Below are positions 1 through 64,000 of a DNA stretch of 64,000 nt, one piece after another. The notes beneath the pieces were generated by a model. That model ran no database searches, was not told where the DNA came from, and saw nothing but the letters and a program-made list of their open reading frames with translations. The stretch covers positions 266,396-330,395 of the forward strand of contig CAWGAJ010000001.1 of the NCBI GenBank assembly GCA_963820545.1, written 5' to 3'. The translations under genes were made by a program, and so were the position numbers. This DNA is from Pirellulales bacterium (GTDB taxonomy: Bacteria; Planctomycetota; Planctomycetia; Pirellulales; Thermoguttaceae). Position 1 is the stretch's first letter. Every line of letters begins with the position of its first letter.

Positions 1-265
1 CCGCCGGTCGGTTACCCGAGCGTCGGTGCGCAATTATATCCCAGCCCGCGACCCACGCCGCCGCTGGTCGGCTGGACCTATGTCACCTACCAGCCGCTAA
101 TGCCCCATGAATTCCTCTATCACCATCATCGCGTTTATAAGACCTATCATTACGATACTGGCCCCACACGAACTAGCGTGTGGTGGCACTGAGAATAGGG
201 AATAGGGGATAGGCAATAGGGGATAGGGAAGAGTTGGGAAGCGAATTATTAAGGATACCTAAACA

Positions 266-637
266 ATGAAATACAAATTCACAATTGCTTTTATATCTCT
301 GCTGTGTCTGGCGGCGGCCACACAAGCACTGGCGGGCGGATATGGTTCGCTTAAAGGCTGGAAAGCCTATCGCATGGCTCAGACTTATCCCTGGCACGGC
401 GATTATTACGATGTGGCCTGGGGTATGCCCGTGGCCCTGGTCGTGCCGCCCACGGCCGAGAATCAAACCAAGATGGGCTGGGGCGTAGGCACAAGACGCA
501 TTGTGCCCATCGAACACCAATTCCAGCGCAATTATCCCGGGCCCGGCGTCTACAGCCGCGCCGGCTTCCTGCCCACGCCGCCTTGGCCCAGCGACACCGA
601 TCAATTCGGCGACTACTATATCCGCGGCCCGTGGTAA
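266..637 (+). CDS. hypothetical secreted protein
   Basis: 123-aa ORF with hydrophobic N-terminus MKYKFTIAFISLLCLAAATQALA resembling a Sec signal peptide; no recognisable domain. Confidence 0.45.
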   Translation: MKYKFTIAFISLLCLAAATQALAGGYGSLKGWKAYRMAQTYPWHGDYYDVAWGMPVALVVPPTAENQTKMGWGVGTRRIVPIEHQFQRNYPGPGVYSRAGFLPTPPWPSDTDQFGDYYIRGPW

Positions 638-658
638 AGATAGAGGCAGGTTAGGACC

Positions 659-1138
659 GTGATCAAGCCCGTTCTCCAAGCCCTGGTTTTGGCCGATAAC
701 GTATATCAGGATAAGTCTACCGGGAAAATGATAATTGCCGGAACATTCAAGCAATTATTGTTTTCAAAATCTCATGAACATCCTGCCGAAAAACCTCCCG
801 CCTCTGAAATATCGGCTGAAGGACAGCGCAGGCTGACGTGGCAGGAGGTTTGCCGATCCGGCTCGCCGCACGCTTATATTAGTCTAACGGGCGTGCATGG
901 TTCAGTACCGCTGGAACTGCGTTACCTAGACTTATCTGATAATAAAGTATTATTGGCCACACAATTCACTGTCAATTGCCTGAACCCGTTGGAGACCATG
1001 GAATTTTCTTTAGTAATGCCGCCTCTGCCGATCCCCCACGCGGGAGTTTATTCCCTTGAACTTATCTCTAATAATGAACTCTTGGGATCGCTGCGAATAA
1101 ACGCCGTCGATATTTCAGCATCTGAAAAGCAGGGCTAA
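659..1138 (+). CDS. hypothetical protein
   Basis: 159-aa ORF (GTG start), co-directional and close to 266..637; stop abuts a large hairpin element. Confidence 0.4.
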   Translation: MIKPVLQALVLADNVYQDKSTGKMIIAGTFKQLLFSKSHEHPAEKPPASEISAEGQRRLTWQEVCRSGSPHAYISLTGVHGSVPLELRYLDLSDNKVLLATQFTVNCLNPLETMEFSLVMPPLPIPHAGVYSLELISNNELLGSLRINAVDISASEKQG

Positions 1139-1140
1139 GC

Positions 1141-1310
1141 CGCATTTCTCACGGTAGGGTGGGACGAGGTCGCACAAGTTATTGGTGGGTCTGCGCAAAC
1201 TGATTAATATGAAATTTTCAGCCTGTAGGATGGCGAGCACTGAATCCGCGACCGAAGTCCCACCAAGAAAACTATTTGCTTGACCCACCCTACACGTTGG
1301 TGAGAAATGC
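1141..1310 (-). ncRNA. candidate structured RNA / repeat element, copy 1 (core about 1154..1271; homologous to 33531..33649 on the opposite strand)
   Basis: about 85% identity to the second copy with a compensatory base-pair swap in a palindromic hairpin; terminal helix GGTGGGAC..GTCCCACC; extra 12-bp inverted repeat CGCATTTCTCAC/GTGAGAAATGCG at the ends; the overlapping ORF 1115..1366 is judged spurious. Confidence 0.35.
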
Positions 1311-1336
1311 GGATTAAGAAATCTCTTTAATTGCAG

Positions 1337-1409
1337 TGGACAGGGCCGGGATTGAACCGGCGACACCTGGATTTTCAGTCCAGTGCTCTACCAACTGAGC
1401 TACCTGTCC
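1337..1409 (-). tRNA. tRNA-Phe (anticodon GAA)
   Basis: reverse complement reads GGACAGG-TA-GCTC..GAGC-A-CTGGA-CTGAAAA-TCCAG-GTGTC-GCCGG-TTCAATC-CCGGC-CCTGTCC-A, a canonical cloverleaf; CCA is not encoded. Confidence 0.9.
1370..1409. repeat. attL-like 40-bp direct repeat (5' half of tRNA-Phe) bounding the integrated island
   Basis: identical 40-mer GATTTTCAGTCCAGTGCTCTACCAACTGAGCTACCTGTCC recurs at 14281..14320. Confidence 0.8.
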
Positions 1410-1537
1410 ATAAATCTATAACTTCTTATTCTACAATCCGTTATAATCGGACCACTTTTTGTTTTTTAGGGATAAATATCCCTAAAACATTGGATTTATC
1501 CCTAAAGTCATGGTAAGATAGATAATAGAGGTGAAAT

Positions 1538-2620
1538 ATGAGAAAGCCTTATTATAAAAAACAATTACATGCGTGGTATTACAACCGTCCGGGTGATAAC
1601 CGACCGATCCGCTTGTATTCGGAACCCACAAAAACGGCGGAAGGTGAAAAACTTGCATGGGCTGAGTATGGTAAAAAAACAGGTGATTGTCAACCTGTTA
1701 CACTCGGCAACGATCCTACGTTTGCATTCATTGGGCATGAATACCTGGAAGCATTGCGGACGGGTGTAGGCCGAAAATCGGGCCGACCGGCAGCCGACAG
1801 TACAATCTATGCCAATGAGCGGGCTGTAAATGGCTTCTATGCGTTTATCGGCGAGAAAACAAAGGTGTCTGAGATTACGGGCTTACACGTCGATAAATGG
1901 CTTGCCAAAGAAGAGAAAAAATGGAAGGAAAATAAAAAGCAAAACAAAAAGGGCAAGGATTACACGCCAACACAAAGACACAATTTAGCCCGTGACCTAG
2001 TAACTTGTTTCCGGTGGGCACGTAAGAAGGGTTTGATACGTGTAAACCCAATTGATGGGTACGAAAAAGATACGCCCAACAAACGCGATAAGGCACTAGA
2101 TAGCAAACAGTGGCAAACGATCCTTGATAGTGTTGACGGCTGTTTCAAAGACGTGCTTATTGCATTATATGAAACTGGTTGCCGTCCGCAAGAGTTGCGT
2201 ATTATTGAAAATACAAACTTTGATCGGGGCGGTAAACGGTGGATAATTCCAAAAGAAAAGGCAAAAGGAAAAAAGAAAGATCGTATCATTGCCTTGACGC
2301 CTAGCATTGTGGAAATTTGTGAGCGATTAGCGGCTAAATACCCGGTCGGGTCAATCTTCCGCAACAGTAAAAATCGCTCCTGGACACACAACGCCCTTGA
2401 CCTGCGTTTCACCCACTTGTCAGAGAAGGTAGGATTCAAAGTGATCCCTTATATGATCCGCCACACGTTTGCAAGTCGGGGCAAAGCCAATGGTATGGAT
2501 TCATCGTCTGTTGCTACGTTAATGGGAAACTCGCCTGCAATGGTTGACGGTACTTATGCACACCCTGAACAGATTGATCCGAATTATTTACAAGGGCTAT
2601 TGCAACAGGTGACACAATGA
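1538..2620 (+). CDS. int: tyrosine recombinase / phage integrase
   Basis: 360 aa; C-terminal catalytic region IRHTFASRGKANGMD...GTYAH carries R..H..R..Y-type residues; sits directly beside the tRNA-Phe att site. Confidence 0.85.
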   Translation: MRKPYYKKQLHAWYYNRPGDNRPIRLYSEPTKTAEGEKLAWAEYGKKTGDCQPVTLGNDPTFAFIGHEYLEALRTGVGRKSGRPAADSTIYANERAVNGFYAFIGEKTKVSEITGLHVDKWLAKEEKKWKENKKQNKKGKDYTPTQRHNLARDLVTCFRWARKKGLIRVNPIDGYEKDTPNKRDKALDSKQWQTILDSVDGCFKDVLIALYETGCRPQELRIIENTNFDRGGKRWIIPKEKAKGKKKDRIIALTPSIVEICERLAAKYPVGSIFRNSKNRSWTHNALDLRFTHLSEKVGFKVIPYMIRHTFASRGKANGMDSSSVATLMGNSPAMVDGTYAHPEQIDPNYLQGLLQQVTQ

Positions 2621-2814
2621 AAAATTTTGACGAAGAAACTTTCATAAATAATGTGGCATTAGGGACCGATCCATTAACCAGTGCGGCAAGTGCAATTAAT
2701 GATAAGCCAGAAAAACCATCTAAGCCGGGTGTCGGCCCCCGTTTTTTCACTTGGCTTATTGTTTTCTATATCGTGATTCTGTGCATCTTGATTCTTTACC
2801 TCATTTTGGGGTAA
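2617..2814 (+). CDS. small membrane protein (paralogue of 14996..15187)
   Basis: 65 aa; start overlaps the int stop (ATGA); C-terminal TM helix; about 50% identity to MKKFDPETFINLRLLGVDPATS... at 14996. Confidence 0.5.
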   Translation: MKNFDEETFINNVALGTDPLTSAASAINDKPEKPSKPGVGPRFFTWLIVFYIVILCILILYLILG

Positions 2815-2883
2815 TTCTAAAAAAGCCCACCCATTGCAACCCGATTCTAAAAGACTATAATACGGGCAAAGGAGGGTGGGAGT

Positions 2884-3900
2884 ATGTTACGCAAAGTCTT
2901 TCTTCTTTTCTTTTTGCTGGTAACTCCTATATCGGCCCGAACCTGGACCGATTCGACTGGTAAATTTTCTACTGACGCCACACTTGCCGATTGTCAAGGC
3001 GGTATTGCATACCTCCAAAAAGTCGATGGAAAAATTGTGGCGGTCTCGGTCACTAAACTAAGTAAGGCCGATCAAGATTTTCTTAAAACTACTCTTCCAT
3101 CGGTCAGTATAATTTCGGGAAAGGTGGTCGGGGTAACGGACGGGGACACCATAACCGTTTTGGACGATACGAAAACTCAATATAAAATCCGTTTGGAAGG
3201 AATTGACGCCCCGGAAAGTGGTCAAGCCTACGGCACACAAGCGAAACAAGCATTAAGTGACAAAGTTTTTGACAAAGATGTAAAAATTGAATGGCGGAAA
3301 AAAGACCAGTATCAAAGAACATTAGGACACATTTTTGTTGATAATCATTGGATCAACAAAGAAATGATCGAAGAGGGGTGGGCTTGGCATTACAAAGAAT
3401 TTTCAAAATCGGCTGTACTTGCTGACGCCGAGAAGCAAGCCCGAAACAATCAAGCAGGACTTTGGAAGGATTCAAACCCGATTGAACCGTGGGTATTTCG
3501 TAATCCGGCCTTAGCCGAATCCGATCCTTTTGAAACTAAAACCACTACACTTAAAACTAAAACCACTGAACCGCAAACAGCCGATGAAAAAGAGCAAATA
3601 GTTTACGTTACCAAAACAGGGAGCAAATATCATAGTGCCGGTTGCCGTTATCTTGCAAAAAGTAGTATCCCCATGCCTCTAAGTGAAGCGGTAAAACGGT
3701 ACTCACCTTGTAGTGTCTGTAATCCTCCAAGACCGAAAGAAACAAAAACATCAAGTGAAACTCTTGTCACACCTCCCACCGCAAAAGAATCCTATACGCC
3801 TCCACCTGATACCTCAAGTGATAGGGTTCAAGTCAAGGGCTACTATCGCAAGGATGGAACCTACGTTAGACCCCATACCCGTAGTAAACCTAGTAAATGA
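2884..3900 (+). CDS. secreted thermonuclease (staphylococcal-nuclease-like) with N-terminal SHD1-like domain
   Basis: signal peptide; GDTITV..RLEGIDAPE SNase active-site motif; N-terminal WTDSTGKFST motif shared with the C-terminus of the 28279..29199 protein; C-terminal Cys motif YVTKTGSKYHSAGCRY...CSVC. Confidence 0.7.
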   Translation: MLRKVFLLFFLLVTPISARTWTDSTGKFSTDATLADCQGGIAYLQKVDGKIVAVSVTKLSKADQDFLKTTLPSVSIISGKVVGVTDGDTITVLDDTKTQYKIRLEGIDAPESGQAYGTQAKQALSDKVFDKDVKIEWRKKDQYQRTLGHIFVDNHWINKEMIEEGWAWHYKEFSKSAVLADAEKQARNNQAGLWKDSNPIEPWVFRNPALAESDPFETKTTTLKTKTTEPQTADEKEQIVYVTKTGSKYHSAGCRYLAKSSIPMPLSEAVKRYSPCSVCNPPRPKETKTSSETLVTPPTAKESYTPPPDTSSDRVQVKGYYRKDGTYVRPHTRSKPSK

Positions 3901-4181
3901 TTTTTCCAAGCAGCCATAGTATCAAACGTAAAAACCAATTAGGTTTTGCATACTGGGTATCAAGATATTTTTGTGCTTGCTGTTTGTATTCGTTATAGTT
4001 CATTAAAATTATTTAGTTGGTTTGGGCGGTTCTTCTTTACTTTTCTCTTTGCGTTGATCCTCTTCCTCTTTGCGGTCAATGTCATAATTGTATCTTTTTT
4101 CGAGACTGTAGTTGTATCTTTTATCAAGACTGTAATCGTATTTCGGATCAATATCCATTATTTTCCTTTCCATAAAAAATT

Positions 4182-4212
4182 GACGGGCAGCGTGGAGGGA
4201 TTACTGCCCGTC
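4182..4212. terminator. bidirectional rho-independent terminator between convergent genes
   Basis: GACGGGCAG-14 nt-CTGCCCGTC hairpin followed by TTTCCCTC on the plus strand and preceded by AAAAAAT (a T-run on the minus strand). Confidence 0.55.
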
Positions 4213-4221
4213 TTTCCCTCG

Positions 4222-5118
4222 CTATACCATGAGCCAAGTTTCTGAAAACGCCCTACCTAGGAGCATTGTCAATTGGAGCACGTCGGGGTATAAAGCATTA
4301 ACATCTAAATTTCCCGTTATCTTCCCCGCAAAATTCGGGCTGAGATAATACTGTAAGCCGGGAACTAAACCGTCCGAATCCTCTTCGATAACCGCATTCC
4401 ATTGTTCCTTAGTGAACACACAAGGACCAGAGAAATTACAGACCCCGGATTGACTGGGCGGAATAATTTCTGTAGCCATAGCAATCACGCGACTCTTCTC
4501 TGGATAATCGGGATCGACATACGCAGGATAAATTGACAGACCATCGCGGCAAACGGGCATCCCTGGTAAAATTGTTGTATCGCTGGTATTCAATAATTTT
4601 TGTGTGAGAATGCCTAGACCTTTTGCGGAGTCTCCCTTGTCCCCTTTTTTCCCCGTGGAACCACCTGGACCTTGAGGGCCAGTTAAATGAGGCCCTAGGA
4701 CCTTCCCATTAACCTCTAGTCTATCAAAGTCGCGTCCCTTCCCGAAACCGACCGTTAATTTTAGTGTCGGGATTACAGCATCCTTGCCCGGGGCACCATC
4801 TTTTGGAATTGGAAAATCGACGCCGGGCATAGGTGTTTTTCCATCGACTCCATCTTTCGGAATTGAAAAATCAATACCGGGAATTGGCGTCTTACCATCG
4901 ACTCCATTTTTTGGGATCGGAAAATCAATACCGGGAATTGGCGTCTTACCATCGACACCATCTTTGGGAATTTTAAAATTATTTAATTTCTCCCAGATAG
5001 TTTGAATCTGAGACGATAATTTCTGGATTGCAGACCATATCGGGTCGGGTCCGAAATACTGACCGTCAACCGACATGGCATTTTTATCGAATTCATCTTG
5101 ACTTAATTTTTTAACCAT
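4222..5118 (-). CDS. phage tail-fibre-like protein with collagen-like / tandem repeats
   Basis: 298 aa; three and a half copies of an 18-aa repeat FxIPKDGVDGKTPIPGID plus a G-x-y collagen-like stretch GPQGPGGSTGKKGDKGD. Confidence 0.55.
   Translation of the reverse strand: MVKKLSQDEFDKNAMSVDGQYFGPDPIWSAIQKLSSQIQTIWEKLNNFKIPKDGVDGKTPIPGIDFPIPKNGVDGKTPIPGIDFSIPKDGVDGKTPMPGVDFPIPKDGAPGKDAVIPTLKLTVGFGKGRDFDRLEVNGKVLGPHLTGPQGPGGSTGKKGDKGDSAKGLGILTQKLLNTSDTTILPGMPVCRDGLSIYPAYVDPDYPEKSRVIAMATEIIPPSQSGVCNFSGPCVFTKEQWNAVIEEDSDGLVPGLQYYLSPNFAGKITGNLDVNALYPDVLQLTMLLGRAFSETWLMV
4805..4970. repeat. three tandem copies of a 54-bp coding repeat inside the tail-fibre gene
   Basis: GGAATTGGAAAATCGACGCCGGGCATAGGTGTTTTTCCATCGACTCCATCTTTC and two near-identical units. 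Confidence 0.7.
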
Positions 5119-5120
5119 AT

Positions 5121-5651
5121 TTATTTCTCTAAATAATTTGCTGCCTTACGGACAATGTGTGGATCATCTTTTAAGTATCCAATTCCACGATTACACTGAT
5201 TACACAATAGACCTCTAAATTTACCTGTTTGATGATTGTGGTCTTTATGTGGAGTCTTTTGAAAAGGTTGGCCACAAATTGCACAGGAATTATTTTGTTG
5301 TTTTAGTATTAAATTGTATTGATCTTCCGTAAGATTGTATTTTTTAAGTTGACGTATTTGATTGTGTGCTTTACCTTTTGGTGTTTGATTGAATGCTCTC
5401 CTTTGGGCTCTATATTTTGGTGTTTGTTGGCGCACTTTTTTCTGGACCAATCTTTCTGGCGTTTGATCGTATGCTTTCCATTTTGGCAGTTGACGTTGTA
5501 TTTTCAGATATTCTTTTCTAGTTTTACACCCGACTAAATGTTCAGGATTTATACAGCGTCTATTGCTACAAGTTGATATAACGAATTTAGCATTGACAAG
5601 AGAATGTCGAATCTTAGTAGCGGGTCTATTATGAATTATGCAATCATTCAA
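5121..5651 (-). CDS. HNH / recombination endonuclease VII-family nuclease
   Basis: N-terminal CSNRRCINPEHL HNH-like motif; C-terminal CAICGQ..HKDHNHQTGKFRGLLCNQCNRGIGY matches the Endo VII (T4 gp49-like) zinc-binding nuclease motif. Confidence 0.65.
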   Translation of the reverse strand: MNDCIIHNRPATKIRHSLVNAKFVISTCSNRRCINPEHLVGCKTRKEYLKIQRQLPKWKAYDQTPERLVQKKVRQQTPKYRAQRRAFNQTPKGKAHNQIRQLKKYNLTEDQYNLILKQQNNSCAICGQPFQKTPHKDHNHQTGKFRGLLCNQCNRGIGYLKDDPHIVRKAANYLEK

Positions 5652-5726
5652 TTTTGCCTCTCAAGTGGGTTGATATAAAAGATAGTCAAAGCACAGTTTT
5701 TAATTGTGCTTTGACTCAATAGTTGT

Positions 5727-5909
5727 TTACGGATGACTTATCCAAACTGGTCCACTTGCACCGCTTGCCCCAACTTGGAGAATGTAAAATCCCGGATCAG
5801 TTGGAGCCGGTGGTATATTGTCATTCAGCGGACCTGTCGGTCCAGTTGCACCCGTGACGCCCTTATCTATGGCCGCATTAGTTGGATTTGTGTAATTAAA
5901 TTCAGACAT
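5727..5909 (-). CDS. small collagen-like hypothetical protein
   Basis: 60-aa ORF with GATGPTGP and GASGASGP triplets; phage context. Confidence 0.3.
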   Translation of the reverse strand: MSEFNYTNPTNAAIDKGVTGATGPTGPLNDNIPPAPTDPGFYILQVGASGASGPVWISHP

Positions 5910-5925
5910 TAGTTTTCTCCTCTGT

Positions 5926-6177
5926 TTAATGTGTTTGATTGTGACGTGTTAATTGTTCATTCAAACTAGAAAATCTAGCTTTGAATTTTTGCACAAAACT
6001 ATCATCGGGTCCTAGGACACTGATAAGATAATTGGTTACTTTATCCACGCTTGTTATTCCGTCGGTTGCCGTCGGGTTTGCATCCTCTAAGCATGTTAAT
6101 AACACGCGAAAAGGTTCGGCTTCGTATGCTGTTGAGTTTCTCAATTCTTTGAGTAAATGTGTGAATGCTGATGACAT
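5926..6177 (-). CDS. hypothetical protein
   Basis: 83-aa ORF in a co-directional phage gene string. Confidence 0.4.
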   Translation of the reverse strand: MSSAFTHLLKELRNSTAYEAEPFRVLLTCLEDANPTATDGITSVDKVTNYLISVLGPDDSFVQKFKARFSSLNEQLTRHNQTH

Positions 6178-6253
6178 AGATTTCTCCTAATAAAAATAAT
6201 AACAAGGGCCACCCAGCCACCGGTTCCAGAAAGTGGCCGGGTGTTCTGGGCGG

Positions 6254-6997
6254 TCAAACAATGACCTCTTTGCCCTTATTTGCTTCGGTAATTTGTTCAT
6301 TCAATTTTGCGTCAGTTGCCAAGACCTCTGCCGTTTCGATTGTGTGTTGCGTTTTCAATGCTTCTAGCCTTTGCAAACGCTGGTCATATAATTTACTACT
6401 CTCCTTGTAATACAAGTCGGGATTCTCGGCTGCTATTACTTTTAATACGATCCTAGCGTCAATCTCATCCTGATTATTTTCAATTCCTTGTGCCGACAGT
6501 AAGCCCAACTCTGCCGACTCGATAGCCGATTTTATTTTCGGATTATTTTCGCGTTCATAATCCGCTAGACGTTGCTCCATGAGTCTATCAATCTGTGCTT
6601 CCCGTTCCTTCGCAGCCTTCTCTAGGCTTTTGATTGTTTCGGTCGGGCATCGGTTGCCGGGTCGATCATTCCGTAATCTTTCCGCAAGCACGATAGCGGG
6701 ATAGTTTTTCGGCCGAATTAAATGCGGTGGTGTTTCACCTGCCGCAAGCCGTTTTGCTTCCGCCTCTGCTTGGACTAACTTGTCTCTTGCCTCTTTTTGC
6801 AACTGCCGATAATGAACCCGTTCATCGAAAGTTTTTCGAGTCCCGTCAGGGTGAAAAAATGCGGGGTCCAATTCCCCCGTTTCTGTTTTTTTCTGATTGC
6901 GAAAAGCAACCCGTTGCTCATACGTTAAGCCGTATGGTGTGCCGTCAGCCATTGTGGGTTGATCCGTGGGTAATCCGTTAATCATTGTTTTTTCCAT
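6254..6997 (-). CDS. hypothetical coiled-coil protein (possible phage structural or scaffold protein)
   Basis: 247 aa, charged heptad-rich sequence, within the phage-like module. Confidence 0.45.
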   Translation of the reverse strand: MEKTMINGLPTDQPTMADGTPYGLTYEQRVAFRNQKKTETGELDPAFFHPDGTRKTFDERVHYRQLQKEARDKLVQAEAEAKRLAAGETPPHLIRPKNYPAIVLAERLRNDRPGNRCPTETIKSLEKAAKEREAQIDRLMEQRLADYERENNPKIKSAIESAELGLLSAQGIENNQDEIDARIVLKVIAAENPDLYYKESSKLYDQRLQRLEALKTQHTIETAEVLATDAKLNEQITEANKGKEVIV

Positions 6998-7044
6998 GTT
7001 ATTTCTCCGTGAGAATTAAATTTTACTGACAAAATTAAACCGTG

Positions 7045-7278
7045 TCAGTCTTTCGGTTGTTTGTAAGTTGCGGCTATAAATTCATATTCTTTGTGTTCCG
7101 CATCGGCAATACTTCGCTTAAAAGTTTTTTGGCCAATGTCTTTTACGTAATAATCTGTGCCCGATGCCAAACCATGTAGATGCAAAAGTCCAAAAACAAA
7201 AACAGGCTCTAAAATATCACGGTCAAAAGTCCAGTGATATTTTTTACATAAAGCAAGCATTTTTTCTAAAGCGACCAT
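7045..7278 (-). CDS. hypothetical protein
   Basis: 77-aa ORF. Confidence 0.35.
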   Translation of the reverse strand: MVALEKMLALCKKYHWTFDRDILEPVFVFGLLHLHGLASGTDYYVKDIGQKTFKRSIADAEHKEYEFIAATYKQPKD

Positions 7279-7367
7279 ATTTTTTATTTCCTACCCGGCA
7301 ATCAAACGTCCGAAAGCCGCCGATTGCCGGGGAACCATGTAAGTAATGAGGAAACTTACCGGCTCAT

Positions 7368-7808
7368 TTATAAGTTGTCATGTGGTGTCGATTCAAACAG
7401 TGCAATATGGTACATAAGCATTTCACGAAAAACATCAACGAAATTTTCAACAGTAGCGTAAACATAATAATAGTTTTCAGCCGGTCTATCGTGATAACAT
7501 TCTATGCAAATTTGTAATGGATCATCCCAGATTGGATACACTCGACAAAACATCGGTTTACCGAATTCATCCCAATTCAAACGGCACTCACCTGGACCGC
7601 CACCATCATTAAATAATAAGCCTTGATAGCCGTCATAACTTCTTAATACGTTTTTGAGCATACCCGCTGTTGCGGTATATTGCTCTTGCATCGTTTGTTG
7701 CGTCTGGCGTCTGGCTTGCTTTTCTTCCGCAATTACTTTGCGTGCCGTTTCTAATGCAATATCATCTTTTTCATGGTTCATATAATTCTCTTTGTAATTG
7801 GTCGGCAA
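7368..7808 (-). CDS. hypothetical protein
   Basis: 146-aa ORF, overlaps the upstream gene by 31 nt. Confidence 0.45.
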   Translation of the reverse strand: MPTNYKENYMNHEKDDIALETARKVIAEEKQARRQTQQTMQEQYTATAGMLKNVLRSYDGYQGLLFNDGGGPGECRLNWDEFGKPMFCRVYPIWDDPLQICIECYHDRPAENYYYVYATVENFVDVFREMLMYHIALFESTPHDNL

Positions 7809-8494
7809 CCACCACCGCAGCCGTTGTCAATTACGTCTGATAAAATTTGTAGTCCCATGCAAGCATAAATCAGACAGTGAAATAGGTGGTCATTCATTCC
7901 CTCTATCATTCTGGCATTAAGAATCTGAGTCTTTAGTGTTGATTGTCCGATTAACGATTGTGGGATACGCAACTGTCCGCCTTTTATTTTCAGGTTGCAA
8001 AATTGAATCCAGTTTGATCTATTTGCCCGGAATTCATCACCCTTTTCGATTAGGTCCAGTCCGGGGGCACTTGCACTATATAGAACTCCGTTTGCAAATT
8101 TTCCATACGCCGTTTCACCGATTTTGTCTAATTCCTGTTTGATATAGACTGATTGATAGCCTAAATCCATTACACATTTATTAACTTGAAAAAGTTTTGC
8201 AGCATCAAACGTCTGTTCAAAAATAGACTCGATTGGAAAACTACGCCAATGAATTACATGCCCGACCGTTTGGCTACAATTGCGGGGGATTTTTTGCCAT
8301 TCAACTACCACAAGATATGTCGGTTGCCCACCATCAAGCCCGATAGTTCTAGGAACATCATCCGTATACGGCAATTTTATTTCATAGGGTACAGTTATTT
8401 TTTCCAAGTCCCCAGGGCTGGGGCGGGATGGATCGGGTTGATATGGCATTCCCAAAATCGAATTCCAAAATACTTTTTTTGCTACTTCGCTCAT
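7778..8494 (-). CDS. terminase large subunit, nuclease-domain ORF (GpA-like C-terminal part)
   Basis: follows the ATPase ORF with an ATGA overlap; position and size fit a terminase nuclease domain; no strong motif read directly. Confidence 0.45.
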   Translation of the reverse strand: MSEVAKKVFWNSILGMPYQPDPSRPSPGDLEKITVPYEIKLPYTDDVPRTIGLDGGQPTYLVVVEWQKIPRNCSQTVGHVIHWRSFPIESIFEQTFDAAKLFQVNKCVMDLGYQSVYIKQELDKIGETAYGKFANGVLYSASAPGLDLIEKGDEFRANRSNWIQFCNLKIKGGQLRIPQSLIGQSTLKTQILNARMIEGMNDHLFHCLIYACMGLQILSDVIDNGCGGGCRPITKRII

Positions 8495-9384
8495 TCTAAT
8501 CCCTCAAAATATGCCTTAACGATGCGTGGAGCATCCAAGACGGGTGACATTAGACCATTCACGCTAAATGACCGGGTACTAGATTGCTGGCATGGAACCC
8601 ATACCCCAGTCCCAACCGGATCGGCCTTATCTCGATTTTTCAACCAGATTTTTTTTGTCTCATGGTCTAATTTTTTCCCGCAAGTCGGGCACTTAAAATA
8701 GGACCGATTGCAGTTAATATCATTTTTATTTTCCCCGCAAATTTCGATTGATTCGGGAAAAAGCATCGTGATAAATTTATGGCAACCGGGGCAACGGAAG
8801 AAATAGAATTCCTGGCTACCTTCCAGAAACCTTTTATGTATCCCTATGTCGGGTTCGGTTGGCGTGCCGGTATAGAAAACGTGAAACTCTTTTTGCCCTA
8901 GTCCGCGTGTCAATGCGTGCTGGATTGCTGCCTCCCCACACAAATCGACTTCATCAACAAACAACCACGGTAGCGGAATAGATGATAGATTGATAATGCT
9001 CTTGGCCCCGAATAAAGCTAAGGTTGCATCGCCCACAGACTTGAGTAATTTAGTATCGACGGTAAACAGATTTTTCAAAAACGGGGTGTGGGCAATCAAA
9101 GTAGAAAGATAAACTTGCCCTAACCGTTCGACCGACTTTTCAGACGGTTCAAGTAGACCGCAAGATTGATGCCGCACGGCAAGTATGTAAACAATCGCGG
9201 CTAAAAATAAAGAAGTACCGCCACTCTGGGCACTCTTTAATAATGCGACAGATTCATTCTGGAAAATTGCTTTCAGAATCTCAATTAAATACGGGTGATT
9301 AGCCAATGTCCAACACCCTGGAAAAGGTGGGGGCATATTTAGTTTATTGTGTTGCAAATAACTGTACGGATCGGGCAATAACAT
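8491..9384 (-). CDS. terminase large subunit, ATPase-domain ORF (GpA-like)
   Basis: Walker A-like KSAQSGGTS, Walker B LFVDEVD, and a zinc ribbon CPGC..CPTC as in lambda gpA-family terminases. Confidence 0.55.
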   Translation of the reverse strand: MLLPDPYSYLQHNKLNMPPPFPGCWTLANHPYLIEILKAIFQNESVALLKSAQSGGTSLFLAAIVYILAVRHQSCGLLEPSEKSVERLGQVYLSTLIAHTPFLKNLFTVDTKLLKSVGDATLALFGAKSIINLSSIPLPWLFVDEVDLCGEAAIQHALTRGLGQKEFHVFYTGTPTEPDIGIHKRFLEGSQEFYFFRCPGCHKFITMLFPESIEICGENKNDINCNRSYFKCPTCGKKLDHETKKIWLKNRDKADPVGTGVWVPCQQSSTRSFSVNGLMSPVLDAPRIVKAYFEGLE

Positions 9385-9385
9385 A

Positions 9386-9910
9386 TTACCTCACAGGCGG
9401 GTTTATAAATGACTCTGGTAAACCTTGCTCTTGATTGATTCGATTGATTGCAATGTATTTTTCTAACTCTTCGATTGTTAAACTTAGATCAGGGGGAAAA
9501 GTCGGCGTCGGGGATGATAACAAAGTAGATCGGATCAGGTTTGCATCTTCACCCGTGAAATTAAATTCAGTGATTGCCCCCGATAGTAACTGTTGGTAGA
9601 CATGTCTTTCGATATTCTCCCTTAAGACCGACCAGGCACATAAGCCGGGGATTAACTTGGCGAAAGTCTGTACGGCAACCGTAACGGTATCAGAATAAAT
9701 CTCAATCAGTCTCTCAGCACTTAACGTCGGGCGTGCCGTTTGTTGATGCTGTTCTAACTCCGCTAGTTCATCTTGGGCTTTCAGATACATTTTTTGGTAT
9801 TGTAATCTTTCGTTGCCCTCAGACTTTTTAATTTGTTTTTTTAGTTCTCTGATTTGTTTTTTCTTAGCTTCTATCATTGGCTTCCTCATATTTAATTTCA
9901 GGCCCGTCAT
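9386..9910 (-). CDS. hypothetical protein (candidate terminase small subunit by position)
   Basis: 174 aa, lysine-rich coiled-coil N-terminus, immediately upstream of the terminase ATPase ORF. Confidence 0.4.
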   Translation of the reverse strand: MTGLKLNMRKPMIEAKKKQIRELKKQIKKSEGNERLQYQKMYLKAQDELAELEQHQQTARPTLSAERLIEIYSDTVTVAVQTFAKLIPGLCAWSVLRENIERHVYQQLLSGAITEFNFTGEDANLIRSTLLSSPTPTFPPDLSLTIEELEKYIAINRINQEQGLPESFINPPVR

Positions 9911-10082
9911 AATCTTTATTTATGGACGGTCGATCATCACGGCGTCTTTGCCCGTTGGAAGAGTATCTAACAGAAATAGAATGGCCCCAAGATGATCCTG
10001 CCACCCAACACTCTTCACATTTTCCATCGTAATATGGTTTTACATCCTTACTTCCGCACACTAAGCAAATAGAATCTGGCAT
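9864..10082 (-). CDS. small zinc-ribbon protein
   Basis: 72 aa with CLVCGS...CEEC; overlaps the downstream gene by 47 nt, so the call is uncertain. Confidence 0.3.
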   Translation of the reverse strand: MPDSICLVCGSKDVKPYYDGKCEECWVAGSSWGHSISVRYSSNGQRRRDDRPSINKDYDGPEIKYEEANDRS

Positions 10083-10168
10083 CTAGTCTCCGAATTGTTT
10101 ATATGGTGGATCAAGCGGGGTATATTTTTAGGGGGTAAAAGTATGCTCCCCGCCCGATCCGTTTATTT

Positions 10169-10558
10169 TTAATTTAATGAGATAGGAGGTAAATAATTTG
10201 TGTCATCGTCTTGCCCATGATAGATTGCATATCGAGGACGTGACGGGTCTTTTGTAAGATCATTTTTCACTACATCTTGGAATGAGTATATATCTGAATA
10301 CATATTATTATTTATTTTAATACCGCCAAACGGGATTGGGATTTCAACGGTGGCAACTACTTTATCGCCGTCTAGTAATTGATAACCGAATTCAAGACGC
10401 TTAATAATCCATCCGTTCTTTTCGGCAACAGGTTGAATTTCTTCCTTGATGTATTTAAGTAAAAATTTTCGGTAACGATAGACGGTTTTATACAGTTTAC
10501 CTATTTCAAAAAAAATACAGTTCAAAAAATACAGTTTGTCAATTTCTTTGTCAGTCAT
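10169..10558 (-). CDS. hypothetical protein
   Basis: 129-aa ORF, AT-rich phage context. Confidence 0.45.
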   Translation of the reverse strand: MTDKEIDKLYFLNCIFFEIGKLYKTVYRYRKFLLKYIKEEIQPVAEKNGWIIKRLEFGYQLLDGDKVVATVEIPIPFGGIKINNNMYSDIYSFQDVVKNDLTKDPSRPRYAIYHGQDDDTNYLPPISLN

Positions 10559-10564
10559 TTTTTC

Positions 10565-11074
10565 TTAATAATCAGGATGATTCACGCATAAAACTTTGAA
10601 TCTCTGCTTGCTATACATGAGAACTTCATGGGGTTTGCTTTTCCATTTTAGACATTTTCGGCGTAAATTAAATGTATGGAATGAGCAACTTTCCCCCTTG
10701 ACGTATAGACAACAATAAATATGCCATGCCGAATGCCACCCATTCTCAAACCAATACACTCGTTTCCCATATCTATAATTAAATGTTTTTTCAAGCGAAC
10801 CCGTTGCTTTATAACGGCGATAGGCAGTTGATAAACTGATTTTGGCTTCATCCCCCAATTGTGCATGAGCTTCCTTCATTGAATTACACGATACTACTTC
10901 CGGGATTTCATACTTTGCTTTTTTCTCTGGATTCTTTAATACTGCCTGTTCCAGGTCCATGCCCCGATGCCGTCTTTCTTTTAACACCTCATAAGACACG
11001 AAACATGCGTTTCTGTCTTCACTTAACTTTCGGAGTGACGGGTAAGTCTTTCCATGTAATTCAACTGGTATCAT
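10565..11074 (-). CDS. hypothetical protein
   Basis: 169-aa ORF. Confidence 0.45.
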   Translation of the reverse strand: MIPVELHGKTYPSLRKLSEDRNACFVSYEVLKERRHRGMDLEQAVLKNPEKKAKYEIPEVVSCNSMKEAHAQLGDEAKISLSTAYRRYKATGSLEKTFNYRYGKRVYWFENGWHSAWHIYCCLYVKGESCSFHTFNLRRKCLKWKSKPHEVLMYSKQRFKVLCVNHPDY

Positions 11075-11310
11075 GCCACTTCCAAAATTTTTCCATCGAC
11101 CACTTCATAATCATGGCATAGTTGCAAACCCACTATGTGGATTTTGCCCTGCCATATTCCGGCCTCAAAACCGAGGTTGCACAGTGACGCCAATAACACG
11201 TCGGCTGTCCACGGCTCGGTCGATTCTCGGTTTATGGCCGCTAGAATTTCGTCCAGGGCGGTCAATTGCCCGAATTCGGTCCGCTCATGGATAAAGTCAA
11301 TCAGTTTCAT
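11071..11310 (-). CDS. hypothetical protein
   Basis: 79-aa ORF, 4-nt overlap with the downstream gene. Confidence 0.4.
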   Translation of the reverse strand: MKLIDFIHERTEFGQLTALDEILAAINRESTEPWTADVLLASLCNLGFEAGIWQGKIHIVGLQLCHDYEVVDGKILEVA

Positions 11311-11387
11311 TGTTCACCTCGTTTCATAATTCTTCTCTCTACTTCTATCTCTAGCTAATAAGGGGTTGTTTTTTTCAATAATTAAAA

Positions 11388-11750
11388 TTATTTTTTCGAT
11401 TTTTTCGTAAGTCCGCCTGATCTATCACCTTTACGTTCCTTGATGATTGCATTCCAGACGGATTTATTGAGGTATCCCACGGCTGTATGATGGTTATTTA
11501 ATTTGTCAATGGCACCCGTAAGAGCAAGCATTGCCGCCTGGAATAGGTCATTAGGATCGACGCCGTAGGGATTCCCCTTTTTCATCACGGTATGGACCAT
11601 CTTGGCAATGCGTTTTTGGAAACCGTCAAGCAACTCCTGACGTGCCCAATCCTTCTTATAGTCATGGGTAATACAGCCGGCCAGAAAGCGGACTTCAGGT
11701 GCAGTGAGACCGGGAGGCAGTTCAAAGGGAAGATCAAGGATTTGTCGCAA
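11388..11750 (-). CDS. hypothetical protein (possible phage regulator)
   Basis: 120-aa ORF, first gene of the leftward transcription unit next to the control region. Confidence 0.45.
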   Translation of the reverse strand: MRQILDLPFELPPGLTAPEVRFLAGCITHDYKKDWARQELLDGFQKRIAKMVHTVMKKGNPYGVDPNDLFQAAMLALTGAIDKLNNHHTAVGYLNKSVWNAIIKERKGDRSGGLTKKSKK

Positions 11751-11936
11751 GATGCAAGAGGCAGTCTACACAGACTGTTTGCCCGACCTTGACGGGCACG
11801 GCCCCAAACGGGCAAGACGGCCCGAAAGAGTAAGTATATTGATTCAATTATCTATATCTATTATACATGATAAAATGGGAATGTCAAGTAAAATAGTTAA
11901 AATTGATTTTTAGCGTGTAAATAAAGTCTTGCGCCT

Positions 11937-12226
11937 AAACGGTAACAGGAATTCTCACGACAGTTTTAGTTTGACTTGTCATAAGTCTATGGCATGTCGC
12001 AGGTTATCATCAAACGGTAACAGGAATTCTCACATTTGTTGTTGAACTTGGGTTACTTTCTATATTAGAACAGGCTCATTTAAAAAATCAGTTCTCCGAT
12101 ATGGGAAATAAGAGAAGTTCAACAACAAATGTGAGAATTCCTGTTACTTTTTCGCGTAACTCCCTGATATATAAGGAGTTAGAATAATGACAAGTATAAC
12201 TGTCGTGAGAATTCCTGTTACCGTTT
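11937..12226. promoter_or_regulatory. nested inverted-repeat array (operator, iteron or origin-like) in the island's divergent control region
   Basis: A1 11937..11963 pairs with A1' 12200..12226 (27 bp); B1 12013..12047 pairs with B1' 12117..12147 (31 bp perfect); shared core GGTAACAGGAATTCTCAC. Confidence 0.6.
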
Positions 12227-13002
12227 TTACCATTAAACCACTTGCAGGCATCGCGGTTGCTCGCGGTTTTTCTTATTTCGCGGTTAAATTTTGCAAATAA
12301 AGTCAATTCAATCATTATAAACTAAGAAATGATTTTACATGACAAAGGTATTGATGATTGAAAAGAAGCCCCGGATCGACCGGCAAAAGTCCATTTATCC
12401 TTGACTTTTAAGGATAACAAGCCGGATTCTTTTTACAACTCTTTATCTATCAAAGACTTATGAATAGAAAGCAACTGGACTATTTGTCCAATGAAGCTAT
12501 GATTCTGGCCCCATTTTAGGGAGGGTGGGTCAAATCAATTAAACGAATCAAAAGGGTTGTAACGATTGTAGGGGCGGGCTGTCCTTGGGTCAGATACAGT
12601 CAAAAAAACCGATTAAAAAAGACGCCAGAAACAGTGTAAAAAGAGCCATTTTTCGATCAAAATTGATTAAAAACAGCTATTTTTGTATAAAAAGCGCCAA
12701 AGAAGCCAGATTCTTTATGCTGTGCTCTATTTAATGTTTAATCTGGCCGTCTAGGATCGCTGTATACAGCGTCTTGCAGGTGGGGTCGATCCAATTTCCC
12801 TACCTTTTCATATTGGGCGTATTACGCTGTCTGGGATTGGTATAGGAATTGCATATCCTATGCCGGAACCGTGGAATATGTGGTTTTTGTTGAATTTAGG
12901 CAACCCAATGATGTTAAATCAGCACAGTAAAGTTACAATCGTCACAAACGTTACAACTGCAACACTAATAGTCAAAAGTACCAGAAAATGCAATGGAAAC
13001 AG

Positions 13003-13030
13003 TTGACAAACGATGAAACAGTGGTATACT
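13003..13030 (+). promoter_or_regulatory. sigma70-like promoter
   Basis: TTGACA, 16-nt spacer, TATACT, about 65 nt upstream of the 13095 start. Confidence 0.5.
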
Positions 13031-13094
13031 TAAGATAGAGTTACGATAGGAACTACACCCTGAGCATGGAGCCACAAAAACTGGAGACAGTGTT

Positions 13095-13463
13095 ATGAGT
13101 AAGAAGAAAGTAAAAGCGGAGCCTGAGAGGCAGCCAACAAAGCTACTAGTAGTAGACGTGGTGCCAGCGAACTCAAGGCGGTATTCGCATTATCCGTTGA
13201 ATGCGACAAAGGCGGAAAAGAAAATCATCGACGCCGAAAACATCCGAACTGATGACGCGGAAGCGTTGATCGACCCCGACATCTTGGAAGAACTGGACGG
13301 CGAACTCGACAGCATCGGTCAAGAGGCGATTGAACAGCAAACTGATTTGCTGTATGAAGCATTCGCTAAGGCTGGCATCGACAAACCGACTGAGAAGCAA
13401 CTCCAAACGGTAGTCAACGGATTGAATTGTGAATATCCCGTCCCCTATTTTTGCGACATTTAA
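13095..13463 (+). CDS. hypothetical acidic protein
   Basis: 122-aa ORF, first gene of the rightward unit. Confidence 0.45.
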   Translation: MSKKKVKAEPERQPTKLLVVDVVPANSRRYSHYPLNATKAEKKIIDAENIRTDDAEALIDPDILEELDGELDSIGQEAIEQQTDLLYEAFAKAGIDKPTEKQLQTVVNGLNCEYPVPYFCDI

Positions 13464-13527
13464 CGGAGTCGCATGGGCGGGGTCTTGAAAAGATAGCCCC
13501 GCTCAATTTTTTAATAAGGTATTAAAG

Positions 13528-13767
13528 ATGGAACCCCAGTATTTAACAATCAAGGAAATCGCGGAACAGTTGCATCTAGCAACTGTGACTATTTACCGTG
13601 CTATCGACGATGGAAGATTAAAAGCATTCAAGTTTGGCCGTGGCCGTGGTGGTTGGCGAGTCAACGTGGATGATTTTCGTAAGTGGGTGGAGAGTTGCAC
13701 CCATGAGCAACAGCAAAGAACCCTTTTTGACAGTAACCCAGTAATGGAGGACACAAAACCAGAGTAA
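13528..13767 (+). CDS. excisionase-family DNA-binding protein (Xis-like HTH)
   Basis: LTIKEIAEQLHLATVTIYRAIDDGRLKAFKFG matches the excisionase/MerR-like HTH pattern; lies near attR. Confidence 0.6.
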   Translation: MEPQYLTIKEIAEQLHLATVTIYRAIDDGRLKAFKFGRGRGGWRVNVDDFRKWVESCTHEQQQRTLFDSNPVMEDTKPE

Positions 13768-13773
13768 AGAATT

Positions 13774-13944
13774 ATGTCAAGTCCAAGTCTTAAACGTGCA
13801 AACATAAGAAAAACCAAATACCCTAGTCATTATCACTATGAGTGCAAGGAATGTGGAACCGGATGGCTTATTTTACGTGATAAAAATGGGCATCGGCCAC
13901 GGGGTTGGTGGAAGTGTCCAAACGGGTGTAACGATCAACAATAA
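13774..13944 (+). CDS. small zinc-ribbon protein
   Basis: 56-aa ORF (below the ORF-track cutoff) with CKEC..CPNGC. Confidence 0.3.
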   Translation: MSSPSLKRANIRKTKYPSHYHYECKECGTGWLILRDKNGHRPRGWWKCPNGCNDQQ

Positions 13945-13980
13945 CAAGGTGAATGGATACCCTAAACCAGGTGCTACTAT

Positions 13981-14163
13981 GTGTCAACAAATAATGAATG
14001 GCTTACGGTCAATGAGTATGCTGCAATGTGGGGCGTCTCTGCAAAGACCATCTATCGTCTAATAAACAAGACGCAATTGTCAGTGCAACGGATCGGCAGA
14101 GCAATTAGGATTCACTGTCAAACGATACCGATTGACAAACCACAGCCTCTTAGACGCCTTTGA
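13981..14163 (+). CDS. second excisionase-family HTH protein
   Basis: LTVNEYAAMWGVSAKTIYRLINKTQL..RIGRAIRI. Confidence 0.5.
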   Translation: MSTNNEWLTVNEYAAMWGVSAKTIYRLINKTQLSVQRIGRAIRIHCQTIPIDKPQPLRRL

Positions 14164-14280
14164 TTATCCCTGTTTATCCCTGGAATGGTGTCCAAAAGCG
14201 TCAAAAACAGGGTAAAAATCACGGTCTTTTACCGCGTCGAATCTGCCGATAGATAAGGACTTACATCAATTGCTTGATTC

Positions 14281-14320
14281 GATTTTCAGTCCAGTGCTCT
14301 ACCAACTGAGCTACCTGTCC
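14281..14320. repeat. attR-like 40-bp direct repeat (orphan copy of the tRNA-Phe 5' half)
   Basis: identical to 1370..1409. Confidence 0.8.
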
Positions 14321-14321
14321 G

Positions 14322-14400
14322 TAACTCGTAAGACGACTTTTAAAGTCGTCCTACAGTAACCGTAAATCGTAAGACGACTTTTAAAGTCGTCCTACAGTAA
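14322..14400. repeat. two tandem copies of a 39-bp unit containing a hairpin
   Basis: CGTAAGACGACTTTTAAAGTCGTCCTACAGTAA occurs twice; each holds a GACGACTTT/AAAGTCGTC stem. Confidence 0.6.
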
Positions 14401-14580
14401 TATATAATCGCCAATCGGGAAACGCTCATAATAAAGGTAAGGCGAAAGCTTGTCAATTGGGGCATAACTCCATGCACGGCAACGCATTACTGCCGAAATA
14501 AAACGCCCGCCCAACACCCTTTCTATAAGCGTCATTTTTGTGCCAACCTCCGCAGCGGATGCAGGGGATTGCATTCTTTA

Positions 14581-14776
14581 GGCCTGGAGGGCCGAAGTAG
14601 TGTAGCCAGGGACGCAAGTCCCTGGGGAGAGTTTATAACCTACTGAAAAGCCCCGGAGGGGCGGCGTACATGAATCGTTTTCGGCATCCTATGTCGCCCT
14701 TTCAGGGCTGCATCCGAAGAATCAATACGTTCCGGTGGCTTACGCCACCGGCTACACAATATCGGCCCTCCGGGCC
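14581..14776. ncRNA. candidate GC-rich structured RNA (unclassified; strand unknown)
   Basis: 5' arm GGCCTGGAGGGCCGAAGTAGTGTAGCC (14581..14607) pairs with 3' arm GGCTACACAATATCGGCCCTCCGGGCC (14750..14776); internal hairpins CAGGGAC..GTCCCTG and CCGGTGGC..GCCACCGG; about 58% GC in a 40% GC context. Confidence 0.35.
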
Positions 14777-14995
14777 TAACGCAATTTTCCCCACACAACC
14801 CAACGTAAAAGGCTAGAGCAGTGCTCAGGATGATGTAGCGTCCGTTTAGCCCGGTCGCTTGCGACCGGTGAATTTTCCCCGGGAATATGCTCCGCTACAC
14901 CATGTTGAACAGCGTTCTAAATAGTTACAAACAGTATATGCCCACCCCGATGAAAACTATATGCAACAAGCATTGCAACAGGTGGTAGGCGATCT

Positions 14996-15187
14996 ATGAA
15001 AAAATTCGATCCCGAAACATTCATCAATCTGAGACTGCTTGGCGTCGATCCGGCAACCAGTATTGCAGCATCGCTTGAGGATAAACCGCCTGAGAAAAAA
15101 CCGCCAAAGCCAATCCCTTATATTTCTCCCCTTCTAGTTGTCTTGATTGCAATTATTTTCATTCTACTTTGCTTGGGCAGATTCTAA
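14996..15187 (+). CDS. small membrane protein (paralogue of island gene 2617..2814)
   Basis: 63 aa, same architecture: FDxETFIN..G.DP.TS, a Pro/Lys linker, and a C-terminal TM helix. Confidence 0.5.
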   Translation: MKKFDPETFINLRLLGVDPATSIAASLEDKPPEKKPPKPIPYISPLLVVLIAIIFILLCLGRF

Positions 15188-15201
15188 CCATGCCTAAAGG
15201 A

Positions 15202-15393
15202 TTAGTCCCGTAAGCCTATTAGTGTAGTAATTTGCACGCAAGAATTCTTCTTGGGTTTCTTTTTACTTGACGAATTGAATTGACGAACGGCTAAAACTAA
15301 TTCCTCTTTTGTGAGTGCCCGATACGCGAATACTTCATATCGGATATTCTTGCTGTTATCACGCAAGACGTTTTTAATGTTTGGAAGTTCCAT
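15202..15393 (-). CDS. hypothetical protein
   Basis: 63-aa ORF, AT-rich. Confidence 0.3.
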   Translation of the reverse strand: MELPNIKNVLRDNSKNIRYEVFAYRALTKEELVLAVRQFNSSSKKKPKKNSCVQITTLIGLRD

Positions 15394-15534
15394 TTTATGA
15401 AATTCCTTTCTTTTCGTCTTTTTAAGTCATACACATTGTATCAAGTTTGTATATTAGAGCAAATAGAAAAATCTGCCAGTCTCCACAGCCCGTCCTTGGT
15501 TTGCTTTCCCGCCTCCATATCTTAGCCTGGTCGA

Positions 15535-16062
15535 ATGTGGTATAAAAGAGTAGGGGTAACAAGTATGGACAAAAAGAATACTATTCTTCTACCGCCGTTG
15601 CCGCAAACAACAATGCTGGGCAATCACAGCCCGTCTACAAAACCGTGGTATCGTTCTAAATGGTCTGTTTTTGCAGCAACACTCGTTCTATCCTTTTTAG
15701 CCGTAGTTGTGTTGCTCATCTTGTTTCATAATCGAGAAGATGAATGGACTCTAGTATCGCACAACCACCGTGAAATACTTGGAAAAATGAGCAAGGATGA
15801 TCCCGATTTTTCCCGAGAGAAAACTCATTTTGTTGATACATACAATCGTTTTACTGGAAAAATAATTTACCGTGAAATCTGTCATTACGATGACAAACAT
15901 GAACTTGTTTCGGTGGCCCAAGGCCCCATGAGTCCAGGGAATAACCCCCACGGTGAATGGCAACTTGTGCTTTTCAATCCTGATCGACTTGTGCGTATTT
16001 GGTATTGGTATGGTGAGACAATCACTGAGGCGGACTGGGTTAGTCGAAATAAAAATAAATGA
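15535..16062 (+). CDS. hypothetical membrane-anchored protein
   Basis: 175 aa, one TM helix near the N-terminus (VFAATLVLSFLAVVVLLILF). Confidence 0.5.
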   Translation: MWYKRVGVTSMDKKNTILLPPLPQTTMLGNHSPSTKPWYRSKWSVFAATLVLSFLAVVVLLILFHNREDEWTLVSHNHREILGKMSKDDPDFSREKTHFVDTYNRFTGKIIYREICHYDDKHELVSVAQGPMSPGNNPHGEWQLVLFNPDRLVRIWYWYGETITEADWVSRNKNK

Positions 16063-16241
16063 TTACTGTTCCCGCCTATTCCGATAAGAAGGCCCCACAG
16101 GCTAGACACAAGACAGAAAATCAGCGCAAGATGTTTTACTGACTCCAATCACCACGTCTATTTTACACTTTCTAAAAACCAGCCGCCGGTGGCAAATATA
16201 TGCCGACTTCCGTACTCTATTCCCTTTAGATTAGAATAACT

Positions 16242-16285
16242 GGGGACTGTCCCAATTTTTGCGCAGCAAAAATGGGACTGTCCCC
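16242..16285. repeat. 44-bp palindromic mini-element, copy A (GGGGACTGTCCC-AATTTTTGCGCAGCAAAAAT-GGGACTGTCCCC)
   Basis: near-perfect palindrome; related copies at 16307..16345 and inside bioA at 17007..17068. Confidence 0.7.
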
Positions 16286-16306
16286 TTAACGGTGAAGATT
16301 AAACTT

Positions 16307-16345
16307 GGGAACTGTTACGTTTTTCGCGCAGCAAAATGCGACTCC
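16307..16345. repeat. degenerate copy B of the palindromic mini-element
   Basis: GGGAACTGTTACGTTTTTCGCGCAGCAAAATGCGACTCCC. Confidence 0.5.
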
Positions 16346-16403
16346 CATTTTCGCGTAGTAAAAACCGACCATCACCTTCCAATGATCCTCTTCCACCCAA
16401 ATT

Positions 16404-16433
16404 CTGAACCCTGAACCCCGAACCCTGAACCCT
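16404..16433. repeat. CTGAACC-type heptamer repeat block immediately upstream of the bioA start
   Basis: CTGAACCCTGAACCCCGAACCCTGAACCC; the same family occurs at 17993..18011, 18814..18853, 59705..59732, 60004..60030 and 60044..60066. Confidence 0.6.
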
Positions 16434-16439
16434 TTCGAT

Positions 16440-17858
16440 ATGTCCAATCCTTCCCCCGAAGAACTCGAAACCTGGGATCGCACACTCGTCTGGCACGCCT
16501 TTACGCAGATGGCCGAGTATGAGCCTCTGATCTTGGAACGTGCACAAGGCTGCGTGGTTTGGGATATTGACGGCCACGAGTATATCGACGGCATAAGCAG
16601 CCTGTGGTGCAATATCCATGGCCACCGGCATCCGAAGATCGACGCGGCCGTTCGCGCCCAGCTCGATCGCGTGGCGCACGTCACCTCGCTGGGCAGTTCT
16701 AATCCGACGACCATAAAACTGGCCAAGCGTCTGGTCGATCTTGCCCTGCCGGGCCTTTGTCACGTTTTCTTTTCCGACGACGGGGCCACGGCCGTCGAAG
16801 TGGCTATCAAAATGGCCCTGCAATACTGGCGGCAACGCAAAAATCCCCGGCCGGATAAAACCTGCTACCTGGCCCTGGGCGAGGCATATCACGGCGATAC
16901 CTTAGGCAGCGTGAGCGTCGGCGGCGTGGAGCGCTTCCATGCCATGTTCAAGCCGCTGTTGTTCGAAACCCTGCGCGTACCCGTGCCCGATACGTATCGC
17001 ACGCCAGGGGACTGTCCCAATTTTGGGGACTGTCCCAATTTTCACGCAGTGAAAATGGGACTGTCCCCTTCCAGTTCTAGTAGCATACAATTGTGCAAAT
17101 ATCACCTTGAAAAATTAGAAAAAGTTTTGGCCGAGCACCATGAGCGCATAGCAGCCATGGTGATCGAACCCTTGGTGCAAGCCGCGGCGGGCATGATCGT
17201 GCACCCGGCCGGATATCTGCGCGGCGTAAGAGAACTGACAAAAAAATACGACGTGCTGCTGATCGCCGATGAAGTCGCCGTGGCCTTCGGACGGACCGGC
17301 AAGATGTTCGCCTGCGAGCACGAATCTGTCACGCCCGATTTCCTCTGCCTGGCCAAGGGCATTACCGGCGGTTATCTGCCCTTGGCCGCCACGCTCACGA
17401 CCGAAGAGATCTGGCAGGCTTTTTTGGGCACATACTCCGAGAGCAAAACTTTTTTCCACGGTCACACTTACAGCGGCAATCCCTTGGGCGCCGCCGCCGC
17501 TCTTGCCTGCCTGGATATCTTCGATGAAGAAAAAACCCTAGAACATCTAAAGCCCAAAATCGCCCGGCTGGCCGAGCATCTTACTCGCATCGCTCAACTG
17601 GCTCACGTGGGCCACGTGCGTCAATGCGGGCTGATCGGCGCAATCGAACTGGTCCGCGACAAAGCCGCCAAAGAGCCATACCCTTGGGAAGAAAAACGCG
17701 GCCTGCGCGTCTGCGATTATGCCCGCCGCGAAGGCGTGCTCTTGCGCCCGCTGGGCAACGTAATCGTCATCATGCCCCCGCTTTCCATTACCCTTGAGCA
17801 GTTGGATAGAATTCTAATCGCCGTGGAGCGAGGAATCGTGAACGAAATTGGAGATTAG
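16440..17858 (+). CDS. bioA: adenosylmethionine-8-amino-7-oxononanoate aminotransferase carrying an in-frame insertion
   Basis: 472-aa class-III aminotransferase; the motifs and the gene name bioA are recognised from known BioA proteins (E. coli-type IAAVIIEPIVQGAGGM and [22 protein letters not shown]; here IAAMVIEPLVQAAAGM and LLIADEVAVAFGRTGKMFACEH); an extra ~22-27 aa coded by the palindromic element at 17007..17068. Confidence 0.85.
   Translation: MSNPSPEELETWDRTLVWHAFTQMAEYEPLILERAQGCVVWDIDGHEYIDGISSLWCNIHGHRHPKIDAAVRAQLDRVAHVTSLGSSNPTTIKLAKRLVDLALPGLCHVFFSDDGATAVEVAIKMALQYWRQRKNPRPDKTCYLALGEAYHGDTLGSVSVGGVERFHAMFKPLLFETLRVPVPDTYRTPGDCPNFGDCPNFHAVKMGLSPSSSSSIQLCKYHLEKLEKVLAEHHERIAAMVIEPLVQAAAGMIVHPAGYLRGVRELTKKYDVLLIADEVAVAFGRTGKMFACEHESVTPDFLCLAKGITGGYLPLAATLTTEEIWQAFLGTYSESKTFFHGHTYSGNPLGAAAALACLDIFDEEKTLEHLKPKIARLAEHLTRIAQLAHVGHVRQCGLIGAIELVRDKAAKEPYPWEEKRGLRVCDYARREGVLLRPLGNVIVIMPPLSITLEQLDRILIAVERGIVNEIGD
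17007..17068. repeat. palindromic mini-element copy C inserted in-frame in bioA
   Basis: GGGGACTGTCCCAATTTTGGGGACTGTCCCAATTTTCACGCAGTGAAAATGGGACTGTCCCC translates to GDCPNFGDCPNFHAVKMGLSP within the BioA reading frame. Confidence 0.7.
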
Positions 17859-18007
17859 TGGGCAGTGGATGGTGGACAGGAATTAACGCAGAAGTCAGAA
17901 CGCGGAACGCAGAAGTCAGAACTGAAAACTGATTACTGAAAACAAAAAATCATCCACTATCTACCACAAACCACCTACTACCTACCATTTACCCCGAACC
18001 CTGAATC

Positions 18008-18556
18008 CTATTCCGCGTCGTAGTGTTCTTTTCGCGACAAACGTCGCAATCGCCAATACCGCCAAGCAATTGCTAATAAAAGTATGGGACCATAAAAAAG
18101 TACTTCCACCAGATAAATGCAAAAGGTGTCGAAATCCCAGGGTGGCGGAACATACGGCAAGGTGCGGAACCAGGGCATGGGCAAGGCTAGTCGGGCGGTG
18201 CTTAAAGGCCAAAATATTGTCACTCCCAAGCCATGGTTATAAAAGGAATCCATCAGCAGATGACTCAGCCAGGCCGCCGCGCCCCCGAAAATCACCGGCC
18301 AGGCGCCGATGCCCATTCGCGTTGACTTACACGTGCGCAACACCACGGCAAAGACAATAATTAAAGCCAGATTCACAAACAGGCTGTGACTGACTTCATA
18401 ACGAATATGTCCCCAGCCGGGCAGATGCCAATCGGGCACAGTAGCCAGTCCAATAAATCCCGAAAGAAACGCCGCCTTCGCCCAACAACTCTGATAACGC
18501 GGCATGCAAACCACGCCCATGCTCATGCCGACCAAACTGTGTCCGATGGGAGTCAT
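18008..18556 (-). CDS. membrane-bound metal-dependent hydrolase-like protein (DUF457-like)
   Basis: start chosen at MTPIGHSLVG; multi-TM protein with conserved His near the N-terminus; the longer ORF to 18727 probably includes non-coding repeats. Confidence 0.5.
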   Translation of the reverse strand: MTPIGHSLVGMSMGVVCMPRYQSCWAKAAFLSGFIGLATVPDWHLPGWGHIRYEVSHSLFVNLALIIVFAVVLRTCKSTRMGIGAWPVIFGGAAAWLSHLLMDSFYNHGLGVTIFWPLSTARLALPMPWFRTLPYVPPPWDFDTFCIYLVEVLFYGPILLLAIAWRYWRLRRLSRKEHYDAE

Positions 18557-18861
18557 TAGATATGAGATAGGGGATATAGTCTTCGTCTTAGGTTTAAGCG
18601 CGTTTTCGCGCATGTTTTTATATTGCAAATTGACAATTGCAAATTTCAAATTGCAACTTGAACAACCATAACCACTTGCCCGACTTGTTACCTTACTTCG
18701 TACTATTAACTGAAAACTAAGAACCACCTACTACCTACCACCTACGATGAACTTTTTGGTTACGGCCGTAGGCCGCGCTAGGGGTAGACGGCAGTTAGTA
18801 GGTGGTTATTATTGAACCCCGAATCCTGAATCCTGAACCCCGAACCCTGAACCCTTTTCAT

Positions 18862-21800
18862 TTAGAACCGCAGTTTTTCCGGCAGGAGGTTTTTCATGCG
18901 GTCGAACAGGCCGGTGCGATCGGGATTTTGGGCGGGCTGTTGTTCGCTTTCCGGCTGTTTAGTGCCGGGCTTCTCGGCCAGTTCGCCCTTGGATTTAAGC
19001 GGCGGCGAAGCATCCGTGGGCAAAGGGACGTTTTCCGCCAGGAAGCGCGGCCAATAGCCTTCCAGCAATTGCAGGCAATCGCCGATCTGGCCGCTTTGCA
19101 GTTTCACGTCGGCCAAGGAAATGATTTTCGAAAGCTCGACCATTTCCGCGCGGCTAAAGACGAGATCGAACATTTGCACGTCATCGATCCAAACCTCGCC
19201 GGGGCCCGTCAGATCGAACCGCGCCCGCAGCGCGGAAAGTCCTTCCCAGGGCAGATTGTCGACTTGGAAAATATATTGGGCCCACTGGCTGCCTAATTCG
19301 ACGCTGCTGGGCGAACCATCGGGCATCCGGCCCACCGCGGCGAAACAATAATATTCTCGGCCGCCCAGTTTATCTTCCAGGGCCAGTCGAAGTTGCGGTT
19401 GTTGATGGGGATCCGCGATGCGTAGCCAAACGGACATCGACACCCGGCCCGTGGTCGGCGCGGGCAAGGGCCGGCTCTCCAGGCACGCCGCCGGACCATT
19501 GCTGGCCAGGCGCACCGACTGCTTGCCGCTGTGGGCCCGGGTGGGATCAAGCTGGATGGTCACTCCTTGCCGAGAGCTGGGGATCCAATCGGGAATCCCA
19601 TTCCGGGCATCCGCCGGTTTTTCGAAATCGGGATTATCAAGCCCGTCCAACGGCGGCGGCATTCGCAGCGCGGCGGCCCGGGCTCCTAATTGATTTATCT
19701 CCGCCGCCAAGGCCGGGGCGATAGTTTTCGGCAAAGCGACTTGCGGCAGCGCGACCTGGATGTTCGGTTCGCTTAAGCGCGCGGCGACCAGGTCGTAAGG
19801 TTCCAGGCGGACTTCCCAATAGGCCTCGTTGTTGCTATCGGATCGCAGCGGAGCGATTCGCCGCGAACCGGTGAGTTCCTCGATGCGGCAGTCAGCTTGG
19901 GCTTTGATATTGATCCGCGCGGTGGCGGGAAAGGGGGCGTCGTTGACGGCATACAGATAGGTCCGGTTGGCATAGGTCCCCACGCGAAACGTCACCGGCT
20001 GTGACGACGTGCGCCGGTCGGCCACCTGCTGGAAACGCACCGCCGGCAAGGAGCGATAGGCCGCCGCCAAATCCCGCAGGGCCTCTTCCTGTCCCAGGCT
20101 GAGCTGCCAACCGCCGTCGAAGAGGACTTGGGCGTCGAGCGTGGCCAGGCTGTGGATGAAACGGCGGCGATTTTGCGATCCCGACTGCGAGGGCTGTAAA
20201 ACCAACCAGGTATTACTCGGTTTGATCGGACTCTTCTGATCGAATGAGGGGATGTGCGTCTCCCGGGGCACGTGAAAAAACAGGCTGCCGGAAACCGGCA
20301 ATTCTTGAAAATAATGATCTATGTCGGGCATCTGGCCGAGCTGTAATTCCAAGGCCTTGGCGGCGAGACTATCGCCGGACATCAGGCGCTCCGGACGCAA
20401 AAACACCAAATGCTGATTGGATTGATAATGCCGGGCGTCGAAACCCATGCGCAGCAGCAAATCGGCCATGGTGGTGCGCCGCGAGAGGCTGGGTTTCAAC
20501 TCGGCCTCGGCCACGGGACCGGCGATCATCTCGGCCCCGGCCAGATACAAACGACTCTCGGGCCGCAAGGAAACCAACAGCTCTTGGGCCTGGGCGTAGA
20601 ATTTGCTCAATCTAGCCGTGCGCCATTCCAGCCACAATCGCTGCTGAGCCTCTTGGCCCAGGAACGCCGCTGCGCGGCGAAACGCTGGGGTCCTTCGCCC
20701 GGCACGCGGATCTGCGTTTCCTGTTCGAACTGGGCGATGGTCTGATCGTCCAGGCCCCAATTCGCGCCGGGCAGTTGCGTGTAACCGTCGGCCGCCAAGT
20801 CGCACGGCCATTCCGGCAAATGACGGATGCTGGGCGTAACGTTCGGCGACCTCCGTAAAGACCCTTAACATCGCCTCTTGGACGCGTGGATTAAGCACGT
20901 TGTAATACGGCGCCAGCCCGCGCTCGGCGGAATGAGTTGCCCGCCACGAGTTTCCCTCCGCGCCGATCCACTCCAGCGCCTCGGCCTCCGCACCGCCCTG
21001 GCGACGAATAACTTCCAACTCCGGCAAAGGAGCGGCAAATTCCAGCGCAGGAATCAACTGCAATCTTTCGCGGTCAAACATGCGAAAGAGCATTTCCAGC
21101 ACGTCCTTGCGCACGGGGTCCTGGGCCGAAGTGAAAAACACCCCCGTATCGTAACGCGGCGTGGGCTCCACGAGCGCACTGGGATAGATTGTGCTGCCGT
21201 CGGCCAACACGCTGAGCATCAAGCCGTTATAGCCCACATGCTGTAAATATTCGCTCAACCTCGTGCCGCCTTCGTAAAACGTATTCCAGTTGTCCAGCGT
21301 GCGCCCGCACCACTCGTCATAGGCTTCCGTGGCGGAAAAATTTTGGGGAAACAGCGGCCGGTCGAAATAGGCCGCCAACAGCCGTTGACTTTGCCGCGGC
21401 GGCAGCGGCGCGGCTTGCGGCAAACGCTCGCCGCCGGCCAGCACGCGAATCTTGCCGTACACGGCCGGCGCGGATCGCGGCCGTTAGTCATCAACACCAA
21501 CGGTGCGCTGGTGCGCGGCCAGAAAATCAAACGATGCCGCAGCATGCGCGGGGCCTCGGTTTTTTCCAGCACCTCATTGTGCACGTCAATGCCCGAGTCT
21601 ACTCCCACAGGCGCCAGCGCCCCGGCGGCATTCGCTTCGAGGATACTAATGCCCAGCGTTTGCGGCACGTCGCTGGGATATTCCACTTCCAGGATGTGCG
21701 GCCGACCCGGCTGACTGATGGGCAGCCAGTAGGCTTCCCAACTCACATCGGGCGAATCGACATTGGGATTCAACTGCACCAGATTGCCCAGACTGTGGGA

Positions 21801-22820
21801 ATAGGGCTTCAAATTGTCGTTGCCCAGCGGACCTTTGCCCAGCGCCAAGACTTGGGCAGTTGCAACTGCGGCAACTGCGGCAGTTTGCCCAGCAGCTCCC
21901 ACCAATGCGGATTGGCAGGATCGATTTCCACAATCGAGGAAAATTCGCGCTGTGCGCGGCTATTGGCCAGGGGACTGCGGGGATCCAATACCAGCACCTG
22001 CACCTTTCGCTCGACAATGGTTTTATTCCAACTCAAGGGACGCCGCACCGCTTCCGACCAGCCGGGATTGTTGATCACGCTTAGGATCACGTCATAAGCC
22101 CCTTCCTCGTCGGGCAAGGGCAATTCGAGGGGAATCGCGGCCTGCGCGCCGACTTGCACCTCATGCTGCGACGTCCACAATTCCTTCACGACGCCCGCCG
22201 GACACAATTGCACTTTCAGCCGCGCCTTTGTGCCCTCGGCAAGCGGGAGCAAATGCGGCTCGACCGTAAAGCGAAATTTCTCGCCGGGCGTAAAAACCAA
22301 ACTATCTCGCGTTAAACCAACGCGCAATTGATCGCCCGGCGCGGATCGCCAAGAGCCGATTTCCTTGCCCGTCAAGGTCCTTGTTGACAAACTCTTGCAC
22401 CACGTCGGCCAGCGGAATTTCCACGTTCAAGGGCCGATCAGGGGCATCAACGGCGGTTAATTGAATCATGCATCGCGCCGAGAGCGGCGCCGTCACGAGC
22501 ACGTCGAACGCGTCGTACGCCCGGCTGCTCCGCTGCCGAATAATCAGGCGCTGATCCGTGCGCCCGCCTTGTTCGAGATACATCGAAGCCGGCTCGTTGG
22601 CTTCGATGCCCAGCGGTCTAAGTTCGGCAAAGCGACCTTCACTAAGCGTGACGACTCCTTGCCATTGTCGTTCCCGGCCCCCGCCCCAAGTAATGCGCAA
22701 TCGCAATTCTTCCGCCCAGGTGACATAAGGAAGCAAGAAAATAAAAGCCAGAAACGCCCATCGGCGCAGCTTCTTCGCCGGCGCGCCGCCTTGTTCCCGG
22801 CGGTCCGCATGAAAGGCCAT
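18862..22820 (-). pseudogene. large secreted protein (about 1300 aa) interrupted by at least three frameshifts
   Basis: four consecutive same-strand ORFs (22302..22913, 21809..22390, 21255..21905, 18862..21462) in frames 2/1/2/0 with overlapping ends; signal peptide WAFLAFIFLLPYVTWAEE at the first. Confidence 0.5.
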
Positions 22821-23128
22821 CGCGATGCTCTCGGACTTCCTTGTCCGACCATCGTCGTGCGCAAAGTGGCGGTTTCTGCAAGAGATAAGTTGTATGGGAA
22901 CGTGCCTGCGCATACGCCACGCAGTCGATCAATCGCCAAGCGTCGGACAAACACGCACCCTATCAAGAGACAATAGGGCGGGGATTATATAGAGAAAAAC
23001 CTTTATCCCACTACCCCAGCTTGGCCTGTTTTTCCCGGAAATGTGCCGAAACACAAAGATACAATAACCAGGAAAAGGCCATGGAAAGATAAAATGGAAA
23101 ATATGGGATATCTGGAAAGATCTTCTGC

Positions 23129-24346
23129 CTAATCCAGCCCGTGGATCAGCACTTCACTCAAGGGAGGCAAATCAACGATGCTGCCGCTTTGTATGGCCTG
23201 TTCGTACCGGACCAGCGCGTCTTGCAGGTTTTCCACTACATCCAGGCAGCGCGATTGCACGTTATTGACTTCCCAGCGGTCGTCGGGTTTGGCGTACAAC
23301 TCCGCTTCGCCCATAGTGCGAAGATACCACGCCGGCGTGCGCATTGCTCGCTCCCCTCCGTTGCCGGCAAGACACATTCGATCGCGCACCGCGGCGACAT
23401 CCTCCCGCACCACGGGAATTAAACTTGCCGCCGTGGGCGAACCCTGCGCCGCTTTTATTTGCCACCACTGGGAGAGCGTTGCCCAGAGATCGGCCGGCTC
23501 GACCAGCGTCTGACTGCGCGCGGCAGCGCCCAGACCGTCGGGAAAACGCAGCAGCAAAGGCACTTGGACCAATTCGCCATAAAGGGCCTCGTCACACGGG
23601 CCGATGCGCCCATGCTCGCCCAAAGGAAAACCGCGCGAAGAAGTGACCGCCAGCAGCAGTTCCTCCCGGACCGTCAGGTCGTCCAGAAAATCCAAGAAAG
23701 CCTCCAGACAAGTGTCCAAAAGCGACACCTGCCCGGCGTAACATTGCGTGATGCCTAACAGTTCGTCCGGGTCGTAATTTTTCGCGAGAATTCGTTCGGG
23801 CACTTCGGCCCTATGGGGCGGGTTGGGATCGCCTCCGTCCTGATATGCCTGGCGAAAGGAAAGAGGCGCGTCCCACGTCGAGCCCAGTCCGGCCAGATGA
23901 CACCACAACATAAACGGCTCGCGCGCCGATTGCAGATAATCGATTATTTGCAAAAAACAGCCGGCAAAATGCGTCTGCTCAATTTCCTTGGCAACCCGGC
24001 TTTGCCAAGGCGGATCGATCTCGACGATCGAGTCGAAATCGGCGGCCAGTGCATGACGCGCCACCAGCGGTTCGTCGGTCACCAGCGCCGTGGACACGCC
24101 CGACTCGCGCAAACACGCGGCCAGCGACGGCCGCTCCCCCGCCGAGCCCTGTGCACACAAAGCATGACAACCCTGCCAGTAGGAACGGTAAATTTTATTC
24201 AAGTCGGGCGAATCGAGCAGCGCCTGATCGAAAAGGAACGATTGGCTGGCCAGCCGGTCCACGGCCGGCGTTTCAATCCACGTATTGCCATAGGCCCCAA
24301 GATAGCCCGCGTGCAGCCGGTCAATAACCAGACATATCGCATTCAT
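23129..24346 (-). CDS. sulfatase-like protein (alkaline-phosphatase superfamily); catalytic CxPxR motif not evident
   Basis: N-terminal ICLVIDRLHAGYLGAYGNTWIETPAVDRLA resembles the sulfatase N-terminal fold but lacks the C/S-x-P-x-R signature. Confidence 0.55.
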   Translation of the reverse strand: MNAICLVIDRLHAGYLGAYGNTWIETPAVDRLASQSFLFDQALLDSPDLNKIYRSYWQGCHALCAQGSAGERPSLAACLRESGVSTALVTDEPLVARHALAADFDSIVEIDPPWQSRVAKEIEQTHFAGCFLQIIDYLQSAREPFMLWCHLAGLGSTWDAPLSFRQAYQDGGDPNPPHRAEVPERILAKNYDPDELLGITQCYAGQVSLLDTCLEAFLDFLDDLTVREELLLAVTSSRGFPLGEHGRIGPCDEALYGELVQVPLLLRFPDGLGAAARSQTLVEPADLWATLSQWWQIKAAQGSPTAASLIPVVREDVAAVRDRMCLAGNGGERAMRTPAWYLRTMGEAELYAKPDDRWEVNNVQSRCLDVVENLQDALVRYEQAIQSGSIVDLPPLSEVLIHGLD

Positions 24347-24570
24347 GCCGGCATTGTAACTAAAAAAAGCCGCGGGCGAAAGACGGAGGATGAAGAGAAG
24401 GATCAGGGATGAGGTGGGTATTGTTGTGGAAAATCAGCAACAAATGTTGATTAAAGGCATCGTGTTATCGGTACAACCAGTTTATTTATATCTTGTTTAG
24501 CCGCGGCACTTGTGTTGCGAGTCATGTAAAAAAATACCCGGCGCGAGTGCCGGGGCTAAACTTTAATGCC

Positions 24571-25952
24571 ATGGAAATACTCGCTATCATTTTCGGCATT
24601 GCCGGCTTGATCTGGGCCGTTGTGCTGCTGCGTCGCGGCGGACTGTTGGCCGGCTGTTTGGCCACCATGTTGGCCGGCGCTTGCTTCAGCGTGGAATTTT
24701 TTAAAGTTGCCATCGGCCCGGTGCCGCTGACGGCCGATCGCATCTTGTTTCTTGCGCTCCTCGGCCAATATTTATTGTGGCGCCGCTGGGGCTGGGCCGA
24801 TCCCAAACCCTTGGGCAAGCCGGAAATATTGCTCTGTCTGTTTGCGGGCATGATGCTCCTAAGCACGTTTTCCAGCGACTACACGGCCGCAAACTGGCAG
24901 CCGGTTTCGTGGCTGATTATCTACTACCTCATGCCGTTTGGTCTCTATTGGATCGTTCGAGACGCCCAGTTCAGCGAAAAAACCTTATGGTGCTTATTCC
25001 TCTGCTTGACCGCGTTTGGCGTATATTTGGCCATAACATCATTAACGGAATATTTTCAGGTTTGGGAACTGGTCTTTCCCACATATATCGCCGCCACGGC
25101 CGCCTTGGAGACGGCCGAGTTTGTCGGTCGGCGCGAGGACCGTTCCTCAATCCCATCAGCAACGGCATTGCCTTGTCGATATGCCTGGGAGCGGCCTTGA
25201 TGATTTGGCCGCGTCTGAGCCGCCCCGGCAAATTGCTGCTCATTCCGCTGTATCTGCTATTTATGGCCGCGATTTACACTACCTTGACTCGCAGCGTATG
25301 GATGAGCTGCGTACTGACCCTGGCCCTGGTAATATGTTTGGCCTTGCCCTGGAACTGGCGTCTGCCGATTCTTAGCGCAGGCCTGCTGCTGGCCCTGCTG
25401 CTGGCCTTTACGCAATGGGATCAATTGGTGGCCTTCAAACGCGAGCGAAATCTCGACGCCGGCAATACCGCCGAATCGGTCCAGTTGCGCCCCGTCTTGG
25501 CCACTATCGCCTGGAAAATGTTTCTCGATCATCCGCTTTTCGGCTGCGGCTATTCGCAATACAAAACCGAACATCTCAACTATCTTTCCGACCGCTCCAC
25601 AACCCTGGTGCTGGAAAAAGGCCGCGGCTATATTCCCCACAACGTGGTCTTTTCGCTCTTGACCGAGACGGGCCTGGTCGGCCTGGGCCTGTTTTTGGCG
25701 ATAGTATATTTCTGGGCAGCCGACGCTTGGTGTCTCTGGCGAACGAAAACCATCCCGCTCGTGGCCCGGCAACAAGGCTTGCTCATGCTTGTCGTCTTGC
25801 AAGCCTATTTCCTGAACGGCATGTTCCACGACGTTTCCGCCGTGCCCATGGGCAACATGATTCTGTTCTTCCTGGCGGGAGTAACTGCCGGCTTGCGCCC
25901 CTGCCTGCAATCGGCTATCGCACCAAATGTAGGTCAGGCACCCCGTGCCTGA
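24571..25952 (+). CDS. O-antigen ligase / Wzy_C-family membrane protein (apparent frameshift near 25135)
   Basis: GRARGPFLNPISNG and TLTRSVWMS motifs in the second frame; the N-terminal TM segments are in ORF 24493..25200; the C-terminus runs into a REP. Confidence 0.6.
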
Positions 25953-25953
25953 C
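25933..25953. repeat. REP palindrome (left) flanking the RAYT gene
   Basis: GTCAGGCACCCCGTGCCTGAC; inverted partner at 26567..26587. Confidence 0.7.
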
Positions 25954-25999
25954 AGACATTAGGCTTGTTGTCAACGTCTCGTGTTGATACGATATCCAC

Positions 26000-26551
26000 A
26001 TGTCCGATTATCGACGCTATTTCGTGCCGGGCGGAACGTATTTCTTTACGGTTGTCACAGAAGGTAGAGCACAACTGTTTGATCTGAATTCCGCAAGGAC
26101 TATACTTGGGAGCGTTATACGCCAATGTTTTCTTCGATATCCGGTTGACGTCGTTGCCATTGTGCTGCTACCGAATCACATACACGCATTGTGGACACTG
26201 CCTACTGGCAACGACAGGTACTCGCTGAGATGGCGATGGATCAAGCGCGAATTCACGCGGGCTTGGTTGGACCTAGGCGGCGTGGAGCAAAGCCGTCAAT
26301 CCACACGTCTGATCGAACGCCGACGCGGTGTATGGCAACGTCGGTTTTGGGAGCATGCCATTCGGGATGAAGTAGATTTAGAAGCCCATTTCGATTACAT
26401 CCATTATAATCCCGTTAAACATGGGCTTGTCCAACGACCGCGCGATTGGCCGTGGTCGAGTTTTCATCGCTGGGTCCAGGCTGGACATTATCATATCGAT
26501 TGGGCAGCCGGACAGGACCTCGTGCAATTGCCCGGTGACGCAGGCGAATAA
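26000..26551 (+). CDS. REP-associated tyrosine transposase (RAYT; IS200/IS605 TnpA-like, Y1)
   Basis: 183 aa; HuH motif LPNHIHAL and catalytic-Tyr region HFDYIHYNPVKHGL; flanked by inverted REP palindromes. Confidence 0.8.
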   Translation: MSDYRRYFVPGGTYFFTVVTEGRAQLFDLNSARTILGSVIRQCFLRYPVDVVAIVLLPNHIHALWTLPTGNDRYSLRWRWIKREFTRAWLDLGGVEQSRQSTRLIERRRGVWQRRFWEHAIRDEVDLEAHFDYIHYNPVKHGLVQRPRDWPWSSFHRWVQAGHYHIDWAAGQDLVQLPGDAGE

Positions 26552-26566
26552 AGTGTCACAGCAATT

Positions 26567-26587
26567 GTCAGGCACGGGGTGCCTGAC
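26567..26587. repeat. REP palindrome (right), inverted relative to 25933..25953
   Basis: GTCAGGCACGGGGTGCCTGAC. Confidence 0.7.
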
Positions 26588-27115
26588 CTAGACTAGACTT
26601 GCGGTTGGCGTCGCTCATGATGTTGCCTTCCCCTTGTCAGGACAAGGTCGGCACGCCGAAGGAATGATTTCGGAGCTCAATGGCTGGCCTGCGTGTGCCC
26701 CTGTCAACGCTTCACCCGCGGCGTTACCGTCACCGGCGCATGACTCGAGGTCAAGATGGTTCGCTATTCCTTTCTTGTGCGGCTCTTTCATCCGCTACTC
26801 CATGCCGGTTTTGACCGGCGCTTTCCCTGACACCGCTTTACCCTTTTGAGACGTGTGTGTTTTTCAGTTCCTCCTTGTTTTACGCACTAAACGTATGACT
26901 AGTTCGACAAGTCCACTCCGTTCTAAAAATTCCGAATGTTCTCGTTGATTCAAGAACTTCGGTTTTTAGTGTATGTTTTTGGCATCAGAAAGGTGGTTCC
27001 CGGCAACTACAATGGGGAAACACCCAACCGGAAGCGGCCTCAATAAGAATTGTGGTCTAGGTTTGCATAGACGCGAGCAGGTTGGCGTCAGTAGTACTTA
27101 ACGAGGAGACGGAAA

Positions 27116-27928
27116 ATGAATGACAGTCTTAACACTTGGGGACTCTTGCGAAAACTGACATGGGAAGATGTGCTGCTCGTACTGGCCATCTTGCTTCTGG
27201 CTCGTTTGTTGATATCTTTTGCGCAGTGGCTACTCCGCCACGCTGCCGAAAAAGCGCCACCGCGCCTGCGTCTGACCATCCTTCGCGTGCTGCCGATTAC
27301 CCGCCTCTCGATCAAGATCGGCGTCCTTATCGTGATTGTGCCGATCCTGGTTGAGCCGACATTTCGCAATGTCGTCGCCCTGCTTGGCAGCATCGGTCTT
27401 GCTCTGGCCTTCGCCCTGAAGGACTATGGAAGCAGTCTCGTTGCGGGAGTCGTAACGGTACTGGAAAACACCTACCAGCCGGGAGACTGGATCGAAGTGG
27501 ACGGCGCTTACGGCGAAGTGAAATCCATCGATTCGCGGGCGGTACATCTTATGACGCCCGACGATACGGAAGTGATCATCCCGCACTCCCGGCTCTGGTC
27601 GGCCAGCATTTTCAATGCCAGCAGCGGCAACCGAAGTCTCCTTTGCGTGGCGGATTTCTATCTCCACCCCGACCACGAGGCTTTCGCGGTGCGGCGGCGG
27701 CTGACGGAAGTTGCCGTTTCCAGCTCGTACCGCAAACCGGATACGCCGGTTACGGTGATCGTCCTGGAAAAACCTTGGGGCACACACTACCGCGTGAAGG
27801 CCTACGTCAAAGAAAGCCGCGAACAGTTCCTTTTGATTACTGACTTGACGATCCGGGGCAAAGAGGCGCTTCGGGCGATGGATATCCAATTTGCACAAGC
27901 GCCTTTTGCAGAAATCGGAAAAATCTAA
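27116..27928 (+). CDS. small-conductance mechanosensitive channel (MscS family)
   Basis: 270 aa; TM helices then LALAFALKDYGSSLVAGVVTVLENTYQPGDWIEVDGAYGEVKSIDSRAVHLMTPD, the MscS beta-domain pattern. Confidence 0.75.
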   Translation: MNDSLNTWGLLRKLTWEDVLLVLAILLLARLLISFAQWLLRHAAEKAPPRLRLTILRVLPITRLSIKIGVLIVIVPILVEPTFRNVVALLGSIGLALAFALKDYGSSLVAGVVTVLENTYQPGDWIEVDGAYGEVKSIDSRAVHLMTPDDTEVIIPHSRLWSASIFNASSGNRSLLCVADFYLHPDHEAFAVRRRLTEVAVSSSYRKPDTPVTVIVLEKPWGTHYRVKAYVKESREQFLLITDLTIRGKEALRAMDIQFAQAPFAEIGKI

Positions 27929-28083
27929 AGCGATATGGCCTACAGGCCATGATTCTTGGAAGGAATAAGAAATGAATCCATACATATTTTGGAGAGATTT
28001 CTATTCCGTATGCTGGTCCATCGAATTTTAGCTCTTTCTATTGTGGCTGCAACTCGTGAAATAAAAGCAGGTTATGAACTAAA

Positions 28084-28191
28084 GGTGTCAGGAACCGTTT
28101 TTAACTACAACTCGGCTGATTCTGACAAAAAAACGGTTCCTGACACCTTTATTCACCTCGGCTGATTCTGACAAAAAAACGGTTCCTGACA
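28084..28191. repeat. long hairpin with tandemly duplicated right arm (terminator-like) between convergent genes
   Basis: GGTGTCAGGAACCGTTTTT (28084..28102) pairs with AAAAACGGTTCCTGACACC at 28128..28146 and again at 28173..28191; the 46-bp unit is duplicated. Confidence 0.6.
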
Positions 28192-28278
28192 CCTTTATTC
28201 ACCTCTTTATTCACCTTTATTCTCATTGGATTTGCATGACTTGCTATCCTTTCCTATGTATATGCCTCCTCAGTAGTT

Positions 28279-29199
28279 TCATGGCCTCTTGCTTATTTTC
28301 CACTCTTCGATCCATTTTTGATCTTCCTCAGACAATTTATCTAATGGTACTTGAACCGAGGAACCGTCCCGTTTTGTCAACGTTGCTTTGCCAAACGCTA
28401 TTCCGCTGAATTTTGCTTCGGTTTTGAATTTACCTGTTGAGTTGGTCCACACCCTAAACTCGGCGTGGGTCGCCTTGGGTTCGGGGACTGGTTCCGTGGA
28501 TGGTGTTAAGGTTGTTTTCTTCGGTATGGGTGTTGTTGATGGACGATTGCCAAACGGTTCTATCATATCCCCGTTCCGTAAGTAAAAGAATTGTTCATTC
28601 CCCGTATTTCTGTTTCGTTCGTACTGTGCAACCTGTGCTTCTACCTGTTCATCACTCATGGGTATACTTGGCGGGATTCGGTCTCGGTTGTCCCAAAAGC
28701 CAATCATGCAGAAATCATCGTTGCCACCAAGTTCCACTATTGCCTGTTCATAGACATTCGGATCATATTTATATTGGGGATCAATCCATACTAATTGGAA
28801 TTTCCCCTGATTTCGCACTTTTTGATAGTGCTTTGGTTCCGATGATAAATCCGTCTTTGCTTGTTGCGGATTAGGTTTGGTTTGTATGCTTACATTGGCC
28901 GTTGACTGGTAGCGGTTCGTTTGATTGCTAGTAACTTTTAAAATACCAGCGAAGAAAATAACAAGGCAAACAATGCAAACAACGGGTAAGGCAAGTCTTG
29001 CAAGAAGATTGCCGGAATAGCCGCAGGTTTGACAACGCCAACCACCAATCCTGATAGAAGCTAGAATCCACACGGGAAGCCAAAAGCCACAAAGGAAAAG
29101 CGTAACCAATGCGTGGGCAAGATGATTCGTACCCGGCCGTGCATGTAGAGTGTGCTTATTACATCTTCTACAAAACTTGCTTGTTTGATCCTGTGCCAT
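28279..29199 (-). CDS. membrane protein with N-terminal zinc ribbon and C-terminal SHD1-like domain
   Basis: CRRCNKH..CQTCGY; TM helices; C-terminal WTNSTGKFKTEAKFSG..KRDGSSVQVPLDKLSEEDQKWI resembles the N-terminus of the island nuclease. Confidence 0.55.
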   Translation of the reverse strand: MAQDQTSKFCRRCNKHTLHARPGTNHLAHALVTLFLCGFWLPVWILASIRIGGWRCQTCGYSGNLLARLALPVVCIVCLVIFFAGILKVTSNQTNRYQSTANVSIQTKPNPQQAKTDLSSEPKHYQKVRNQGKFQLVWIDPQYKYDPNVYEQAIVELGGNDDFCMIGFWDNRDRIPPSIPMSDEQVEAQVAQYERNRNTGNEQFFYLRNGDMIEPFGNRPSTTPIPKKTTLTPSTEPVPEPKATHAEFRVWTNSTGKFKTEAKFSGIAFGKATLTKRDGSSVQVPLDKLSEEDQKWIEEWKISKRP

Positions 29200-29386
29200 G
29201 ACTACCCCCGAGTAACAGATAAGCTATACTGTAGATTTTCTGTTATGATAATTGGTTTGTCAAGCACTCCCTTTTAACCACTTCCGCATAAAATTAGCAA
29301 CTTTTTTCAGCCGATCATCGGATATTTTTTCTTCGATCAAAGATGCTTAGATTCAAAGTAAATTGAATCTTGTGTCTTGCTGGTTG

Positions 29387-29752
29387 TTAAATTTTTTTCT
29401 TCTTCCCACTACTGCTAAGATTTTCAAAAAAGCGATAGATTTCTTCAAACGTAGAATTCCGATCAAATCGTTTTAGGCTCTTTCCGTGGGTTGTTTTCTC
29501 ACGGACCACAATCCCGCCCTTGTGGTCATAGGTCAAAGCATACCGATGACCATTAAAGTTTGCCCATGCCATGTTCGCTGTTTTACCAATGCGTTGATAA
29601 ACTTGCAAAGAATTAGTGTCTATGTGGGCCATTGCCGCCGCATAAACTTTTGGATATACCTCAAACATATCTCCGGCATGATCCCCGGCGTTTTTGTATA
29701 AACCCCGTAAGTATTCTCCTGCTTCACAAATTGTAGTAATTGAACGAGCCAT
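29387..29752 (-). CDS. hypothetical protein
   Basis: 121-aa ORF in an AT-rich block. Confidence 0.4.
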   Translation of the reverse strand: MARSITTICEAGEYLRGLYKNAGDHAGDMFEVYPKVYAAAMAHIDTNSLQVYQRIGKTANMAWANFNGHRYALTYDHKGGIVVREKTTHGKSLKRFDRNSTFEEIYRFFENLSSSGKKKKI

Positions 29753-29800
29753 TTTTTAGCCCTCCAATATGCAGATTAACTAATTGAGTCAAGATTTGTA

Positions 29801-30106
29801 TTATGGAATTTCCAAATTCTTTTGCATCCACTTGGCAAGGAGTATAGCGTCATCCGATGAAAGATTGAGTTTTTCAACGTATCGGCTGTAATGGTCGTTT
29901 GGGCGACATACACAGAACCTTCCTGTTTGCATTACACATAACAAGAGTAGATCAGTGTCAGTATTCCAGTATGTACCGAGAGAGGTTCCTTGTAAACGGT
30001 TAATCACCATATCAAGTCCTGTACCGTTTCCTAGGTCGTCAACCGTGCCAATAAATACTGTTTCCATAGCTTTTCTTCCTGGCATATTCTTTTCTCCTGT
30101 GAACAA
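29801..30106 (-). CDS. hypothetical protein
   Basis: 101-aa ORF in an AT-rich block. Confidence 0.4.
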   Translation of the reverse strand: MFTGEKNMPGRKAMETVFIGTVDDLGNGTGLDMVINRLQGTSLGTYWNTDTDLLLLCVMQTGRFCVCRPNDHYSRYVEKLNLSSDDAILLAKWMQKNLEIP

Positions 30107-30191
30107 AAGGCCGCCGCTTGACTTCCCCTGTCGGCTGATTAAGATGTACTTACGACACCTGCCGACACCTCTACGAATTTAAGTAAGTCAG

Positions 30192-30265
30192 CATCCCCGA
30201 CAGGATTCGAACCTGTAACCTTCGGCTCCGGAGGCCGACGCTCTATCCGATTGGGCTACGGGGAC
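30192..30265 (-). tRNA. tRNA-Arg (anticodon CCG)
   Basis: reverse complement reads GTCCCCG-TA-GCCC..-TCGGC-CTCCGGA-GCCGA-AGGTT-ACAGG-TTCGAAT-CCTGT-CGGGGAT-G. Confidence 0.85.
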
Positions 30266-30779
30266 GTGAATTTTCTACTGCCGTCCATATTATTTTTGTT
30301 TTGATGGACAACAGGCTCTGGCTGTAAATTTGCCCAGCACAACTGAATAACGCTACCGTTATTAATCTTTTATGTTGGGCTTAGGCGACTAAAAACAGAA
30401 TATACCAGAACCCTTTATTACATCAATGGCAAGGCCAAGGCTGAAAGGGCAAAACTCTTGGCAACTTATTGTCAGTCAAGGGCTTTCGATGTTGAGGCGA
30501 TAAGATCCAAACTCGCGATCTAAAGAGTCTCATTTTCTTCAAGAGGCGGCCCTTTTGAATTCACTCTTTAATGCCCATTGAAAGCCGGCCGCTCCCTGAT
30601 TTTCAAGACTCTTTCGACGCCCCCCGATCTGTTTTCCGACTGATTGAATGGCCTTTATTGCGGACTTATAATAATTGCTATCGCACGCGGGGAGTATCTA
30701 TCAATTTAGACCAAGGGGACCGCCTCACTGTTTTCGCGTGATTTTTTACTTGAACCTCTTACCATAGGGAGTTGCAGCC

Positions 30780-32776
30780 ATGACAGTTTTAACATTCTTG
30801 CTGGGCCATTTGTATTATAGTCTTTTAGTGGGCCTTGTTGCCTTTGTCGTGATTCTGGTATTGCCATCCATCAGGATTATCGGTCCGATTGAGATTGGGC
30901 TGATCACAAAGCGATTCGCATGGAAAAAACTTCCGGATGACAACCCGATCGCCTTCCAAGGCGAAGCCGGCTATCAGGCCGATCTTTTGATGCCGGGCTG
31001 GCATTTCAAGTGCTGGGTGGTGTATGCGGTGGAAAAGCATCCTTGGGTTCAGGTGCGGGCCGGGGAGATCGGAGTGGTCGTGGCCCAGGTGGGCCGAGCG
31101 CTACCGATCGGCGCCAAGTCGGCCGAGTCGCTGAGCGAATTGAACCTGATCACCGATCTGCCGCGTGGCTCAAGGCCGGCGGACAAAAGGGCGTGCAGCG
31201 TCCGGTTTTGCCGCCCGGCAGTCTGATGCCGGTGCATCCGGTCGGTTTTCTGGTGATTACCCGCCAGCGCGTATACGGACTTCCCGTGGCACAGGAGTTT
31301 CAGCGCTTGCAGACCCACGGCAAGTTCACGTATCAGTCGTTTGGATTAGAAGAAGACCAGTTGCTGGTTAAGGTGCTCACGCCGCGCTCGACCGACGGCA
31401 AGGGGATTGTCGATACCTGCGGCATCGTCACGACGTTGGAAGGCCAGCCATTGCCGGCAGGGTCCATTGCCTGCCGACTGAGCGAGTTCGAAGACATCAA
31501 GCGCCTGGAAAGCGAAAACGCCACCGATCCAATCCTCATCGAGGCCTTGATCGGAGCGAAGTCTGTTGAGCACAACAACTACCAGGACTTCGACGCGTTC
31601 TTAAAGGCCGGCGGCAAGATCGGACTGCAGCACGACCCGCTGCTTTATGGAGCATACCTGCTCAATCCGTTCCTGGTACAGGTCGAGGAAGTGCCCATGC
31701 TAGTGGTCAAGCAAGGCGAGGTGGCGGTCATCAAGGCCTACGTGGGCCTGCCGACCCAAGACACCTCGGGCGCCGCTTTCAAGTTCGGCTCGATCGTCCG
31801 GCCGGGCCATCGCGGAATATGGCAGGAACCGCTCAGGACCGGCAAGTATGCCATCAACCCCCGCTGCTACGAGGCCGAGCACGTGCCCACGGCCATTCTC
31901 AGCCTCAACTGGTCCGAGGCGGTAAGCGCGGCCCACAAACTCGACGAGCGCCTCTCGCAGATCGAAGCCAAGAGCCGGGAAGGCTTTGTGTTCAAGATCG
32001 AACTGGTCGTGCAGATCCACGTGCCCGACACCACTGCCCCGCGCGTGATCAGCATGGTCGGCACGATTGCCAACCTGGTCAACGAGGTGTTGCAAGCGGC
32101 CGTGGGCAATCATTTCCGCGATAAACTGCAAAGCATGCCGGCAATCAAGTTTATCGAAACCCGCCAGCAGGTGCAGGAAAGCGCGCTGGAGCACATCCGC
32201 ACTCAACTAAACCAGTACGAAGTGGAAACCCGCGGCGTATTTATCCAGGACGTGGTCCTGCCCGAAGCCTTGGTCCAGGTTCTCACGCAACGCGAGATCG
32301 CCAACCAGGAGAAGGCAACCTACAAGATGCAGCAGGAAGCCCAGCAATTACGCATCGACATGGAGAAAACCAAAGGCACGGCCGACATGCAGGCCCAGTT
32401 GGCCCAGGCCCAGGTGGGCGTGGAGATCGCCACGCAAACGGCCCAGGCCCGCAAAAAACAGGCCGATGGCGAGGCGACCTACATCGCCGAAACAGGCCGC
32501 GCCAAAGGGGCCGAGGTCGAGGCCGTGGGCCTGGCCCGCGCCAAAGGTTTCGAGGCCCAGGTCCGCGCACTAGGTCAGGGGCCGACGGCGGTCATCAACG
32601 TCACCACCGCCTTGGCCGAACGCGGCATGAAAATCGTGCCCGAGATCCTGGCCGTGGGCGGCGGCGCCACCCTGAACGGCGTGGGGGCATCGCTGATGAA
32701 ATATCTGACTGACCAGATGTCCTCCCCGGCCAGCCCCAGCGCCCCGCCTACGCCCGCTGCCAAAGAAATAAAGTAG
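30780..32776 (+). CDS. flotillin / SPFH (band-7) family protein, apparent frameshift near 31160
   Basis: N-terminal TM helix plus the start of an SPFH domain in ORF 30780..31226, continued in ORF 31010..32776 with a long coiled-coil EAQQLRIDMEKTKGTADMQAQLAQAQ typical of flotillins. Confidence 0.65.
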
Positions 32777-32861
32777 GTAAGTAGTAGTAGGTTATACTTT
32801 AGCATAATTTTTTTGCAAACACGATATTTTTATGCTGCAGCATAACCTACAGAACTATAGT

Positions 32862-32890
32862 TTGACATGATTTTTTGACATTAGTATAAT
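32862..32890 (+). promoter_or_regulatory. near-consensus sigma70 promoter
   Basis: TTGACA, 17-nt spacer, TATAAT. Confidence 0.55.
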
Positions 32891-32941
32891 GGTGGTCTAT
32901 TATTCATTAAGGAATTTAACAACGATTCAGAGGGAGTATAT

Positions 32942-33085
32942 ATGTTAAAGAAAGCATTTCTGGATTACATCGGCTATCCGAGCAATTGGTACGTTTACGT
33001 GTCGGCCATTGGCTGGACCGCGTGGGTTATCTTCATGGTCGGGTATATCATCTGCACCAACCTACCCGCCGCGCCGGTTAAGTAA
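32942..33085 (+). CDS. small hydrophobic peptide (47 aa)
   Basis: ORF MLKKAFLDYIGYPSNWYVYVSAIGWTAWVIFMVGYIICTNLPAAPVK with GAGGGAG RBS 7 nt upstream; about 50 nt downstream of the consensus promoter; AT-rich. Confidence 0.35.
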   Translation: MLKKAFLDYIGYPSNWYVYVSAIGWTAWVIFMVGYIICTNLPAAPVK

Positions 33086-33362
33086 TTTTCCGGTCAAATA
33101 ATTTTAAAGCCGACATCAAAATAAATTAATTCGCGCGGATGCCACGGGCTGCTTGCCAGCCCGTGCCGACGAAGGAAAATCGAACAAGCGATGCACTGGC
33201 CGACAAGACAGGAGCCAACGGGCATCATGCGTAGCATGGTCGGCATGGTCGGTTGAACACCGATAGTTGGTCGTGCCACCCTTCGTCGGCTTTTAATCCC
33301 CAATCCCTTATCTAAAAAACCAGCCCCGCCGCAACTCTTTGCTACAGCGGGGCTTTGCAGTG

Positions 33363-33437
33363 TCGGGGCGACAAGATTCGAACTTGCGACCTTCTGAACC
33401 CCATTCAGACGCGCTAGCCAGACTGCGCCACGCCCCG
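33363..33437 (-). tRNA. tRNA-Pro (anticodon GGG)
   Basis: reverse complement reads CGGGGCG-TG-GCGC..GCGC-G-TCTGA-ATGGGGT-TCAGA-AGGTC-GCAAG-TTCGAAT-CTTGT-CGCCCCG-A. Confidence 0.85.
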
Positions 33438-33484
33438 AATTGGGTATGGGCTCATTATATCCCGTGACCACAAGTATGACAAAT

Positions 33485-33510
33485 CAAGGCCGATTTTGCA
33501 ACGGCCTTTT
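33485..33510 (+). terminator. rho-independent-terminator-like hairpin
   Basis: GGCCG-ATTTTGCAA-CGGCC followed by TTTTT. Confidence 0.35.
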
Positions 33511-33530
33511 TATGGAGACTGTAGACTCTA

Positions 33531-33649
33531 CTTTTCTTGGTGGGACTTCGGTCGCGGATTATATGCTCGCCATCGTACAGGCTGTAAATTACATATTTAT
33601 CAGTTTGCGTGGATCCACCAACAACTTGCGCGACCTTGTCCCACCCTAC
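33531..33649 (+). ncRNA. candidate structured RNA / repeat element, copy 2 (homologue of 1154..1271 on the opposite strand)
   Basis: TTTTCTTGGTGGGACTTCGGTCGC...GCGACCTTGTCCCACCCTAC; about 85% identity to copy 1 with a compensatory swap (TGAAAATTTCA versus TGTAAATTACA). Confidence 0.35.
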
Positions 33650-33768
33650 TATGAGATATAGGCTGTAGGAGGGAGACTGGAGGGCGGAGGCCGGAGGTAG
33701 TAGACTGAACACTGTTAAATGTAAAGTGATTACTCCACTGAACTACTTTAACCGCAGAAACTTAGATT

Positions 33769-34692
33769 ATGGATTCATTTATTGATCGGCTGGATGCCGC
33801 CGTCAGGCGTTTGAAAAATCCGGTGCTAGTGGGACTAGACCCGCGGATCGAATCACTGCCACCCCAGTTTCTGCCCGCCGTGGAGGCAAATAATCCGGCC
33901 CAGCAGGCCCAGGCGTATAAACATTTCTGCAAAGGGGTGCTTGATGTTGTGGCCCCGCTGGTCCCGGCGGTTAAGCCGCAAGCGGCCTTTTTCGAGCAGC
34001 TCGGCCCCAGCGGGATGCAAGCCCTAGCCGACACAATCGCTTACGCCCGGGAAAAAGGATTGCTCGTAATTCTGGACGGCAAGCGCAACGACATCGGCTC
34101 TACTGCCACGGCTTATGCCCAAGGTTATTTAGGCGTCGGCGCACAAAGCCCCTGGGGCGCTGATGCCTTGACCGTAAGTCCTTATCTTGGGGAAGACAGC
34201 CTGCAACCGTTTATCGACGTGGCCCGAGAGCGAGCGGCCGGGATATTTGTGTTGGTCAAAACCTCTAACCCGGGCGGCGGCATGATTCAGGATTTGGTGG
34301 CCGACGGCCGGCCGATATTTTCCCACGTGGCCGAATACGTGGAGCGAATGGCGCGGCAGACCAAGGGCCAGTGCGGTTATGGGATTGTCGGAGCGGTAGT
34401 TGGCGCGACTTATCCGCGGCAGTTAAGCGAACTGCGCACGGCCATGCCGCATACTTGGTTTCTGGTGCCCGGCTACGGCGCCCAAGGCGGATCGGCCGCC
34501 GACGCGGCCGGTGCCTTCGATGCCCAAGGAGGAGGCGCGATTATTAACAACTCTCGGGGCATTATCTTCGCCCATGCCATCAAACCGTACTCAGAACGGT
34601 TCGGCCCTTCACGTTGGCAAGAAGCCGTGGAAGCGGCTACACGCGATATGATTGCCAATCTTTGCGCGGAAACCCCGGCCGGAAGCTTATAG
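33769..34692 (+). CDS. pyrF: orotidine-5'-phosphate decarboxylase (type 2, long form)
   Basis: VGLDP..; ILDGKRNDIGSTA; FVLVKTSNPGG; a 307-aa type-2 OMP decarboxylase pattern. Confidence 0.8.
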   Translation: MDSFIDRLDAAVRRLKNPVLVGLDPRIESLPPQFLPAVEANNPAQQAQAYKHFCKGVLDVVAPLVPAVKPQAAFFEQLGPSGMQALADTIAYAREKGLLVILDGKRNDIGSTATAYAQGYLGVGAQSPWGADALTVSPYLGEDSLQPFIDVARERAAGIFVLVKTSNPGGGMIQDLVADGRPIFSHVAEYVERMARQTKGQCGYGIVGAVVGATYPRQLSELRTAMPHTWFLVPGYGAQGGSAADAAGAFDAQGGGAIINNSRGIIFAHAIKPYSERFGPSRWQEAVEAATRDMIANLCAETPAGSL

Positions 34693-34974
34693 TTAGTTTT
34701 TCCTCCTCCGGGTTATTATCCTCGACACCATATTGGTATAGCTAATCGTCTTATGCCGGCAATTGGCAAGTTTATTTACAGGATTAAGCAAGCCCGCACT
34801 ATTGACAATCTCATCCACAACCATTAAATTGATATCGCTTTGCTAATCAAAGAATACTCCGTTCATCAACATCGTTTTTGGCTGTATTTTCTGCCGCATT
34901 ATTTGCATCTGGTGTGTTTGATAGGGCCAATTTGTAATTATCTCGGAAATAGTTTTTGTGGATAAACACTTAAT

Positions 34975-35904
34975 ATGAGGCGTTCGGCGTTTACGCTGGT
35001 TGAATTGCTGGTGGTGATTGCCATTATCGGCGTCTTAATCGCGCTGTTGTTGCCGGCTGTTCAGGCGGCCCGCGAGGTGGCCCGGCGCATGCACTGCTCC
35101 AATAATTTGAAGCAAATAGGCATGGCCATAGACAACTATGAGACGGTCAATAAAAAATTCCCGCCAGGGCGCAAAGGATGCGACGGGATTACAGATACGA
35201 GTACCAAAAATTCTGTTTCCTGTGCGTCTGATCCGGCAACAAAACGTCTGGGTTACAGCACTTTTGTTTTTATACTGCCCTACATGGAGCTACCGGGACT
35301 TTACAAAAACTTCGACTTGGACACGCTATGGATTACTGCTATTCCCTTGGATCCAAACAGCAAAAACGGCCGTGCTGTACAGCAGCGCCCGCAAGAATTT
35401 GTTTGTCCATCGGATTTATCGCCGGCATTATCCAGCCTCCATGGCGCCGATAATGACGATGCCGGCTTAGGCGCCACCGGAAGCTATGCGATGGTTTCCG
35501 GGACCCAGGGGCCGCCGGGTCACCCGTGGCAAATTAAAATCGACAACGATGGTCCTTTTATTTATAAAAAACAGTTTTCGCGCAAAGACATTGGCGACGG
35601 CGTTTCACATACCGTTTTTGTAGGCGAATTGAGAGACGGAATGTGCAAGTGGTCTGCGGGCCAGCGACATTCATCTCTGCGATCCACCGTCAATCCAATC
35701 AATACGCCTAAGGGGAAAGGCAGTGTGGATGATACCGATCCTAATAATATAATGAATGGCGCATTCGGAAGCCTGCACAAAGGCGGCGCTAATTTCGCCT
35801 TTGGCGATGGTCATGTGACTTATATCACTGATGAAATCGCCACGGCTGTTTATAGAGCCCTTGTCACACGCGCGGGAAAAGAAATACTCAGTATAGAATA
35901 TTAA
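34975..35904 (+). CDS. DUF1559 / H-X9-DG protein with prepilin-type N-terminal methylation motif
   Basis: FTLVELLVVIAIIGVLIALLLPAVQAAREVARRMHCSNNLKQIGMAIDNY, then a C-terminal HKGGANFAFGDGHV (H-X9-DG). Confidence 0.85.
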   Translation: MRRSAFTLVELLVVIAIIGVLIALLLPAVQAAREVARRMHCSNNLKQIGMAIDNYETVNKKFPPGRKGCDGITDTSTKNSVSCASDPATKRLGYSTFVFILPYMELPGLYKNFDLDTLWITAIPLDPNSKNGRAVQQRPQEFVCPSDLSPALSSLHGADNDDAGLGATGSYAMVSGTQGPPGHPWQIKIDNDGPFIYKKQFSRKDIGDGVSHTVFVGELRDGMCKWSAGQRHSSLRSTVNPINTPKGKGSVDDTDPNNIMNGAFGSLHKGGANFAFGDGHVTYITDEIATAVYRALVTRAGKEILSIEY

Positions 35905-35907
35905 AAA

Positions 35908-36360
35908 ATGAGGTTTATATTGATGAACCATTTACGCCGTATCAATATCTGTTGGTGCTTTCTCATCGTTTTTTCATTTTTCTGCATTAGCGGTTGCGGA
36001 GACGGCTTGCCGCGACGCGTGCCTGTTTCGGGCCGGGTCCTTATCGACGGCAAACCCTTGGAATACGGCACCGTGCAAGTTTTCCCCAATGGTCAACGGA
36101 TGGCATACGGCACAATTGGCCCGGAAGGAAAGTTCACACTTACCACCTTTACCGAAAACGATGGCTGCATGTTGGGTAAACATCCTGTTGCAATACTTGC
36201 CTATACAAGTATTGGTTCGAATAAAATCCAATGGTTCGCTCCAAAAAAATACACCGCCCCGGCCACTTCCGGCTTGGAGATCGACGTTCCCGGTCCGCGC
36301 GACGACGTGGAAATCAATCTGACCTGGGACGGCGGCAAGCCCTATACCGAACAAAACTAA
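35908..36360 (+). CDS. lipoprotein (commonly partnered with DUF1559 genes)
   Basis: lipobox FCISGC; GRVLIDGKPLEYGTVQVFP carboxypeptidase-regulatory-like beta domain. Confidence 0.55.
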   Translation: MRFILMNHLRRINICWCFLIVFSFFCISGCGDGLPRRVPVSGRVLIDGKPLEYGTVQVFPNGQRMAYGTIGPEGKFTLTTFTENDGCMLGKHPVAILAYTSIGSNKIQWFAPKKYTAPATSGLEIDVPGPRDDVEINLTWDGGKPYTEQN

Positions 36361-36458
36361 AGAATTTCGGGAAAAAAGAAATCACGATTCAAGCTCATTC
36401 TGAGTCTCCCAATGGCGGAAAGAAGCTCCTGACTTCGGCGGACTCAGGCTGACACGAT

Positions 36459-36920
36459 CTACTTTTCTTCGCCCGAGCCGAGCCAGCGGCGCAGGGTGGG
36501 TTCGTAAACGTGTATTTCGCCGGGGGTGAAGAAAATATCTATTTCCCGACGCGCCGCTTCTGGCCCATCGGCGGCGTGGACGAGATTCATCTGTTGGCTG
36601 GTGCTGAAGTCGCCGCGGATCGTGCCCGGCTGGGCCCGTAAACCGTGTGTTGCCCCCACCATTTCGCGGACCACGCGGATCGCCTCCGGGCCCTCGACGA
36701 TCATCGCCACCACGGGCGAGGCGGTAATAAAGGCCTCCAGTTGCGCATACCAATCCTTTTTCACGTGTTCGGCGTAGTGACGTCGGGCTAATTCAGGTGT
36801 AACCTGCATCAGCTTCATGGCGATAATGTTATAGCCTTTCTCTTCAAAGCAACTAATCACGCGGCCCATCAGCCGCCGTTGGACGCAATCGGGCTTTAGC
36901 AGTACCAAGGTCCGCTCCAT
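36459..36920 (-). CDS. ndk: nucleoside-diphosphate kinase
   Basis: MERTLVLLKPDCVQRRLMGRVISCFEEKGYNIIAMKL...NLVHAADG, an Ndk fold with catalytic His. Confidence 0.85.
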   Translation of the reverse strand: MERTLVLLKPDCVQRRLMGRVISCFEEKGYNIIAMKLMQVTPELARRHYAEHVKKDWYAQLEAFITASPVVAMIVEGPEAIRVVREMVGATHGLRAQPGTIRGDFSTSQQMNLVHAADGPEAARREIDIFFTPGEIHVYEPTLRRWLGSGEEK

Positions 36921-36957
36921 GATAGTGTTCCTGATTAGAGATTAAGGGATAGGGGCG

Positions 36958-37062
36958 AGTATATTCCGTTTAGCCCGGGCACTCGTGCCCGGTGTTTGTT
37001 GGGCATAAAGCTGCGACGGGCACCAACCGAAGGTTGGTCGGTCGCGGTGCGGTTGAGGCCGT
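36958..37062. repeat. REP-like dispersed repeat (GTTTAGCC...GGGCACC..CCGAAGGTTGGTCGG family)
   Basis: shares blocks with 57139..57300, 33225..33270 and 53170..53205. Confidence 0.5.
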
Positions 37063-37113
37063 CAGGCCGTGCTAGGATTATAATAACTTCTTGATTTAAC
37101 TCAAGTTGTCCGA

Positions 37114-37647
37114 TCATTTTCCTTGACAGCAAAATACAAGCCTATATAAACCTTGGGATCGACTAGTGATCCCTGCCGGCGCTTGTTTTGCAGCCAGGTT
37201 TCGACCTGGGTAAGCGGCACCAGATGCGACGTGTATATCTTCCGAATCGTCGCCACCGCCAGCGGCAACTTTTTTTGCCTTCAAAGCAAGATACATTGTA
37301 TAACGCTCATTAGTCAAACCGGGCGATGCGGGACCTTCGAGAAGTTGGTGCCAATTCTCAGAAACGCAGCCTGCTTCTTCCAGCAGTTCGCGCTGCGCAG
37401 CCTCGATCAAATCTTCTTCTTTTACGTCCGGGCCATCGCCCACCAGGCCCGCCGGCAATTCCACCACCCGAGCGCCTAAGGGCTGGCGATATTCTTCGAT
37501 CAGCACCATTTGCCCGTCAACGGTGACGGCGACGATTACTACCGCCCCGGACGTATTGGTGCGTTCGGCCCATTCCCAGCGACCTCGGGCGACTAAGCGC
37601 ACGTATTTGCCTTCGGCCAACACACGAAGTTTATTTTCTTTATCCAT
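37114..37647 (-). CDS. NUDIX hydrolase (ADP-ribose pyrophosphatase-like)
   Basis: Nudix box GLVGDGPDVKEEDLIEAAQRELLEEAG; the odd C-terminus suggests a possible frameshift near the 3' end. Confidence 0.7.
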   Translation of the reverse strand: MDKENKLRVLAEGKYVRLVARGRWEWAERTNTSGAVVIVAVTVDGQMVLIEEYRQPLGARVVELPAGLVGDGPDVKEEDLIEAAQRELLEEAGCVSENWHQLLEGPASPGLTNERYTMYLALKAKKVAAGGGDDSEDIHVASGAAYPGRNLAAKQAPAGITSRSQGLYRLVFCCQGK

Positions 37648-37664
37648 AAATTGGAAAACTTTTT

Positions 37665-38156
37665 TTATGAGTTCTTAGTATAATCATTTATCGCGCCGAT
37701 TGTACCAACTGTGGCCTTCACCACTTGGATATAATCCCTAGGGTCCAGGATGATTTGCAAGCCGCGTATTCCCGCCGAGACGGCAACCGCGTCGAACCTT
37801 TCCATGCTCGCGTCCACAAATACCGGATAATCCTTTTTGCAGGCCAGTGTGGTAACGCCGCCGCGCATGTAGCCTGTCAAGGGTTGCACCTCTTTCAATT
37901 GCACCAGTTCCACGCGCTTGTCGCCGCTCAGTCGGGCCAGGGCCTTGAGATCCACTTCGGCATCGCCGGGGACCACGGCCAACAAGACCCCATTTTTATC
38001 GCCCCGGGCGACCAGCGTCTTAAATACCTGGGCCAGGGGAAATCCGATTCCTTGTGCGACCTTCTCGGCCCCCAGGTCGTCGGGGTCAACTTCATAGGAA
38101 CGCGTCTCGTACTTGATGCCTAGTTTATCCAAAATCCGCGTGGCGTTGGTCTTCAT
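37665..38156 (-). CDS. ybaK: Cys-tRNA(Pro) deacylase (YbaK/EbsC family)
   Basis: MKTNATRILDKLGIKYE..LKALARLSG, a YbaK-like fold; start at the second Met. Confidence 0.7.
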   Translation of the reverse strand: MKTNATRILDKLGIKYETRSYEVDPDDLGAEKVAQGIGFPLAQVFKTLVARGDKNGVLLAVVPGDAEVDLKALARLSGDKRVELVQLKEVQPLTGYMRGGVTTLACKKDYPVFVDASMERFDAVAVSAGIRGLQIILDPRDYIQVVKATVGTIGAINDYTKNS

Positions 38157-38157
38157 G

Positions 38158-41228
<3,071 letters not shown>

Positions 41229-41292
41229 AAAAAACTGCTTCCTGTCAACGTAAAAAACTGCTTTCTGTCAACTGTTTTTTGGCTGTTTCAGG

Positions 41293-42890
41293 TCAAAAAC
41301 CTAGCTGTTGCCAATCGTTTTCTTTTTCTTCATCTTTGCACAATTTATACTCAAAACTGTCGACCAGGGCGATCCAGCTTGCCTCGATGATATTTTCGCT
41401 CACGCCCACGGTGCCCCAGACGTCGTCTTCATCCTGGCTTTCGATAATCACGCGCACGCCGGCGGCCGTGGCGGCCTCGGAGTTGATTACCCGCACTTTA
41501 TAATCGACCAGGTGCAATTTGGCTAGATTAGGAAAACTGCCGTTAAGGGCTTTTCGCATGGCGGCGTCCAGGGCATTGACCGGACCATCGCCTTCGGCCA
41601 CCTCGTGCCGGATCACTGTCTCCGATGCGGATTTTCACCCTGGCCTCGGAGCGGATCTGGCCGTCGGCGTCGTTTTCGATGTTTACGTGATAGCTTAATC
41701 GCTCGAAATGCGGCCGGAACGTGCCCATGCACTTGCGCACCAGCAGGTCGAACGAGGCGTCGGCGGCCTCGAACTGGTATCCGGCGTTCTCCAGGGAAAC
41801 CACCTTTGCCAGGATTTGATCCATGAGTTTCGAATCGGATGGGATATTATGCCGGGCGGTCAAGGCGGCGATATTCGACGCGGCCCGACAGTTCGCTCAC
41901 CAAAATCCGGCGTTCATTGCCCACCAGTTGCGGATCGATGTGCTCGTAACTGGCCGTATTCCTGGCAATCCGCTGACGTGCATGCCGCCCTTATGGGCGA
42001 AAGCGCTCTTGCCCACAAACGGCTGATTCGCGCGGAAGTTCATGTTCACCATCTCGTAAACGAACCGCGAAAGCTCGGTCAGGTGGCTAATGCCGCCTGG
42101 TTCTGAGCACCTGATAACCTTGTTTCTTGAAGGCCAGATTGGCGATGACCGAAATCAGATCGACGTTGCCGCAGCGTTCGCCAAAGCCGTTGACCGTGCC
42201 CTGAACCTGCACTGCTCCCGCATCGACGGCGGCCAGCGAGTTGGCCACGGCCAGGTCGCAGTCGTTGTGCGCATGGATGCCCACCGGCACGGGCAAGGCA
42301 GCGACTGCCGCCCCGGTTATTGCGGCGATTTCCTCGGGCATGCTGCCGCCGTTGGTGTCGCAAAGCACGACCATTTTCGCACCGGCCCCCGCGGCGGCGA
42401 GGATCGCTTTGCAGGCGTATATCCGCGTCGGCCTTCCAGCCGTCGAAGAAATGTTCGGCGTCGAAAATCACCTCGCGCCCGGCGTTTTTCAGATAGGCCA
42501 CGCTCTCGGCAATCATCTGCAGATTCTCCTCCAGCGTGGTCTGAATGACCTCGGTGACATGAAAGGCCGATGCCTTGCCCACCAGCGTGATCACCGCGGA
42601 GCTGCGAGTCGAGCAAAGCCCGCAGTGCCGGGATCGTCTTCCACTTTGACGCCCCGGCGCCGCGTCATGCCGAATGCGCAGACCTTCAGATGCTTGAGAT
42701 CCAACTCGCGGACCCGCTGAAAGTATTGCGCGTCCTTTTCGTTCGACGCCGGATAGCCGCCCTCGATGAAATCAAAGCCGATGTCGTCCAGGCGCTTGGT
42801 CAGTTCCAGCTTGTCGAGCAGTGAAAAACTGATCCCCTCGGCCTGAGCGCCGTCGCGGAGCGTGGTATCGTAAATTTCAATGTGTGGCAT
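41293..42890 (-). CDS. 2-isopropylmalate / citramalate synthase family protein (multiple apparent frameshifts)
   Basis: N-terminal [19 protein letters not shown]; catalytic LCDTNGG and HAHND; C-terminal LeuA-dimer regulatory domain; spread over four or more ORFs. Confidence 0.7.
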
Positions 42891-42892
42891 AA

Positions 42893-43030
42893 TCGCACCT
42901 TAGAGGTCGGAGGTCAGGGGTCAGGAATTAGCAGCAGATGGTTCATAGGAGGTGGTTTTCGGTTATCAGTTCTCAGTTTTCAGTTATGTGTTAATCTTTT
43001 TTCTCATCACTCCCTGACCTCTGACCTCTA
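42893..43030. repeat. inverted-repeat pair (GAGGTCGGAGGTCAGGGGTCAGG / CCTGACCTCTGACCTC) flanking a TCAGTT repeat
   Basis: read directly; intergenic between the leuA-family gene and aceF. Confidence 0.5.
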
Positions 43031-43205
43031 GTTAATAAAAAAACCCCAAGGCCGTTTTGGCCTCAGGGCTTGGACTGATCGGTTATACACCGGAAGCCCT
43101 CAGGCCGCGTTACCCAATAATAATGACAACTACTACGCCCACAAAGACGTGTATTTTGCCAAATATCGGGTTTGCGACCAAGGTAAACATCTTCCGGCAG
43201 TTTGG

Positions 43206-43255
43206 TTAAATGTCCCCTCTCCCTCTGGGAGAGGGCCAGGGTGAGGGTGTTTAAT
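43206..43255. repeat. dispersed repeat GTCCCCTCTCCC-TCTGG-GAGAGGG..AGGGTGAGGGTG
   Basis: two further copies at 47493..47600. Confidence 0.55.
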
Positions 43256-43358
43256 TAAGGTCGTCCTTAATAGGCTTATCATTCAAATTTACGTGTTTAT
43301 ATGGCGACTGTCAACCGTGATACACCATTCTTTTGGTGGGGGGTATATTTCAAGTACC

Positions 43359-44648
43359 CTACATTGCCAGCAATAGTTTGCCGGGGTTTTGCAGCAGATC
43401 GATCACTTCGTTGAGGAAGCGGCCGGCCATGGCGCCGTCGACCAGGCGATGATCAAAGGAAAGGCTCAACGGCAGCATCAGGCGGATTTCGATTTTATCT
43501 TCGCGCACCACGGGCAGCCAGCGCGAGCGGCCTAAAAGCAGAATCGCCACTTCAGGATGATTGATGATCGGCGTGCTGTAAGTACCGCCGATTGCACCGA
43601 GATTGCTTATCGAAAATGTGCCGCCGCGCAGATCGTCCACGGTAAATGCCGCGCTGCGGGCCTTTTGGGCCAAGGCGTTCAGTTGCGAGGCGATGTGCGG
43701 GATGCTCAGCCGGTCCACGTTGCGCAAGGCTGGCACCACCAGTCCGCGCGGCGTATCGACCGCCACGCCGATATTAATGTATTGCTTGTAGATCACCTCT
43801 TCCTTCTCGTCGTCGATGCTGGCATTAAGCGCCGGGTGTTGCTGCAAGGCCATGGCCACGGCCTTAAGCACAAAGGGCATGGCCGTAAGTTTGATCCCTT
43901 CGCCAAGATATCCTTGCGGAATGTTTTTGCGAAGATGTTCCAAATCGGTCACATCGGCGTCGTCGAAATTCGTTACATGCGGGATGGTCGTATAAGATTT
44001 CACCATCTGGGCGGCAATTGTGCGGCGGATTTTGCTCATCTTGTCGCGGCGCACTGGCCCCCAATTGTCCGTGCCCGATTCACCTGGCGGTAAAACCCGC
44101 TGCGCAATACCTGCACCCGCCTGGGCCGCTGGGGGTTGTGCTTGCGGCATTGTCGCTGCGGCCTTAACGTCTTCGGGCGTGATCCTGTTGCGCACTCCAC
44201 TGCCCGTTACTTGACGCAGATCGACCCCCAACTCCCGGGCCAGACGGCGCGCCGCCGGCCCGGCGGGAATCAGGTCTTCCCCGACCGGCACCTCAGGCGC
44301 AACGGCTTTGCCTGCGCTGGGTGCTGCTGCCGCTTGCGGTTTAGCAGTGTTTGATTGTGCGGCAACTGGCTCGGCCGACTTTGGCGCTACAGGGGCAGCG
44401 GGCACTTCCACTTCGGCCTCGATCGTCAATAGCGTCTGGCCGACCTTGATTGTCTCGCCCTTTTGCACGTGAATCTGGACTACTTTACCGGCGTACGGGC
44501 AGGGGATTTCCACGACGGCCTTATCGGTTTCCAGTTCCAAAACGCCGTCATTGGCCGCGATCACGTCGCCTTCGTGCACCAGTACATTGACGATGTCGCC
44601 GCTTTCCACGTTTTCGCCGAGTTCGGGAAGTTTGAATTCAATGCTCAT
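43359..44648 (-). CDS. aceF: dihydrolipoamide acetyltransferase (E2) of a 2-oxo-acid (pyruvate) dehydrogenase complex
   Basis: lipoyl domain ETDKAVVEIP; E3-binding segment; catalytic DHRLVDGA. Confidence 0.85.
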   Translation of the reverse strand: MSIEFKLPELGENVESGDIVNVLVHEGDVIAANDGVLELETDKAVVEIPCPYAGKVVQIHVQKGETIKVGQTLLTIEAEVEVPAAPVAPKSAEPVAAQSNTAKPQAAAAPSAGKAVAPEVPVGEDLIPAGPAARRLARELGVDLRQVTGSGVRNRITPEDVKAAATMPQAQPPAAQAGAGIAQRVLPPGESGTDNWGPVRRDKMSKIRRTIAAQMVKSYTTIPHVTNFDDADVTDLEHLRKNIPQGYLGEGIKLTAMPFVLKAVAMALQQHPALNASIDDEKEEVIYKQYINIGVAVDTPRGLVVPALRNVDRLSIPHIASQLNALAQKARSAAFTVDDLRGGTFSISNLGAIGGTYSTPIINHPEVAILLLGRSRWLPVVREDKIEIRLMLPLSLSFDHRLVDGAMAGRFLNEVIDLLQNPGKLLLAM

Positions 44649-44772
44649 GATCGGTGATTTAATTAACCTGTCTTATTTAGCCCCGGGTGCATACACCCGG
44701 GGCAACAATATATTATCAATACGTATTTACCCGCCGTGTATTCACGGCGGGCTAAATTAAAATATCCGAAAT

Positions 44773-47496
44773 TTATACAAACATGGGATTTGGTTTATTT
44801 GGATCCAGCCCTAAGGTTGCGATGGCCGCAACGAGTTTTTCTTGAGGAAATTGCCCCTTTTCAACCAACTGGCAAAGTGCCGCCAAAGCGATGCTTTCGG
44901 CATCGACTTCAAAGAAGCGGCGCAATTCCTCGCGGGCCTCGCTGCGCCCGAAGCCGTCGGTGCCCAGCACTGTGTAATCCGGGCCGACCCAACGGGAAAT
45001 GGCCAGCGGCACTGCACTGACATAATCCGAGGCGGCCACGATTGGCCCCGAGTCGCCCTCCATTGACTGGACAACGTATGGTACGCGAGGCGGCTCTTGC
45101 GCATGCAGGCGGTTCCAATGATCCACGTCACGGCCGTCTATGTAAAGTGCTTTATAACTCGTCACGCTGTACACCGTGCTGGAGACGCCGAATTGTTTTT
45201 CCAGCAGGTCTTGGGCCCTCAGTGCCTCGCGCAAGATGGCCCCGCTGCCGAACAGCCGCACTTTAGGCGCGTTCGGCCCCAGATCGCGCTGGGAGAGTTT
45301 ATAAATCCCGCGGCAGATGCCTTCGGTCGAGCCCATGGGCAGGATGGGCATCTCGTAGTTTTCGTTCATCAACGTGATGTAATAGAAGACGTCCTGTTCT
45401 TCGTAAAACATGCGCCGGAGGCCATCGAGCACGATCACTGCCATTTCGTAGGCGTAGCAGGGATCGTACGCGCAGGTTCGGATAGGCCAGGGCAAACAGA
45501 TGGCTGTTGCCGTCTTGATGTTGCAGGCCTTCGCCGGCCAGGGTGGTGCGACCGGCGGTGCCGCCCAGCACGAATCCGCGGCAGCGCATGTCGCCGGCCG
45601 CCCAGATCAGGTCGCCGATCCGCTGGAACCCGAACATCGAGTAATAGATGAAAAACGGGATCATGTTCATGCCGTGGCTGGAATGGGCGCTGCCGGCGGC
45701 GATGAACGACGACATCGAGCCGGCCTCGGTAATTCCTTCCTCGAGGATCTGGCCGTCTTTGGCTTCGCGATAATAAAGCACGTTGCCGGAATCGACCGGT
45801 TCGTAGAGCTGACCCACGTGCGAATAGATGCCCACCTGGCGGAAAAGCGACTCCATGCCGAACGTGCGGGCTTCGTCGGGCACGATGGGCACAATATAGC
45901 GGCCGATGTTCTTATCGCGCAGCAGGCGCGTCAGGAGCCTGACAAAGGCCATGGTGCTCGAAACCTCGCGCCCTTCGCTGCCGCCGAAAAACTCAGTGAA
46001 CTCTTCCCAATTGGGCGGCTTGAGTTTCCTGGTGGGCGAGCGCCGCCGCGGCACAAAACCGGCCAGGGCCTTGCGGTGCTCGCGGAGATATACCATTTCC
46101 GGACTCTCTGGGGGCGGTTTGTAAAATTCCGCGTGGGCGGCCGCTTCGTCGGAAATGGGAATATCAAAGCGGCGGCGGAATTCGATCAGTTCCTCCTCGT
46201 TGAGTTTTTTCTGTTGATGCGTGACGTTGCGCCCTTCGCCGGCCTCGCCCAGGCCGTAACCTTTGATCGTATGCGCCAGGATCACCGTGGGAGCGCCGCG
46301 ATGTTCCACGGCCGCTTTGTAGGCCGCGTAAACTTTGAGCGGATCGTGCCCGCCGCGGTTGAGTTTTACAATCTCCTCATCGCTTAAGTGGGCCACCATT
46401 TCTTTCAGGCGCGGATCAACGCCAAAAAAATGCTCGCGGATATAAGCCCCGGAACTGACCGTATATTTTTGGTACTGCCCATCGACAACCTCGCCCATGC
46501 GCCGGACCAAAAGGCCTTCTTTATCCTGGGCCAGAAGCGGGTCCCAGGCCGAGCCCCAAATCACTTTGATCACGTTCCAGCCCGCCCCGCGCAAGGCCCC
46601 TTCCAACTCCTGAATGATCTTGCCGTTGCCGCGCACCGGACCGTCGAGGCGCTGAAGGTTGCAATTGACCACAAAAATCAGGTTATCGAGCTGTTCGCGC
46701 GGCCAGGGTGATAGCCCCGAGGGTTTCGGGTTCGTCACACTCGCCGTCGCCTACAAAGGCCCAAACGCGCGAGGCCTCGGCGTCGGGCTTGATGCCCCGA
46801 TCGACCAGATAGTGATTGAACCGCGCCTGGTAAATCGCCATGATGGGGCCTAGTCCCATGGAGACCGTGGGAAATTCCCAAAAATCGGGCATCAGCCAGG
46901 GATGCGGATACGATGACAAACCGGGCTGGGACTGCAATTCGCGGCGAAAGTTTTTCAGATGATCTTCGCTCAGTCGGCCCAGCAGAAACGCCCGGGCGTA
47001 AATCCCCGGGGCGGCGTGTCCCTGAAAATAAACCTGGTCGGGCGGCAGCGGCCCTTCCTTGCCGCGGATAAAGTGATTGAACGCCACCTCGTACAATGTG
47101 GCTGCCGAGGCATAGGTGGAAATGTGCCCGCCAATGCCTGCACTCTCCTTGTTCGCCCGCACTACCATGGCCATCGCATTCCAGCGGATGATGCTTTTTA
47201 TTCGGCGTTCAATTTCGCGATCGCCGGGATATTCAGGCTGATCTTCCACGGGAATGGTATTGATATAAGGTGTGGTAGCCACGCCGGCATAACGCACATT
47301 GCGGGCAAAGGCACGATGCTTAAGCTGCGTCAAAAGATAAGCCGCGCGATTCGAGCCCCGCGCTGGAAATCACATAATCCAGGGCCTCGAGCCACTCCGA
47401 CGTTTCCCGGGGATCGGCGTCTTCGGTAAGCAAGGGAAAAAGCCCGCCGGGCAGCGTGCCGTCGGGGAATTTTCCCGGTTTTGTCTGATCTTTCAT
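44773..47496 (-). CDS. aceE: pyruvate dehydrogenase E1 component (homodimeric type), split by at least three apparent frameshifts
   Basis: end-to-end colinear with E. coli AceE (gene symbol recognised from known AceE), from [16 protein letters not shown] (E. coli PIETRDWLQAIESVI) through [15 protein letters not shown] and [17 protein letters not shown] to the C-terminus; frames 0/2/1/0. Confidence 0.8.
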
Positions 47497-47600
47497 AATC
47501 GTCCCCTCTCCCGCCAGGAGAGGGTTAGTATAATTGTCCCCTCTCCGGGCACCACGCAGTGGTCGGGGAGAGGGTTAGGGTGAGGGTGATAATCCTTGTT
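47493..47600. repeat. two tandem copies of the GTCCCCTCTCCC...AGGGTGAGGGTG repeat; the second carries a nested GGGCACC..GGTCGG insert
   Basis: read directly upstream of aceE. Confidence 0.55.
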
Positions 47601-47719
47601 CCCAGGCTCTGCCGGGGAACGAGAAGTTTACAACTTATCTAGTTATGGGATAATTATGTCCGACTAATAAGGTTTTATAAACCCTGGTAATTTCTCATAT
47701 TTTATTCACAAACTAATTT

Positions 47720-49090
47720 TTGACCATCGGCTTAAGGAGACAATTTGTGGCGGAACCGATCATCAGCGTTTCGGGATTGCGCGGCATTGTCGGCGAAACC
47801 CTTACTCCGGAGGTAGCCGTTCGCTATGCCGCGGCCTTTGCCGCCATTTTGCCGCCGGGCGATATTTTTATTGGCCGCGACAGCCGTCCGTCGGGCAAGA
47901 TGCTTTCGCAGGCGATTCAAGCGGGGTTGCAGGCCTTGGGACGTAACACCATCGACGGCGGCATCCTGGCCACGCCAACCACCGGCGTGCAGCTTAGGGC
48001 CTGCCGGGCAGCCGGAGGCATCCAAATCACTGCCAGCCACAATCCGTCACAGTACAACGGGCTGAAATTGTTTTCTTCTGAAGGAAGAGTTATTCCCTCT
48101 GGATTAGGCCAAAAGGTGCTCGATCGCTATCGAGCGGCCTCGGCCAACCGCGCAAGCCGCGACAAACCAGGCGTTAGTTCCTCGTGCGAAGATTCACTGA
48201 CGCCGCATCTATCGGCTATTTTGAATATCGTAGATGTATCTCGCATTCGCAAATGCCGCTTCCGCGTGCTCCTGGATGCCAACCATGGCGCCAGCGGCCC
48301 CCTGGGACGGCGATTGTTAGAGGAACTTGCCTGTCAGGTCACCATTCTTGGCGAAGAACCCAATGGACAGTTCGCCCATACGCCCGAACCCACGGCCGAA
48401 AATCTCGCCGGTGTGTTAAAGTCTGTTACCCAGTCCGGGGCCGATATCGGCTTCTGCCAGGATCCCGACGCCGACCGGCTGGGGATAATTGACGAAACCG
48501 GCCGCTACATCGGCGAGGAATACACCATGGTTCTTTGTGTGGACCATGTGCTGCGACAACGAAAAGGCCCGATTGTATCGAATTGTTCCAGCAGCCGGAT
48601 GTCCGAGGATTTGGCCGACAAATATGGCGTGCCGTTTTATCGCGCGGCAGTGGGCGAAGCCAATGTTGTGGATGCCATGCTGGCCCACAATGCGATCTTC
48701 GGCGGCGAAGGCAACGGCGGGCCCATCGATCCGCGCGTGGTATTGGTCCGCGACAGTTTCGTGGGCATGGCACTGATTTTAGATGCCCTGGCCGCCCGGC
48801 AGATGAAGATCAGCCAACTGGCCGACGAACTGCCGCACTATGAAATTGTGAAAACAAAAATCGCTCTGCCGCCGGAAAAAATTCCCGTTGCCTTAGACAC
48901 CTTGGAAAAACACTTCTCCGACGCCGTTGCTGATCGGCTGGACGGTCTGCGCCTGGATTGGCCCGGGCGCTGGCTTCTGGTGCGTGCCAGCAATACCGAG
49001 CCTATCGTTCGCGCCGTGGCCGAAGCCCCCACGGCAGCCGAAGCAGCCGAACTCTGTAAAACCGCAGCAGAAGTGCTGGCAAGAGTGTAG
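47720..49090 (+). CDS. phosphoglucosamine mutase-like (GlmM/ManB phosphohexomutase family)
   Basis: ISVSGLRGIVGETLT and the active-site TASHNPSQYNGLK; the true start is possibly GTG 47747, preceded by AAGGAG. Confidence 0.75.
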   Translation: MTIGLRRQFVAEPIISVSGLRGIVGETLTPEVAVRYAAAFAAILPPGDIFIGRDSRPSGKMLSQAIQAGLQALGRNTIDGGILATPTTGVQLRACRAAGGIQITASHNPSQYNGLKLFSSEGRVIPSGLGQKVLDRYRAASANRASRDKPGVSSSCEDSLTPHLSAILNIVDVSRIRKCRFRVLLDANHGASGPLGRRLLEELACQVTILGEEPNGQFAHTPEPTAENLAGVLKSVTQSGADIGFCQDPDADRLGIIDETGRYIGEEYTMVLCVDHVLRQRKGPIVSNCSSSRMSEDLADKYGVPFYRAAVGEANVVDAMLAHNAIFGGEGNGGPIDPRVVLVRDSFVGMALILDALAARQMKISQLADELPHYEIVKTKIALPPEKIPVALDTLEKHFSDAVADRLDGLRLDWPGRWLLVRASNTEPIVRAVAEAPTAAEAAELCKTAAEVLARV

Positions 49091-49150
49091 ACATGAACCC
49101 TCTCGAAGTTCATCGTTTCTTGCCCAGCCGGTCTGATATCCGTGCAATCA

Positions 49151-49585
49151 TCAATCAGCTTCGTCCACTCGGCGTCGGCGCTTCAGAGTTGCCTGACAGC
49201 GCTTTTGCGCAAGCCGGCGCTCTACCGAACCCAAGGTTGGTTTGGTGGGCCGTCGCGATTTGGGCGGTTTGGCCACGGCCAGCAACATGCGGCGGAGCTT
49301 TTCCAGACAATCGGCCAGATTGCGTGGGGCATCGCGAAACCGCTGGCTAACGATGAGCAAATCGCCCTGGCTTGTTATTTTTCCGCCGTACTTGGCCAAA
49401 AACCGACTGCGAACCTCCTCGGGCAGACTCGCGCTGTTGCGCACCGGCCAACGCAACGTGGCCTTGGTGCTGACTTTGTTGACGTTCTGCCCTCCGGGTC
49501 CGCCGCTGCGGGCATAGGTAATCGTGAACTCCCGCAGGGCAATTCGAAGCCGGGAGGTAACGATCAGTGTCTGGGACGATTTCAT
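49151..49585 (-). CDS. arfB: peptidyl-tRNA hydrolase ArfB (alternative ribosome-rescue factor B)
   Basis: GGQ motif SGGPGGQNVNKVSTKATLRW and a basic C-terminal tail; start set at MKSSQTLIV. Confidence 0.7.
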   Translation of the reverse strand: MKSSQTLIVTSRLRIALREFTITYARSGGPGGQNVNKVSTKATLRWPVRNSASLPEEVRSRFLAKYGGKITSQGDLLIVSQRFRDAPRNLADCLEKLRRMLLAVAKPPKSRRPTKPTLGSVERRLAQKRCQATLKRRRRVDEAD

Positions 49586-49671
49586 ATAATGACCCGAATT
49601 GCTTTCCCGCCGCCCTTCAGTTATTTTAATGAACATCCGGGATTAAAACGATACCTGCTCAATGATCTAGC

Positions 49672-51281
49672 ATGAGCTCTTTGCCCACAAAACATAGCGA
49701 AACCTGGTCCACGCAAATCGGCGTTATTATGGCCGTCACCGGCAGCGCCGTAGGATTGGGAAATTTTTTGCGTTTTCCCGGTTTGGCGGCAAAGTACGAA
49801 GGCGGGGTCTTCATGATCCCTTATTTTATCGCCTTTCTGCTCTTGGGCCTGCCGCTGGCCTGGGCCGAATGGGCCACCGGACGCTACGGCGGAGTGCGCG
49901 GATTCCATTCGGCGGCGGGCATTTATCGCACTATTCGCCGCGGCAAAATTTCCGCGTTTTTCGGGGCCCTGGCCCTGTTGGTGCCCGTGGGAATCTATAT
50001 GTATTACGTCTTTATTGAGGCCTGGTGTCTGGCCTATGCCTGGTACATGATTACAGGCCAACTGGCTTTGGGGCCGGACAAGTCGCAGTATATCGATTTC
50101 TTTAACCGCTTTGTCGGCGCCGGCCAGAACGGTTCGCTTTTCAGCAGTCAGGCGATGGGCCCCCTGGTCTTTCTGCTGATTTGCATTGGGCTCAATCTTT
50201 ATTTGGTTTATCACGGAATAACCAAGGGAATCGAATGGTGCTGTAGAATAGCCATGCCCGCTCTTGTGATCTGCGCCTTGTGGTACTGGCCCGGGTATTG
50301 ACCTTGGGCACGCCTGACACGGCCCAGCCCGAACTCAACGTGCTTAATGGTTTGGGATTCATGTGGAATCCGCACACCCAAACACAGGGCTTTTTCCAAA
50401 GCCTGGCAAACGTGCAAATGTGGATGGAGGCGGCCGGGCAGATCTTTTTCACCTTGGGGGTCGGTTTTGGCATCATTATCAACTATTCCAGCTATCTCAG
50501 AAAAAATGACGACATCGCCTTAAGCGGTCTGACGAGTTGCGCGGGCAATGAATTTTGCGAAGTGGCCCTGGGCGGATTGATCACCATTCCGGCGGCGTTC
50601 GTGTTTCTGGGGGCAAGCACGGTGGCGCAAACCTCCACGTCGAGCTTCAATCTGGGCTTTAAAACCCTGCCCATGGTCTTCCAATACATGCCCCTGGGCC
50701 AACTGGCGGGAACGCTTTTTTTCTTTCTCCTGTTTTTGGCGGCGATAACCAGTTCGGTGGCCATGATCCAGCCGGCCATTGCCTTGCTGGAAGAAGGCTT
50801 GGGCCTGAGACGCCATGCATCGGTTGCGGTTTTGGGTTTAGTGACGATCCTCGGCACGGGCTTTGTCGTTTTCTACTCCCAAGATTTATTGGCACTAAAT
50901 ACGATCGACTTTTGGGTAGGCACTTTTTGTATTTATGTATTAGCCACTTTCCAGGCCATTTTTTTCGGCTGGGTGCTGGGCATTGATCGCGGCATGAAAG
51001 AGCTGGATCGCGGGGCGGACATTCGCATTCCCCGGTTTTTTGCCTTCGTAATCAAATACATTTCGCCTTTGTATTTACTGACGATATTTGTACTGTGGTT
51101 CCGGCAGCAAATAACCACGGAAAGCGAAAACCAGTTCCAAGCCATCCTCAGCAATCGCGTGGTGTTCTTGTCGGTGATCTTTATGATTCTGCTGGGCATT
51201 TTCTGGGGGCTTGTGGTGTGGCGCTCCGTGAAGGGCTGGCAAGAGGCCGAAAAAACCGTGCACAAGGAGCCTTCTTCATGA
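49672..51281 (+). CDS. sodium-dependent NSS/SNF-family transporter, apparent frameshift near 50290
   Basis: GSAVGLGNFLRFPGLAAKYEGG.F.IPY NSS signature; continues in ORF 50280..51281. Confidence 0.7.
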
Positions 51282-51424
51282 CTATCGGCGGCTGGATCAT
51301 CATGATTTTGTCAGTGGGATTTGTCACCGGGTTGTTCGCCTGGTCCATATTGCGCGTAATGCGTTCATCCCACGTAGAAAAATTCGAGCACGTCCAAGAC
51401 GTGCCGTTTGTTGATCTGGAATAA
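51278..51424 (+). CDS. small membrane protein, putative NSS-transporter small subunit
   Basis: 48 aa MTIGGWIIMILSVGFVTGLFAWSILRV..., ATGA-overlapping the transporter stop. Confidence 0.4.
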   Translation: MTIGGWIIMILSVGFVTGLFAWSILRVMRSSHVEKFEHVQDVPFVDLE

Positions 51425-51540
51425 AGGGATTGGGGATTAGGGATTAGATTCTTCGTTTGAGGTTTAATTGTATTTTGCGCATGTTGTAAAGCCGCGACCA
51501 GTGGTCGCGGTTTGATTGCGGCCGAAGGCCGCTTTAGGGA

Positions 51541-52365
51541 TTGGGAATGCTCACAATATTCGTAGTATCCGACGCCACGGGCGGCACGGCGGAGCGCATG
51601 GCCCGTTCGGCATTGATCCAGTTCGAAAACGCACCGGTAACCTTAGTGCGCAGGCCGAATATTCGGACGCCCAAGAGGTTGCGTCTGGTTGTGGAGGAGG
51701 CAGCCGCGGGAGAGTCGCTAATTTTGCACACGCTGGTTTCCAACGAGTTGCGCCGCCTGATGGTCTCCGAAGCCCGCTTGCACCACGTGGATTCGCTGGA
51801 CATGATGGGTCCGATCCTGGACCGCTTGGCCAGGCATTTGAAAATCACGCCGCAGGAAAAGCCCGGTTTGTTCCAGCAGTTGGTCGAGGCGCGGACCAGG
51901 GAAATCGAAGCCGTGTCTTTCGCCTTTCACCACGATGACGGCCAAAATCCAGCCGACCTGGAGCGTGCCGAAGTGGTCCTGGTGGGCGTATCGCGCACCA
52001 TGAAAACGCCCACCATGTTGTATCTGGCTTATCGGGGTTGGTTCGCGGCCAATGTACCGCTGGTGCCCGGCGTGGCGCCGCCGAAATCGCTGCTCGCCCT
52101 GCCCCCCGAGCGCGTGTTCTGCCTGGTTGTGGCCCCCGACAAACTGCAACAAATGCGCCGCGCCAGGGCCGAAGAAGAATCCATCCCCCTGGAACCTTAT
52201 ATTTCGCTGGAGCAAATCCGCCGCGAACTGAACTATGCCGAGCAGTTATGCCGCAAACATAACTGGCAGCGGATCGATGTCACGGGCAAATCGGTCGAGG
52301 AAGCGGCCCGAGAAATAATTTTTATGCTCACCGAGGAAAATGAAAATCAAGCTGATGAAGATTAA
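51541..52365 (+). CDS. PEP-synthase / pyruvate-phosphate-dikinase regulatory protein-like kinase/pyrophosphorylase (DUF299)
   Basis: IFVVSDATGGTAE and P-loop VLVGVSRTMKTPTMLYLA. Confidence 0.75.
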   Translation: MGMLTIFVVSDATGGTAERMARSALIQFENAPVTLVRRPNIRTPKRLRLVVEEAAAGESLILHTLVSNELRRLMVSEARLHHVDSLDMMGPILDRLARHLKITPQEKPGLFQQLVEARTREIEAVSFAFHHDDGQNPADLERAEVVLVGVSRTMKTPTMLYLAYRGWFAANVPLVPGVAPPKSLLALPPERVFCLVVAPDKLQQMRRARAEEESIPLEPYISLEQIRRELNYAEQLCRKHNWQRIDVTGKSVEEAAREIIFMLTEENENQADED

Positions 52366-52375
52366 ACATTCGTGT

Positions 52376-52500
52376 AATTCTGAGCGAAGCGAAGAATCTC
52401 TTTTAAGCCGTCAGCCATCAGCAGTCAGCTTTCAGCCTATAACCTCTTACCTATAACCTCAAAATGAGATCCTTCGCTGCGTTCAGGATGACGTTTGGGC
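52376..52500. repeat. MITE-like element with imperfect 24-bp terminal inverted repeats
   Basis: ATTCTGAGCGAAGCGAAGAATCTC ... GAGATCCTTCGCTGCGTTCAGGAT. Confidence 0.4.
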
Positions 52501-52648
52501 TTATAGGATAAGCGCAAAATTCCCTGGCCAAGGTGTCTTCGGGGGATTGTACGAATTGTAAAATAAGCTATTGTGTAAGAAGTTCAGTCCAGCATCGTGG
52601 CTGGACGACGTTGGTTCGTGGAATCTCGATCGGGGTAAGGAGATCATC

Positions 52649-53116
52649 ATGCCAGTCAAGCGCTTAATGGAATTTCTCGACACGCAGCGTGTCAAGTATG
52701 TCACTATCAAACATTCGCCGGCTTATACCGCGCAGGAAATCGCCGCCTCGGCGCACGTGCGGGGCAAGGAGTTGGCTAAAACGGTGATGGTCAAGATCGA
52801 CCAGCAGATGGCCATGGCCGTGTTGCCCGCCTCCTTGAAGGTCAATTTCGAGCGCCTCCAGGAACAGTCCGGCGCCGGCCAGGTGGAACTCGCCAGCGAG
52901 AAGGAATTCAAAGACATGTTCCCCGACTGCGAAATCGGGGCCATGCCGCCTTTCGGCAATCTCTACGGCCTGGAGGTTTACGCCTCCCACCGGCTGGCGG
53001 AAGATACGGAAATCGTTTTCAACGCCGGCTCACACATCGAGTTGATCCGCATGGCCTACAAGGATTTTGAGCGCCTGGTCAAGCCCAAGGTCGCCAACAT
53101 CAGCTTCGGGGCGTAA
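52649..53116 (+). CDS. YbaK/ProX-like aminoacyl-tRNA deacylase domain protein
   Basis: start MPVKRLMEFLD with TAAGGAG RBS; overall YbaK-like fold pattern. Confidence 0.55.
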   Translation: MPVKRLMEFLDTQRVKYVTIKHSPAYTAQEIAASAHVRGKELAKTVMVKIDQQMAMAVLPASLKVNFERLQEQSGAGQVELASEKEFKDMFPDCEIGAMPPFGNLYGLEVYASHRLAEDTEIVFNAGSHIELIRMAYKDFERLVKPKVANISFGA

Positions 53117-53257
53117 TTTCCGCTAGGCCTCAGTGTATGGCAAATACAATAGTAATCTCTTGTTTAGCCGCGAGCCATCGGCGAGCGGGTAAATAGTTCC
53201 CCTTACCAGTAACCAGTCCGGCGGAAATATATTTTCATCCAGATTACGAGATTCATA

Positions 53258-54062
53258 ATGGAAAGCATCTATGCGATTATCATGGGCGCTGTGGAAGGGC
53301 TCACCGAGTTCTTGCCGATTTCTTCCACCGGCCACCTGATACTCACTCAACATTTGCTTGGTTTGGAAGCAAAGTGGGGAAAAGATGTCGTTGATGCGTT
53401 TGTAATTTTCATCCAACTCGGCGCCATTCTGGCCGTGGTGGCGGCCTATCCCCGCCGCTTCTTAAACTTGCTGCGGTTCCGCGAAAACCAGGGTTTTTCC
53501 GGCCTTCGCGGGATCGGCTTGTTGATAATCACTTCCCTCCCGGCCGCCTTGCTGGGACTGGTTGCGCAAATACATCCACGAAAAACTGTTCAATCCCACC
53601 ACCGTGGCCGTTGCCCTGGCCGTCGGCGCCGGGTGGATCTTGCTGGTCGAACGTTTCCTCTCCCGGACGCAAAAAGAGGGCGTCGATTCGCTCAACTGGA
53701 AAGACGCCATGGCCGTGGGACTGTTTCAGTGCCTGTCGCTCTGGCCGGGCATGTCGCGCTCGGCCTCGACGATCCTGGGCGGCATGATGTCCGGCCTGGA
53801 GCGCAAGACCGCCACCGAATATTCTTTCTTCGCGGCGGTTCCCATCATGTTTGCGGCCACGTTTTACGAACTGTATAAGAGTTATAAATTCTTTAGCGCC
53901 GCGAATTTCGCCATGCTCGCCGTTGGTTTTATGGTTTCGTTCCTTTGCGCCTGGCTGGCGGTAAAATTTTTCATCCGCTTTCTCGGCCGGCACACGCTGG
54001 CGCCCTTTGGCTGGTATCGCTTGATCCTGGCCGGATTAGTTCTCTGGTGGCTGATTTTCTAA
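53258..54062 (+). CDS. uppP: undecaprenyl-diphosphatase (UppP/BacA), apparent frameshift near 53560
   Basis: LTEFLPISSTGHLIL at the N-terminus; C-terminal TM region in ORF 53562..54062. Confidence 0.7.
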
Positions 54063-54166
54063 CTGCCGAACGCCCGACAGTTCGCCGCGTACACCTGCTC
54101 AGCATCGACCTATCTCTTGAGATCGCCGGTCATCAAAGCTGCGCTTTCTACCGCGCTCGGAGTCAT

Positions 54167-55162
54167 TTACGGCACGGGCGGCATGTAGTTGTTCAGCACG
54201 AGCCACCAGCGCGTGCAGTGGAAGAAGACGGGGGCGGCGAAGCAGATCGAGTCGATCCGGTCGAGCAGCCCGCCGTGACCTTCCACCAGGGTGCCGTAGT
54301 CTTTTACGCCGCGGTCGCGTTTGATGGCCGACATGGTCAGTCCGCCGGCAAAGCCCATCAGCGAGATCACCCCCGACATCACGCCCGCCATCCACCAACT
54401 GGCGCCGTGAAAGGGCGTGGCCCACCACAGCATCGAGCCGATCAACATCACGCTGGCCGTTCCGCCCAGCAGTCCTTCCCAGGTGCGGCTGGGATTGATC
54501 GCCGGCACGATCAGATGCTTGCTGTCGATCTGCGCCCAGAGATATTGCAGGGCGTCGCTCAGTTGCACCATGAGCACGAAGAAAAACAGCAGGCGCACTT
54601 TGCCGCCCACGTCCGGATTGCCGTTGGGCAAGTCGGGCAGCTTCAGCATCAGCAAGGCCGGCGCGTAGCTGAGGCAGTACACGCAAATCAACAAGCCGCA
54701 CTGAATCTTGGCCGTGCGTTCCAGAAACCGCTTGAAATCGCCCGCCAAGGCGATTGCCACGGGAACGAACAAAAATCCGTATACCGGAATGACTACGCTA
54801 TACAATCCGTAGCGTTCGATTCCCACCAGCAAGTACTGCAAGGGCGTAAAGATGAAGAACACGAAAAACAGCGTGCGGTGATCGCCCAAGCGCGTGGGCG
54901 TGAGCGTAATAAATTCCCTCAGCGCCCAGAAGGAAATCAGCCCGAACAGCACCACCGTGGCCGTCTGGCCGATGAAAAAAGCGGCAAACAGCACGGAGAA
55001 CAGGATCCACCACGTCCGCACGCGGAGCCGAAAGGTTTCGATAATCGCCGGGTCCAATCCGCTCTCCTGCCGATGCTTGAGCATCTGCACGACTCCCATG
55101 GTAGCGCACAGCAGCAACAGCACGGCGCCCACCAGACCTATAGTTGGACCTTCATCAAACAC
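54167..55162 (-). CDS. cdsA: phosphatidate cytidylyltransferase
   Basis: SAIKRDRGVKDYGTLVEGHGGLLDRIDS CdsA signature. Confidence 0.7.
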   Translation of the reverse strand: MFDEGPTIGLVGAVLLLLCATMGVVQMLKHRQESGLDPAIIETFRLRVRTWWILFSVLFAAFFIGQTATVVLFGLISFWALREFITLTPTRLGDHRTLFFVFFIFTPLQYLLVGIERYGLYSVVIPVYGFLFVPVAIALAGDFKRFLERTAKIQCGLLICVYCLSYAPALLMLKLPDLPNGNPDVGGKVRLLFFFVLMVQLSDALQYLWAQIDSKHLIVPAINPSRTWEGLLGGTASVMLIGSMLWWATPFHGASWWMAGVMSGVISLMGFAGGLTMSAIKRDRGVKDYGTLVEGHGGLLDRIDSICFAAPVFFHCTRWWLVLNNYMPPVP

Positions 55163-55185
55163 GGCAAGTTATCCCCATAAAAGGT

Positions 55186-55799
55186 TTATAATTCTTTCAA
55201 ACGCTTGACCGCTTCGCGCGTGCGGGCGAGGAACTTGTTTTTTGGTTCACCCGCTTCCAGCCACATGGGCGGGCCAAAGCTAATGCAAGTAAGCATGGGC
55301 ACCGGCAGCACCTCGCCGCGGGGCAGAATGCGATTCATATTATCTATATGCACGGGTATCAATTCCAGATCGGGCCGTTTTTTGCACAGGTAATAAAGTC
55401 CGCTTTTGAACTCGCCGATCTCGCGCCCGTCGCTCCGTCCGCCCTCGGGAAACACGATCAGCGAATACTGGTGTCCAATCTCGCGGATCATCATGTCGAC
55501 CGGGCTTTGATGGACCTTGATCTCCGTGCGATCGATCAGTATCGCGTTAAAAAGCTTGGTGGCGAAGTAGCGGCGGATGGGACCGGCCATCCAATAGTCC
55601 TTGGCAGCCACCGGCCGGGCCAGCAGCGCACGGCCTGCGGCAGTGACGACCAGATGACGATCGCATCCAGGTGACTCGTATGGTTGGCAAAATATACGCG
55701 CTGGCAGGTGTCGGGCTGGGAATCGATCCAGCGCGTGCTGGCCCCGCTGAGGAGCCGGGCTGACAATGCTAAAAAATCCCTGGTCAAATTGCCGTTCAT
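55186..55799 (-). CDS. plsC: 1-acyl-sn-glycerol-3-phosphate acyltransferase, apparent frameshift near 55620
   Basis: HXXXXD motif NHTSHLD in ORF 55536..55799; FPEGGRS motif in ORF 55186..55611. Confidence 0.6.
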
Positions 55800-55900
55800 A
55801 AATCCACTACCTGCCAGAATGACATCGTAGCGTGCCTTGTCTCCGGAGCCAATACCCCTTTTGTAGTGGAGAGTGGCGAGTGGCGAGTTTAACTCTCTAC

Positions 55901-57113
55901 TTACCTTATACCGAATAGATACTCAGCGCCGGCCTTCGATGATGGGGATTTTAACTTCATGCCCGTCACCTTTGTTTCGTACAAATCGGCGATCAGATCC
56001 TGGTAGGCGCGGACCATTCTTTCCAACGACCAATGGGCGATCACATGTTCTCGGCCGGCGCGTCCCAGCAAAGCGGCATGGTCGGGATGGCAGAGCAGCT
56101 CCAGTGTTCGTTGGGCAAGTTCATACGCATCACCGGGCTGAACCAAATAGCCCGTCTTGCCGTCCAGAACCGTCTCCGGCACCGATCCCACCTGGGTCGC
56201 CACCACCGGTTTCTCACAGGCCATGGCCTCTAAAATCGACGTGGGATTGGCCTCCATGTGGGAACTCAGCAAAACCACATCCACCAGCGAAAGCACCTCG
56301 GCCACGTCGCGGCGAACGCCCAGAAACAAAACCGCCTCCCCAAGGCCCAATTCCCGGGCGAGCGATGCGAGTTTTTTCCGCTTAGGGCCGTCGCCGACCA
56401 CCAGAAATTTCGTCGCCGGCAGGGCCTGATGGATTTTCTTTGCCGCCTGCAAAAATAATTCATGGTTTTTTTCCGGTCTTAATGCGGCCACAATGCCCAC
56501 CACCGGCGATCCCGTCGTCAAGCAAAATTCTTCCTGCAAGGCCGGCACGGGCCAGCGAGGGTGAAATTTTTCCACGTCCACGCCGTTGGGAATGATCCGC
56601 ACCTTTGCGCCGGACAACCTTCGTGTTCCGCCAGATATTGCCCGTGCGACTTGGCCACGCCGATAAAAGCGTCGGTTATCGGCGCCAGCAGCCGATTGAG
56701 CGGCTCCACTCGATCCGGCCAGCCCGTGGAATGCAATGCCGAGCAAATCACCGGCACGCCCGCCAAGTAGCCGGCCAGGCGTCCCCAAAACATCTTGTCG
56801 CCGGCGCCTACGGTAACCACGGCGTCGATTTGCCGCTTTCGCATTAGTCCGGCCAGACGCCCTAACGTCGCCAAGTCGTATTTGTGCCTCAGCAGTCCGG
56901 TGAAAGCGGGAATCTCTTGGGCCAGCGCCTCGCCCAAAGTATCGAAATATTTCAGGCAACATAATTCCGGCGCAAACGCGATCGGTCCATGCGCCGCACG
57001 AGATTGACCAACAAGGTTTCCATGCCGCCCACGGGCATGCTGGTGAGTACAAACATCACCCGCAATGGACCGCGATCAACAAGCGGAGTTATTCGACGTC
57101 GGCGAAATAACAT
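55901..57113 (-). CDS. glycosyltransferase family 4 (GT1-fold), at least two apparent frameshifts
   Basis: C-terminal EANPTSILEAMACEKPVVATQVGSVPETV..GKTGYLV; N-terminal part in ORF 56518..56937 and a short start ORF from 57113. Confidence 0.6.
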
Positions 57114-57138
57114 GAAAGTGGAGAGTGGTTAGTGGAGA

Positions 57139-57300
57139 GTGGACAGTGTGAAGTTTAGCCGCGACCGGGCACCGACCGAAGGTTGGTCGGGGAGCGGGTT
57201 ATTCGTAAAATGTTTAGCCGCGACCGGACACCGACGGGCACCGTGCGTAGCATGGTCGGTTGGTCGGGGAGCGGTTTCATTGGACGACTTTCAAAGTCAT
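57139..57300. repeat. tandem REP-like repeats (GTTTAGCCGCGACCGG..CACCGAC.. family)
   Basis: two units 57139..57200 and 57210..57300. Confidence 0.55.
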
Positions 57301-57381
57301 CTTACCGCACTCTCAAATATGGCATTGAAAAGCGTCTTCTGCCCAAGGTGGGATTATGCCTGATATGAAGGATGAAAGGGC

Positions 57382-58258
57382 TTAGTTGGCAAACGGATCC
57401 TCTTCGTCGGCCGGTTTGGTTTCGGCGGGCTTAGCGGCTGGCCTTGGCGGCGTGGGCTTTATGGCCGGGGTCGCCGGTAGGGGCTTCATGGGCTGAGTTT
57501 TCGGAATGGGCTTTACGTCAACCCCCATATTATTGCCGCCAGCGACTCCTTTGGTCTTTGCTTCTGTTTCCGTTTTCTCGGCAAAGGGATCTTCTCCGGC
57601 CCCAGCCTCCTTTTTCTCCGCTGCCGGTTCGCTTGCGGGTTCAGCGTCAAATCCTTCCTCTGCGCCGGCGGCTTTTTCTACTGTTGCAGGCTCAGCCGAG
57701 GATTCAGCTTCGCCTTCAGCGGCGGTTTCTTCGCTGGCTGGGGCGGCAATTGTTTCTGCGGATTCGCTAGCCGGCAACTGGGCGCTTTCGGCCTGGCGTT
57801 GTAAGACCCGCGCCTCTTCCCGGTGGATCGCCTCGTAGCGGGCTTTGCGCAACCTGGTCGCCTCTTCCAGTGCGGCCATGCGCGCCTGAACCCGATAAGC
57901 TTCCAATTGTTGCGCGCGCCATGCCTTGCACGCGCTCTAGTGCGCGAGCGACATTATAAAACTTGTTGACGTCTTTTATTTCTTCAGTGGCCCCTTTCTG
58001 AAAATCCATATTGGCTTCCGGCGCGCGGCCGAGTTTCAGATAAACCAGACCACGAAAATAGTATACCCGCGGATCGCGGCTGCCAGCGTCAGAAGCCGCG
58101 GTTAGTTTTTCATAGGCCTTAAGATAATCTCCGGAGAAGTACGCATGAACGCCGCTCCCATAGAGTTGCCCCAAAACAGCCTCTTGGGCCTGCAACGGCG
58201 CCGTGCAAAGCCCTGCCAGCCCTCCGACCAGCAAAACCATAGTCCGTAGCATATCCAT
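57382..58258 (-). CDS. secreted TPR-like protein with acidic Ala/Glu/Pro-rich C-terminal region (apparent frameshift near 57900)
   Basis: signal peptide MDMLRTMVLLVGGLAGLCTAPLQA in ORF 57767..58258; low-complexity tail in ORF 57382..57906. Confidence 0.5.
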
Positions 58259-58538
58259 TTACTCCTGTCCAAAACAGTAATGCCTTATCCAACGCTGCTT
58301 TTCCGCACTTTCTTCGATCCTAATTGCTTTGCATATAAATATCAAGCAATCGCTGTATCTTGTGCAAATTCAGTATGTATTTAAGGGAAATGATCCCCAA
58401 ATGGCCATCCTGAAGAGGGGGTCGATATCCTTGACGTCTGCTCGTTATGCTATTTATACTAAAGACTGTAAGTGGCGGAACCTGCGCTGAATGGGAGTTT
58501 TGTCTGCCCGTCACCCCCAGAACAGCGGGAATTATTTC

Positions 58539-59555
58539 ATGAATCTTAAGCTGATCGCCCGGACATGGCTTGCCATTGCGGCAGTAGTTCTACTTTGCCG
58601 GCCTTTAATAGCCGCCGACGCTGACCTCTCCACTGCCCAGGAACCGGAGGCGAATCAATCGGCCCTTGAGCCCGCCGATGCAGAATCTCAAGACAAACCG
58701 CCCGCGGAAAAAGCAACTGCTCCCTCAGCGGAAAAAACTTCCGCTTCACCCTTTGCCCCCGGGGTGATGATCACCATCCAGCCCGATCGCGACCTGCGCG
58801 ATACCGTCAGTCAACACGACGTGGTGGAATTGTTGGCCGTGGACAAAAAATATGATTGGGCCAAAGATATATCATTCCGGCATGAAGTTTGGGCCTTGCA
58901 GTTCAGTTTTAAGCCCATGCGCATGATCTGGGTCGATGTGCCCCAGGCCAGCGGAAAGATGCAGCGCAAGCTGATTTGGTACATGGTCTATTCGGTTGCC
59001 AATACCGGCAAAGTCATGGCGCCTGTCAAAGATACTGCGCTTCCTTATGAAAACGCACTATCGAACAAGGAAAAGGTTTTCGAGATCAAGTTGGTCGACA
59101 AGCCCGTTCACTTTATACCCGAGTTCCTCTTGGAGGGCCACAACCGACTCAAAGAAGGCGAAGGCTTCATGAAGCCCTATCCCGATCGGGTAATTCCCGT
59201 GGCCGATGCGGCCATCCAATTGCGCGAAGGTTACGGCCAAAAGTTCCATACTTCCGTGGAAATGTGCCGCGATATTGCCGTTGGCCAGACCGTCTGGGGC
59301 GTGGCAACTTGGGAAGATCTTGATCCAACTATTGTGCGTTTCTCGGTCTACGTGACCGGCTTGACCAACGCCTATCGGTGGAAAGACACCCCCGGCGAGT
59401 ACAAGGAGGGGGATGAAATCGGCAAAGGCCGCCGCCTGCTCCGCAAAACTCTTAAACTCAATTTCTGGCGGCCCGGGGACGAATATTTTGAACACGAGGA
59501 AGAAATCCGCTATGGCATCCCGGGCAGGGTTGACTACCAGTGGATTTATCGGTAA
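58539..59555 (+). CDS. hypothetical secreted protein
   Basis: start at MNLKLIARTWLAIAAVVLLC (signal peptide); 338 aa. Confidence 0.5.
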   Translation: MNLKLIARTWLAIAAVVLLCRPLIAADADLSTAQEPEANQSALEPADAESQDKPPAEKATAPSAEKTSASPFAPGVMITIQPDRDLRDTVSQHDVVELLAVDKKYDWAKDISFRHEVWALQFSFKPMRMIWVDVPQASGKMQRKLIWYMVYSVANTGKVMAPVKDTALPYENALSNKEKVFEIKLVDKPVHFIPEFLLEGHNRLKEGEGFMKPYPDRVIPVADAAIQLREGYGQKFHTSVEMCRDIAVGQTVWGVATWEDLDPTIVRFSVYVTGLTNAYRWKDTPGEYKEGDEIGKGRRLLRKTLKLNFWRPGDEYFEHEEEIRYGIPGRVDYQWIYR

Positions 59556-59744
59556 AAAGATAGATTCGCCCCAAAAATGCGTATGCCAATATTCGGGTGC
59601 CACTGGCGTCTCGCCAGTGCCGCCTGTAATAAACACGGGCAAAATGCCCGTGCCACCCAACCCAATAAATAAGGTTCAAAGTTTAGGATTTAATTGTCCA
59701 AGCAAGTTCTGAACCCCGAACCCTGAACCCTAAAGGAAATTCCC

Positions 59745-59993
59745 ATGGCACATAAAAAAGGCCAAGGCTCCAGCCGAAACGGTCGCGATTCCAATGCCCA
59801 GCATCGCGGTGTGAAGCGCTTTGGCGGCCAACGTGTTCGGGCAGGCAATATTCTTGTTCGGCAAGTAGGCACCCGTTTTCATCCCGGCAAAGGCGTGGGC
59901 AAGGGAAACGATTACACCTTGTTCGCCCTGGTCGACGGCTATGTGAAATTCGATCGCGGCGGGCGCCGCGTCCACGTGCTCGAATCGCTATAA
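59745..59993 (+). CDS. rpmA: 50S ribosomal protein L27
   Basis: [29 protein letters not shown]. Confidence 0.9.
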
Positions 59994-60108
59994 AGGATTC
60001 AGAGGTCAGGGTTCAGGGTGCAGAACCCGGATGGAAGAAAACATCTGAACCCTGAACCGCGAACCCTTGTTGCTGCCCACCGCCCACTAATCCCCAATCC
60101 CTTTTTTT

Positions 60109-61050
60109 ATGACCGCAGTTATTTTAGACGGAAAGGCCTTGGCCGAACGCATCCGCGCGGAGATCACCGACGAGGTGGCCGCGCTCATTGCCGATAGCGC
60201 AATTACGCCCTGTCTGGCCGCGGTGCTGGTGGGCGACAATCCGGCCAGCCAGACTTACGTGCGCAACAAGCAAAAGGCCTGCCAGCAGGCCGGCATGGGC
60301 AGCGTGCTTCATCAGCTAAAGACCGAAACCACCACGGCCGAATTGCTCGCCCTGATCGACCGGCTCAATCGCGATCCCAAAGTCCACGGCATCTTGGTCC
60401 AACTCCCTTTGCCCAGACATATAAATAACTACCAGGCGCTCGAGGCGATCCATCCCACAAAAGACGTCGATGCGCTTCATCCCGAAAACGTGGGCCGAAT
60501 CGTGCAAGGCCGGCCGAGGTTTTTGCCCTGCACTCCCCAGGGCATTCAACAACTGCTCATCTGCAACAACATCCCTATTGCCGGCGCCAACGTAGTTGTG
60601 TTGGGCCGCAGCGAGATCGTGGGCAAGCCCATGGCGATTATGCTCATGCAGCGCGGCCCGGGCGGCGACGCCACGGTCACCGTCTGCCACAGCCGCACGC
60701 GTAATCTGCCGCAGATCTGCCGCGCGGCCGACATCCTCATCGTGGCCATCGGCGAGGCAAAATTCCTCACCGCCGACATGGTCAAGCCCGGCGCCACGGT
60801 CATCGACGTGGGCATCAACCGCACGGAGGCCGGCCTGGTGGGCGACGTGGATTTCCAGGCCGTAAAAGAAGTTGCCGGCCACATTTCTCCCGTGCCCGGC
60901 GGCATAGGCCCGTTGACCATCGCCATGTTGCTTAAGAACACCCTCCAGGCAGCAAAATTGCAGACTCAAGCAAAGGATTTAGGGACGAGGGACGAGGGGA
61001 CAGGAAGCAGAGGCCAAGCATCAGCGGGCAAAAAAATACCTTATACCTAA
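60109..61050 (+). CDS. folD: bifunctional methylenetetrahydrofolate dehydrogenase / methenyl-THF cyclohydrolase
   Basis: VILDGKALA..; LVGDNPASQTYVRNK; HGILVQLPLP; carries a Gly/Lys-rich C-terminal extension of about 30 aa. Confidence 0.85.
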   Translation: MTAVILDGKALAERIRAEITDEVAALIADSAITPCLAAVLVGDNPASQTYVRNKQKACQQAGMGSVLHQLKTETTTAELLALIDRLNRDPKVHGILVQLPLPRHINNYQALEAIHPTKDVDALHPENVGRIVQGRPRFLPCTPQGIQQLLICNNIPIAGANVVVLGRSEIVGKPMAIMLMQRGPGGDATVTVCHSRTRNLPQICRAADILIVAIGEAKFLTADMVKPGATVIDVGINRTEAGLVGDVDFQAVKEVAGHISPVPGGIGPLTIAMLLKNTLQAAKLQTQAKDLGTRDEGTGSRGQASAGKKIPYT

Positions 61051-61446
61051 AGCGGTTGGGTGGCACGCCCTGAGGTACGAAGGGCGTGGCTGCAACAAGC
61101 CTTCGCGTGTCATTGCACTGTTTTGTGTTGGGGTGGAAGCGTGCTGTCGAGTTCGATTCGCACAGATCGAACGACCAGCGTTTACCACCACGCCCATCAC
61201 TTCATTATGGGCGTGCCACACCATCGGTTTAACACCGGCAGTCTCGCTAGAGTTCTAGTAGCCCAGCGGGGAATTGACTAGCGTGCTGTAAATTTATAGG
61301 CTATTGGATGTTCCGATTGGTCGATTCGTCCGCGCCTAAGCGGGGTGGCAGGCCGAGGCAACGGAAACCGGGACGAAAGGACGGAAGAAAGAGAAACATG
61401 AATAAAGTATGTATGTCCCCGGAATTACCCGGAATTACGGACTAAC

Positions 61447-62661
61447 ATGAGCAAAGAGAATCATCTTCTCGACCATCTTCTCAATCCCTTTTATCGGGAC
61501 GAGTCAAGCCGACTCATTTTACCAGGTAACCATATTCGTCTGCTTAAGAAATACAAGAGATGGACGGGCAATTGGCGCAACATCGCAGACTTTATTACCT
61601 ACGCAGCACGATTGCCGATTACATGGTTTCCCGATGCAAACGTGGCTTTCAGAGAAGATACGGAAATGGTCTGGGATGCCCTGCGAATCGCGGCGATGGG
61701 TTCAAATACCGCTTCGACCGTGATAAGTGGTGTTGTAGAGTATGAGGTTAGCGAATGGCTTAAGGAGCCACGGCACCACAAAGACCGTGCCAATACAATT
61801 CGCACGGCACTCGAAGGCAGAACATGGATAAGTAGGTTCGGCCTGGGATTGAAATCACCGATTTATCCGGCGATCATGGGCTATACGTGTCTCTTGGGAG
61901 TTAGGCGTTCCCTGGCTCGGCCCTGCCCTGACGGGCTTACTCTTGTCAACACTGATCCCGCTGCAAAGTCGGATACTATTAATGCCATCAGAAACATAAT
62001 TGGGGCTCGTGCTTTAGGGCTCGCCAAGAAGGGTCGTATCGATATAGAGAAGGAAGGATTCATCAATATTAGTGATGAACTGCATTGTTTGCTAGTAATT
62101 ACATATGCACTTACTACGGGAAAAGAATCAGTTCTTCTTACCGCTGATGAGGATTTCATAGAGATTTTTTGGAAGGCACAGTGGTTCTTAGATACACATT
62201 ATCGCGCTTGGCTTGCAGCAAAAATGGTCAAGGAAGGTAGATATGGACAGCCAGGAGAGGAATTAAAGGATACGAAAGGATTCTTCGATGGTCCTCTTGT
62301 ACTTTATCGGCGACAGACATTGCACCTTCTGGAAGTGCTTCCTCCGATTTATCGCCCGGTGTGTGTACATGTCGTTTACGTAGCCCCTAATAACATGATT
62401 CACAAAGCTAGCTTCTGCTTCGAGCGTGAGATGGTGGGGCTGCTTGAGACACGCGCAAGAACTAACGGGCGGTGTACCGATCTGTTTGGTCAGGCCAATA
62501 TCCACGTTGACCTTGGACCACTAAAGTCGTTGCTGAAAGGTTTGTATCTGGGCGTCGGGCGCGATGCCGGCGAGATGGTGGAGATAGCCGGTATTAAGAC
62601 CTTTTTGGCGCGACTTGATCTGGAACACTCAATTTACTGCCAGGAACGAAGCGCACGCTAA
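61447..62661 (+). CDS. hypothetical protein (404 aa), lower-GC insert
   Basis: no confident domain; possible PIN-like acidic motif SVLLTADEDF; about 50% GC versus about 60% in the backbone. Confidence 0.5.
   Translation: MSKENHLLDHLLNPFYRDESSRLILPGNHIRLLKKYKRWTGNWRNIADFITYAARLPITWFPDANVAFREDTEMVWDALRIAAMGSNTASTVISGVVEYEVSEWLKEPRHHKDRANTIRTALEGRTWISRFGLGLKSPIYPAIMGYTCLLGVRRSLARPCPDGLTLVNTDPAAKSDTINAIRNIIGARALGLAKKGRIDIEKEGFINISDELHCLLVITYALTTGKESVLLTADEDFIEIFWKAQWFLDTHYRAWLAAKMVKEGRYGQPGEELKDTKGFFDGPLVLYRRQTLHLLEVLPPIYRPVCVHVVYVAPNNMIHKASFCFEREMVGLLETRARTNGRCTDLFGQANIHVDLGPLKSLLKGLYLGVGRDAGEMVEIAGIKTFLARLDLEHSIYCQERSAR

Positions 62662-64000: not shown

Follow-up and report, generated by a model that had tools for sequence, protein, structure and literature searches.

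A structured element of about 120 nt occurs twice in a stretch of 64,000 nucleotides of a Pirellulales genome (the whole stretch analysed, hereafter the window), each time beside a tRNA gene, and the question is what kind of element it is and what its neighbours say about it. A preliminary description had left three candidates, a small-RNA family (for example 6S-like), a tRNA-linked regulatory RNA and a structured mobile repeat. Altogether, the evidence described below indicates that the element is very probably a MITE, a non-coding transposon relic scattered through many Planctomycete genomes.

Two copies in the window and their relatives

Both copies are located where they had first been noticed, and their high similarity, initially put at about 85%, comes to ~89% over the core by pairwise alignment (13 differences in ~116 nt). 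A covariance model based on 103 members of the family and run with filters off identifies only these two loci in the 64-kb window, the core of copy 1 at 1154..1293 on the minus strand (124 bits) and copy 2 at 33510..33649 on the plus strand (72.6 bits), and neither this model nor nhmmer detects any further copy there. Likewise, a 22-mer from the 5′ side of the element (GGTGGGACTTCGGTCGCGGATT) and a 20-mer from its 3′ side (GCGACCTYGTCCCACCCTAC) each have exactly two occurrences in the window, where shuffles lead one to expect 0.00.

Copy 1 is a complete element of 175 bp (1139..1313), terminal inverted repeats included, and it is larger than the core initially recognized, to which it adds these repeats, the 4-bp flanks and an upstream GTAGGGTGGGTCAAGCAAA segment. 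Its plus strand reads CTAA (1135..1138), GCCGCATTTCTCAC, the interior, GTGAGAAATGCGGA and TTAA (1314..1317). The two tetranucleotides are the left and right target-site duplications, as judged from the sequence and from the family-wide 4-bp statistics given below, the right one having three of its four bases as in CTAA. In the orientation of the element, which lies on the minus strand, the 5′ terminal arm (TCCGCATTTCTCAC) occupies 1300..1313 and the 3′ arm 1139..1152, both of the repeat type named A below and complementary at 13 of 14 bases. A conserved linker, CAACGT (1294..1299), stands between the 5′ arm and the conserved 140-nt core of the long class (1154..1293), which is composed of the segments a (1279..1293), X (1272..1278), c (1253..1265), Y (1246..1252), a variable insert (1204..1245), X′ (1196..1203), c′ (1183..1195), Y′ (1169..1174) and a′ (1154..1168), all on the minus strand.

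Copy 2 (~33487..33663, plus strand, as delimited by its covariance-model match and by alignments) is a decayed element. Its core is intact from segment c to a′ (33538..33649), and segments a and X have been replaced or deleted, the rearrangement of the 5′ arm having removed the 5′ halves of two helices. It is also devoid of the upstream GTAGGGTGGGTCAAGCAAA segment, and its ends are degenerate, with terminal-repeat remnants at ~33487..33502 and 33651..33663 and no matching 4-bp flanks.

An exact scan of species-representative genomes with the 19-mer GGTGGGACTTCGGTCGCGG retrieved 20 loci. Reading of the extracted sequences showed 15 of them to be genuine, without exception from Planctomycetota MAGs (Planctomycetaceae, Planctomycetia, Thermoguttaceae and unclassified Planctomycetota), and the remaining five to be fortuitous, four of these in other phyla. 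Several dispersed copies can be present in one genome, the same scan giving six loci in one MAG and four in another. The sequences of these relatives revealed that the element extends upstream of the core first described, into a segment GTAGGGTGGGNCNAGCAAAC, and an independent 20-mer pattern from this segment matched at least 120 stretches in metagenomes. Over the genome and metagenome scans, more than 120 further copies were obtained; there were no matches to the metagenome-scan pattern in viral contigs and none to the element in plasmids. Furthermore, no description of this family was found in Rfam or in the full-text literature, queried with sequence strings and for Planctomycete MITEs or REPINs.

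From this material 107 distinct cores were extracted, 103 of which could be aligned (alignment A2). They are 97-160 nt long and form size classes of ~100, 120, 129 and 136-142 nt, not multiples of 3, which differ through an insert in one linker (L2, see below); the window copies belong to the 140-nt class. Internally deleted copies also occur, at L099 2626..2654 (29 nt), L042 6528..6605 (78 nt) and L054 3169..3282 (114 nt), which have a GGTGGG or CCCACC box joined to another, the kind of product that slippage or recombination among repeated boxes would leave. In turn, a symmetric core variant of 160 nt (L083 1946..2105) carries GTAGGGTGGGNCNAGCAAAC at both ends and matches the pattern on both strands.

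Ends, target sites and genomic surroundings

A comparison of 45 bases of flanking sequence to either side of all cores showed that most cores sit inside outer inverted repeats of several types, which define at least four frames (A, B, C and D). Type A is arranged as CCCGCATTTCTCACC(AACNT)-core-GGTGAGAAATGCGGG and type B as CCCGGATTATTCAT(GAACNT)-core-GTGAATAATCCGGG, the repeat of the latter being also written CCCGGATTATTCA; type C is a 30-40-bp repeat, CTAAATAGCCTTTCGTGATTCTGGGAGG, and type D is TAGTTTCTGTTGCGG. The type A repeat of copy 1 also surrounds the core in L017, L020, L053, L060, L079 and L084. A/B-type repeats are found on both sides of the core in 32 copies, and inverted matches of at least 9 nt between the flanks in 27 of 100 copies, vs. 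4% in shuffled pairs. Some copies have no recognizable terminal repeat, and a few present direct repeats of 10-17 bp instead (direct flank matches of at least 9 nt in 7 of 100 copies, 0.6% being expected). This is exemplified by L009 2604..2704, L117 262..400 and L026 2156..2292, where A/B repeats are absent and direct repeats of 11-17 bp (TGTCTCTTTCGTGAAAA, CGCTGCTTTCGCGGAG, GCTTGCACCGC) are present.

The four bases immediately outside the A/B repeats are identical on both sides in 15 of the 32 copies and carry a single mismatch in eight more, i.e., 23 of 32 differ at one position at most. Among these 64 flanks, the tetranucleotides CTAG (11), CTAA (11), TTAA (7) and TTAG (6) account for 35, which corresponds to a YTAR bias. 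Since matched pairs that are neither palindromic nor of the TA kind exist as well (CTGG/CTGG, AAGA/AAGA and CTTG/CTTG, also ATAG), the four bases are a true 4-bp duplication and not part of the repeat.

The core is better conserved than the terminal repeats, and the GTAGGGTGGG core is also found inside unrelated repeat frames, as the A/B repeats in turn enclose other cores. Ends and core are modular, and the pattern of conservation is the reverse of that of the usual MITE; this suggests that the core has a life of its own. Different palindromic cores flanked by A/B repeats and YTAR tetranucleotides were observed at L003 1043..1175, L040 8540..8625, L045 ~2250..2350 and L019 ~3364. They consist of GTGCCACTGCT...AGCAGTGGCAC hairpins in a REPIN-like arrangement, and these elements are a sister MITE family with common ends.

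No transposase gene for these ends, and no autonomous insertion sequence bounded by the same terminal repeats, came to light in the window, in 0.87 Mb of related loci or in plasmids; a terminal-repeat scan of the loci yielded only other MITEs with different cores. A tblastn search with the ISEcp1 transposase retrieved no IS1380-like transposase from the 0.93 Mb of window and loci, and no tyrosine transposase (RAYT) ORF was seen between paired copies or in any locus examined. As far as translations read by eye allow, what lies between paired copies is a restriction-modification-like protein and a PEP-CTERM protein. In L033, two copies in inverted orientation, at 3903..4042 (plus strand) and 7825..7964 (minus strand), bracket an ORF of 1031 aa that looks like a restriction-modification enzyme (N6-adenine methyltransferase/endonuclease), an arrangement that resembles a composite transposon.

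Regarding the tRNA genes, ARAGORN places them as the preliminary description had them, tRNA-Phe at 1336..1409 and tRNA-Pro at 33362..33437, both on the minus strand. Nevertheless, among 75 other copies none lies within 100 nt of a tRNA gene and only one within 500 nt, so a recurrent association was rejected, and the proposal of a tRNA-linked regulatory RNA is not supported. The best explanation for the two tRNA neighbours in the window combines the YTAR preference, in DNA that is rich in GC, with the tolerance of non-coding flanks to insertion. YTAR, which contains TAA or TAG, is rare in these GC-rich genomes, and insertions therefore often hit stop codons or AT-richer stretches of non-coding DNA, among them the flanks of tRNA genes.

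On the other side of copy 1, a DUF6941 gene (659..1138; ORF list and Pfam) ends with a TAA stop codon (1136..1138) that lies inside the left duplication. In about 9 of 32 copies, copy 1 included, the element sits precisely at the stop codon of a long ORF; the enrichment is weak (10 of 44 in frame vs. 14 of 88 in control frames). The best homologues of the DUF6941 gene are found in Thermoguttaceae (76-79% identity), which, together with the DUF1559 gene mentioned below, assigns the window to a Planctomycete of this group. Because the homologues of relatives (66-79% identity) do not have the element downstream, it is not a conserved 3′ feature of this gene; downstream synteny differs, no exact record of the flanking proteins was retrieved, and no orthologous empty site was recovered among the DUF6941 homologue loci compared. 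Moreover, no conserved gene neighbourhood exists around the copies.

Other features of the window can be mentioned here. A gene for a tyrosine recombinase of the Phage_integrase family (1538..2620, plus strand) lies on the 5′ side of tRNA-Phe, with an AT-rich palindrome (~1466..1505) between them and an SNase-domain gene (2884..3900) downstream; the region 1336..2620 may be the edge of an integrated island, unrelated to the MITE. A DUF1559 prepilin-like gene is also recognized by Pfam. The window includes a group II intron, as deduced from a strong Rfam match to domains D1-D4 at 26563..26788 on the minus strand (RF02005, 123 bits). Finally, two matches to the Acido-Lenti-1 RNA, at 14580..14625 (minus strand) and 14732..14777 (plus strand), score 43 and 48 bits for a gathering score of 37. 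They are inverted and ~110 nt apart, and two short palindromes just upstream (also 14328..14395) are weak hits of the element's covariance model; this pair may be another repeat or mobile-element feature.

An interlocked core

In the alignment of 103 sequences, the order of the core is a X L1 c Y L2 X′ c′ L3 Y′ a′, L1 to L3 being linkers. In the consensus, a is GTAGGGTGGGNCNAG, X is CAAACCGG, c is (T)GGTGGGNCTTCG and Y is GTCGCGG, every segment being accompanied by its reverse complement, and the core opens with GTAG and closes with CTAC. Helices a-a′ and c-c′ nest, and X-X′ and Y-Y′ each cross c-c′ and one another. No spacer exists at the junctions a>X, c>Y, X′>c′ and Y′>a′, so that the strands are connected as in a perfect four-way junction, but in permuted order. 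The simultaneous formation of such a junction was rejected by reasoning, the linkers of 4-6 nt in the short class being judged too short for all three inner helices to coexist.

Pairs were counted on this named structure, crossing helices being given separate bracket types. In this frame 91% of the cells are paired, vs. ~40% when the partners are slid by 1-3 columns; double changes occur at 15 pairs, and the observed covariation score was reached by none of 500 shuffles. All four helices have at least one clearly covarying position: AU 43 and UA 35 at columns 11-159 (a-a′); GC 61, GU 12, AU 8 and CG 5 at columns 22-119 (X-X′); GC 33, AU 25, CG 20 and UA 5 at columns 40-132 (c-c′); and, in Y-Y′, GC 91 and CG 7 at columns 47-154 and GC 97 and AU 4 at columns 50-151.

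The two GGTGGGNC boxes and the two GNCCCACC boxes contain a variable base, by which the nested pairing (a with a′, c with c′) can be told apart from a swapped one (a with c′, c with a′). The nested scheme alone fits 45 copies, the swapped scheme alone 5, and both are compatible with 28; the two window copies belong to the swapped-pairing minority. Hence the mixed fate of the terminal helix proposed at the outset. The helix GGTGGGAC-TTC-GGTCGCG / CGCGACC-TY-GTCCCACC is present in both window copies, for which the proposal holds, but it is not the main pairing of the family: its GGTCGC/GCGACC part, i.e., Y-Y′, covaries family-wide, and the GGTGGGAC box mostly pairs with the inner CCCACC box. Similarly, the symmetric double change TGAAAATTTCA / TGTAAATTACA, taken at first as a compensatory swap and a sign of selection, does exist between the window copies. 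It carries no weight as evidence of selection, since it involves two sequences only and falls in the variable central insert, where no conserved hairpin was found (for 25 long-class members, RNAalifold predicts a-a′ and c-c′ only).

Folding adds a further perspective. Fragments of 146 nt reproduce the helix initially proposed (GGTGGGAC..GGTCGCG with CGCGACC..GTCCCACC) as their centroid fold, with a stability that is not better than that of shuffles for copy 1 (z = -0.9) and is better for copy 2 (z = -3.4). The whole of copy 1 folds as one long hairpin made of the terminal repeat, a-a′ and c-c′, which exceeds shuffles both as DNA (z = -6.3) and as RNA (z = -5.9, -69 kcal/mol); no U-tract follows it in the sequence. 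In a single strand, either of DNA or RNA, X-X′ and Y-Y′ are possible only as alternative hairpins.

A functional RNA acting from one strand would tolerate G-U but not A-C mismatches. In the helices of the family (43 pairs, 103 sequences) both are equally frequent, 99 G-U vs. 100 A-C, which leaves selection on a one-strand RNA unsupported and points to a palindrome at the DNA level or to both strands counting equally. Besides, reverse-complementing the core leaves its architecture unchanged except that X and Y trade places, and the covariance model gives copy 1 48.5 bits on the opposite strand. Rfam presents no match at the element, either at the gathering score over the whole window or at E<=10 over 1000..1500; together with the mismatch counts, this speaks against a small-RNA family of the 6S-like kind.

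The ORFs reported to overlap both copies do exist, at 1115..1366 (minus strand), 33440..33661 (plus strand) and 33455..33712 (minus strand), and both strands offer open frames of 70-85 codons. Copy 2 is open in three frames, the same frames being interrupted in copy 1 by stop codons, as read by eye. A coding role was rejected on account of these stops, of family lengths that are not multiples of 3 and of the lack of any Pfam match for the overlapping ORFs.

The covariation of the four interlocked repeats may be due to selection that favours alternative hairpins in single-stranded DNA or RNA, to quasi-palindromes being corrected from a template, or to the two together.

A probable MITE, its alternatives and its counterparts

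The MITE reading, which we favour with good confidence, is based on the conjunction of terminal inverted repeats, a duplication of fixed length, small size, absence of coding content, and dispersed as well as decayed copies; the third of the initial candidates, a structured mobile repeat, is the one borne out. Copy 1, with its 175 bp and no Pfam match, has the size (<~500 bp) and non-coding character of a MITE, as the 4-bp duplication and the multiple dispersed copies per genome are also typical of one. A transposase encoded elsewhere would bind the terminal repeats, cut a YTAR site with a 4-bp stagger and insert the element, and repair of the gaps would then yield the 4-bp duplication; such a preference would account for the positions seen here. 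The core would be selected for its ability to fold back, which might join the two ends for transposition or, alternatively, give a harmless stable 3′-UTR hairpin in either orientation, and part of the covariation may instead stem from templated correction of quasi-palindromes. Against the MITE reading it must be considered that the 4-bp flanks match perfectly in only about half of the cases, that no autonomous partner was found in the searched loci and no empty site among the homologue loci compared, and that a core occurring in at least four end frames is better conserved than its ends.

Among the alternatives, a strand-specific small RNA, 6S-like or tRNA-linked, with a structure kept by selection on RNA, would be in line with the compensatory changes in the helices, with folds of fragment and full element that are better than shuffles (apart from the copy 1 fragment alone, z = -0.9) and with the tRNA genes adjoining both window copies. 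It is nonetheless highly improbable: the equality of G-U and A-C, the same architecture and the 48.5-bit score on the other strand, the missing Rfam family, the lack of a tRNA gene within 100 nt of any of the 75 other copies, the variable gene neighbourhood and the loss of two helix halves in copy 2 all oppose it, and terminal repeats with 4-bp duplications are marks of DNA insertion. Copying of GTAG-tagged palindromes by a RAYT (an HUH tyrosine transposase) through single-stranded DNA, as in REP/REPIN elements, is also very unlikely, albeit less so. To our knowledge, outer terminal repeats and target duplications, both present here, are not a feature of such copying; moreover, no simple hairpin of 20-40 nt lies beside GTAG, which is followed by two direct GGTGGGNC boxes whose complementary boxes are both in the 3′ half, i.e., the order is h h h′ h′ and not the h h′ h h′ of a REPIN. 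The GTAG start and CTAC end, and a covariation without strand bias that fits selection on single-stranded DNA hairpins, favour this option, as does the occurrence in Rhodopirellula baltica of GTAG-tagged REP families and many tyrosine transposase genes (PMC3733652), although its GTAG-20/21 families differ in sequence and no tyrosine transposase ORF stands between paired copies.

The remaining alternatives concern the core. In replication, template switching in quasi-palindromes transfers a change in one arm to its partner, and the compensatory changes could be a mutational by-product of this process, with no selected structure behind them. Covariation in four mutually exclusive inverted repeats at once and the lack of preference for G-U over A-C agree with this explanation, which we consider possible but doubtful; it leaves unaccounted for both the near-invariance of the core across different terminal-repeat frames and the origin of the interlocked arrangement. 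Somewhat less probable, and compatible with a MITE, is that the core constitutes a functional or independently spreading module that rides in several unrelated MITE frames, where it might serve as a binding site for a structure-specific protein or as a hairpin that stabilizes or terminates mRNAs in either orientation. Its conservation beyond that of the repeats, its presence in at least four frames while A/B repeats carry other cores, the covariation of all four helices, the copies placed exactly on stop codons and the very stable RNA fold (-69 kcal/mol) would be understood in this way. On the contrary, the stop-codon enrichment is weak and explained by the YTAR preference alone, no U-tract follows the hairpin, and decayed and internally deleted copies are common. 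Going one step further, the core would be a self-standing nucleic-acid device, selected as such and carried into several unrelated terminal-repeat frames, which we regard as unlikely. It would then have to adopt a pseudoknotted fold of an unusual kind or alternate between three hairpins that exclude one another, and the selecting agent could be a structure-specific protein, transposition of a folded single strand or an orientation-independent RNA 3′-end element.

Considered as a MITE, the element belongs to an apparently undescribed, phylum-wide family of Planctomycetota that is ordinary in kind, with a core that is unusually conserved and topologically odd. For annotation purposes, the repeat and its relatives, more than 120 in number, are to be treated as a mobile element and masked, and not recorded as a small RNA, a small ORF or a tRNA-associated regulator. 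As YTAR targeting puts insertions on stop codons, these elements become part of many 3′ UTRs. The wider interest resides in the core, which is conserved beyond the ends, common to different end types and built of interlocked covarying repeats; if its conservation reflects a function, it would be an unusual natural structure.

Regarding known systems, two insertion-sequence groups deserve comparison. The IS5 group is characterized by a 4-bp YTAR target duplication, according to the general description in ISfinder, and the bias to CTAG, CTAA, TTAA and TTAG in 35 of 64 flanks is shared with this group and its MITE derivatives; however, IS5 ends are GA/GG and those of the present element start with CC(C)G, and neither the window nor the related loci yielded an IS5-type transposase with such ends. 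In the IS1380 family, in turn, ends begin with CC and duplications are of 4-5 bp, though we know of no YTAR preference there. The left repeat of ISEcp1 (CCTAGATTCTACGT), verified upstream of an annotated ISEcp1 transposase, has CCnnGATT in common with the type B repeat CCCGGATTATTCAT and coincides with it at 9 of 14 bases, vs. only 6 of 14 for the type A repeat. Both resemblances may be taken as leads and not as assignments, the repeat comparison covering the ISEcp1 left repeat and no Planctomycete insertion sequence.

REP/REPIN elements, which are associated with RAYT transposases, are GTAG-tagged palindromes (PMC3733652, PMC3116915). The present family is similar in its GTAG start and CTAC end, in complementary boxes that allow alternative pairings, in its high copy number and in its intergenic location; it differs in the h h h′ h′ order with two extra interleaved pairs, in the outer repeats and target duplication, and in that no RAYT was found.

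The closest counterparts in general design are the Correia/NEMIS elements of Neisseria and the ERIC/IRU elements of enterobacteria, which are likewise non-coding, 100-180 bp long and bounded by terminal inverted repeats with a short target duplication, and which fold as a long imperfect hairpin and exist in dozens or more intergenic copies, often co-transcribed with their neighbours. Unlike them, and with no relation in sequence, the element described here has a 4-bp, YTAR-biased duplication and not TA, an interior better conserved than its ends, repeats that are interlocked and not simply nested, and Planctomycetota as its host phylum.

Follow-up and report, generated by a model that had tools for sequence, protein, structure and literature searches.

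The GC-rich element at 14580-14777 of the 64-kb window (the whole stretch of DNA that was analysed) is very probably a gene-less, non-autonomous (REPIN/MITE-like) derivative of an element that encodes a Y1 (HUH) transposase of about 148 aa. The full element runs from an outer arm through a spacer of about 23 nt and an inner module to the ATG, ORF and stop codon of the transposase, and then through a second inner module and a second spacer of about 23 nt to the other outer arm. The outer arms are mutually inverted, each of them the 46-nt double hairpin that corresponds to the Acido-Lenti-1 motif. In the window copy a loop of 19 nt takes the place of the ORF, so that the two halves form one long imperfect palindrome.

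Anatomy and family membership of the window unit

The unit (about 198 nt, Table 1) starts with AG and ends with CT, and coincides closely with an inverted repeat (14578-14625 and 14732-14779) whose 48-nt arms are 77% complementary, with 106 nt between them. This repeat takes in the two 27-nt arms put forward by a sequence-only reading of the same DNA, and the hairpins which that reading listed are all present in the sequence. On the plus strand the outer-left arm reads, in order, A, small hairpin, 12-nt linker and 8-bp hairpin, and the large hairpins of the two arms show three compensated pair differences. A motif pattern of 19 specified bases occurred twice in the window, against 0.01 occurrences expected, and one unit is present in the 64 kb. 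The unit as a whole was predicted to fold as a single long hairpin; the minimum free energy of 14550-14800 was -130.6 kcal/mol against -84.4 +/- 5.0 for shuffled sequences (z -9.3), and the minus strand of the same interval gave a z of -8.7, the near-equal values fitting a DNA palindrome. This palindrome extends past the unit, since GGGGATTGC (14564-14572, left flank) and GCAATTTTCCCC (14781-14792, right flank) pair with each other, if imperfectly. A third candidate arm at 14851-14868 resembles the large hairpin but was rejected, being unmatched by the model and sharing words of only 7-10 nt by BLAST.

Table 1. Parts of the unit and its flanks, in window coordinates
Feature	Position	Strand	Sequence or remark
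Left flank	14564-14579	none	Outside the conserved element
Outer-left arm	14580-14625	-	Full-length Acido-Lenti-1 motif
Outer-left small hairpin	14581-14593	read on +	GGCCT-GGA-GGGCC
Outer-left 12-nt linker	14594-14605	read on +	GAAGTAGTGTAG, with GTAG at its end
Outer-left 8-bp hairpin	14606-14625	read on +	CCAGGGAC-GCAA-GTCCCTGG
Left spacer, 23 nt	14626-14648		Length conserved, sequence not
Inner-left module	14649-14671		AGCCCCGGAGGGGCGGCGTACAT; small hairpin, then CG and linker
Inner-left small hairpin	14650-14662		GCCCC-GGA-GGGGC
Central loop, 19 nt	14672-14690		GAATCGTTTTCGGCATCCT; position of the Y1 transposase ORF in autonomous relatives
Inner-right module	14691-14709		ATGTCGCCCTTTCAGGGCT; linker, CG, small hairpin, T
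Inner-right small hairpin	14696-14708		GCCCT-TTC-AGGGC, partner of GCCCC-GGA-GGGGC
Right spacer, 22 nt	14710-14731		Includes CTGCATCCG, the pseudoknot partner proposed earlier
Outer-right arm	14732-14777	+	Full-length Acido-Lenti-1 motif
Outer-right 8-bp hairpin	14732-14751	+	CCGGTGGC-TTAC-GCCACCGG
Outer-right linker	14752-14763	+	CTACACAATATC
Outer-right small hairpin	14764-14776	+	GGCCC-TCC-GGGCC; terminal T at 14777
Right flank	14778-14793	none	GCAATTTTCCCC pairs with the left flank

Both outer arms matched the Rfam model of Acido-Lenti-1 (RF01687) over its full length (model positions 1-46) and above the gathering score of 37 bits, the outer-right arm on the plus strand with 48.4 bits (E 7e-8) and the outer-left arm on the minus strand with 43.0 bits (E 2e-6, whole window). 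With a model of our own, R1, the outer-right and outer-left arms scored 51.4 and 46.4 bits, and the inner-right module gave a partial match at 14686-14708 (+) to model positions 23-45. The window arms have in common with Acido-Lenti-1 both hairpins (8 bp with a 4-nt loop, 5 bp with a 3-nt loop), the linker of 12 nt, and the conserved GGCU(A), CG and terminal CU. The Weinberg seed alignment (PMC2864571) includes dozens of motif copies in Lentisphaera araneosa and contains inverted pairs with the geometry of the window unit (wf3_AHAI13594_y1, at 575-530 and 682-727; ABCK01000016). Weinberg et al. (2010, PMC2864571) relied on covariation in rating Acido-Lenti-1 as a likely RNA, Rfam has since 2010 modelled RF01687 as the 46-nt arm alone, typed as an sRNA gene of unknown function, and a 2026 preprint describes the function as little known and guesses at regulation of neighbouring protease genes. 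In contrast to the RF01687 entry, the unit described here comprises two inverted arms with nested inner modules over some 198 nt and is tied to a Y1 gene.

Across the known ribozyme and large-ncRNA families of Rfam no match was obtained (whole window at gathering thresholds, 14200-15100 at E <= 1), and ARAGORN found no tmRNA. The only other Rfam matches in 14200-15100 at E <= 1 were a sub-threshold tRNA and two sub-threshold matches at chance level. The families without a match included hammerhead, twister, GOLLD, ROOL, tmRNA, RNase P RNA and SRP RNA. The element is nevertheless not unrecognisable, as the sequence-only reading had it, each arm being a full-length match to RF01687. It had also set a GC content of about 58% against 40% in the surroundings. 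The unit has 58.1% and the integrated element on its left 41.8%, but the rest of the window averages 54.4%, so that in composition the unit is like the chromosome and not an outlier from it. Two short ORFs overlap the unit (14640-14798, minus strand, 52 aa; 14670-14816, plus strand, 48 aa), but both cross the palindrome and are without support as genes.

The unit lies in a divergent intergenic region. A strong sigma-70-like promoter faces the tRNA-Phe remnant there, with the unit some 120 nt upstream of this promoter. No promoter-like site was found by a scan within the unit, the nearest (14456 to 14428, minus strand) being directed away from it, and the terminator-like matches in the unit were its own small hairpins only. 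The suspected link to a mobile-element remnant proved right in kind, the unit being related to mobile DNA of a Y1 element family, but not in its object, since the unit lies outside the 44-nt direct repeats of the adjacent tRNA-Phe island and membership of that island was rejected. A group II intron at 26563-26788 was likewise set aside, lying 12 kb away with nothing connecting it to the unit. No Y1 gene was found in the 64-kb window.

Related units and their covariation

A scan of GTDB genomes with the motif pattern yielded at least 120 loci, chosen by the motif itself, and among the 120 motif loci listed a covariance-model search found the divergent (-)(+) arm pair in 46 places. The earlier claim of a structured, GC-rich element of about 200 nt was upheld, in that the element is real, non-random and conserved. 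The hosts of the listed loci belong to Acidobacteriota, Planctomycetota, Bacteroidota and other phyla. The arms of the 46 related units lie 81-155 nt apart (81-127 nt in 40 of them), and their spacers have a median length of 23 nt (range 19-36), compared with 23 and 22 nt in the window, while the sequences of spacers and central loop are not conserved. A strict hairpin filter picked out inner modules on both sides of the loop in 22 of the 46 units, and in 33 when one side sufficed; judged by eye, about 40 of the 46 have them.

Genomes other than that of the window can hold several copies per MAG. Three units in one MAG, CAWHMV01 (L045, L109a and L109b), can be aligned over their whole length, from the opening AG to the closing CT, whereas their flanks are unrelated, so that within one genome the boundaries of the element are sharp; no direct target-site duplications were seen at these three paralogous copies. 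The two flanks were complementary to each other in 6 of 44 related units; permutations gave about 1%. In viral contigs the motif is rare (19 stretches in 2.9 million), which leaves the prophage-linked GOLLD and ROOL RNAs, offered earlier as precedents, without support as an analogy.

Across the units the four local hairpins were paired in 98.8% of cells and 20 of their 26 pairs had changed on both sides. In contrast, the long stem between the arms was paired in 87.9% of cells, its small-hairpin columns failing in about one third of the units. This pattern, which does not distinguish DNA hairpins from RNA hairpins, favours the local hairpins over the 200-nt fold as the selected structure, and the 200-nt fold was rejected in that role. 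The pseudoknot of the sequence-only reading can be drawn in the window, where CGGATGCAG (14556-14564) and CTGCATCCG (14708-14716) are both present, but the equivalent segments in 43 other units were complementary at chance level only (median longest match 5 nt). Covariation in homologous loci, proposed at the outset as a check, was therefore found for the local hairpins and not for the long stem or the pseudoknot.

Read on the strand opposite to the Rfam annotation, the large hairpin stands on a GTAG foot and closes in a GNNA loop; the loop of the small hairpin is GNA. GTAG was the commonest foot on this complementary strand (23 of 61 arms, 35 of 88 gene-flanking copies), and wobble-type exceptions favoured the same strand by 62 to 18, a count inflated by related copies. 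Folding probably takes place on the strand complementary to the one annotated by Rfam.

The Y1 transposase gene and known mobile systems

When the 3,387 ORFs of the 120 listed motif loci were compared all against all by BLASTP, one recurrent ORF family emerged between inverted motif copies, PF01797 (Y1_Tnp, E 1e-25 to 1e-27), and no other neighbour gene recurred. Inverted copies enclose a Y1 gene at L064, L099, L048 and L112. In gene-bearing relatives the inner-left module ends at the start codon of the transposase, and in most of the gene-bearing loci examined the inner-right module begins within a few bases of the stop codon, as at L064, where the modules abut the ATG and the stop. The spacers next to Y1 genes measure about 20-27 nt and occupy the same place as in gene-less units. 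The association was also approached from the protein side, using 80 metagenome loci fetched on Y1 similarity alone, 62 of them with both flanks. A (-) motif upstream together with a (+) motif downstream was found in 43 of the 62, and at least one motif in 57. Between motif and ORF the commonest distances were 40-50 nt on the start side and 45-56 nt beyond the end of the ORF, and within 200 nt of the ORF the motif was correctly oriented 60 times upstream and 53 times downstream, against 13 and 9 in the wrong orientation. The proteins of these loci came from many samples and were 50-66% identical, and a closer look at 15 of the loci confirmed the inner modules in most of them. Y1 similarity gave 590 relatives.

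Loci intermediate between gene-bearing and gene-less forms were also found. L099 carries a Y1 pseudogene, and L076 a 50-aa N-terminal Y1 remnant between arms 331 nt apart; the series from L099 through L076 to the minimal units (81-127 nt) points to decay from gene-bearing to gene-less. The neighbouring BioA-like aminotransferase had no exact match. Its relatives, the nearest of which are 83-85% identical and lie in Thermoguttaceae/Pirellulales MAGs, put the window in Planctomycetota but have upstream neighbourhoods that differ from the window's, and so these nearest relatives yielded no empty site or presence/absence polymorphism.

The aligned Y1 proteins (143-150 aa, median 148) carry DHVH or DHIH, WQ and YIxNQxxHH. 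They scored 70-76 bits on the IS200-type model NF033573, above its cut-off of 55, and 21-26 bits on the RAYT/TnpA-REP model NF047646, below its cut-off of 80; the nearest PDB entries were 2xm3 and 2vjv, the TnpA proteins of ISDra2 and IS608.

In the IS200/IS605 and REP-associated families, the Y1 enzymes work on hairpins of single-stranded DNA. The present element would behave analogously: its hairpins would form while the DNA is single-stranded, as for instance at replication forks, and a cognate Y1 enzyme acting in trans would bind them and cut and rejoin the DNA at the ends. The window copy, too, may still be mobile. Since the protein is of the IS200 type but the ends are inverted, neither known mechanism transfers cleanly. 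With IS200/IS605 the system has in common the type of transposase, hairpins in subterminal position that carry a foot or guide sequence, and gene-less derivatives, which in IS200/IS605 include the palindrome-associated 'PATE'. It differs in that the left and right hairpins of IS200/IS605 lie on the same strand, whereas the ends described here are inverted rather than direct, and each is a double hairpin with an extra inner pair. No tnpB was seen next to the Y1 ORFs.

The likeness to REP/BIME/REPIN sequences and their RAYT enzymes lies in GC-rich hairpins with GTAG at the 5' foot, in inverted doublets, in repeats that flank a Y1 HUH gene in inverted orientation, and, in genomes other than that of the window, in dispersed gene-less copies. 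The published REP descriptor, given with the background on IS200/IS605 and REPtrons (PMC6006769), calls for GTAG or GTGG 0-2 nt 5' of a hairpin, a fully paired basal stem of 7-20 bp, a loop of 2-5 nt, and G or C in at least three of the first four stem bases. The outer-left arm conforms to it on the plus strand, with GTAG followed by CCAGGGAC-GCAA-GTCCCTGG at 14602-14625, and the outer-right arm on the minus strand, with GTAG followed by CCGGTGGC-GTAA-GCCACCGG (complement of 14732-14755). As in a REPIN or BIME, the arms are inverted and form one long hairpin, here around a 106-nt spacer with nested structure of its own. The E. coli TnpA-REP system has a GTAG guide, hairpin recognition and a CT cleavage site (PMC3479197), and the element described here likewise ends in CT. 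The REPtron arrangement, inverted repeats on either side of a Y1 gene, is found at the level of the family but not within the window. In contrast to REP and RAYT, however, the tyrosine motif is Y---Q--HH and not YxxxNP, the repeat joins two hairpins into a compound one and is accompanied by a second, nested pair of small hairpins, the unit reaches about 200 nt with 106 nt between its arms, and Acidobacteriota and Planctomycetota, not Proteobacteria, are the main hosts.

Among the classes of TnpA-Y1, subclass 1.2 has the signature DH[IV]H, WQ and Y---Q--HH, a length of about 148 aa and a conserved C-terminal tail (PMC6006769). It is by this signature that the associated Y1 proteins are assigned to subclass 1.2, their tyrosine motif reading YIxNQxEHH and the C-terminal tail being conserved. 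Subclass 1.2 was recorded as lacking flanking repeats or terminal structures (Quentin et al. 2018, PMC6006769), and the link to Acido-Lenti-1 thus appears to be new; unlike the published members, the genes described here come with conserved hairpin modules in inverted orientation, at loci from Acidobacteriota, Pirellulales and other taxa. Two further groups from the same phyla also have Y1 genes with atypical secondary structures or terminal inverted repeats on either side, namely class 3 (NHVH, W[TA], Y----Q, 178 aa, hairpin foot CnGA; Quentin 2018, PMC6006769) and the TIRYT/TIRtron genes of Acidobacteria and Planctomycetes (Di Nocera et al. 2013, PMC3733652). The flanking structures can reach high copy number, and the two groups were described as IS-REPtron intermediates. 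Class 3 was ruled out by its signature and by the CnGA foot as against GTAG, and the TIRYT genes of Koribacter (e.g. aba_1552; Di Nocera 2013) by their NP-type tyrosine motif.

Taken as a family, we are inclined, with some reserve, to regard Acido-Lenti-1 as the DNA recognition module of an unrecognised, cross-phylum REPtron-like system built on subclass 1.2 Y1 transposases. Such a system would have inverted compound double-hairpin ends and abundant gene-less derivatives of about 200 nt, would stand mechanistically between IS200/IS605 and RAYT/REPIN, and would count the window unit as one derivative mobilisable in trans as single-stranded DNA.

Alternative readings and consequences

The Acido-Lenti-1 unit is best read as DNA and not as an sRNA gene. 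A stand-alone ncRNA some 200 nt long, which might be a ribozyme or a regulatory sRNA that folds in a transcript and acts in trans, would agree with Rfam's typing and could account for the very stable predicted fold, the strong covariation of the hairpins and the rating by Weinberg et al. (2010), and the motif, if transcribed, would lie in the untranslated regions at both ends of the Y1 mRNA. However, both strands fold equally well and each unit holds the motif in both orientations; the covariation is limited to local hairpins and does not extend to a multi-helix fold or pseudoknot; and spacers and central loop show no sequence conservation. Moreover, the wobble-type exceptions point to the strand opposite to Rfam's, the scan showed no promoter-like site in the interior and only the small hairpins as terminator-like matches, the nearest promoter-like site faces away, no ribozyme or large-ncRNA family matched at E <= 1, and the fixed placement around a transposase ORF has the look of transposon ends. 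We therefore hold an ncRNA to be quite unlikely, and the novel ncRNA or ribozyme suggested by the sequence-only reading was not sustained.

Two other explanations accept a connection with Y1 elements. It is unlikely, though this concerns the present role rather than the origin of the unit and overlaps with the gene-less derivative that we prefer, that a transposon remnant is now kept here for a REP-like host function, be it as a transcription barrier or insulator between the divergent promoters of tRNA-Phe and the downstream ORF, as an mRNA 3'-end stabiliser, or as a site for a nucleoid or topology protein. Such roles are documented for REPs (PMC6006769), the divergent intergenic position close to a strong promoter would suit them, and the window copy, with its hairpins intact and both arms above gathering, is not visibly decaying. 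In contrast, no class of neighbouring gene is linked to the unit, Y1 being the sole recurrent neighbour, and paralogous copies have unrelated flanks. That the palindrome is instead a target site for Y1 genes or other elements, the gene-less units being empty targets and not deletion derivatives, is highly improbable. The ORF does sit exactly in the central loop, and the position of 6 of 44 units in the middle of larger flanking palindromes, beyond the approximately 1% expected, fits hairpin-loop targeting. However, arms and inner modules keep fixed distances from the ORF across proteins only 50-66% identical, which indicates co-inheritance as one element; the pseudogene and the 50-aa remnant point from gene-bearing to gene-less forms; and the paralogous gene-less copies, with sharp AG...CT boundaries and unrelated flanks, indicate that the unit itself was copied.

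In practical terms the gain for the window itself is small: what it contains is a single member of a repeat family, for which no evidence of activity was seen here, and not a new ribozyme. If the motif is transposon-end DNA, scars left by mobile DNA are being entered as ncRNA genes by annotation pipelines. The subclass 1.2 transposases would gain a candidate substrate, and their biochemistry thereby becomes directly testable with defined oligonucleotides. The system would add an IS200-type enzyme with RAYT-type inverted ends to those known, and would thus bear on the origin of domesticated REP/RAYT systems from insertion sequences.

Inverted Acido-Lenti-1 arms and their local hairpins

Scanned against Rfam 15 with gathering thresholds, the whole window gave two matches to RF01687 Acido-Lenti-1 on opposite strands, at 48.4 and 43.0 bits against a gathering value of 37, and thus the long-range stem described in the sequence-only reading consists of two inverted copies of one 46-nt motif. 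In each copy an 8-bp hairpin (4-nt loop) is joined by a 12-nt linker to a 5-bp hairpin (3-nt loop), and the copy ends in CU. A repeat scan gave inverted arms of 48 nt (14578-14625 and 14732-14779), 77% complementary and 106 nt apart. On inspection of 14300-15100 every helix listed by the sequence-only reading was present; the pseudoknot it proposed (14556-14564 with 14708-14716) exists in the window copy but is absent from the 43 other units tested. Its statement that the feature is not recognisable as tmRNA, SRP RNA, RNase P RNA or a hammerhead held: no ribozyme, tmRNA, SRP or RNase P model matched even at E <= 1, and neither did the models of GOLLD and ROOL, the RNAs it had cited as precedents. 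The motif is scarce in viral contigs (19 stretches in 2.9 million). The GC contrast that had been noted applies to one side only: the unit has 58.1% GC against 41.8% in its AT-rich left neighbour, which is an integrated element, whereas the rest of the window (14800-64000) averages 54.4%.

The two arms of 32 units with exact 46-nt arms were concatenated and aligned (alignment A3). The four local hairpins were paired in 98.8% of cells, with 20 of 26 pairs changed on both sides and a covariation score of 0.578, and the arm-to-arm stem in 87.9%, with 26 of 46 pairs changed on both sides and a score of 0.383; none of 500 shuffles reached either score. The covariation check suggested earlier came out in favour of the local hairpins and not of the long stem. 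In about one unit in three the latter breaks in the columns of the small hairpins, yet each local small hairpin is more than 99% paired. Six stem positions distinguish the window's two large hairpins (CCAGGGAC/GTCCCTGG versus CCGGTGGC/GCCACCGG), and every change is compensated in cis; together with the local pairing this indicates that the local hairpins are what selection maintains, and that the long stem arises secondarily from the inversion of the arms. The large hairpin of the right arm also occurs in Pirellulaceae/Planctomycetales loci (L114, L065). Arms are more alike within a unit than between units, both in the large stem (93% versus 68% identity) and in the linker (79% versus 58%), as expected for two ends of one element.

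To the right of the unit lies a second imperfect palindrome, which encloses a terminator-like hairpin, CCGGTCGCTTGCGACCGG, and has AATTTTCCCC and GCTACAC in common with the unit's right end. It gave no match to the motif covariance model, and may be either unrelated or an extra arm that has degenerated.

Positions of the features in the window and, where a handle (L) is given, in the fetched loci
Feature	Position	Strand	Remarks
Integrated element	1337-14324		12.9 kb; 44-nt direct repeats 1370-1413 / 14281-14324, 97.7% identical
tRNA-Phe, intact	1337-1409	-	
Integrase (integrated element)	1538-2620		
SNase/SHD1 protein (integrated element)	2884-3900		
gpA-type terminase ATPase (integrated element)	8491-9384		
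Sigma-70 region-2 protein (integrated element)	11388-11750		
tRNA-Phe remnant, decayed	14250-14320	-	26.6 bits, gathering 29
Tandem duplication, 41 nt	14319-14359 / 14360-14400		98% identical
Sigma-70-like promoter	14456->14428	-	TTGACA-17-TATTAT, 11/12
Outer-left arm	14580-14625	-	RF01687 full-length motif, 43.0 bits
Left spacer	14626-14648		23 nt
Inner-left module	14649-14671		
Loop	14672-14690		19 nt
Inner-right module	14691-14709		
Right spacer	14710-14731		22 nt
Outer-right arm	14732-14777	+	RF01687 full-length motif, 48.4 bits
Symmetry in the unit's flanks	14564-14572 / 14781-14792		
Second imperfect palindrome	14814-14919		27-nt arms 14814-14840 / 14893-14919, 74% complementary
Terminator-like hairpin	14851-14868		
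Group II intron D1-D4 segment	26563-26788	-	RF02005, 123 bits
Second unit class	L049 241-415; L012 3131-3306; L100 2815-2989		
Tandem arm arrays	L130 1028-1450; L149 921-1327; L081 5908-6228; L112 1913-2172 and 2728-2902		
GGAGG in inner-left hairpin	L064 6729-6750; protein-anchored loci such as L140, L136 and L157		
Other units with flank symmetry	L026 1652-1868; L068 6289-6527; L045; L062; L072; L027		
Parabacteroides acidifaciens units	L002 3345-3550; L101 6281-6487		

Related units and a Y1 transposase gene between the same ends

Acido-Lenti-1 was first described from Lentisphaerae, Acidobacteria and metagenomes, with no function given beyond its being "sometimes near group II introns" (Weinberg et al. 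2010, PMC2864571), and a preprint of February 2026 still describes its function as little known. The seed alignment of the first description (PMC2864571) already holds tandem arrays and inverted pairs with window-like spacing; no connection of Acido-Lenti-1 to a transposase was found in the literature open to search. An IUPAC pattern of 19 specified bases derived from this seed matched only the two arms in the window (0.01 expected) and at least 120 loci in the GTDB genome collection, mostly of Acidobacteriota and Planctomycetota and also of Bacteroidota, Verrucomicrobiota and others. A covariance model built from the seed and the two window arms gave about 270 matches in the 120 listed loci, where the dominant arrangement, seen in 46 places, is a (-) copy followed by a (+) copy, as in the window.

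The arms of these 46 units stand 81-155 nt apart (81-127 nt in 40 of them) and, set side by side, the units have a structured centre. A spacer of about 23 nt (median 23 nt on each side in related units; 23 and 22 in the window) leads to an inner module, typically AGCCCCGGAGGGGCGACAGA, which is the small hairpin with CG and a linker, lacking the large hairpin; a short variable loop, the mirror-image inner module, a second spacer of about 23 nt and the right arm follow. Both inner hairpins passed a strict filter in 22 of the 46 units and at least one did in 33, and by eye they are seen in about 40. In a second class of units the outer arms are unchanged and the inner modules are replaced by an unrelated palindrome of 81-82 nt (CCCTCTCCCGC...GCGGGAGAGGGG).

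All-against-all comparison of the 3,387 ORFs of the 120 listed loci yielded a single small family whose members are flanked by inverted motif copies (L048, L064, L074, L099 and L112). Its proteins match PF01797 Y1_Tnp (E 1e-25 to 1e-27), pass the NCBIfam IS200/IS605 model (70-76 bits, cut-off 55) and fail the NCBIfam REP-associated transposase model (21-26 bits, cut-off 80). At L064 the outer-left arm, a 21-nt spacer and the inner-left module AGCGCCGGAGGTGCGACAC precede the ATG, and the TAG is followed by the inner-right module GTGTCGCACCTACGGCGCT, a 21-nt spacer and the outer-right arm, an architecture common to the gene-less units. The same layout is found at L099 with a premature stop, and at L076 the arms are 331 nt apart with only a 50-aa N-terminal Y1 remnant between them. 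This series leads us to read the window unit as a Y1 element whose ORF has been reduced to the 19-nt loop; the 64-kb window holds no Y1 gene.

Because the 120 loci had been chosen by the motif, the direction of the test was reversed. An alignment of the five Y1 proteins was searched against metagenome contigs, the best 80 of 590 relatives (48-66% identity) were kept, and the motif model was run on their loci and its matches placed relative to the gene. In 62 loci at least 250 nt of sequence was available on either side of the gene; within 200 nt of the gene, 43 of these carried a (-) copy upstream and a (+) one downstream, and 57 had at least one correctly oriented copy. The distances concentrate at 40-50 nt ahead of the ATG and at 45-56 nt beyond the last aligned codon, with 60 and 53 correctly oriented matches upstream and downstream against 13 and 9 in the wrong orientation. 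Inner modules lie directly against the ORF in most of 15 loci examined, typically as AGCCCCGGAGGGGCGAAAGAAAC|ATG at the start and stop|TTTCTTTCGCCCCTTCGGGGCT at the end. The positional association of motif and Y1 gene is thus strong from both sides.

A GGAGG inside the inner-left hairpin of some loci, 12-14 nt upstream of the Y1 start codon, might, speculatively, be a sequestered Shine-Dalgarno, as in IS200. Outer arms also occur in tandem arrays (periods 72, 89, 107 or 129 nt), often directly upstream of a Y1 gene, and these arrays resemble the REP clusters of REPtrons.

Placement among Y1 systems and boundaries of the copies

The associated Y1 proteins (143-150 aa) carry DH[IV]H, WQ, YIxNQxxHH and a conserved C-terminal tail, and are placed by this signature in TnpA-Y1 subclass 1.2, which is mainly from Cyanobacteria and Bacteroidetes and for which REP is listed as "no" (Quentin et al. 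2018, PMC6006769). Their nearest solved structures are the TnpA proteins of ISDra2 and IS608, with weak E-values. The inverted ends are those of a REPtron, in contrast to IS200/IS605, in which both hairpins are on one strand. Two other groups were set aside: TIRYT genes of Koribacter and other Acidobacteria encode NP-type proteins, which are different (Di Nocera 2013, PMC3733652), and class 3 TnpA-Y1 has a different signature and the foot CnGA.

Read on the complement of the Rfam strand, the 4-nt foot of the large hairpin is most often GTAG (23 of 61 arms; 35 of 88 gene-flanking copies), followed by ATAG, TTAG and GCAG, and the loops are GNNA in the large hairpin and GNA in the small one. Stem exceptions to Watson-Crick pairing are mostly A.C when read on the Rfam strand and hence G.T on its complement (62 versus 18, a count inflated by related copies), and the strand annotation of RF01687 may be reversed. 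Both window arms have GTAG directly before a fully paired 8-bp GC-rich stem with a 4-nt loop, and conform to the operational descriptor of REPs that Quentin et al. 2018 quote (PMC6006769). In E. coli, TnpA-REP cleaves at a CT dinucleotide that is proposed to pair with the A and G of the GTAG foot (PMC3479197); the unit opens with AG and closes with a CT that is almost invariant, and these by analogy may serve in the same way.

Three gene-less copies in one metagenome-assembled genome (L045, L109a and L109b) have sharp boundaries: their alignment starts at the first AG of the left arm and stops at the final CT of the right one, the flanks on either side are unrelated, and no direct target duplication is visible at any of the three. 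Palindromic symmetry runs into the flanks of some units, that of the window included; significantly complementary flanks were found in 6 of 44 units, compared with about 1% in permutations, and in L026 and L068 the complementarity is perfect or nearly so over 15-16 nt. Insertion of these units into the centre of other palindromes is one explanation; the other is that their true termini lie further out. In one genome of the cultured Bacteroidota species Parabacteroides acidifaciens, two near-identical units remain similar for about 20 nt past the arms, where a separate, perfect 20-nt palindrome, GGGCGGTTCGCGAACCGCCC, looks like a member of another repeat family.

Genomic setting and nature of the unit

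The unit occupies a divergent intergenic region immediately beyond the integrated element, whose 44-nt repeats are the 5' half of tRNA-Phe and not the usual 3' end. Directly upstream of the tRNA remnant is a tandem duplication, each 41-nt duplicate of which contains a 13-bp hairpin. A strong sigma-70-like promoter points toward this remnant and away from the unit. The BioA-like neighbour is 83-85% identical to proteins of Thermoguttaceae/Pirellulales metagenome-assembled genomes, which makes a planctomycete host probable. The window also holds a group II intron segment, 12 kb from the unit, with no obvious reverse-transcriptase ORF beside it; Acido-Lenti-1 has been reported near group II introns in Lentisphaerae (Weinberg et al. 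2010, PMC2864571).

The feature is real, conserved and structured. As RNA, 14550-14800 has a minimum free energy of -130.6 kcal/mol compared with -84.4 +/- 5.0 in dinucleotide shuffles (z -9.3). For the opposite strand z is -8.7, and this near-equal folding of both strands hints at a palindrome in DNA and not at an RNA made from one strand. An RNA or ribozyme, as proposed from the sequence, is an unlikely reading with nothing specific in its favour; the best explanation of the unit is a DNA element, REPIN/MITE-like and gene-less, derived from a Y1-transposase element with Acido-Lenti-1 ends. Such a unit would fold in single-stranded DNA, and a Y1 enzyme would recognise and cleave its ends; the window copy might still be mobile. 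As posed, the finding is an ordinary one for this window; the link between RF01687 and subclass-1.2 Y1 transposases appears to be new, is general and is easy to test.

Follow-up and report, generated by a model that had tools for sequence, protein, structure and literature searches.

A palindromic mini-repeat of an apparently undescribed planctomycete family lies upstream of and in frame within bioA of a Pirellulales bacterium

Introduction

Palindromic repeats located in frame inside protein-coding genes are best known from Rickettsia, and were treated there as an oddity of the reductive genomes of intracellular bacteria. The Rickettsia repeats called RPEs (Ogata et al. 2000, as cited in PMC3733652 and PMC3184786) are dispersed palindromes of ~105-146 nt (table in PMC3184786), found in intergenic regions as well as in frame within conserved genes. 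In-frame repeat insertions are documented outside Rickettsia too, with MITEs or small repeats fused in frame such as the enterobacterial RU/YAPL and the pneumococcal SPRITE/BOX, among others (review PMC3184786). The REP/REPIN repeats of RAYT transposases, in turn, are tagged by GTAG or CGTC (PMC3733652).

Here we analyze a 64-kb stretch of DNA (64,000 nucleotides, referred to as the window) from a Pirellulales bacterium, in which a palindromic element lies both upstream of and inside bioA. This element most likely belongs to a set of non-autonomous palindromic mini-repeats dispersed in Pirellulales/Thermoguttaceae genomes. The family is of a known kind with RPE-like behavior and apparently undescribed, a literature search with its 11-mer and with keywords having found no description of it. 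As with RPEs, a short peptide would be added to conserved proteins and the host protein would not be destroyed, in-frame copies being present in BioA, MutL, PPK1, ThiE, a radical-SAM enzyme, a Ser/Thr kinase and GH95. The RPE-like in-frame insertion that the original prediction had proposed is supported here, its statement that such insertions are rare elsewhere being somewhat overstated because they are documented outside Rickettsia. What sets the family apart from RPEs is size and host: RPEs are ~105-146 nt long and restricted to Rickettsia, an obligate intracellular host, whereas the present repeat has a 44-nt core and resides in free-living Planctomycetota with large genomes, with arms conserved across many genera and a variable stem-loop as its center. 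RPE-type behavior is now found in such organisms, with one family across the enzymes just named, which makes the family a broad natural data set on the gain of new protein loops.

Concerning REP/REPIN, the likeness lies in short, imperfect palindromes with mismatched or bulged hairpins, dispersed, sometimes clustered or in tandem, non-autonomous and with no obvious target-site duplication. However, the bioA repeat lacks a GTAG or CGTC tag, is not predominantly extragenic (46 of 127 copies lie in ORFs, among the matches listed), and no cognate RAYT with inverted flanking copies was found in the loci searched, the RAYT of the window having another REP. With MITEs the repeat shares terminal inverted repeats, a non-autonomous nature and ORFs able to fuse with or sit inside host ORFs, but its 44-nt core is under the usual MITE size, and neither a target-site duplication nor a parent IS was seen around the copies; the core is also nested in composites of ~150-200 nt that end in 12-nt repeats, GTAACCGTTCAC/GTGAACGGTTAC, and these do resemble MITEs.

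Repeat copies at the bioA locus

The repeat copies and their host gene have the following window coordinates:

16242..16287, + strand: intact intergenic repeat copy, 44-nt core (16242-16285) followed by the conserved 3' TT
16303..16369, + strand: decayed copy and partial extra inner-stem segment (repeat search, covariance model)
16440..17858, + strand: bioA, adenosylmethionine-8-amino-7-oxononanoate transaminase, 472 aa, host gene of the in-frame copy
17007..17024, + strand: duplicated left arm ("extra half-site"), an exact 18-nt tandem duplication, GGGGACTGTCCCAATTTT, translated GDCPNF
17025..17070, + strand: intact in-gene copy, 44-nt core (17025-17068) and 3' TT, translated GDCPNFHAVKMGLSP(S)
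17069..17090, + strand: A/T-rich tail, 22 nt, TTCCAGTTCTAGTAGCATACAA, 36% GC, encoding SSSSSIQ

The 11-mer GGGACTGTCCC occurs exactly at 16243, 16274, 17008, 17026 and 17057 and is absent from the rest of the window; allowing up to one mismatch on both strands yields 10 matches against 0.74 expected, a number reached by none of 100 shuffles. The core of the intergenic copy, which lies 155 nt before the bioA ATG (16440), is GGGGACTGTCCC-A-ATTTT-TGC-GCA-GCA-AAAAT-GGGACTGTCCCC, and that of the in-gene copy is GGGGACTGTCCC-A-ATTTT-CAC-GCA-GTG-AAAAT-GGGACTGTCCCC. The two complete units show 91% identity over 47 nt (repeat search, D2) and their apical stems differ by compensatory changes, TGC/GCA vs CAC/GTG. 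Both are recovered by the covariance model, with 76.6 bits for the intergenic and 76.9 bits for the in-gene copy (E=1e-16 in each case), and both are predicted to form RNA hairpins, of -28.4 and -28.7 kcal/mol, respectively; as ssDNA, the intergenic copy folds with -18.4 kcal/mol (z=-7.0).

In the decayed region, where repeat-search identities are 81% (D1) and 82% (D3), the copy proper spans 16303-16350 (GGGAACTGTTACGTTTTTCGCGCAGCAAAATGCGACT-CCC; covariance model 22.7 bits, E=0.002) and does not fold better than shuffles (z=-0.85), and the partial extra inner-stem segment after it, TTTTCGCGTAGTAAAAACCGAC, spans 16348-16369. Inside the gene, the left-arm duplication and the full 44-nt unit add up to a repeat of 62 nt (17007-17068), which translates as GDCPNFGDCPNFHAVKMGLSP, BioA residues 190-210; a left-half duplication of this type is also present in L001, L049, L062, L041 and L078, loci from other genomes. 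The original prediction had described a 44-bp palindrome ~150 bp upstream of bioA, a decayed copy after it and a 62-bp variant with an extra half-site translated within bioA, all of which are recovered at the positions given above. Using the covariance model with filters off, no further copy was found in the 64 kb beyond these three, which all lie within 830 nt at bioA. Such a local cluster is striking for a random disperser, and counts against the dispersed-repeat explanation.

The insert in BioA and its relatives

The host ORF is BioA as judged by TIGR00508 (516 bits, cut-off 405), with the PLP lysine K306 and D277/E243 conserved. An AF2 model, built on a diverse alignment from a 50%-representative search (32 close homologues alone gave a pLDDT of 50), reaches a pLDDT of 94.7 and a pTM of 0.94, and its best Foldseek match is 3DU4_A, with a TM of 0.96 and an rmsd of 1.4 A. 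Its sole low-pLDDT stretch comprises residues 190-212, the insert, which the model shows as a disordered loop, the only one, of a BioA fold that is confident elsewhere. In alignment with B. subtilis BioA (3DOD), 29 query residues (194-222) face 7 of the structure, 22 more, and the excess over the nearest relatives without the insert (451 aa) is 21 residues, in line with the 20-25 extra residues first estimated. The loop at this site is of variable length, 0-38 residues, across 86 diverse BioA. We infer that the insert is translated and that BioA carrying it is still active; for bioA itself the effect is probably modest, an additional disordered loop and a strong mRNA hairpin.

The segment is not common to all orthologues. 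In nearly all Pirellulales BioA, including 9 of the 16 closest relatives, a 7-residue loop (xGVxPEx) takes its place, and the empty site was read at the DNA level in L003 (CGAACGCCG-GCGGGCGTGGGGCAGGAAGAA-TTGTGC). Variants of the insert are found at the same BioA site in independent assemblies of relatives (P0001-P0007; DNA from L001/L002), with L001, read as DNA, showing a filled site of different architecture, and with the stems in P0003, P0004 and P0007 deduced from the peptides only. Compared with L003 and L001, the 62-nt repeat and the 22-nt tail stand where the ancestral 21-nt loop was, 84 nt in place of 21 nt, so that the reading frame is kept; in the one filled/empty pair available for bioA there is no clean insertion junction, the 21 nt being replaced and not simply added to. 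Insert-bearing and insert-free BioA are interleaved in one shallow clade, with the ancestral 7-residue loop everywhere else (a metagenome scan for BioA relatives gave few close ones). These comparisons support the insert as the derived and the 7-residue loop as the ancestral state, and the patchy tree would fit repeated gains or a single gain followed by losses or recombination, between which it cannot separate. Upstream of bioA, no repeat copy is present in L001, L003 and L202; L001 and L003 show a possible remnant there, CTGGGGACTAAAAATG, their spacers being alignable only over the last ~45 nt.

Distribution and architecture of the repeat family

The family was scanned for with the 18-mer GGGGACTGTCCCRATTTT, which requires an exact left arm and does not include the right one. 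At least 118 stretches were obtained, almost all from Planctomycetota MAGs and several per genome, and 2 copies only were found in 640 kb of BioA loci of other metagenomes. The right arm is nearly invariant among the matches listed, and the apparent conservation is inflated because the search demanded an exact left arm.

The unit is built as GGGGACTGTCCC-R-ATTTT, a variable stem-loop and AAAAT-GGGACTGTCCCC-YT, and contains the near-palindromic 11-mer twice in direct orientation, on either side of the ATTTT/AAAAT stem; its 12-nt terminal arms, GGGGACTGTCCC and GGGACTGTCCCC, are inverted repeats with one central mismatch. The apical stem-loop spans 5-60 nt and is GC-rich as a rule, and the core measures 42-52 nt in most copies (among the matches listed). 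On a single strand the unit forms a ~20 bp hairpin in which a purine is bulged and a T.T mismatch is conserved, with YT as its 3' tail. Among the matches listed, 116 of 119 copies have T as the central base of the right arm, which makes this position a T.T mismatch and not a T-A pair, and YT follows the element in 117 of 119, its 3' end being CCCC-YT; the element starts with GGGGACTG and the base before it is variable (C 40, G 31, A 25, T 23). Pairing is kept in 98.9% of cells (among the matches listed), and at three apical pairs double changes occur in 11 cells, equaled by none of 500 shuffles: the apical stem is held paired by compensatory changes.

Relative to genes, the repeat is without orientation or position bias. 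Among the matches listed, the 46 copies (of 127) that lie inside called ORFs comprise 16 sense and 30 antisense ones, with ~20 at 300 nt or more from both ORF ends, and the intergenic copies listed are co-directional sense (16), co-directional antisense (12), convergent (13) and divergent (10). Copies also adjoin or sit in genes unrelated to biotin, e.g. those for GlnA and flagellar export.

Search for a mobilizing enzyme

The window contains a RAYT gene at 26000-26551 (NF047646, 187 bits). The RAYT probe was an E. coli RayT sequence serving as probe only, the window gene being confirmed by NCBIfam. Perfect inverted copies of a palindrome flank this gene at 25930-25954 and 26566-26590, but they are a classical GTAG REP (GTAGGTCAGGCACCCCGTGCCTGAC), unlike the bioA repeat, and a tblastn search with the probe over the 118 loci found no RAYT next to copies, the one weak match, in L004, being ~2.3 kb off. 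With flanking REPs of a different palindrome and no RAYT beside copies elsewhere, the window RAYT was rejected as the mobilizer. Neither a recurrent protein family nor a transposase was found near copies in the 118 loci with 8-kb flanks (maximum 8/118). Between inverted pairs there are housekeeping genes only, and no autonomous IS with the same termini was found in the 8-kb flanks; no direct repeat that could represent a target-site duplication is evident flanking ~140 copies (among the matches listed).

Alternative explanations

Arms that are near-identical across many genera are unusual for a selfish REP or MITE, and the repeat could have a host function. In that case a conserved planctomycete protein would bind to the arms, or they would form a recognized ssDNA/RNA hairpin, with a role in nucleoid organization, replication or repair, or transcript processing, and the copies in ORFs would be a tolerated side effect of selection. 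The near invariance of the arms across many MAGs (only the left arm was searched for), a conserved T.T mismatch and 3' YT that point to strand-specific recognition, the compensatory change that preserves the apical stem, and the failure to find an associated transposase in the 118 loci with 8-kb flanks all agree with it. However, the exact-left-arm search inflates this conservation, and positions vary among relatives, with the upstream copy missing at bioA of L001, L003 and L202 and the in-gene copy patchy. Moreover, orientation and position relative to genes are unbiased, decayed copies occur, and MITE-like composites that bear separate terminal repeats enclose the unit; non-conserved positions, lack of bias, decay and nesting are typical of selfish repeats, and we consider an element maintained for the host unlikely. 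Still less probable is control of bioA expression by a cis-acting structured RNA in the 5' UTR and the coding region, e.g. an attenuator, an mRNA stabilizer or an RNase target. Two sense-strand copies at one gene, their RNA hairpin energies, the strand asymmetry and the covariation of the apical stem would suit such an RNA, yet copies are found in both orientations and in divergent, convergent and co-directional spacers alike, the upstream copy is missing at bioA of the same three relatives, and no terminator-like T run follows the hairpin. An Rfam match is also absent, both at the gathering threshold and at E<=10, 16100-17200 giving only chance-level miRNA matches with E>2. A terminator or promoter role was rejected as well, the consensus scan having yielded nothing meaningful and positional bias being none.

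That both intact window copies lie at bioA, and that the palindrome has half-sites 31 nt apart, might suggest a duplicated biotin operator, a site for BirA or another biotin regulator upstream of and inside the gene, as the original prediction had raised as its alternative. The BirA operator has the consensus TGTnAAC-N14-GTTnACA, to which the repeat sequence is unrelated, and the position of the repeat, unlike that of such an operator, is not conserved at biotin promoters of relatives. We rejected this explanation, which is extremely improbable, because the upstream copy is absent from three relatives (L001, L003 and L202) and the family is also present at over 100 loci that have no relation to biotin genes, with at least 118 further stretches in or beside genes such as those of MutL, PPK1, ThiE, GlnA and flagellar export. 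An ancient native BioA loop, or an assembly artifact, is scarcely credible. Loop length at the insert position does vary generally in BioA (0-38 residues), but Pirellulales orthologues essentially all have the 7-residue xGVxPEx, as do 9 of the 16 closest relatives, and at the DNA level the insert and the intergenic copy are one and the same repeat; misassembly seems unlikely because independent assemblies of relatives carry insert variants at the same site.

Insertion into coding sequences

For the dispersed repeat, mobility is supported by its distribution and by filled vs empty sites as read from sequence comparison. The repeat would spread by transposition-like events on a folded single strand, mediated for instance by a hairpin-recognizing HUH-type enzyme. 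Insertion into a loop that tolerates it would leave the ORF open if the net length change is divisible by three, and the repeat would then be translated into a short loop rich in Gly/Asp/Cys/Pro/Ser. The spacer upstream of bioA in this genome contains one copy with its decayed neighbor, and a second one, with its duplicated left arm and A/T-rich tail, would have replaced the 7-residue BioA loop, between strand 177-180 and helix 213-236, with 28 residues. The mobile palindromic mini-element initially proposed, inserted in frame, agrees with the dispersed family, the derived insert, the other enzymes hit and the disordered loop.

A more specific mechanism can be put forward only tentatively: a lineage-wide hairpin, recognized strand-specifically by its T.T mismatch, bulged purine and 3' YT, may be moved or maintained by a conserved planctomycete enzyme other than the window RAYT, and may have evolved to be open in six frames. 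If true, a coding-compatible element would routinely give essential enzymes of free-living bacteria new surface loops, and the pairing of element and enzyme could reveal the mechanism. The conserved asymmetric hairpin gives a starting point in the search for its cognate enzyme or binding protein.

As for coding compatibility, all six frames are open in 62% of the short copies (among the matches listed) against 2.2% of shuffles, and the repeat arms have zero stop codons over six frames. In-frame copies confirmed by Pfam are located in the MutL linker, a Ser/Thr kinase domain, GH95, the PPK1 middle domain, a radical-SAM domain and the ThiE domain, and in L202 a copy lies in a called TPR gene. 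For annotation and alignment of planctomycete proteins it should be noted that peptides of the types GDCPxF...KMGLSP or GDSPIF...KIGTVP derive from the repeat.

Repeat units at the bioA locus

The 11-mer core of the repeat arms, GGGACTGTCCC, is found at 16243, 16274, 17008, 17026 and 17057 and at no other site in the 64 kb of the window; allowing up to one mismatch, both strands together give 10 matches versus 0.74 expected, a count reached in 0 of 100 shuffles. A covariance model built from members of the element family and run with filters off yields two intact units at bioA (77 bits each), a decayed third one, and no further copy in the window.

Repeat units and gene at the bioA locus
16242-16285, upstream unit, GGGGACTGTCCC-A-ATTTT-TGC-GCA-GCA-AAAAT-GGGACTGTCCCC
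16303-16350, decayed third unit (covariance model 22.7 bits, E=0.002)
16440..17858, bioA ORF (TIGR00508, 516 bits against a cut-off of 405)
17007-17068, in-gene segment of bioA, left-arm duplication and complete unit

As the original prediction had it, a palindrome lies upstream of bioA, a decayed copy follows, and a 62-nt variant with an extra half-site sits inside the gene; between the upstream palindrome and the ATG at 16440 there are 155 nt. The in-gene segment opens with an exact 18-nt duplicate of the left arm, followed by a complete 44-nt unit; the apical stem of the latter (CAC-GCA-GTG) differs from that of the upstream unit by two compensatory pair changes. In conceptual translation the repeat reads GDCPNFGDCPNFHAVKMGLSP, BioA residues 190-210, and the surplus of residues predicted there is found, the alignment with B. 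subtilis BioA being interrupted exactly at the repeat, with 29 query residues opposite 7 in the structure.

The structural modelling proposed earlier for the insert gives a confident AlphaFold model of BioA (pLDDT 94.7, pTM 0.94) when fed a diverse alignment of 86 sequences (with 32 close homologues the pLDDT is only 50), close to B. subtilis BioA 3DU4_A (TM 0.96, rmsd 1.4 A). Low confidence is limited to residues 190-212, found between strand 177-180 and helix 213-236, and pLDDT drops under 50 for residues 202-208. The PLP lysine K306, D277 and E243 are conserved in the BioA alignments. Across the 86 sequences the same loop measures 0-38 residues (mode 7), a range which indicates that it tolerates length changes. 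We infer that the insert-bearing BioA is still active and that the hairpin is harmless to translation.

The bioA insertion among relatives

The BioA homologues are Thermoguttaceae/Pirellulales proteins. When 71 sequences are aligned and placed in a neighbour-joining tree, the loop separating YRTP from LCKYHL has 7 residues (xGVxPEx) in essentially all orthologues, so the insert is not common to all of them. Longer loops are confined to a shallow clade (about 85% identity) that includes the window protein; they are carried by this protein and homologues P0001-P0007, which are interleaved in the tree with the insert-free P0008-P0016. The apical tripeptides vary among inserts (HAV, CAA, RET, REA, RPA) and would fit compensatory stems CAC/GTG, TGC/GCA and CGC/GCG, as read from the peptides, with DNA read for P0002 only. 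The insert of P0003 consists of a left half and a complete unit reversed (EGDSPIFAARKSGQSP), and that of P0002, encoded at locus L001, of two and a half units and a further segment of KGTGPF type.

The empty site in the DNA of relative L003 is CGAACGCCG-GCGGGCGTGGGGCAGGAAGAA-TTGTGC. In place of its 21 nt the window has 84 nt, the 62-nt repeat and a 22-nt A/T-rich tail, and hence the reading frame is kept; neither a clean junction nor a target-site duplication is seen at bioA in this comparison. The tree fits repeated gains, or a single gain with later losses or recombination, and does not tell these apart; under either history the insert is derived and unstable, not an ancient loop.

Unrelated repeat-like peptides occupy the same loop in P0030, P0055 and P0073 (e.g. 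VLEKGTGAFS...KMRLSPFSKP and SRHTPCARPAHGVCRLPS), and a second insertion hot spot follows QYWRQR in P0073, P0110 and P0112 (RGKRGTGPLSHKRGLSPFP, GFVVPALAGEPAKAG); together with P0093, these are the relatives listed with other repeat-like inserts in alignment A1. Their sequences suggest translation within BioA of repeats from several planctomycete families.

Distribution of the family and in-frame copies

Exact matching to the 18-mer left-arm query GGGGACTGTCCCRATTTT, in one representative genome per species, returns at least 118 stretches, several per genome; among the matches listed, nearly all belong to Planctomycetota MAGs labelled Pirellulales, Thermoguttaceae, Planctomycetia or 'Planctomycetaceae'. 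A control set, 640 kb of sequence surrounding BioA genes in other metagenomes, holds only 2 copies, both from close relatives of this genome. The 18-mer is also present on nine contigs with a viral classification (L203-L211, IMG/VR), with eight complete copies on them.

With genes called by a GC-position heuristic, which recovers bioA correctly, 46 of 127 complete copies among the matches listed lie inside ORFs (16 sense, 30 antisense), about 20 of them at least 300 nt from both ORF ends. Of the intergenic copies, 16 sense and 12 antisense ones lie in co-directional spacers, 13 in convergent and 10 in divergent ones. Being spread over all spacer types and orientations, the copies are not distributed as a terminator, 5'-UTR element or operator would be.

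Genes of other genomes with a copy in frame (Pfam)
L044, MutL, copy between the DNA_mis_repair and MutL_C domains
L094, Ser/Thr protein kinase, domain split by the copy
L068, GH95 glycosidase, copy within
L062, DUF4350/ABC-auxiliary protein, copy within
L113, MacB/FtsX-type permease, copy within
L088, polyphosphate kinase, copy inside the middle domain
L017, MiaB/RimO-type enzyme, copy inside the radical-SAM domain
L032, ThiD2-ThiE fusion, copy inside the ThiE domain

A diverged copy also lies within a called TPR gene of L202. The in-frame copies make use of all three frames on each of the two strands, and the resulting peptides include GDCPxF...KMGLSP, GTVPIF...KWDCP, GLSxF...ENGTVP, GDSPIF...KIGTVP, GTVPF...KSGQSP and GQSHF...NRDSP. 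Short copies are stop-free in all six frames in 62% of cases, versus 2.2% of shuffled copies, with a mean of 5.17 open frames per copy versus 3.08.

Architecture and folding of the unit

Among the matches listed, the unit runs from the left arm GGGGACTGTCCC through a purine, ATTTT, a variable centre of 5-60 nt (itself a stem-loop) and AAAAT to the right arm GGGACTGTCCCC and YT, the right arm being almost invariant though outside the query. Across fifteen 44-nt copies hairpin pairing is 98.9%, and double-sided changes at three apical pairs occupy 11 cells (CG/UA, GC/CG/AU), equalled in 0 of 500 shuffles. The unit folds with -18.4 kcal/mol as single-stranded DNA (z=-7.0) and about -28.5 kcal/mol as RNA. 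The palindrome is imperfect: in 116 of 119 copies the right arm has T at its centre, so that a T.T mismatch stands where a perfect palindrome would pair T with A. In 117 of 119 the 3' dinucleotide reads YT, the base preceding the left arm is free, and the covariance model discriminates the strands by about 30 bits.

Half-unit duplication recurs, in the window and at L001, L041, L049, L062 and L078. Sub-families of the unit are nested within longer palindromes, some of them long CTTAG...CTAAG ones. Other units lie inside MITE-like composites, some 150-200 nt long, that end in the 12-nt inverted repeats GTAACCGTTCAC/GTGAACGGTTAC (enclosing the GGGACTGTCCC unit at L117, L087, L027, L024, L046, L066 and L077), and some composites also hold a second hairpin family (GGGGACAGGCACATTTTTCGCCC...GGGCGAAAAATGAGCCAGTCCCC).

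Possible mode of movement and relation to known repeats

The window also contains a gene for a REP-associated tyrosine transposase (RAYT).

RAYT unit and adjoining match
26000..26551 (+), RAYT gene (NF047646, 187 bits)
25930-25954 and complement 26566-26590, GTAG-tagged REP copies, perfect 25-nt inverted pair bracketing RAYT, TAGGTCAGGCACCCCGTGCCTGACA
26563-26788 (-), group II intron D1-D4, RF02005 (Rfam 123 bits)

The flanking REP, GTAGGTCAGGCACCCCGTGCCTGAC, is classical GTAG-tagged and is confined to the RAYT site in the window; RAYT and REP form a separate system, of a kind that Di Nocera et al. (PMC3733652) have catalogued, unrelated to the bioA element. The RF02005 match directly adjoins RAYT, its end overlapping the right-hand REP, and may be a piece of an intron, either broken up by the RAYT unit or lying beside it.

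In the 118 loci among the matches listed no recurrent protein family lies beside the copies, and ORFs between inverted pairs encode glutamine synthetase, an oxidoreductase, a methyltransferase and flagellar export proteins. IS200/IS605-type and RAYT proteins recognise single strands in folded form. That an enzyme of this kind moves the element is no more than a working hypothesis; its strand asymmetry, conserved mismatch, half-unit duplications and nesting in other repeats fit it, as does the fact that no target-site duplication is seen. Alternatively, a host function could keep the arms, a view favoured by their near-identity across many genomes; the turnover of copy positions and the existence of decayed copies speak against it. 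The other reading raised originally, a duplicated biotin operator, is rejected, the spacers and orientations of the copies being unlike an operator's.

A mobile palindromic element inserting in frame, as first proposed, is the reading supported. Its behaviour matches that of Rickettsia palindromic elements and, more loosely, that of other small repeats fusing in frame with genes (reviewed in PMC3184786). In contrast to REP/REPIN sequences, it has no tag and no RAYT flanks and is not extragenic. The fit to a MITE is partial: terminal repeats are shared, but no target-site duplication and no parent IS was observed, and the core falls short in size. No Rfam family matches the element and no description was found in the literature searched, so that it apparently represents an undescribed family of an already known type; the conservation of the arms in many genomes, that of the T.T mismatch and the openness in six frames could lift it beyond that type.

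Other repeats around bioA

Upstream of bioA, L001 (9911-9926) and L003 (9916-9931) carry CTGG(G/A)GACTAAAAATG, the first 9 plus inner 7 bases of the element, as if its middle were deleted; with spacers otherwise unalignable with the window, this may be a remnant or chance. In the relative L202, where the bioA site is empty, the 420-nt upstream spacer (9580-10000) is full of other palindromic and direct repeats (e.g. CACGGAGATCGCGGAGTACG / CCTCCGTGTACTCCGTGCCTCCGTGG), and the bioA upstream spacer seems to accumulate repeats in several lineages.

Tandem heptamers (CYGAACC)n give 14 matches in the window versus 0.22 expected, at 16404-16432, 17994-18008, 18812-18854, 59709-59730 and 60002-60066. 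One cluster directly precedes the bioA ATG, a position conserved in the relatives L001 and L003, and the reverse complement adjoins an element copy in L204 and L206. Two Acido-Lenti-1 RNA matches, at 14580-14625 (-) and 14732-14777 (+), with 43 and 48 bits (gathering score 37), lie in opposite orientation about 110 nt apart, some 1.5 kb upstream of bioA.
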